24,000 nucleotides of DNA. Origin: Rhodoligotrophos appendicifer. Its GTDB lineage: Bacteria; Pseudomonadota; Alphaproteobacteria; Rhizobiales; Im1. The position numbers and the translations under genes were made by a program. This document shows, one piece after another, positions 1 to 24,000 of this stretch. The stretch covers positions 75,156-99,155 of the forward strand of contig NZ_VHKL01000003.1 of the NCBI RefSeq assembly GCF_007474605.1, written 5' to 3'. Positions within the stretch are counted from its first letter, which is position 1. Each line of letters starts with the position of its first letter. Below the pieces are notes generated by a model that was not told where the DNA came from, ran no database searches, and saw only the letters and a list, made by a program, of their open reading frames with translations.

Positions 1-187
1 CGGCAAAGATGCCGAAGGCCGAGATCAGCTGCGCCACCGGATCTTCACTCGGGAAGAAATGCCTCCCGATCGCGGCTGCGAAATAGCCATAGATGGCGAA
101 ATCATACCATTCGAGAATATTGCCGACCATGCCTGCGGCAACGACCTTGCGCCGACTGACGCGCTCGCTGAGTGAGACTGAAACCAT
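1..187 (-). CDS. MFS transporter, metabolite:H+ symporter (MHS/ProP-like) family, N-terminal fragment; the gene runs off the left edge
   Basis: Absent from the ORF track because it is truncated by the window edge. The reverse complement of 1-187 reads MVSVSLSERVSRRKVVAAGMVGNILEWYDFAIYGYFAAAIGRHFFPSEDPVAQLISAFGIFA. The GNxLEWYDFxxYG block is typical of MHS-family MFS N-termini. ATG is at 185-187. Confidence 0.7.
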   Translation of the reverse strand, partial: MVSVSLSERVSRRKVVAAGMVGNILEWYDFAIYGYFAAAIGRHFFPSEDPVAQLISAFGIFA

Positions 188-328
188 CCCCTGCCCCCGT
201 CCAAATCTCTATGCCGCTTATATAAATTCTCTGGGCGTCGGCAAGACGCGACTGCGCGTGGATCGGTGCAATCCGATGTTGCCGTTAAAAAATTCCGTAT
301 GGCGGCAAGGTGGCAAACCGGGTGACAC

Positions 329-357
329 AAAAAGTTACGGCGGCCGTAGGCCGCCGT
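329..357 (-). terminator. Rho-independent terminator downstream of the DUF3008 gene
   Basis: Perfect 9-bp GC-rich stem ACGGCGGCC (337-345) / GGCCGCCGT (349-357) with a 3-nt loop. On the minus strand it is followed by AACTTTTT (the A-run at 329-333 on the plus strand). It lies 22 nt after the TAA stop at 379-381. Confidence 0.65.
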
Positions 358-378
358 TCAGGTTACACGTGACCCCGT

Positions 379-567
379 TTACGATTTCGAAGCGTTCTCG
401 GGCTTTCCCTTGCGCTTCGTCGCGGCAAGATCGTGCAGCTGCTTCTCGCTCATGGATTTCTCCATCGACTTCGAGGCACCTTTCAATTCGCCCTTTTTGA
501 TGTCGCCGCGCTTTGCAGCGAGAGCGGCACCGGCGGCTTTCTGCTGAGACTTGGATTTTGCAGGCAT
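379..567 (-). CDS. DUF3008-family small basic protein (62 aa)
   Basis: Inner part of ORF 379..741. The sequence MPAKSKSQQKAAGAALAAKRGDIKKGELKGASKSMEKSMSEKQLHDLAATKRKGKPENASKS matches the conserved MPAKSKxQQKAAGAALAAKRG start of DUF3008 proteins. ATG is at 565-567 with GAGG 6 nt upstream. The 58-codon upstream extension has no protein-like character. Confidence 0.75.
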   Translation of the reverse strand: MPAKSKSQQKAAGAALAAKRGDIKKGELKGASKSMEKSMSEKQLHDLAATKRKGKPENASKS

Positions 568-609
568 GACAACCTCATGGGTTAAGGAGGAGATCTCCTT
601 CTGCTGAGA

Positions 610-635
610 AACACCCACAATGGGCCGACTGTTCC
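610..635 (-). promoter_or_regulatory. Candidate EcfG/general-stress-response type promoter (GGAAC-N17-TGTT) for the DUF3008 gene
   Basis: On the minus strand GGAAC (631-635) is followed by 17 nt and then TGTT (610-613). The published alphaproteobacterial EcfG/RpoE2/SigT motif is GGAAC-N16-17-CGTT. It lies about 45 nt upstream of the ATG at 567. Confidence 0.3.
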
Positions 636-644
636 CTGATTTTA

Positions 645-668
645 GGAACTGAGCATTACCCTTCCGTT
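645..668 (+). promoter_or_regulatory. Candidate EcfG-type promoter (GGAAC-N15-CGTTTT) for the secreted-protein pair
   Basis: GGAAC at 645-649 and CGTT at 665-668. The spacer is 1 nt shorter than consensus, but the trailing TTTT still fits the looser GGAAC-N18-19-TT form. It is back-to-back with the minus-strand GGAAC box 9 bp away and about 70 nt upstream of the ATG at 741. Confidence 0.3.
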
Positions 669-740
669 TTGATATACAGAACGACACATTTCGCGGTGGA
701 CGCGCTCTGCCATGCGGAGTCATGAGAGGGAACGGACACA

Positions 741-980
741 ATGAAGATGATCCTCGGCACCGTATCGCTCGCTCTGCTGCTGACGAGCCTTTCTGCGTCG
801 GCGCAGTTGATGGAGGATGAGCGGGTAGCCATAGAAGGCGCTTGTGGCGAGGCCATAATGCGCTATTGCCCGCGCGTGGACAGAGACGATTTCAGCGCCA
901 TTTGGTCCTGTCTGTCGCCGCATTTCATGCAGATCAGCCCCTATTGCAAGGGCGTGCTTCAGAACGTCCAGGACTATTAG
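741..980 (+). CDS. Small secreted cysteine-rich-repeat protein (79 aa)
   Basis: ORF track. N-terminal signal peptide MKMILGTVSLALLLTSLSASA-Q. One copy of the rhizobial cysteine-rich repeat pattern C-x5-C-x14-C-x11-C (ACGEAIMRYCPRVDRDDFSAIWSCLSPHFMQISPYCKGVL). The SD is weak. Confidence 0.6.
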   Translation: MKMILGTVSLALLLTSLSASAQLMEDERVAIEGACGEAIMRYCPRVDRDDFSAIWSCLSPHFMQISPYCKGVLQNVQDY

Positions 981-990
981 GACGTTCCCC

Positions 991-1410
991 ATGACACCTC
1001 GCCCTGTCAGACTCGCCTTGATTGCCGTGCTTCCCCTTCTGGCAGCACCGGCCTCAGCGCAATGGAGCCCTCCCAGCCTCTGCGACGCTCGGTCTGACAA
1101 ATTTGCTGCCGAAACCTGTCTCCAAGAGGCCCTGGCCAAAGCTCGACAGGCGCTTCAGCTGTCATACGCGAAAGCGCGATCTGTCATCGCCACCGACGCA
1201 GAGACCTCACCCGACCAGAAGGCGAAGTGGGAGCAGGACCTTACCGCTTCGCAACGGGCCTGGGAGGCCTATCGCGACGCGGATTGCGGCGATCTGATCC
1301 TGGACGAGTGGCACAGCGGCAGTGGCGCCACGTACGCCCAAATGTCTTGCGTCGTCTCCAAGACCCAGAGCCGTGCCGCGGAACTGTCGTCCCGCTACGC
1401 GTCTCAGTGA
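991..1410 (+). CDS. Lysozyme inhibitor LprI-like / DUF1311 family periplasmic protein
   Basis: ORF track. Signal peptide ending PASA-Q. Conserved DUF1311 core Q(R)AWEAYRDADC plus flanking Cys residues. It starts 10 nt after the previous stop, so it is probably co-transcribed with 741..980. Confidence 0.8.
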   Translation: MTPRPVRLALIAVLPLLAAPASAQWSPPSLCDARSDKFAAETCLQEALAKARQALQLSYAKARSVIATDAETSPDQKAKWEQDLTASQRAWEAYRDADCGDLILDEWHSGSGATYAQMSCVVSKTQSRAAELSSRYASQ

Positions 1411-1432
1411 GCGCGTCGCGACTGTGGCAGCA

Positions 1433-2872
1433 TCACTCCCGCACGACCGCCAGGACGTCGGCCGTGTCGTGGGGCAGCGAGGCGAGCTCTCCGAGCGTAA
1501 TCGGCTTGACCGGCGGCCTGAGGCGATAATAGCCGACATCCTGCGGCGAGACCTGTCGCTCTCGGGCGATCATCTCGGTCACGGTCAATCCGCACAGCCG
1601 GCCCTGGCAGGGGCCCATTCCACAGCGCAGCATGGTCTTGAGCTGGTTTGGCCCGGCATCTCCCAGCGGTCCCAGGGCTGTCTTGATCTGGCTTGCAGTG
1701 ACGGATTCGCAGCGGCAGACGATCGTCTCCCCCTCTGCCACCCTGAACTCATCCGGCGCCTTGAACGCAGTATCGAGAAAGCGGCGGCCGCGCCCATAGC
1801 GCCGTATGGTCTGCTGCCATGGCTCGGCTCGCCGTTGCCGTTCCTCCACCGTCATCACTCCAAGCAGATGGGCCGCATCCAGACCGCACAAATGTCCGCG
1901 TGCTGCTGCGATCTCTGCCCCCATGATCCCGGCGCCATCCCCCGCCAATGCGACCCCTTCCAGGCTGCTGCGGCCCCATTCATCCGCCACTGGCACGAAG
2001 CAGGCTTGCGAGCTGTCCCATTGCAGACTGCAGCCTGCAGCCCGCGCCAGATTGATATTTGGCACCACCCCCTGATGCAGAAACAGCCCCTGAGCCGGGA
2101 GGGTCTCCCAAGCTCGGGTCCCGCGACGGAACCGCAAGCGGCTGAGCCATGTTTCGCCCTCCGCCGCCAAAGCCGTGACGCCGGAGATCACGCGAATGGA
2201 AGCGGCAACCTGGCGCATGAGGCCGAGCCCCTTGGCCAGATAGGGCGAGGTGAGGAAGGCCGGGAGATCTGTGGCCGCAGCCAGCAGCTGTTTGCGGCTG
2301 CTCGTCTCCAAAATGGCCGTGGGCCGTGCACCGGCGCTCAACAGTTGGCTGGCGAGAAGCCAGAGCAGAGGTCCCGTTCCCGCCAGGACGAAGGGCGCTT
2401 CCGGCACCATCCCGGACGCCTTCAACAGACCTTGCGCGGCCCCCGCGGTCATCACCCCCGGTAAGGTCCATCCTGGAATCGGCATCGGCCGCTCCAGCGC
2501 CCCCGTCGCGATGATGATCCTCCGCGCCGCAACGATCCGGGCAGCACCCTCCCTGGAGATGCCAAGTTTAAGTTCCGGGGAGGCCATCCACACCGTCGTG
2601 CCCGGCATGTAGTCGGCACCAGCAGCGGCGAAGGCATCCACAAGTGCCCGCCCCTTCGCGTAATCTGCGCCGAGGATTTCAAGCCGGCTTGCCGGCACGG
2701 TCGAAATTCCCCGATAGATCTGACCGCCCAGGGCATCGTTTTCGTCGATCAGGACGACTGACAGCCCGCTCTCTGCGGCAGTCGTCGCGGCGGCGAGTCC
2801 GCCCGGACCGCCTCCGATGATAGCGACGTCACAGGTCTCAGCCAGATCGTCGACGGAGGAGAGGATCCTCAT
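1433..2872 (-). CDS. NAD(P)/FAD-dependent oxidoreductase, HcnB / opine oxidase subunit A-like, with BFD-like [2Fe-2S] domain
   Basis: 479-aa ORF. Dinucleotide fold DVAIIGGGPGGLAAA near the N-terminus. C-terminal Cys motif CRCESVTASQI...RCGMGPCQGRLC, typical of BFD-like 2Fe-2S domains in HcnB/OoxA/SoxA-type subunits. ATGA start/stop overlap with the upstream small Fe-S gene at 2869-2872. Confidence 0.85.
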   Translation of the reverse strand: MRILSSVDDLAETCDVAIIGGGPGGLAAATTAAESGLSVVLIDENDALGGQIYRGISTVPASRLEILGADYAKGRALVDAFAAAGADYMPGTTVWMASPELKLGISREGAARIVAARRIIIATGALERPMPIPGWTLPGVMTAGAAQGLLKASGMVPEAPFVLAGTGPLLWLLASQLLSAGARPTAILETSSRKQLLAAATDLPAFLTSPYLAKGLGLMRQVAASIRVISGVTALAAEGETWLSRLRFRRGTRAWETLPAQGLFLHQGVVPNINLARAAGCSLQWDSSQACFVPVADEWGRSSLEGVALAGDGAGIMGAEIAAARGHLCGLDAAHLLGVMTVEERQRRAEPWQQTIRRYGRGRRFLDTAFKAPDEFRVAEGETIVCRCESVTASQIKTALGPLGDAGPNQLKTMLRCGMGPCQGRLCGLTVTEMIARERQVSPQDVGYYRLRPPVKPITLGELASLPHDTADVLAVVRE

Positions 2873-3168
2873 TCGGGACGCTCGTGGCCGGGGAAGTCGG
2901 TCTCGACCCTCATCCCCTCAGCAATGGTGACCAGGCAGCCTTGCTGCTGCCGGCGTCCATCCACGCTGACCAGGCACTCAAAGCAGGCCCCCATCATACA
3001 ATAGGGAGATCGCGGCGCTCCCGAGACCGGATTGACGCGATAGGCGGTGTTGGCCTTGGTCGTAAACAGCACCGCCGCGACGCTGTCCCCTGCCCGTCCC
3101 TCGACGGCAAGACCGTCGACGAACAGACCCACCGGCTGTGCAGTCTCGTCCCTGAGCCGCCTGAACAT
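2869..3168 (-). CDS. (2Fe-2S)-binding protein, HcnA / opine-oxidase small-subunit-like (99 aa)
   Basis: Inner part of ORF 2869..3249, starting at MFRRLRDE (ATG 3166-3168, G-rich SD GGGGGGTG upstream). Contains the PYCMMGACFECLVSVDG cysteine cluster characteristic of this family. Confidence 0.75.
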   Translation of the reverse strand: MFRRLRDETAQPVGLFVDGLAVEGRAGDSVAAVLFTTKANTAYRVNPVSGAPRSPYCMMGACFECLVSVDGRRQQQGCLVTIAEGMRVETDFPGHERPE

Positions 3169-3364
3169 GATCACCCCCCACCCGAAGCCGCGGGCACAAG
3201 CATATCCGCTACCAGGCAGGCGCTGTCGAGAGCCTTCCCGTGATGTCATTCAAAACGATGTCGCAGAACAGGAGGACGTCCGAAAATTCCGGCAGGGCGC
3301 CCGCGGTCCCATGGCTGACCTGCCATCAAAGGGATTGCCAAGCAGTCATCGTGCCGCTTCTAAA

Positions 3365-3442
3365 TGGTCGGAGCGAGAGGATTTGAACCTCCGACCCCTA
3401 GTCCCCCAGACTAGTGCGCTAACCGGGCTGCGCCACGCTCCG
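3365..3442 (-). tRNA. tRNA-Pro (anticodon GGG)
   Basis: The reverse complement folds as a canonical cloverleaf. Acceptor CGGAGCG/CGCTCCG (7 bp), D stem GCGC/GCGC, anticodon stem CTAGT/ACTAG with loop CTGGGGG (anticodon GGG), T stem GGAGG/CCTCT with loop TTCAAAT, discriminator A, encoded CCA. Confidence 0.92.
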
Positions 3443-3461
3443 ACAATCAGAAGTGGCCGAG

Positions 3462-3490
3462 TATCTAGCGTTTCGATGCGCCCTGGGCAA
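3462..3490 (-). promoter_or_regulatory. Candidate sigma70-type promoter for tRNA-Pro
   Basis: Minus strand reads TTGCCC (3485-3490), 17 nt, then TAGATA (3462-3467), ending 19 nt upstream of the mature tRNA 5' end. Confidence 0.35.
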
Positions 3491-3950
3491 TCCCCTAAAT
3501 CGCAGCGACGGAACATAACGGCGCCAGTCGACAGAGATTGGAACGCTGAGTCCCGTGAATGTCCATGGGCAGGTTCACCCCCGTCCTCACGGGGATGCGG
3601 CATGAGCGGGCTTAGTGACTACGCACGAGTGGCGGCCGGATCGATGTTCGGAATGATGCAGCCCTGACAAGTCGAACTAGTGTTTCATACACGGATTGGC
3701 GCGGCCGAGCCCGCTGCTTCCATCCAACGATTGGCACAAATACAACTTTGAGGGCCATAATTTTCATCCTTCCCTCCGCGTTCCAGCCCGCGGCGGCTCC
3801 ATGTCGGGTGGTAAGGAAGCGGGTGCCCGGCTTGCGATCCTGTCCCATCCAGGGGCTTATCCCGCCTTGGTGGTGATGAGCCTGTGTGCAACACGCGGCC
3901 GGCAGATCGCCGGTGACCTACTGCCCCAGCACGTTTTCCGGCGATTAGCT

Positions 3951-5843
3951 TTACCGGCAGTCGGCCGACTCCGTTGCTGCGAGACGTGTGATGCACAGCA
4001 ACTGAGTACCTTCGCCGACCTGATCTCCGAGCTTGAGGTGCAGATCGCCTACCATGCCGTCGAATGGCGCAAGCAACCTATGTTCCATTTTCATCGCTTC
4101 GACCGTCAACAAAGCCTGCCCTTTTACAACCATCTCACCGTTGGCAACCGCGAGCGCCACGATCCTGCCCGGCATGGGCGTCAGAATTGCGCCATCGGCG
4201 GCTTCGCGAGCGACGGCACCACTATTGACGGTAATGTCGGAAAAAGCCCAAGCGTCGCCATCGGCAAAGACGACATCCTGACCGAAAATGTACCGTGTCT
4301 GGCACGTTGCTGGCTGCTGTGCCGCGAGATCCAAAAAATGCGCCCTGCCCTCAATCTCAAGCGCCACCGTCATGACGGGCGGACCATTGAGCCGGAAGCC
4401 GCGCAATGCCTCCCAGGGCGCGGCCCCGCTGCCGACCAGCACCTGGGCAGCCGAGTGCAAGACTGCGGTTCCCGCCTCGCCGGGCGGCACTAGGGCCTCC
4501 TGGTGCCGCGCGATGAAGCCTGTATCGATTCGGCCGAAGAGAAACTCGGGATGGTCCAGGGCCCGGGCCAGGAACGCAGCATTGGTTTTCACCGGCCACA
4601 CTTCGACACTTCGGCACGCCCTTGCCAAGCGCTTGGCCGCCGCCCGACGACTGCCCGAGTGCACGATGAGCTTGGCGATCATCGGATCGTAGTGCGGTGT
4701 AACCTCGTCGCCCTCTTCAACCCCAGAGTCTACGCGTATGTCCTGCGGCAGTCGTAGATGCGTCAGCGGCCCAATAGAGGGCAGGAAACCCGAACGTGGA
4801 TTTTCGGCATAGAGACGCGCCTCTACCGCATGCCCGGAAATGCTCAGCGCATCCTGCGTCAGTGGCAGGGGCTCGCCTGCTGCCACGCGCAATTGCCACT
4901 CGACCAGGTCCTGCCCCGTAATTGCCTCGGTCACCGGATGCTCGACCTGCAGCCGCGTATTCATCTCCATGAACCAGATCCGGTCCGAACGCAGGCCCTC
5001 AGAGGCATCAGCGATGAACTCGATGGTACCCGCGCCAACATAATTGACCGATCGTGCGGCTTTGACCGCCGCCTCACAGATCACTGCGCGCGTGGTGGCA
5101 TCCATCCCAGGCGCTGGTGCCTCTTCGATCACTTTCTGGTGGCGTCGCTGCAGCGAGCAATCCCGTTCGAACAGATGAACGATCCTGCCATGGGTATCGC
5201 CGAAAACCTGCACTTCGATGTGGCGTGGATTGACAATGTACTTCTCCAGCAGCACCCGGTCGTCTCCGAAGCTCGCGGCCGCTTCTCGGCGGCAGGAGGC
5301 CAGCGCCTCAGCGAAGTCGGCATGAGCGTCCACTCGGCGCATCCCCTTGCCGCCCCCGCCAGCGACGGCCTTGATCAGCACCGGATAGCCAATTCCATCG
5401 GCCTCCACCTGCAGGCGTTCCGGCGACTGGTCCTCGCCCAGATAGCCTGGCGTCACCGGCACGCCTGCCGTCATCATCAGGGCCTTGGCGGCATCTTTGA
5501 GCCCCATGGCGCGGATCGCCGCCGGCGGCGCACCGACCCACACGAGGCCGGCGTCCAGCACCAGTTGGGCGAATTCGGCATTCTCCGAGAGGAAGCCGTA
5601 GCCCGGATGGATCGCGTCGGCCCCAGTTTTGCGGGCGACCGCCAGGATTTTCTCGGGCACCAGATAGCTCTCTTGGGCCGGCGCTGGTCCGATCGCCACC
5701 GCAATGTCGGCTTCGCGCACGAAGGGCATGCCCGCATCGGCTTCGGAATGAACAGCAATGGTGCGCAGCCCCATGGTGCTGGCAGTGCGCTCAATTCGCC
5801 GGGCGATCTCGCCGCGATTTGCGATCAGCAGGGAAGAGATCAT
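3951..5843 (-). CDS. Biotin-dependent acyl-CoA carboxylase alpha subunit (biotin carboxylase + BCCP), methylcrotonyl-CoA/geranyl-CoA carboxylase type
   Basis: Inner part of ORF 3951..5972, starting MISSLLIANRGEIARR (ATG 5841-5843, 11 nt after the beta-subunit stop). ATP-grasp glycine loop GGGGKGMR. C-terminal biotinyl domain with the EAMKME attachment motif. 630 aa, as expected for MCC/GCC alpha. Confidence 0.9.
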   Translation of the reverse strand: MISSLLIANRGEIARRIERTASTMGLRTIAVHSEADAGMPFVREADIAVAIGPAPAQESYLVPEKILAVARKTGADAIHPGYGFLSENAEFAQLVLDAGLVWVGAPPAAIRAMGLKDAAKALMMTAGVPVTPGYLGEDQSPERLQVEADGIGYPVLIKAVAGGGGKGMRRVDAHADFAEALASCRREAAASFGDDRVLLEKYIVNPRHIEVQVFGDTHGRIVHLFERDCSLQRRHQKVIEEAPAPGMDATTRAVICEAAVKAARSVNYVGAGTIEFIADASEGLRSDRIWFMEMNTRLQVEHPVTEAITGQDLVEWQLRVAAGEPLPLTQDALSISGHAVEARLYAENPRSGFLPSIGPLTHLRLPQDIRVDSGVEEGDEVTPHYDPMIAKLIVHSGSRRAAAKRLARACRSVEVWPVKTNAAFLARALDHPEFLFGRIDTGFIARHQEALVPPGEAGTAVLHSAAQVLVGSGAAPWEALRGFRLNGPPVMTVALEIEGRAHFLDLAAQQPATCQTRYIFGQDVVFADGDAWAFSDITVNSGAVAREAADGAILTPMPGRIVALAVANGEMVVKGQALLTVEAMKMEHRLLAPFDGMVGDLHLKLGDQVGEGTQLLCITRLAATESADCR

Positions 5844-5854
5844 AGATCGCGCCC

Positions 5855-7450
5855 TCACATGCGGAACAGGCCGAAGCGCGGACGCTCGGCGATCGGGGCG
5901 TTCAGACTCGCGGAGATCGCAAGGCCGAGGACGTCGCGGGTTTGCAGTGGATCGATGATCCCGTCGTCCCAAAGCCTTGCAGTCGCGTAATAGGGATTTC
6001 CCTCGTCCTCATATTTCTGCCGGATTGGTGCCTTGAAGGCCTCCGCCTCTTCCGGCGTCCAGCGATCTGCGTCGCGATGCACGGTTGCCAGGACCGAAGC
6101 GGCCTGCTCGCCACCCATCACGCTGATGCGGCTGTTGGGCCAGGTGAAGAGGAACCTCGGTTCGTAGGCCCGGCCGCACATGCCGTAATTTCCGGCGCCG
6201 AAGCTGCCGCCGATCAACACCGTGAATTTCGGTACGCTCGCGGTGGCGACCGCGGTCACGAGCTTCGCACCGTTCTTGGCGATCCCTTCTGCCTCGTAGC
6301 GCCCCCCCACCATGAAGCCTGAAATGTTCTGCAGGAACACAAGAGGAGTGCGGCGCTGACAGGCGAGTTGGATGAAATGAGCGCCCTTCAGAGCACTTTC
6401 AGAGAACAGTACGCCATTATTGGCCAGGATCCCGACCGGCATGCCCCAGAGATGCGCGAAGCCGCACACCAAGGTCGTGCCATAAAGCGACTTGAACTCC
6501 TGAAACATGGAGCCGTCGACGATCCGGCCGATGACTTCGCGGACATCGTACTGGGTCCGCATGTCCGCCGGAACGATGCCGTAGAGATCCTGCGGATCGA
6601 GCTTAGGCGGCTGTGGCTCCGCCAGCTTGATGTCCACGGCCTTCACCTTTGTCAGCCCGGCAACGATCTCCCGGACGATGAGCAGTGCATGCTCATCGTT
6701 TTCCGCCACATGGTCCACGACGCCGGACCGACGGCCATGAATTTCCGCTCCACCGAGGTCTTCCGCTGAGATAATCTCCCCCGTCGCTGCTTTCACCAGC
6801 GGCGGCCCAGCGAGGAAGATGGTGCCCTGATTGCGGACGATGACCGTCTCGTCTGACATCGCAGGAACATATGCGCCGCCTGCGGTGGAGCTTCCCATCA
6901 CGCAGGCGATCTGGGGAATGCCGTCGGCGGACATATTGGCTTGGTTGAAGAAGATGCGACCGAAGTGATCCTGATCGGGGAACACCTCCGCCTGATGCGG
7001 AAGGTTCGCGCCGCCGGAATCCACCAGATAGACGCAAGGAAGGCGGTTGACCCGGGCGATCTCCTGCGCGCGCAGATGCTTCTTGACCGTCATCGGAAAA
7101 TAGGCACCGCCTTTGACCGTCGGATCGTTGCAGACGATCATCACCTCATGCCCCGACACCCGACCGATCCCGGTGATGATGCCCGCCGCGGGCGCCTCTC
7201 CGCCATAGAGATCCCAACCGGCCAGCGCGCCAACTTCGAGGAAGGGCGCGCCAGGGTCGAGAAGGCGCAGGATCCGGTCTCGCGGCAGCAGCTTGCCCCG
7301 TGACACGTGGCGATCCCGCGAGGCCTGCGAACCTCCCAGCGAGATGCGGGCGGTTCGTTCTGACAGTTCCGCGGTCAGTTGGCGGTGATGCGCCGCATTT
7401 GCCTGGAAGTCGGGTGAAGACCGACTGATGGTGGAGAGGATTTCGGTCAT
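5855..7450 (-). CDS. Acyl-CoA carboxylase carboxyltransferase (beta) subunit, methylcrotonyl-CoA/geranyl-CoA carboxylase type
   Basis: Inner part of ORF 5855..7531, starting [20 protein letters not shown], which parallels known MCC-beta N-termini. Long conserved blocks include [58 protein letters not shown] and [17 protein letters not shown]. 531 aa. Confidence 0.9.
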
Positions 7451-7478
7451 GATATCTGTGGTGGTCCGGGGAAGGCGT

Positions 7479-8468
7479 TCAGTGGGAATGCGTCTCGATG
7501 AGGGTCTTGAGGACCCTTCGGGTCGCTGCAATGTCGGCCGCTGGGATCTGCCTGAAGGTCTCCTTCTCGATTTCCCAAGAAAATTGGATGACCGCGTTGA
7601 TCCTCTCGGTCCCCTCGGCAGTGAGTTCGAGGCGGCCCAGGGAATCTGTCGTCACCAGCCCTCGCGCCCGCAACTGGCGGAAGACGCTCTGACCCGCATT
7701 CATGCCCAGCAGCATTTCCGGCAGCAACTGATCCAGGGTCCGACCCGGCATGGTCTTCACCGCCCGCAGCAGGATCGATTCCTGCAGCGAGACGCCGCCG
7801 CGCCGCCGTGCCGTCTCCATCACATTGACCATGGCCCCATAGGCCTTGATGAACAGGCTCGTGGTGAGCCGGTCTGCCACCGATTGGCCTGCCCCTTCCA
7901 CATCCATGCCGTCAAGCGACTCGCTCTGAGGATAATCCGCTACGATCGCATAGCGACCCTGAGCGAACAGCAGGGGCTGACGGTCATATCGGCAATAGCG
8001 TTCCACCAGGCCGATGATGATCAGATGGTCGCCGCCATCGACCACCGTAGTCTTGCGGCATTCAAAGCTGGCTACCGCCCCGTCAAGCACCGGCACCCCC
8101 TCGACGCCAGGCGTCCAGGCAACCCCGTTGAATTTGTCCGGCCCCGATTTTGCGAAGATCTTCGACAGCTCGATCTGGTCGTCGGCAAGAATATTAACAG
8201 TGAAGAAATGCGACGCCTCGAACAAGGGAAAGCTTTGGCTGTGGCGCTTGATCGACCACAGGATGAGCGGCGGTTCGAGCGACACCGAGGAGAATGAGTT
8301 TGATGTCATCGCGGCGAGTGTATCCCCCACCCTCGTAGCGATGACCGTAACTCCGGTTGCGAATTGTCCCAGGCACCGGCGAAACGCCGCCGGATCGCTG
8401 GTTGGATAGCCAGCCTCGATCGGTGTGTCCATGCGGGGATCGTCCTCGTGATGGGCTGCTCGGTTCAC
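7479..8468 (-). CDS. Flavin reductase domain fused to a C-terminal MarR-type winged-helix domain
   Basis: 329-aa ORF. The N-terminal ~170 aa carry flavin-reductase-like motifs ([17 protein letters not shown]; [16 protein letters not shown]; FECR...GDHLIIIG). The C-terminal ~120 aa read as a MarR/wHTH ([26 protein letters not shown]...[25 protein letters not shown]). The GTG start overlaps the LLM stop (GTGA at 8465-8468). An alternative ATG is at 8430-8432. Confidence 0.8.
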
Positions 8469-9493
8469 GCCGTGCGTCCCAGTCGGCGCTCTTCGAAATG
8501 CGGCATAACCTCAGCCGCAAAAGCCCGCAGCATGTTCCGCGACCCGCTGAGATTGAGCAGCAGGATGGAATCGATCCCACCCGCCTGCAGCTTTCGAACC
8601 TTCGCGACGATGTCCGCCGGCGTTCCGATCAGCGCTGCATTCTCCAACATCTTGCGGTTCTCGGCGAGCGTCGACGGCAGAACGATGCTCTTCTTAACCT
8701 TGGCGCCTGCGAGGCTGCCTGCGGTGATCAGGAACTTGCCCAGAATATCGTACCCCTCTTCGACTTCCTCCGGCGTCTCACAGACATGCACCGCCCGCAG
8801 CAGCCCAACTGATTCCAGGCGGCGTGGATGGCCTGACTCGGCAAGCGACTCGCGATAGAGCTTCGTGAGAGCGATCACTTCATCGAAGGCGACCTGGAGC
8901 GCCATCAGCAGGTTCATCCCCTGCTCGCCCGCCCTCTTCACCGAAGCAGCGCTGCTCGCGCCCACCCATAGCGGCGGGTGCGGCTGCTGTGCCGGGGACG
9001 GCTCGACGATGATGTCCTCGTAGTGCCAGCGTTTGCCGTGATGCGAGAACCGTTCCTTAGACGTCCACGCGCGCAGGATGATTTCCAGCGCCTCTTCGTA
9101 GCGCTCATGCGCTTCGGCGATGTCCATGCAGAATCCGTCGAACTCCGTCTCGCGATAGCCTTTTCCGACGCCGAAGTCGAAGCGGCCGTTAGACAGCACA
9201 TCGAGTGTCGCTGCCTGCTCGGCTAGCAGCACTGGATTGTGCCAGGGCAACACCGTTACCGCCGTGCCGAGGCGGATCGTCTTGGTTATCCCTGCAAGAT
9301 AGGTCAGCAAGCTGATGGATGCCGAGATTTGGTTGATCCCGGTGAAGTGGTGCTCCGCCAGGAATACGCTCGAGAAGCCCAGCCTCTCAGCCTCGCAAAC
9401 ATAGTCGATGAACTCGCGATAGGCTTGGCTGTCATTGGCGCCGGCCTCATGGTCCACCGACGTCCTCGCTGTCCCGAACAAGCCGAATTTCAT
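8465..9493 (-). CDS. LLM-class (luciferase-like) flavin-dependent monooxygenase
   Basis: Inner part of ORF 8465..9538, starting MKFGLFG (ATG 9491-9493, GGAG 9 nt upstream). Typical LLM features: FSSVFLAEHHF, LGTAVTVLPWHNPV, LDVLSNGRFDFGVGKGY. Confidence 0.85.
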   Translation of the reverse strand: MKFGLFGTARTSVDHEAGANDSQAYREFIDYVCEAERLGFSSVFLAEHHFTGINQISASISLLTYLAGITKTIRLGTAVTVLPWHNPVLLAEQAATLDVLSNGRFDFGVGKGYRETEFDGFCMDIAEAHERYEEALEIILRAWTSKERFSHHGKRWHYEDIIVEPSPAQQPHPPLWVGASSAASVKRAGEQGMNLLMALQVAFDEVIALTKLYRESLAESGHPRRLESVGLLRAVHVCETPEEVEEGYDILGKFLITAGSLAGAKVKKSIVLPSTLAENRKMLENAALIGTPADIVAKVRKLQAGGIDSILLLNLSGSRNMLRAFAAEVMPHFEERRLGRTA

Positions 9494-9544
9494 CCGCAAA
9501 TCTCCATTCTGACAAAGGAGGCTGGCCGGATCGGCCAACGCTGA

Positions 9545-10426
9545 TCAGTCTTCGTCCCTGAATTCCGCTGACCAGTGCAGCACGGCCTTTTCGACCAGAC
9601 GCACGGAATAGACCAGTGCCAGGCCGACCACGCTCAACACCGTGATCGCCGCGAACATGTCTGTGGCATTCAGCGCCGCGAGCGCTGAGATCATGATATA
9701 GCCCATTCCCGTCGCGCTCCCGACGAACTCCGAGAGCACCACGCCCACGAGCGCGAAGCTCACAGCATTGGGCAACGCCGCAAAGGTCCAGGCTGCGGCG
9801 TAAGGCACCCTCACGCGCCAGAGGATCTGGTGGGAGCTGCCACCAAGGGTCCGACAGAAATCGAGCAGCTCACGCTGCACGCTGAGGCTTCCTTTATAGG
9901 TGTTGAAGAACAGTAGGAAGAACACGACGAACCAGGCCGTCACCACCTTGGAGGCGATCCCCAACCCGAAGATCATCGTGATCAGCGGCACAAAAGCGAT
10001 GCGCGGCATTGAGTTCAAGGTCACGATGAACGGATTGAGCACCCGCGCCAGGAATTTGTTCTGCGCCAGCGCTAACCCGACCACGAAGCCGCTCCCCGCC
10101 CCGACAAACAGTCCCAGGAAGGTCGCCGACAGGGTGCTCCAGAGATTGGGCCAGATCGAATAGGGGCCGGGCACCATCCACTCACCGATACGCGCGATGA
10201 TCTTGGATGGCTGACTGATGAAAAAGGGATCATAGATCGTGTTCTCCGCAAACCACGGAATGCGCGTCAGGAATTCCCAGGCGCCGAGGACGACGGCGAG
10301 GATCCCGATCTGGCAGAGCACGACCTGCATCGATTGGCGTCGGCTTCTGCGCCGCACCGCCTGCAGATATTCGGCGTGGCTGGGCACGACACCGCTGTCG
10401 CTCCGGCTGATGTCGATCGCCACCAT
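9545..10426 (-). CDS. ABC transporter permease, NitT/TauT (SsuC/TauC-like) family
   Basis: 293-aa ORF with about 6 hydrophobic spans and the family loop LNSMPRIAFVPLITMIFGLG. It starts 4 nt after the ATPase stop. Confidence 0.85.
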   Translation of the reverse strand: MVAIDISRSDSGVVPSHAEYLQAVRRRSRRQSMQVVLCQIGILAVVLGAWEFLTRIPWFAENTIYDPFFISQPSKIIARIGEWMVPGPYSIWPNLWSTLSATFLGLFVGAGSGFVVGLALAQNKFLARVLNPFIVTLNSMPRIAFVPLITMIFGLGIASKVVTAWFVVFFLLFFNTYKGSLSVQRELLDFCRTLGGSSHQILWRVRVPYAAAWTFAALPNAVSFALVGVVLSEFVGSATGMGYIMISALAALNATDMFAAITVLSVVGLALVYSVRLVEKAVLHWSAEFRDED

Positions 10427-10430
10427 GGCC

Positions 10431-11273
10431 CTACTCGCTCGCCTGAAACTGCTGGCCGAGAACGGTCCAGATCCGATTGAAGTGCTGGGTAAACAACTCG
10501 CTCTGCCGCACCGTGAACACGTCGCGCGGATGAGGGATGTCGATGCACTCGTCGAGGAGGATCCGGCTGGGCGGCGACGACAGCACGATCACTCGGTCGG
10601 AGAGGGTGATCGCTTCGTCCAGGTCGTGCGTGACCATGACGACTGTCTGGTTGAGCTTCCGCCAGATCTCGATGAGCTCGCGATGCAGATGGGTCTTGGT
10701 ATGCGTGTCGAGCGCGCCGAAAGGCTCGTCCAGCAGCAGAATCTCCGGATCATTCGCAAGCCCCATGAGCAGGGCAACCCGACGGCGCATGCCCCCGGAA
10801 AGCTGATGTGGATAGGCATCGGCGAAATCGCTGAGATGGGCCATCTCCAGCAGCGCATCGATTTTGGCTTTCGCGATCTTGCGGTCGACACCGTTGAAGG
10901 CGGGACCCAGCCCGACATTCTTGCGGACCGTATACCAGGGCAGCACCGTGTCCTTCTGGAAGATATAGCCGAGCCGCGTCTTCCCCCGGCCTGTGTCAAG
11001 CAGCGAGATCTCGCCCTTCGTCGCCTGGGTGAAACCGGCGATGATGTGCAAGAACGTGCTCTTCCCGCATCCCGAGGGACCGACGATCGACACGAATTCG
11101 CCCTTGCCGATTGTCGTCGTGATGTCCCCAATGGCCCAGGTCTCACTCGTTTTTGAATAATAGACCTTGCCCACGCCCTTCGCTTCGATCATCGGCTCCG
11201 GGCGAGGCTGCGCGGCGACCCTGGACTCGCAGGGTTCATGCTCGACGAATCGAAGCGGGGGCGAAACACTCAT
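10431..11273 (-). CDS. ABC transporter ATP-binding protein, NitT/TauT (SsuB/TauB-like) family
   Basis: Walker A GPSGCGKST, signature LSGGMRRR, Walker B ILLLDEPFGALD. ATGA overlap with the SBP gene stop (11270-11273). Confidence 0.9.
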   Translation of the reverse strand: MSVSPPLRFVEHEPCESRVAAQPRPEPMIEAKGVGKVYYSKTSETWAIGDITTTIGKGEFVSIVGPSGCGKSTFLHIIAGFTQATKGEISLLDTGRGKTRLGYIFQKDTVLPWYTVRKNVGLGPAFNGVDRKIAKAKIDALLEMAHLSDFADAYPHQLSGGMRRRVALLMGLANDPEILLLDEPFGALDTHTKTHLHRELIEIWRKLNQTVVMVTHDLDEAITLSDRVIVLSSPPSRILLDECIDIPHPRDVFTVRQSELFTQHFNRIWTVLGQQFQASE

Positions 11274-12334
11274 GTCCCTCGCGCCTTCGTCACGAAAGCC
11301 ATGTCGACTTCAGTGGCATAAGGCAGCTTGGCCATATCCGCGTCGGGCATCATTCGGTCGCCACCCATAACCGTCAACACGCGCTGATAAGCCTCCGGCG
11401 AGACGACATTGTCCTTCGACCAGACCTTCTCCTTGAGCACCGAGATGGTCCGCACGAGAGTGTCCTTCTTAAACGAGCGCAGGAATTCCTCGTGGATCAG
11501 GTCGGCGACGGTCTCAGGAGAATTGGCGAAGACAAATGCATTGCCCTTCATCCATCCCGTGACGAAGGCCTGCACGGCATCTGGCCGCTTCTCAACGAAG
11601 GGCGCTAAAGTATAGATCCACTGTCCCGGCACATCGCCGCCGAGCCCCATGGCGGCAGTCCAGCCAGCGTCGTCATTGATGCTGACGATCGGTACGCCCC
11701 AGCCTTCCTTTTCTGCTTGGTCCATCATGGTCATGGTTGCCATGCTCGCATCGACCTGACCTGACTTGAGCGCTGCAAGCATCTCAGGCGTGCCGCCGAT
11801 GAAACGGATCTCCACACCCTCGAGCTTGCCCTTCTCGACCATATGTGAGGCCATCAGCCAGAAGGCCGACTTTGGCCCGGAAACGCCCAGCCTCTTGCCG
11901 CTCAGATCGGAGAAGCTCTTGATTTGGCCGGACTCGAAATCCTTCCGATTGACGATGACATTTGCGTAGGGCAGCCGCCGATCGATGCTGGCGATAACCT
12001 TGGTCGGCTTGCCTGCGAGGGTGATGATGATCGGATCAAAGGAGGCCGATGCGCAGATGTCGATTTGCCCTGCAGCAAGCATTTGCCTTGCTCGAGGGCC
12101 ATTCTGGCAATCCAGGAAACTGGCATTCAGCCCCGCCTCCTTGAAGAAACCTTTCTTGAGCGCGACGAAGCCGGCGGTGAACATGGCATCGAGATTGCCG
12201 ATGCCGTAAACTAGGTCGCCGGCACTGGCCTGGGCCGCGATCCCGCCGGGAACGAATGCAGCTGTCGCCGCAAGACCTGCCGACCCCGAAAGAAAACGCC
12301 TGCGGTCGATCGTCCGAGAATTATTCTTGAGCAT
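11270..12334 (-). CDS. ABC transporter periplasmic substrate-binding protein, NMT1/THI5 (SsuA-like) fold, Tat signal
   Basis: 354-aa ORF. Twin-arginine signal IDRRRFLSGSAGLAATAAF...AQA. It is the first gene of the unit, directly downstream of operator copy 1. Confidence 0.85.
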   Translation of the reverse strand: MLKNNSRTIDRRRFLSGSAGLAATAAFVPGGIAAQASAGDLVYGIGNLDAMFTAGFVALKKGFFKEAGLNASFLDCQNGPRARQMLAAGQIDICASASFDPIIITLAGKPTKVIASIDRRLPYANVIVNRKDFESGQIKSFSDLSGKRLGVSGPKSAFWLMASHMVEKGKLEGVEIRFIGGTPEMLAALKSGQVDASMATMTMMDQAEKEGWGVPIVSINDDAGWTAAMGLGGDVPGQWIYTLAPFVEKRPDAVQAFVTGWMKGNAFVFANSPETVADLIHEEFLRSFKKDTLVRTISVLKEKVWSKDNVVSPEAYQRVLTVMGGDRMMPDADMAKLPYATEVDMAFVTKARGT

Positions 12335-12395
12335 TTCACAATCCCGTCTGATGGCTCTATCGGCCGTTCAGAACAGGTTCTTGCCACACCCATTA

Positions 12396-12431
12396 ATTGT
12401 CAAGAGAAATATAATATTGTACATATACAAT
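12396..12431. promoter_or_regulatory. Composite operator copy 1: ATTGTCAA-N12-ATTGTAcataTACAAT
   Basis: Box ATTGTCAA at 12396-12403 and inverted repeat ATTGTA/TACAAT at 12416-12431, in the AT-rich gap between the LivF-like stop (12452) and the SBP start (12334). The architecture and 20-bp offset match those at 17115 and 21380. Confidence 0.7.
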
Positions 12432-12451
12432 AATATTTCGAAATTCAGTCG

Positions 12452-13156
12452 TCAAATCCCGAGATAGGCCTGCCGAACTCGGGGGTCGTTGAGCAAAGCC
12501 GAGGCCGGACCGCTGGCAGTCATTCGACCCAGGTCCAGGGCATAAGCACGATCGGCTGCGGCCAGTGCTTTGGCGGCATTTTGCTCGACCAGCAGCATGG
12601 TCACCCCTCGGGATTGGATGTCGGCGATGGCGGCGAAGATTTTCTCGACGATAATCGGTGCGATGCCGAGCGATGGTTCGTCCAGCATGAGCAGCCGCGG
12701 GTTGCCCATCAGCCCGCGGCCGATAGCCAACATCTGCTGCTCTCCTCCGCTAAGTGTCCCCGCCTGCTGATCAATGCGCTGCTCCAGGATGGGGAACAGC
12801 GCCAGGGCATGCTCGAAATCCCGTTTCACCTTCGCGTCTTGGACGCGGGCGTAGGCGCCCAAGACCAGGTTCTCGCGCACGCTCATCCGGCCGAGCACCA
12901 TACGACCTTCGGGCACATGGATGATGCCTGTCCGGACGATCGCGTCCGGCTGAATCGCAAGCAGATCCTGGCCGTCGAAAATGATGCTGCCGGAGGTCGG
13001 CTTGAGGAGGCCGGATATGGTCCGTAGCAGGGTCGACTTGCCGGCGCCATTAGGGCCGATCACCGTGACCAGTTCCCCTTTGGCGATCGTGATGTCGATA
13101 CCATTAATGGCGGAATTCCCGCCATAGCCGCAATGCAGCCCCTTGATTGTCAGCAC
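12452..13156 (-). CDS. Branched-chain-amino-acid-type (HAAT family) ABC transporter ATP-binding protein, LivF-like
   Basis: Walker A GPNGAGKST, signature LSGGEQQMLAIGRGL, Walker B LLMLDEPSLGIAP. GTG start 1 nt after the LivG-like stop. Confidence 0.9.
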   Translation of the reverse strand: MLTIKGLHCGYGGNSAINGIDITIAKGELVTVIGPNGAGKSTLLRTISGLLKPTSGSIIFDGQDLLAIQPDAIVRTGIIHVPEGRMVLGRMSVRENLVLGAYARVQDAKVKRDFEHALALFPILEQRIDQQAGTLSGGEQQMLAIGRGLMGNPRLLMLDEPSLGIAPIIVEKIFAAIADIQSRGVTMLLVEQNAAKALAAADRAYALDLGRMTASGPASALLNDPRVRQAYLGI

Positions 13157-13157
13157 G

Positions 13158-13904
13158 TCAATGCGCCTTTCCCAGATAGGCGGTGATTACATCCGGGTTC
13201 TTGGCGATTTCCTCAGGCGGACCTTCGGCGATCTTCTGGCCGAAATTGAGCACCACGATTTTGTGGCAGACGCTCATCACCAGCTTCATGTGGTGCTCCA
13301 CCAGGACCACCGCGACACCGCTCGCGCCGATCTCCCGAATGATGTTCGTCAGCCAGTCAAGTTCCACCGGATTCATGCCAGCAGCGGGCTCGTCAAGCAG
13401 CAGAACCCGAGGACGCATGGCCATGGCGCGCGCGAGCTCCAGGCGCTTCTTTTCTCCATAAGAGAGCGCGCTTGCTGGCCAGTCAGCTCGATCAGCAAGC
13501 GAAAAGCGGGCCAGCAAATCTTCAGCCTCTACCCGCAATTGCCTCTCCTCTGAGGTCGGAATGGCACTGATTTTTGACAGGAGGGAGCGACATAATATTC
13601 CCTGGCCCGAACGCACATTGTTCCGAACCGTCTGGCTGTTGAACAACCGAAGATTCTGAAATGTTCTGGTCATGCCCGATTTGGCGATTTGGTCGGAACG
13701 ATTGCGGGTGATCTCGCTCCCATTCAGCCTGATACGCCCCGCGCTGGCCGGGAGGAGTCCGGTGATGACATTTATGGTTGTCGTCTTCCCTGAGCCGTTG
13801 GGGCCAATAAGGCCAAGAATTTGCCCCGGGGAGACCGCGAAGCTTAATTCGGAAAGGGCCTTCAGGCCGCCGAATGATTTGCTGAGATTAGAAACGTCCA
13901 GCAT
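13158..13904 (-). CDS. HAAT-family ABC transporter ATP-binding protein, LivG-like
   Basis: Walker A GPNGSGKTT, signature LSYGEKKRLELARA, Walker B VLLLDEPAAGMN, and the LivG-type C-terminal tail. Confidence 0.9.
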   Translation of the reverse strand: MLDVSNLSKSFGGLKALSELSFAVSPGQILGLIGPNGSGKTTTINVITGLLPASAGRIRLNGSEITRNRSDQIAKSGMTRTFQNLRLFNSQTVRNNVRSGQGILCRSLLSKISAIPTSEERQLRVEAEDLLARFSLADRADWPASALSYGEKKRLELARAMAMRPRVLLLDEPAAGMNPVELDWLTNIIREIGASGVAVVLVEHHMKLVMSVCHKIVVLNFGQKIAEGPPEEIAKNPDVITAYLGKAH

Positions 13905-13910
13905 GTTGCC

Positions 13911-14834
13911 TCATATGGCGCTCTGCGCGACTGATGCCTTTTCGGGCTCCTTCTGTCCCTCCCGCAACTTGGCCTCCCGGTTCTTCCTCTCGGCTAAGCG
14001 GAAGCGCAATTCGTCAACCAGCCCTCGGGGGCAGATTACGATCATGATGAGAACGGCTGCGCCATAGAAGATCATCCGGAAGTCGCCGGTAAATCGGAAC
14101 GCCTCTGGCAGGAAGGTCAGGAGAATCGCCCCGAAGACCGGGCCATAGAAGCGCTCCGTTCCTCCAACCGCCACGTAGAAGATCGAGATCAATGCCAGGT
14201 GAAAACCGAAATTGTCGGCAACCACATAGGACATGTATGTGGAATAGAGTCCGCCGCCCACGCCCGCAATAAAGGCGCCCAGCACGAACATCGACACCTT
14301 TACCAGCACGATGTTCACTCCCGCGCACGAGGCGGCAGCCTCGTCTTCTCGGATGGCGTTGGTCGCGAGCCCGACGCGCGAATGCTCGATCCAGGCGAAA
14401 ACTGCTACGAAAGCCGCAACCGCGATCAGGATCTGCGGCCAGGCGGTGAGGACCTCGATGCTGCGAAAACCGAGCGGGCCCGCAGGACCAAGCATCTGGC
14501 CGCCAACGTCTTTCTGGAATTCGAAATTGTTGAAGAAGACGCGCACAACCTCAGAGAAAGCGACCGTTGCCAAAGTGAGATAGATGCCGCGGATCCGCAA
14601 GCAGGGATAGCCCAGGAGAAGCCCTATGACGGCGCACACCCCCCCTGCAACGAGGAGGGCCGGAAAAAGCGAGAAATCGTAAAGCGTGGTCAGCATGCCG
14701 CCGACGAAGGCGCCGATCGACCAGAAGCCAACTTGGGCCAGAGAGAACTGTCCCACCATGAGCGTCGCGTAAACGCTGAGGGCCAGAATGATATTCAGGC
14801 CAGCCAACTCGATCATCGCGATGAGGAAATACAT
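13911..14834 (-). CDS. HAAT-family ABC transporter permease, LivM-like
   Basis: 307-aa polytopic membrane ORF lying between the LivH-like and LivG-like genes, in the canonical order. Confidence 0.85.
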   Translation of the reverse strand: MYFLIAMIELAGLNIILALSVYATLMVGQFSLAQVGFWSIGAFVGGMLTTLYDFSLFPALLVAGGVCAVIGLLLGYPCLRIRGIYLTLATVAFSEVVRVFFNNFEFQKDVGGQMLGPAGPLGFRSIEVLTAWPQILIAVAAFVAVFAWIEHSRVGLATNAIREDEAAASCAGVNIVLVKVSMFVLGAFIAGVGGGLYSTYMSYVVADNFGFHLALISIFYVAVGGTERFYGPVFGAILLTFLPEAFRFTGDFRMIFYGAAVLIMIVICPRGLVDELRFRLAERKNREAKLREGQKEPEKASVAQSAI

Positions 14835-14838
14835 GCCT

Positions 14839-15747
14839 TTAGTCTCGCTTCGCTTCGAGCGCGCTGAACAGACCCTGCGGGCGGATGACCAGCACTGCGA
14901 ACAGGATGATGAACAGGACCGCTTCCTTCATTGAGGCCGAGACCGTCCCCACGACAGTCGTTTCGATGACCCCGACCAGCAGTCCGCAGATCATGGCTCC
15001 ACGGACACTGCCCAGCCCCGCCAGCACGATGATCACGAAGCCAATGAGCAGGAGGTTGGAGCCCATGAAGGGATTGACGGTGCCCATCGACACTCCGATG
15101 AGGCAACCGGCAGCTCCGGCAATTGCAGAGGCGACGGCGAAGACCACGATTTCGATACGCTTGACATTGATTCCCAGAAGCCAAGCCATGTTCGGATTTT
15201 CCTCGACGGCTCGAATGGCCATCCCAGTATGGGTGGAATGAATCCACCACTGGAGCGCTGCCATCAAGATCAGCGCGATGACGAAGATCACCACATGGAC
15301 GCCGCGCACATAGAGCGGTCCGATATCGAAACCGAGATTTTCGAGCGGCGAAGGAAAGGAGGTGAATTCTGGCGAGAACCAGACCACATGGTTGCTAAGT
15401 TGGACAAAGGCTTCTTCCAGGAGAATCGCAACGGCGGCACTGGTAACGAAGGGAGCGAGAGGGGCCGCATTGCGCAGCGGTGCGAAGGCAACAGAGCGCA
15501 CGACTATGCCCAGGATGCCGCCCGTTACCACCGAGGCCGCGAAAGCAAGCCCCAGGACGGCATAGCTCTCCGCCCCACCCAGGCGCAGGGAAATGGTAGC
15601 GCCCGCAAAGGCCGCCACCATGATCACCGCACCATGGGCGATGTTGAGCCGATTGAGGACGCCGAAGATGAGCGTAAAGCCGATCGCCACTAGCGAATAG
15701 GTGGCGCCGAAGAGCAAGCCGCCTAGGATGTATTCGAGATAGATCAT
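14839..15747 (-). CDS. HAAT-family ABC transporter permease, LivH-like
   Basis: 302-aa polytopic membrane ORF. The N-terminus MIYLEYILGGLLFGATYSLVAIGFTLIFGV is typical of LivH. GAGGG SD upstream. Confidence 0.85.
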   Translation of the reverse strand: MIYLEYILGGLLFGATYSLVAIGFTLIFGVLNRLNIAHGAVIMVAAFAGATISLRLGGAESYAVLGLAFAASVVTGGILGIVVRSVAFAPLRNAAPLAPFVTSAAVAILLEEAFVQLSNHVVWFSPEFTSFPSPLENLGFDIGPLYVRGVHVVIFVIALILMAALQWWIHSTHTGMAIRAVEENPNMAWLLGINVKRIEIVVFAVASAIAGAAGCLIGVSMGTVNPFMGSNLLLIGFVIIVLAGLGSVRGAMICGLLVGVIETTVVGTVSASMKEAVLFIILFAVLVIRPQGLFSALEAKRD

Positions 15748-15777
15748 TCTCGCCCTCGCTTGCTCCCGACGAGAGGA

Positions 15778-17013
15778 TCAGTTGTTCGCGGCAGGATCCC
15801 ACTTGACGAACTTGCCGTCCTTGATGACCAGCATGACACCCGACTTCGGCGTGTCGTGATCCGCATTGAAGGCGATTTTCTCTCCGCTGATACTGACTGT
15901 CGTCGCCTTTTCCAGCGCATCCCTCAGCTTAGCGCGATCCTCTTGCAGCGATTCCTTGGTGTTCTTGATATCGGCCTTCTCGACTGCATCCTTAAAAAGA
16001 TACATCGCTTCGTGGCCGTTCACCGCGAACAGGCTGATGTCCTGTCCGTGTTTGTTATTATATTCCGTAGCGAACGCCTTGATGCCGTCCCCGGCAGGAT
16101 CGTAGGAACTGGCGACCAGCATGCCTTCCATCGCCGAACCGCCGGACTTCAGCGTGTCCGCAGTCAGCTGCGAGATTCCGCCAAGGAAATACTTCGGCTT
16201 CAGCCCGCGGCGCCGCGCCTCCTTCATGAAGTTGATCGCCGGAAGGGTGTTTGCAAGCAGGTAGACCACGTCCGGATTGGCCGCCTTCAGCTCGTTGACC
16301 TGGCGAGAATAATCGGTGTCCTTTGAGACACCGTCGGTGACCGCAACCACTTCGATTCCGGCCTTTTTCAGCTCTGGAATGATGGCCTGGTCGGCGATGG
16401 ACGGAAAGTAGATGTTGTCCTTCATGATGTACAAACCGACCGTTTTTACACCCTGCTTCTTCAGGGTTTCGACGATATTCGGAATGACGTAGTTTTCGCT
16501 GAAGGTATTGCGGAATCCCCATTTCGAAATCTTGCCCAGCCCGGGCGCGCCAACGGAGGAGGAATGGACGACGATGGGAGTTCCCTGCTTGTCCAACTCG
16601 TTCAGATAATTGAAGACCGCCTGGCCAGCATTGGAGACCGAGAGCCCCTTGATGAAAAGCACCTGATCGTCGAAGACCAGCTTTTTCACCAGGGACAGGG
16701 TCTGAGCCGGATCGCCGCCCGCATCATAGCCATTTTCGGTCGGCACCACTTCAATCTTCACTTGCTTACCGTCGATGGTCATGCCGCCTTTGGCATTGAT
16801 CTCGTCTATGGCGATCTGCGAGGCCCAAAGAGCAGGAAGCCCGTACGGCGCGTAGGTTCCGGTCTGCGACTCCAGCAGTCCAATGCGGACCGTACCGTCA
16901 TCTTGCCAAGCTTGGGCGGCGCCAATGCCGCCCAACATCACTGTTGCCGCGATGAAGGCCGGCGCGATGAACCGGACCCGGTGAGAGCCGAGCGCTGCGA
17001 AATCGAATTTCAT
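15778..17013 (-). CDS. HAAT-family periplasmic substrate-binding protein (LivK-like / Peripla_BP_6)
   Basis: Inner part of ORF 15778..17091, starting MKFDFAALG (ATG 17011-17013, GGGAGG SD 6 nt upstream). Signal peptide ending GAAQA-W. Mature start VRIGLLESQTGTYAPYG is typical of the family. Confidence 0.85.
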   Translation of the reverse strand: MKFDFAALGSHRVRFIAPAFIAATVMLGGIGAAQAWQDDGTVRIGLLESQTGTYAPYGLPALWASQIAIDEINAKGGMTIDGKQVKIEVVPTENGYDAGGDPAQTLSLVKKLVFDDQVLFIKGLSVSNAGQAVFNYLNELDKQGTPIVVHSSSVGAPGLGKISKWGFRNTFSENYVIPNIVETLKKQGVKTVGLYIMKDNIYFPSIADQAIIPELKKAGIEVVAVTDGVSKDTDYSRQVNELKAANPDVVYLLANTLPAINFMKEARRRGLKPKYFLGGISQLTADTLKSGGSAMEGMLVASSYDPAGDGIKAFATEYNNKHGQDISLFAVNGHEAMYLFKDAVEKADIKNTKESLQEDRAKLRDALEKATTVSISGEKIAFNADHDTPKSGVMLVIKDGKFVKWDPAANN

Positions 17014-17114
17014 GTTGTCCTCCCTTGTCGGTGGAACCCGCCGAGCGTTCTGTGCGCTCGCAGTGGGTAAACCGATGGCCCAAGCCGTCATTAACGTTGC
17101 CGAACAGCCCCACT

Positions 17115-17150
17115 ATTGTCAATGCGAAAGTCTTATTGTCACAAGACAAT
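17115..17150. promoter_or_regulatory. Composite operator copy 2: ATTGTCAA-N12-ATTGTCacaaGACAAT
   Basis: Box at 17115-17122 and inverted repeat at 17135-17150. The arms extend to a perfect 8 bp, TTATTGTC/GACAATAA (17133-17152). It lies between the CMD gene stop (17210) and the LivK-like start (17013). Confidence 0.7.
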
Positions 17151-17153
17151 AAA

Positions 17154-17177
17154 GGGGCGAGATCCGAAGCTGCGCCC
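17154..17177 (-). terminator. Possible weak terminator or processing hairpin after the CMD gene
   Basis: GGGCG/CGCCC stem plus 2 further pairs around a bulge. On the minus strand it is followed by CTTTATTGTCTT, a T-rich tract that overlaps operator copy 2. The stem is imperfect and the loop long. Confidence 0.25.
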
Positions 17178-17209
17178 AGAGTTTGATGTCGATGAACGCC
17201 CTCATCTCT

Positions 17210-17587
17210 TCAGAGTTGACCCATCTCCGTCAGCACTTCCTCTGCAGCCTTGTAGCTCTCGACCGCTGCCGGGAGGCCGCAATAGAGGATGCATTGGTAG
17301 AGCACCTCCTGGATCTCATCGACCGTGCAGCCATTGTTGATCGCCGAGCGCACATGAAACTTGAATTCGGTGATGCGGTTCAGCGCCGTCAGCGTCGCTA
17401 GGAGCAACAGGCTCCGGGTCTTGCGCTCCAGTCCGGGGCGGTCCCAGACGTCGCCGAAGCAGTTCTCCTCGGAGAAGACCCGTATCGGTGTGTTGAACGG
17501 GCTATAGCTTTTTTCGCGGCGCTCGAAATATTCCTTACCGAGCACTTCCGACATGATCTTGCGGCCGGTTTCTCTTTTTTTATTCAC
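17210..17587 (-). CDS. Carboxymuconolactone decarboxylase (CMD/PcaC-like, AhpD-fold) family protein
   Basis: 125-aa ORF. N-terminal region R..IMSEVLGKEYFERRE and the core TVDEIQEVLYQCILYCGLPAAVESY match the CMD family pattern. GTG start with GGGAG 7 nt upstream. Confidence 0.8.
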   Translation of the reverse strand: MNKKRETGRKIMSEVLGKEYFERREKSYSPFNTPIRVFSEENCFGDVWDRPGLERKTRSLLLLATLTALNRITEFKFHVRSAINNGCTVDEIQEVLYQCILYCGLPAAVESYKAAEEVLTEMGQL

Positions 17588-17620
17588 TTCCTGTCTCCCT
17601 ATGGACCTGATGATTTAAAG

Positions 17621-18268
17621 TCAGGATTGCGGGCGCAGGGTCATCAAGGCATCGGCTGCGACGACACCCCGTCCCTCGGGCCGTACGATGACCGGATTGA
17701 TCTCGATCTCCTCGATAACGGCGGCATGCTCGGCAAAAAAGCGCGAGAGGTTCACCACGAGTTCGGTAAGCGCGGCAATGTCTCCCGCCGGTCGCCCCCG
17801 CACTCCTCTAAGGAGTTTGGCGGCCTTCTGCATGGTGATGGCCCGCAGCGCAGTGTCATGGTCTAGGGGGGCGAGCCTTACCTTCTGATCGTCGAACAAC
17901 TCGACGAAGATCCCGCCTGCACCAATAACCACGATGGGTCCGAAGGTGGCGTCATGCCGGCAGCCGACGATCCATTCGGCGACCCCATCTCCGATCATCT
18001 CTTCGATCAGAAGGACGCCTTCGCTGTCCTTCGCCGTCATGGTCGCCCCGGCGGCCCTTGCGTCCTCAGCCGCGACATTCAATTTGACCAGACCATGCTC
18101 GGTCTTATGCGGAAAGCGGTCCGAGGCGAGCTTCACCACACATCGGCCCTCCTTCGGGTCCCGTTCTGGAACGGGGACTAGGGCGGCACTGAGCAGTGCC
18201 TTTGTATCGGCTTCATGCACAACGTGGCGCCCCGCTCTCGCCCAGGACGCGAGTGTTTCGCGCGCCAT
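17621..18268 (-). CDS. ADP-forming acyl-CoA synthetase beta subunit (ATP-grasp domain, acetate--CoA ligase family)
   Basis: 215-aa ORF with ATP-grasp_5-like sequence (VVKLASDRFPHKTEHGLVKLNV; LIEEMI...AEWIVGCRHDATFGPIVVIGAGGIFVE; EINPVIV). Its ATG overlaps the alpha-subunit TAA (TAATG at 18266-18270). Confidence 0.8.
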   Translation of the reverse strand: MARETLASWARAGRHVVHEADTKALLSAALVPVPERDPKEGRCVVKLASDRFPHKTEHGLVKLNVAAEDARAAGATMTAKDSEGVLLIEEMIGDGVAEWIVGCRHDATFGPIVVIGAGGIFVELFDDQKVRLAPLDHDTALRAITMQKAAKLLRGVRGRPAGDIAALTELVVNLSRFFAEHAAVIEEIEINPVIVRPEGRGVVAADALMTLRPQS

Positions 18269-19686
18269 TACATAACCCCCGAGAAGCGCGCAATCGCCTT
18301 CAAACCAGTGAGTGCCCTTATCGGCGCATCGAATACTGGAAAGGATCGTGCATGGAATGCAGCCAGTGGTGCGGGACTTAAACTCTCCGGCGCCGTCCAG
18401 ACCACGAGCAAAGGCTTGTCGGTCGCTGCAGCGGCATCCATTACCACATGAGCAAATTCCTCATGCTTGGCGAAAGTAATGATGACGATGACGGCATCGA
18501 TCCCCTCATCTGCCAATGTGAGCTCAATGACGTTCTTGAACATGCCCGGGCTCGACAGCGCGGCGCCGGTGAGGTCCACCGGGTTTCGCGTAGCGGCGAA
18601 ATAGGGAAGTGACTTGCGGATCTCCTGCTGCAAACCATCTGCGAAGCGGGGGACCTCGAAGCCGCCGGCCTCGAACACATCGCTTGCTTCGACAGCAAGC
18701 CCGCCGGCGATAGAGATAATCCCCACATTGCGGCCTCCCAGGGTCTTTCCCAAAGAGAGAGCGGCACCGGCATCTATTGCCGCTGTGAGGTCAGGCGCCC
18801 GTACAATGGACAACTCCTCGAACACACCGTCCACCACCTTATCGTCGCCGGCAATGGCTCCGGTGTGGGTGCCTACGGCCTCGGCGGCTGCCCTTCCGCG
18901 GCCTGGTTTTTCGATGACAATTCCCTTGCGGCCCCTCAAGCGCCGCGCGACTTCGACGAAGCGATCCGCGTCTCGGATCTGCTCGAGATAGCACACGATA
19001 GTGTTGGCACCTTCGTCTTCGGCCAGCCACTCCAGCGCATCGGTGCAAGTGATGTCGGTTTCGTTCCCTGTGCTGATCAGCGTCCTAATTCCTACTCCCA
19101 TGCGGTTGAGGCGATGGGCGATGGCCCCCGAAACAGCTCCAGATTGCGCCACGATGGCAATCGACCCAGGCTTGAGGCCAAGCGTCATCAGACTGAAGGT
19201 CACGAAGGTCTTGGTGGACGGCACCACATACCCTTCGCAGTTCGGGCCGAGCAGTCGATAGGGCGCAGTTCTGAGGGCCTCGACCAACTGCTCCTGCAGA
19301 ACACGACCGGGCTCGCCCGCTTCGGCGAAACCGGAGGTGATCGCCGCGACCAGCTTGATCTCCTTTACAGCGCAGTCGTTTAAACTCGCGATCAAATGCT
19401 CGGACGGCACGATGACCACGGCCACTTCGACCGGGCCCTCTATATCGGTGAGCCTGGCATAGCAGCGGTGCCCCAAGACTTCGTCGGCAGACTTGTTGAC
19501 TGGATAGACCTGTCCCTCGAAGCCGGACTCGACCAGCATCTTGAGCACGAGATGGCCCAACTTCCGCGGATCAGTGGATGCGCCAATGATCGCAACGCTC
19601 TTTGCATGGAAGGCAGCCTGCAGCGCATTGGCAGCAAGCGGTCTGGTGTTTGCCGACGGAATCGGGTTGAGGCCTGCGCCGTGCAT
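18268..19686 (-). CDS. ADP-forming acyl-CoA synthetase alpha subunit (CoA-binding + succinyl-CoA-synthetase-like flavodoxin domains)
   Basis: 472-aa ORF. CoA-binding start KSVAIIGASTDPRKLG. LLGPNCEG. Phosphohistidine-loop-like VGTHTGAIAG. Its ATG overlaps the AMP-ligase TAA (TAATG at 19684-19688). Confidence 0.85.
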   Translation of the reverse strand: MHGAGLNPIPSANTRPLAANALQAAFHAKSVAIIGASTDPRKLGHLVLKMLVESGFEGQVYPVNKSADEVLGHRCYARLTDIEGPVEVAVVIVPSEHLIASLNDCAVKEIKLVAAITSGFAEAGEPGRVLQEQLVEALRTAPYRLLGPNCEGYVVPSTKTFVTFSLMTLGLKPGSIAIVAQSGAVSGAIAHRLNRMGVGIRTLISTGNETDITCTDALEWLAEDEGANTIVCYLEQIRDADRFVEVARRLRGRKGIVIEKPGRGRAAAEAVGTHTGAIAGDDKVVDGVFEELSIVRAPDLTAAIDAGAALSLGKTLGGRNVGIISIAGGLAVEASDVFEAGGFEVPRFADGLQQEIRKSLPYFAATRNPVDLTGAALSSPGMFKNVIELTLADEGIDAVIVIITFAKHEEFAHVVMDAAAATDKPLLVVWTAPESLSPAPLAAFHARSFPVFDAPIRALTGLKAIARFSGVM

Positions 19687-21248
19687 TACGCTACCGTTCT
19701 CTGCAGCGCTGCCGCCGCATCCTGATTGCGCAAAGCTTGCCGATTGACCTTGCCCGACGGCGTTTTTGGCAGCTCGTTCACAAATTCGATGATCCGGGGA
19801 AACTCGTGCTGCGCCAGCCTGTTCCGGGTGAACGTCTGCAGGTCTTCGGCGAGCTTTGGACCCCTGGCGCCACCGGTCACCACGAAGGCTTTGACCACCT
19901 GGCCGCGTAACTCGTCGGGCACCCCGATCACGGCCGCCTCAGCCACGGAATCGTGCTTTAGGAGGGTGTCCTCTATCTCCTTTGCGCTCATGGTCCATCC
20001 GGCGGAGATGATGACATCGTCCGCCCGCCCACCATGGTAGAAATAGCCCTCCTTGTCGGTCCAACCGAGATCTTTGGTGCGGACCCACTCGCCACCACGT
20101 TCGACGACCAGTTCGCCAATGGCATGCGGGGCGCAGACATTACCGTTTGCGTCATGCACTTCGACCTTCACCCCCGGCACCGCCTTTCCGAGAGAGCGCG
20201 GCTTCACTTGAATATCCTTGGCGCCCGGATAGTTTACCAAAATGACGCCGACTTCAGTGGTTCCATACATGCTGCAAGCACGCTGACCGAAGGTTTCGAT
20301 AATGAAGTCCTCGGTCGCTGTGTCTGTGGGTTCACCCGTATAAGTCAACTTTTCGATGTAGTACTTGTGGTTCCCGGCCTGACCGCTGTTCTTCATCAGT
20401 CGGTAATGGGTGGCGGCCGCTGAAAGATTAGTGATGCGATGATCCTCTAATGCTCTCAGCAACCTCGCGGCATCGAAAGGCCCAGACCAAGCCCAGATCT
20501 TCACGCCGAGTGCCAGCGGAGCAAGAGTGCCGTGCCAGAGGCCGTGCCCCCAGGCGGGAGAGGAAGGACAGAGAAAGCGATCCTCGGGCCGGATTCCTGT
20601 GCCGTAGAGTGCCGCGACCATGACCGTGACCACAGCCTTATGCCGGTGCTTTACTGCATCAGGTAGCTCACGCGTGGTCCCCGACGTGTACTGAAACATC
20701 GCCATGTCATTGCCGGAGGTCTCAGCCTCGAACTGATCACTCTCAGTCTCAACCTCGGCTAGAAACGCCTCGTCGGCGACGATAACTTCTGTCGCACCGA
20801 AGCCATGGGCGATCCCGGCCTTCGCCGGGTCGACGATCAGCACCTTTGGCTTGCAATCATCGACACGGAGCGCCAAGCCGTCTCGCCCGAAAAGTGTATA
20901 GAGCGGCACCGCGACAGCACCCGCCTTCATGGCTCCGAACAAGCTAAAATAGAAGGGGAGCGAGGGATCCAGCATGATCGCCACTCGGTCGCCCTTCTCG
21001 CACCCCTTGCGCACGAGGAAATTGGCGAAACGATTCGACCATCGGCTGACATCCTCGATAGCCAGCAGGATTTCCGGACCCTCCTTCCGCAGGATGGTGA
21101 TGGTAACGTCCTTCCCCACGTGACGATCGACGCATTCTGTGGCGATATTCAGTCGCTCTTCATCACCGTCGAGAAGCGCCCATAAGTGCTCGCGGGAAAA
21201 TTGGGACTGCGCATCTTGGTAAGAAGCGAAATCTGTCAGCTTCGGCAT
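19686..21248 (-). CDS. AMP-forming acyl-CoA synthetase / AMP-dependent ligase
   Basis: Inner part of ORF 19686..21329 (whose annotated start is TTG), beginning MPKLTDFASYQD (ATG 21246-21248, GGAGG 7 nt upstream). Adenylation motifs include YTSGTTRELPDAVKH (an atypical A3), YGTTE and LPKTPSGKVNRQALR. Confidence 0.9.
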   Translation of the reverse strand: MPKLTDFASYQDAQSQFSREHLWALLDGDEERLNIATECVDRHVGKDVTITILRKEGPEILLAIEDVSRWSNRFANFLVRKGCEKGDRVAIMLDPSLPFYFSLFGAMKAGAVAVPLYTLFGRDGLALRVDDCKPKVLIVDPAKAGIAHGFGATEVIVADEAFLAEVETESDQFEAETSGNDMAMFQYTSGTTRELPDAVKHRHKAVVTVMVAALYGTGIRPEDRFLCPSSPAWGHGLWHGTLAPLALGVKIWAWSGPFDAARLLRALEDHRITNLSAAATHYRLMKNSGQAGNHKYYIEKLTYTGEPTDTATEDFIIETFGQRACSMYGTTEVGVILVNYPGAKDIQVKPRSLGKAVPGVKVEVHDANGNVCAPHAIGELVVERGGEWVRTKDLGWTDKEGYFYHGGRADDVIISAGWTMSAKEIEDTLLKHDSVAEAAVIGVPDELRGQVVKAFVVTGGARGPKLAEDLQTFTRNRLAQHEFPRIIEFVNELPKTPSGKVNRQALRNQDAAAALQRTVA

Positions 21249-21379
21249 GGAGGGGCCTCCTCGGGACGATCTTTCTCCTCCCCGACGAGAGCCTGCGGCT
21301 GAGGGAGAGCGGCAATTGTCACTCCGCAACGAGCGGAAGAAGGAAATCTGATGCCAAATCGATATTGATCAGAAAGGAT

Positions 21380-21415
21380 ATTGTCAATATGCATATTAAA
21401 TTGTATATGTACAAT
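21380..21415. promoter_or_regulatory. Composite operator copy 3: ATTGTCAA-N12-ATTGTAtatgTACAAT, in the divergent iclR / acyl-CoA ligase region
   Basis: Box at 21380-21387 and inverted repeat at 21400-21415. It ends 17 nt before the preferred iclR ATG (21433) and lies 132 nt upstream of the ligase ATG (21248). Confidence 0.75.
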
Positions 21416-21432
21416 AAATGCATGAGGGAGCT

Positions 21433-22239
21433 ATGCCGGATACAGCCGCTGGAAAGCCTAAAGTCATTCGTCCCGTCCCTGCTGTGTCGCGGGCGATCGC
21501 AGTGCTCAGATACCTAGCGAAGACTGATCAGCCGCAAGGCGTCGTACAACTCGCCAAGGCGCTTGAGATAATCCCAAGCACGTGCCTCCATATTCTGCGT
21601 GTCCTTGACAGTGAGGGGCTCGTCTCCTTCGACCCCGTGACGAAGAAATATCAGCTGGCGGCCGGCGTGCTCGCCCTGGCGAACGATTTCGTCAGCAAGA
21701 ACTCCTTGGTCCAGGTTGTCCGCCCGCATCTCGAGGAGGTCTCGCGCCGTCATCGCTGCACCGCCGTCGCTGTCGAGCCCAGTGGTAACAATCATTTCAT
21801 TGTTATCGCCACCACTGACCTCAATCCCGGCCTGTCTGTTCGCGTGACAGTCGGCACCCGCGTCCCTGCGTTGCTTAGCGCCACCGGCCGCTGCCTCGCT
21901 GCCTATGGCAATTGGTCGAAGGATGAGCTGCGCAAAAAATTCGCAGGCCTCCGTTGGCAGAACCCGCCAACATTCGAAACTTGGTACCAAGAAGTCGAGC
22001 ACACTCGCGAAGTCGGCTACGCCGTCGACCGCGACAACTATATCCTGGGCTTTACCATCGTCGCCGCACCGATTCTGCAGGACCCGGAGGCAAGCAAGGG
22101 ACTTATCGGCGCCATCGTCGCCCTGGGTCTGTCGGGTCAGTTGGTGGATGACCGGCTAGAAAGCCTTGCGCTAGATTTGCAGCGGGCCACGAAGCGCGTG
22201 ACCGCTCAGCTCGGCCACGCTTCCTCAAGTAGTCGCTAG
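21433..22239 (+). CDS. IclR-family transcriptional regulator
   Basis: ORF 21418..22239. N-terminal wHTH (VSRAIAVLRYLAKTDQPQGVVQLAKALEIIPSTCLHILRVLDSEGLV) followed by an IclR-type effector domain. The start is preferred at ATG 21433 (GAGGGAG SD just upstream), because ATG 21418 lies directly against the palindrome. Confidence 0.85.
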   Translation: MPDTAAGKPKVIRPVPAVSRAIAVLRYLAKTDQPQGVVQLAKALEIIPSTCLHILRVLDSEGLVSFDPVTKKYQLAAGVLALANDFVSKNSLVQVVRPHLEEVSRRHRCTAVAVEPSGNNHFIVIATTDLNPGLSVRVTVGTRVPALLSATGRCLAAYGNWSKDELRKKFAGLRWQNPPTFETWYQEVEHTREVGYAVDRDNYILGFTIVAAPILQDPEASKGLIGAIVALGLSGQLVDDRLESLALDLQRATKRVTAQLGHASSSSR

Positions 22240-22250
22240 ACGCCGGTCCT

Positions 22251-23735
22251 TCAGCTTGCATAGGCGTCGGCGTAACTTCCACCCAGGCTCATGATCGTCG
22301 AGCGCGTCTCCAGATAGGCATCCAACGCCTCTGGACCATTCTCCCGTCCAAGGCCGCTGACTTTGAAGCCACCATAGGGGATGTTCCAACGCAAATAACG
22401 ATAGGTGTTCACCCATACGGTCCCAGCCTGGATCTGGTTCGCGACCCGGTGCGCCCGACCAACATTCTGTGACCAGATACCAGCAGTGAGCCCGTACTGC
22501 GTGCCGTTGGCGATGGCGACCGCATCCTCTTCAGTCTTGAACGGGATGACTGAGCAGACTGGGCCGAAGATCTCCTCCTGGGCGATCCGCATGTCATTGT
22601 TCACATCGCTGAAGACCGTCGGTTCGACGAAATAGCCGCCCCGGAATTCGTCGCCCCCCAACCGCTTGCCACCCGCTACCAGCTTGGCCCCTTCGTCCCG
22701 GCCGATGGCAACATATCGGAGCGTTTTTTCCAATTGCTGTGCGCTGGCTTGCGGACCCATCTGGGTTCCCTCCTCAAGCGGCATCCCGACCTTGACGCGT
22801 CCGGCTCGGCGTCCGAGTTCCTCCACCACCTGCCGGTAGATGGGCTCATGCACCAGAAGTCGCGATCCGAGCGCGCAGCTCTGGCCGCAAGCCATGAAGG
22901 CCGCGTGCGTTGCGGCATTCATGGCGGAGGGAATGTCCGCATCGTCGAAGATGATATGCGGTGACTTTCCGCCATTCTCGAAAGACAGCCGCTTGAGCGT
23001 GCCGGCCGCGCTTTTCATGATCGCCTGCGCCGTGCGATGGTCACCCGTGAAGGAGATCTTGTGAACATCGGGATGGGCCACGAGATGCGCCCCGTTGGTC
23101 TTGCCGTGTCCTGGCACGACATTCAGGACCCCTTTCGGAAGTCCAGCGGCCTCGGCAATCTTTGCCATGACCAATGCCGTGACCGAGGTGGTTTCCGCAG
23201 GTTTGAGCACCACCGTACATCCTGCCGCGAGCGCCGGCCCGATTTTCCAGGCTGAGAGAAGCAACGGCGCGTTCCATGGCACGATGGCTCCGACCACGCC
23301 AACGGGCACGCGTGTCGTGTAGACGTGCATACTGGGATCGACGGGAATCATGCGTCCGTCGATCTTGTCTGCCAGGCCTGCGTAGTAATGGTACCATTGG
23401 CTGTGCGCGCCGATATCAGGTCGCGTTTCCCGGATCGGGCGTCCGTTGTCGCGAGATTCGAGCGTCGCAAGTTCACTCGTATGCTGCTCGTAGAGAGAGG
23501 CGAAGCGGCGCAGAATCCCCGCTCGTTCGTAGACGCTCATCCGAGACCAGGGTCCGCGCAGAGCCTCATTGGCGGCAGCCACCGCTCGGTCCACATCCGC
23601 CGTGCCGCCGAACTGAACCTTCGCCCAAGGGACTCCGGTCGATGGATCGATGGAGTCCACCATCTCTCCATCTAATGATGCGACCCATTCGCCGCCGATA
23701 AAGAGCTTGTCGTGCAGCCTGAGCTGTTCGTTCAT
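22251..23735 (-). CDS. NAD(P)+-dependent aldehyde dehydrogenase
   Basis: Inner part of ORF 22251..23771, starting MNEQLRLHDKLFIGGEW (ATG 23733-23735, GGGAGG SD). ALDH hallmarks: VLKPAETTS, FENGGKSP, catalytic Cys context ACGQSCALGSRL, and EEIFGPV. Confidence 0.9.
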   Translation of the reverse strand: MNEQLRLHDKLFIGGEWVASLDGEMVDSIDPSTGVPWAKVQFGGTADVDRAVAAANEALRGPWSRMSVYERAGILRRFASLYEQHTSELATLESRDNGRPIRETRPDIGAHSQWYHYYAGLADKIDGRMIPVDPSMHVYTTRVPVGVVGAIVPWNAPLLLSAWKIGPALAAGCTVVLKPAETTSVTALVMAKIAEAAGLPKGVLNVVPGHGKTNGAHLVAHPDVHKISFTGDHRTAQAIMKSAAGTLKRLSFENGGKSPHIIFDDADIPSAMNAATHAAFMACGQSCALGSRLLVHEPIYRQVVEELGRRAGRVKVGMPLEEGTQMGPQASAQQLEKTLRYVAIGRDEGAKLVAGGKRLGGDEFRGGYFVEPTVFSDVNNDMRIAQEEIFGPVCSVIPFKTEEDAVAIANGTQYGLTAGIWSQNVGRAHRVANQIQAGTVWVNTYRYLRWNIPYGGFKVSGLGRENGPEALDAYLETRSTIMSLGGSYADAYAS

Positions 23736-23782
23736 GGCATCCTCCCATTCGCAACGGCAATGGGCGCCCACCCTCGCCGCGC

Positions 23783-24000
23783 TTATTGATGGCTGTAGAG
23801 CTTGAGACCTGCGACCGGCAGCTCTGCCCGCAGGATCGACCCCGTCTGCGATTCGATGATGTAGAGATGCTTGTTCTCCGGCCCGCCAAACGCAAGATTG
23901 GTGGTGTAGAGCCCGCCGGTGGGTGACAGAATCCGAAACAAGGGTTCGCCGAGCCGCCCGAAGACGCAGACCTGGCCGGCCCCCACATGGGCGACCGCGA
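23783..24000 (-). CDS. SMP-30/gluconolactonase/LRE-family protein, C-terminal fragment; the gene continues off the right edge
   Basis: The reading frame is open to the window edge. The C-terminal sequence ...LYTTNLAFGGPENKHLYIIES... matches the conserved last beta-propeller blade (NLAFGGPDxxxLYIT) of SMP-30 lactonases. Stop at 23783. Confidence 0.7.
   Translation of the reverse strand, partial: AVAHVGAGQVCVFGRLGEPLFRILSPTGGLYTTNLAFGGPENKHLYIIESQTGSILRAELPVAGLKLYSHQ

Follow-up and report, generated by a model that had tools for sequence, protein, structure and literature searches.

Predicted operator–promoter units of a neighbouring IclR-family regulator at three catabolic and transport operons

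IclR-family regulators are known to use tandem sites spaced 18–22 nt as well as additional direct half-sites (PMC8222616). Suvorova and Gelfand (2021) catalogue 94 orthologous groups whose tandem palindromes lie 18–22 nt apart (centre to centre) and 32 groups whose sites have three boxes (PMC8222616). They cite PcaU, for which the third box is needed for binding, and TtgV (PMC8222616). PcaU is a tetramer and, like other IclR-type factors, is expected on its operator both with and without effector (PMC5949891, PMC8222616). In the part of the supplementary tables compared, the operator described below was not found, and the nearest motif was that of the Rpic_3982/Reut_B4616 group (GTTGTAC-N3-GTACAAC, 17 bp), whose sites are about 100 bp apart (PMC8222616).

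We analysed a 24,000-nucleotide stretch of Rhodoligotrophos appendicifer DNA, here called the window. It carries three composite sites that are almost certainly operator–promoter units of a neighbouring IclR regulator and join at least 16 catabolic and transport genes in one predicted regulon. The regulator gene, iclR (21433..22239, plus strand), encodes a 268-aa protein that is the candidate binder of all three sites. The genes fall into three units on the minus strand. Unit 1 (17210..21248, four genes) encodes an AMP-forming acyl-CoA ligase, both subunits of an ADP-forming acyl-CoA synthetase (alpha, CoA-binding/Succ_CoA_lig; beta, ATP-grasp_5) and a CMD-family protein. Unit 2 (12452..17013, five genes) encodes a Liv-type ABC transporter with a LivK-like binding protein, two permeases and two ATPases. 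Unit 3 (3951..12334) consists of seven closely packed genes for transport (an NMT1/SsuA-like binding protein, an ABC ATPase and a permease) and for enzymes (a luciferase-like monooxygenase, a flavin reductase, a carboxyltransferase and a biotin carboxylase-BCCP fusion). The proposed start codons at 12334, 17013 and 21248 are consistent with Shine-Dalgarno sequences, and the ligase N-terminus also fits its homologues. Also on the minus strand, an aldehyde dehydrogenase gene (22251–23771) and the C-terminal part of an SGL-type lactonase gene (23786–24000) together occupy 22251..24000, and this operon is a probable fourth unit of the predicted regulon. Because it begins outside the window, the regulon probably extends beyond 16 genes. 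The palindrome of site 3 lies 18 nt upstream of the iclR ATG, so iclR is probably autoregulated.

The assignment of the 21433–22239 product to the IclR family, made previously from the open reading frame, is borne out by its domains. PF09339 (HTH_IclR) covers residues 17–68 (E = 3e-8) and PF01614 (IclR_C) residues 87–253 (E = 9e-13), giving the N-terminal winged HTH, C-terminal effector-binding domain and length of about 250–280 aa by which we recognised family members. No NCBIfam equivalog was reached for this product: scores were 76.6 for BhcR (NF045644, cutoff 350), 75.0 bits for the PcaR/PcaU/PobR subfamily (TIGR02431, cutoff 284.75), 62.5 for AllR (cutoff 406), 51.7 for KdgR (cutoff 275) and 46.3 for IclR (cutoff 380). 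The score against TIGR02431 places the protein outside the PcaR/PcaU/PobR subfamily. Its best PDB match is 5tjj (E = 6e-20), and BlcR (1e-7) and AllR are among its distant PDB relatives. The recognition helix PSTCLHILR is nearly invariant within the clade, in line with the conserved TTGT/ACAA operator core. The regulator and its pathway appear to be uncharacterised, although the design is textbook for the IclR family.

The preliminary description reported a composite element in three intergenic gaps. A pattern search of the window for ATTGTCAA-N12-ATTGTN6ACAATAA with no mismatches returned three copies, all on the plus strand (12396–12433, 17115–17152 and 21380–21417), and the same three alone were returned when up to three mismatches were tolerated. 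In the direction of transcription, each site consists of a palindrome (O1), a 12-nt AT-rich spacer and then the box TTGACAAT. The minus-strand consensus of O1 is tATTGTAyATAtACAATa, 18 bp with the flanking T/A around a 16-bp core. The box combines a TTGACA -35 hexamer with ACAAT, a candidate third IclR half-site. Only the constrained positions are common to the three copies, and N6, N12 and the flanks vary; thus, the sites are not duplicated cassettes. The gaps had also been described as the only strongly AT-rich islands of this region. This holds exactly at 40-bp resolution, at which GC content falls to 0.30 or below in the window only at 12378–12462, 17114–17153 and 21351–21435, but the islands are not unique at 200-bp resolution.

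All elements of the three sites are read on the minus strand. At site 3, which precedes the ligase gene, O1 is ATTGTACATATACAAT (21400..21415), which is predicted to occupy positions from about -63 to -48 in the ligase promoter; the box lies at 21380..21387. Together with the 8 nt before it, this box forms an imperfect second palindrome (O2), TATGCATATTGACAAT. The geometry of the family logo places the predicted -10, TATCGA, at 21359..21364 after a 17-nt spacer, which would put the transcription start at about 21352 and give a leader of about 104 nt. At site 2, O1 is ATTGTCTTGTGACAAT (17135..17150), the box lies at 17115..17122, and the predicted -10, CAACGT (17094–17099), is followed by a predicted start at about 17087. 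The corresponding elements of site 1 are ATTGTATATGTACAAT (12416..12431), the box at 12396..12403, a predicted -10 GAACCT (12375–12380) and a predicted start at about 12368.

Several observations support TTGACA as a -35 element, as had been suggested from its sequence. A -10-like hexamer (cAaagT) is found 17 nt downstream of TTGACA across 104 non-identical sites, and its A2 (0.9 bit) and T6 (0.7 bit) stand out from flanks of about 0–0.2 bit. Among the motif-selected matches listed, the ligase start codon lies at least 26 nt from the end of the box, close to the predicted +1, and the Bradyrhizobium promoters have a near-leaderless geometry. The predicted promoters agree with the sigma-70 type, which we recognised by a TTGACA-like -35, a spacer of 16–18 nt, a -10 with A2 and T6, and a start codon past +1. 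The -10 of site 3 lacks T6. A strict consensus promoter scanner made no call for the window promoters, and the protein-selected sites, a more diverse set, showed no -10 at a constant position.

We propose, with moderate confidence, that each site combines a sigma-70-type promoter with an operator for the protein encoded by the neighbouring iclR, and that a tetramer on O1 and the half-site represses transcription. The ACAAT that overlaps TTGACA would be the third half-site, the conserved half of a degenerate O2; it is a direct repeat of the promoter-proximal half of O1, 20 bp or two helical turns away. We infer that the window protein binds as a dimer of dimers, in which one dimer would sit tightly on O1, centred near -55.5, while the other would reach O2 and compete with sigma region 4 for the -35. 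Without ligand, this would repress the three operons together with iclR, and probably also the operon for the lactonase and aldehyde dehydrogenase. A substrate or intermediate of the pathway, presumably some carboxylic acid or its CoA ester, would free or reposition the protein.

The sign of regulation could also be the opposite. In a rather unlikely alternative, the protein is an activator or dual regulator similar to PcaU and PobR: it would occupy O1 with or without ligand, the liganded form would recruit or reposition RNA polymerase at a -10 too weak to act alone, and the third half-site would position the tetramer without blocking sigma. O1, the strongest element, lies directly upstream of the -35, a location that is typical of activators too. 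The predicted -10 elements (GAACCT, CAACGT and TATCGA) are poor and could indicate dependence on an activator. In addition, the best-studied three-box regulators of the family, PcaU and PobR, are activators, and the nearest NCBIfam models are BhcR and PcaR/PcaU/PobR, both far below cutoff. However, all three sites and most orthologs have a -35 that matches TTGACA perfectly, and a poor -35 is usual at activator-dependent promoters. There is also a physical overlap between the conserved half-site and this hexamer, which would make the regulator contend with sigma region 4 for one major groove.

A quite improbable alternative is that the box is a -35 hexamer only, with one IclR dimer on O1 and a constant 12-nt offset that merely fixes the distance between dimer and RNA polymerase. 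The consensus TTGACA with a -10 at 17 nt is compatible with this, as is the finding that site 3, unlike sites 1 and 2, is alone in the window in having a recognisable left half of O2; across the family this half is weak ('GC.TA', at most 0.6 bit). The conservation of the box argues against it. In a logo of 56 protein-selected sites, oriented by the iclR gene alone, the box appeared unprompted at N12, with information of T 1.12, T 0.66, G 0.50, A 0.89, C 1.00, A 1.38, A 0.99 and Y 0.44 bits. Conservation of the ACAA core, and of the A that follows the hexamer, is thus no lower than that of TTG. The final base covaries with the outer base of the palindrome (counts 17/7 versus 2/16; Fisher p = 1.4e-4, with no phylogenetic correction): palindromes of the G..C type occur with TTGACAAC, those of the A..T type with TTGACAAT and those of the T..A type with TTGACAAA. 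The covariation is significant against the promoter-distal half of O1 only (proximal half, p = 0.33). Moreover, variants that have lost TTG (TAGACAAT, TACACAAC and GAAACAAT) retain the ACAA core, and five loci (L134, L137, L161, L168 and L171) carry either a full second palindrome at the box or tandem palindromes 19–20 bp apart.

Two readings of the box had been left side by side in the preliminary description, an activator site upstream of a -35 and one extended footprint of box plus palindrome. The conserved box positions outside the hexamer, together with the covariation of the last base, favour the extended footprint. The offset of 20 bp reported there is exact between O1 and the O2 candidate at all three sites, which fits binding by a tetramer, and a conserved second site or half-site at 18–22 nt is the architecture that defines tandem and three-box operators.

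Comparative genomics links the motif to iclR from both directions and supports the IclR protein as the candidate binder. When species-representative genomes were scanned for the exact pattern, at least 120 matches were obtained. Among those listed, 105 precede an orthologous gene for the AMP-forming ligase and/or lie beside a divergent IclR gene: in 83 the box is followed downstream by the ligase ortholog and the palindrome has a divergent IclR gene on its upstream side, 20 further matches have the ligase only and 2 have IclR only. The remaining 15 have neither; about nine come from AT-rich non-Proteobacteria and seem to be chance matches, and the others are two truncated contigs and four Proteobacterial loci. 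Conversely, in 80 metagenomic loci picked solely by IclR homology, a palindrome with at most two mismatches lies within 300 bp upstream of iclR in 62, and most of these carry the box exactly 12 nt past the palindrome, oriented to the genes as in the window. Over 100 species-representative genomes, from Alpha-, Beta- and some Gammaproteobacteria, contain the exact motif. The idea of a multi-operon regulon is also upheld, since the closest orthologous loci, with IclR proteins 57–69% identical, bear two to five composite sites. These precede ligase, Liv-type ABC, luciferase-like monooxygenase and dehydrogenase/lactonase/aldehyde-dehydrogenase operons. For example, the orthologous LivK operon of locus L002 has an operator too, luciferase-like monooxygenase genes have operators of their own in L002 and L005, and the orthologous lactonase/aldehyde dehydrogenase operon carries a composite operator in L001, L002 and L004.

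A 40-position PWM trained only on independent metagenomic sites scored site 3 at 55.3, site 1 at 45.1 and site 2 at 39.0 bits, compared to a maximum of 10.2 across 100 shuffles. The remaining matches above 5 bits in the window are sites 1 and 3 again, read on the opposite strand or at an offset (18–25 bits), and neither pattern nor PWM scans found further copies there. Searches for a plasmid match or an Rfam family at the sites found none. A REP/MITE-like dispersed repeat was rejected, as the flanks differ and the listed genome matches cluster at one orthologous promoter. More generally, the idea that the sites belong to a dispersed repeat, resemble each other by chance through AT-richness or serve an unrelated global regulator is hardly credible and largely refuted: AT-richness and a few exact matches in unrelated AT-rich Bacteroidota and Firmicutes genomes speak for it, whereas the pattern matched in 0 of 100 dinucleotide-preserving shuffles, the copies are alike at constrained positions only, most of the listed genome matches sit at the orthologous ligase and/or IclR promoter, and most loci picked by IclR homology carry the palindrome.

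The regulon may have as its core an unnamed pathway with the AMP-forming ligase, a double-hotdog hydratase and a family III CoA-transferase. In the lineage of the window it may have gained genes for a two-component luciferase-like monooxygenase, for a lactonase and dehydrogenases, for an acyl-CoA carboxylase and for two ABC importers. We speculate, tentatively, that the composite site defines an undescribed and widespread IclR regulon in which an 8-bp element serves as both -35 and half-site for a ligand-driven tetramer switch. If true, ligand would move one tetramer between occlusion of the promoter and a position alongside it, making a promoter-embedded switch between repressor and activator.

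The window operators resemble the catalogued tandem and three-box operators of the IclR family in having an AT-rich palindrome of the WTT...AAW type beside a divergent IclR gene, a second element 20 bp away on the same helix face, and several sites per regulon. They differ in that the 16-bp palindrome (18 bp with flanks), with its TTGT/ACAA core, fits neither of the two consensus types of Suvorova and Gelfand exactly, and in that the second site is approximately one half-site fused to a consensus -35. A palindrome with a third half-site in direct orientation within a divergent intergenic region is shared with PcaU, PobR (Acinetobacter baylyi), HmgR and IphR, whose half-sites are of the GTTCG/CGAAC type, unlike those of the window. 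PcaU- and PobR-type regulators are activators, whereas the third box of the window overlaps a consensus -35, which points to repression. The IclR-family repressors TtgV, BlcR, AllR and IclR bind extended operators, some of them (e.g., TtgV) as tetramers. Sequence similarity to these proteins is distant and the operator sequences are unrelated. In the mode proposed here, as in those repressors, a dimer of dimers would cover about 40 bp including promoter elements and be released by an effector.

Pattern search and reading of the sequence place three copies of the composite operator ATTGTCAA-N12-ATTGTN6ACAATAA on the + strand, as the preliminary description had it, at 12396-12433, 17115-17152 and 21380-21417 (sites 1, 2 and 3). 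Each consists of an 8-bp box containing TTGACA and, 12 nt away, a 16-bp palindrome (O1). No extra copy was found in the window at up to 3 mismatches to the composite pattern, and none of 100 dinucleotide-preserving shuffles matched it. A position weight matrix (PWM) trained on independent metagenomic sites only scored site 3 at 55.3, site 1 at 45.1 and site 2 at 39.0 bits, with a shuffled-sequence maximum of 10.2; the PWM scan found no further site in the window, and sites 1 and 3 themselves, read on the opposite strand or at an offset, account for the remaining matches above 5 bits. The operators were also said to lie in the only strongly AT-rich islands of the right 20 kb, and this extends to the whole 24 kb: at 40-bp resolution, a GC content of 0.30 or lower is reached only at 12378-12462, 17114-17153 and 21351-21435. 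Only the constrained positions are common to the three copies; N6, N12 and the flanks differ, and the copies are therefore not duplicated cassettes. Rfam identified no RNA family at the three sites or in the leaders. Palindromes with up to 2 mismatches numbered 7 in the window compared to 4.55 expected, a surplus that is not significant. The minus-strand sequence GTGACAAT at 21315-21322 resembles the box, with 7 of 8 positions identical; it has no adjoining palindrome and lies in the ligase leader at approximately +30 to +37, which puts it 65 bp downstream of the real box. This element may be an additional half-site or a chance occurrence, the latter because ATTGTCA alone occurs 4 times outside the operators in the window compared to about 2 expected.

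By Pfam assignment, unit 1 (21248 to 17210, minus strand) pairs an AMP-forming ligase with both subunits (alpha and beta) of an ADP-forming acyl-CoA synthetase and also encodes a CMD-family protein. In unit 2 (17013 to 12452, minus strand), a LivK-like binding protein is accompanied by two permeases and two ATPases. Unit 3 (12334 to 3951, minus strand) combines an NMT1/SsuA-like binding protein, an ATPase, a permease and a luciferase-like monooxygenase with a flavin reductase, a carboxyltransferase and a biotin carboxylase-BCCP fusion. The flavin reductase ORF (7479-8468, minus strand; 329 aa) has its Flavin_Reduct domain at residues 34-174 only, and its C-terminal ~150 aa have no Pfam match. 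The regulator gene, iclR (21433-22239, plus strand; HTH_IclR and IclR_C domains), is followed by a convergent aldehyde dehydrogenase gene (22251-23771, minus strand) and the C-terminus of an SGL-type lactonase (23786-24000, minus strand; 75% identity to a protein of comparison locus L002). Because the lactonase runs off the window edge, the aldehyde dehydrogenase/lactonase operon begins outside the window, and since this composite operator also precedes the orthologous operons of loci L001, L002 and L004, we predict a fourth composite site just past position 24000. None of 10 window proteins tested against NCBIfam scored above cutoff (no equivalog). A simple promoter/terminator scan found no intrinsic terminators between the units, suggesting that some read-through between them is possible. 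A tRNA-Pro(GGG) gene (3365-3442, minus strand) lies in the 700-bp gap past the biotin carboxylase gene, the last of unit 3, which ends at 3951; the catabolic cluster thus abuts a tRNA gene, and acquired islands commonly have such genes at their boundaries. At its left end (1433-3249, minus strand, and 379-1410), the window contains an unrelated pair resembling opine or sarcosine oxidase, namely a Fer2_4 protein and an FAD/Pyr_redox_2 protein that carries BFD and sarcosine-oxidase A3 domains, as well as a DUF3008 protein and an LprI-like protein; the PWM scan found no operator upstream of any of these genes.

Searching one genome per species for the exact pattern ATTGTN6ACAAT-N12-TTGACAAT returned at least 120 matching stretches, and the taxa among the matches listed include Achromobacter, Bordetella, Variovorax, Acidovorax, Bradyrhizobium and Rhodobacterales, among others; the genome that the window comes from is not among the matches listed. 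A ligase ortholog (55-63% identity) after the box together with a divergent IclR gene (38-48%) before the palindrome was present in 83 of these at least 120 matches; among the matches listed, 20 had the ligase only, 2 the IclR gene only, and 15 neither. Of the last group, about 9 are in AT-rich Bacteroidota, Firmicutes and Acidobacteria and look like chance matches, and 2 are on truncated contigs. The remaining 4 are Proteobacterial loci without the ligase downstream (L088, L094, L118 and L119, the last with a ligase divergent from the motif), which may represent additional members of the regulon or loci that have been rearranged. Downstream of the ligase, motif-selected genomes usually have genes for a 379-aa double-hotdog hydratase, a family III CoA-transferase and a TctC or TRAP binding protein, and a carboxyltransferase 56-68% identical to that of the window is nearby in 3 loci. 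In NCBIfam, the hydratase and CoA-transferase of this wider module had no match above cutoff, the nearest models for the CoA-transferase being succinate-glutarate and mesaconate CoA-transferases. Given its concentration at ligase/IclR loci with shared module genes, the element represents the conserved control region belonging to a regulator-ligase module rather than a dispersed repeat, the outcome that the preliminary description had named as fatal to its proposal.

Loci chosen by protein similarity lead to the same operator. The regulator has few close relatives (top non-self match 74% identity, the majority metagenomic), no close solved structure was found for it, and its NCBIfam scores, all far below cutoff, place it outside every named subfamily. 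In L001-L005, five loci with IclR orthologs of 57-70% identity, synteny is kept, with iclR adjoining the ligase, ADP-forming synthetase and CMD genes; nearby are genes for aldehyde dehydrogenase, SGL lactonase, NAD_binding_2 dehydrogenase, luciferase-like monooxygenase and Liv transporters. Two to five copies of the composite motif occur in four of these five loci and also in L126 (60% identity), always with the box toward the regulated gene, including genes on the + strand. The operator precedes the ligase operon in this set, the LivK operon in L002 (6805-6844), monooxygenase genes in L002 and L005, the dehydrogenase/lactonase/aldehyde-dehydrogenase operon in L001, L002 and L004, and, in L004, both a TonB receptor and a second ligase/thiolase operon. 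A metagenome scan with an ortholog alignment yielded 80 loci with IclR relatives of 42-60% identity, and the palindrome (up to 2 mismatches) was present within 300 bp upstream of iclR in 62 of the 80, several others being too short upstream to judge. The comparative evidence supports the interpretation that this operator ties the three units and iclR into a single regulon. On the contig of regulator ortholog P0015 (JGI 3300050821), the AMP-forming ligase and the ADP-forming synthetase alpha subunit are fused in one 1009-aa protein, suggesting cooperation between the two CoA-ligase types.

Alignment of 104 non-identical motif-selected sites, oriented toward the regulated gene and read at the positions left free by the pattern, gave inner palindrome bases of 1.0-1.6 bits (consensus ATTGTATATATACAAT) and an AT-rich, weakly conserved spacer between O1 and the box. 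In the logo of iclR-oriented sites described below, the flanks of the palindrome carry a T upstream (0.83 bit) and a weaker A downstream (0.37 bit); the upstream T corresponds to the + strand A right after the palindrome, explaining the first base of the 'AA' recorded there previously. A hexamer, cAaagT, lies 17 nt past TTGACA with 0.9 bit at A2 and 0.7 bit at T6. These are the hallmark positions of a -10 element, and because the positions flanking this hexamer reach only ~0-0.2 bit, the signal is not just shared ancestry. In the motif-selected loci, the ligase start codon lies a median of 58 nt, and at least 26 nt, past the box end, the minimum falling approximately at the predicted +1. In the Bradyrhizobium ligase promoter (e.g., L018 3068-3146, Bradyrhizobium manausense), TTGACA is followed by 16 nt, TATTTT, 7 nt and ATG, a layout with room for no other promoter; the resulting mRNA would have little or no leader. 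Together, the -10 hexamer at 17 nt, the start-codon distances and the Bradyrhizobium layout bear out the suggestion that TTGACA of the box is a -35 hexamer. O1 has a predicted span of about -63 to -48, centered near -55.5. Candidate -10 hexamers of the window are GAACCT, CAACGT and TATCGA, with predicted transcription starts near 12368, 17087 and 21352; a simple promoter scan did not call these box promoters, owing to their weak -10 elements. Bradyrhizobium genomes also have a weaker second palindrome directly before the iclR start.

The box is, on the pattern of its conservation, probably also a regulator half-site. When 56 unique sites were oriented by iclR position alone, with no box criterion, the box still emerged at N12 (T 1.12, T 0.66, G 0.50, A 0.89, C 1.00, A 1.38, A 0.99 and Y 0.44 bits), and its ACAA core, together with the A outside the -35 hexamer, was conserved at least as well as TTG. 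ACAA is kept in the TTG-less variants TAGACAAT, TACACAAC and GAAACAAT. The last base of the box tracks the outer base of the palindrome, G..C occurring with TTGACAAC, A..T with TTGACAAT and TTTGT..ACAAA with TTGACAAA; uncorrected for phylogeny, this covariation is seen with the promoter-distal half (17/7 and 2/16, Fisher p = 1.4e-4) and is weaker with the promoter-proximal half (p = 0.33). L134, L137, L161, L168 and L171 have a full second palindrome at a distance of 19-20 bp, with the box as its right half, and site 3 of the window keeps an imperfect one, TATGCATATTGACAAT. In the regulator clade, the recognition helix PSTCLHILR is almost invariant. Just before it, at residues ~36-38 ('GVx') of the proteins of L126-L205, x tends to track the operator outer base, with GVN accompanying A/T, GVH/Q accompanying G/C, and GVK accompanying TTTGT..ACAAA or TGTACAAC boxes; in the window's own clade, x is V. 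This tendency, uncorrected for phylogeny, is suggestive only and may represent regulator-operator co-evolution.

The most economical reading of this arrangement, and one we moderately favor, is repression by a tetramer on two operators. The tetramer would bind O1 through one dimer, and its other dimer would occupy O2, a degenerate second operator 20 bp from O1. Because the conserved half-site of O2 overlaps the -35 element, the regulator and sigma region 4 would compete for the same DNA, resulting in repression that is relieved by ligand. The main rival, a PcaU-like activator or dual regulator, would suit the position of O1 upstream of the -35 element and the weak -10 elements, but the perfect -35 hexamer and its overlap by a half-site argue against it, and we consider it rather unlikely. 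Contact of the protein with O1 only is a less likely third reading. The iclR gene is probably autoregulated, since 18 nt separate the end of O1 at site 3 from its ATG.

We speculate, with low confidence, that the regulon would suit a route in which a cyclic ketone is converted via a lactone into a dicarboxylic acid, based on the two-component luciferase-like monooxygenase, lactonase, hydroxyacid-type dehydrogenase and aldehyde dehydrogenase; with equally low confidence, subsequent processing of the CoA ester would fall to the ligase, an acyl-CoA carboxylase and, in relatives, the hydratase. The analysis provides a precise predicted regulon for this IclR regulator, comprising operator, promoters, starts, target operons and one target outside the window, and connects at least 16 genes of the window with a regulator-ligase module whose conservation spans more than 100 bacterial species. 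The operator could serve to locate the remaining pathway genes in one genome after another, and could yield a biosensor once the ligand is known.

No description of the pathway was found in the literature on the gene combinations and operator strings, the operator strings were not found in the main text of any paper, and plasmids gave no match to the locus. The operator was likewise not found in the accessible portion of the supplementary tables of Suvorova and Gelfand (PMC8222616), where the closest published motif, GTTGTAC-N3-GTACAAC of the Rpic_3982 group, is 17 bp long and belongs to another group. The same study described 94 orthologous groups with tandem IclR sites at a spacing of 18-22 nt, 32 groups with three-box sites, and an extra direct half-site for PcaU, PobR, HmgR and IphR (PMC8222616). 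As such sites have already been described, the architecture is of a known kind. In this operator, a regulator half-site and a consensus -35 element are fused, which makes it a clean example from nature of such an arrangement, and it leaves the known picture of the IclR family unchallenged.
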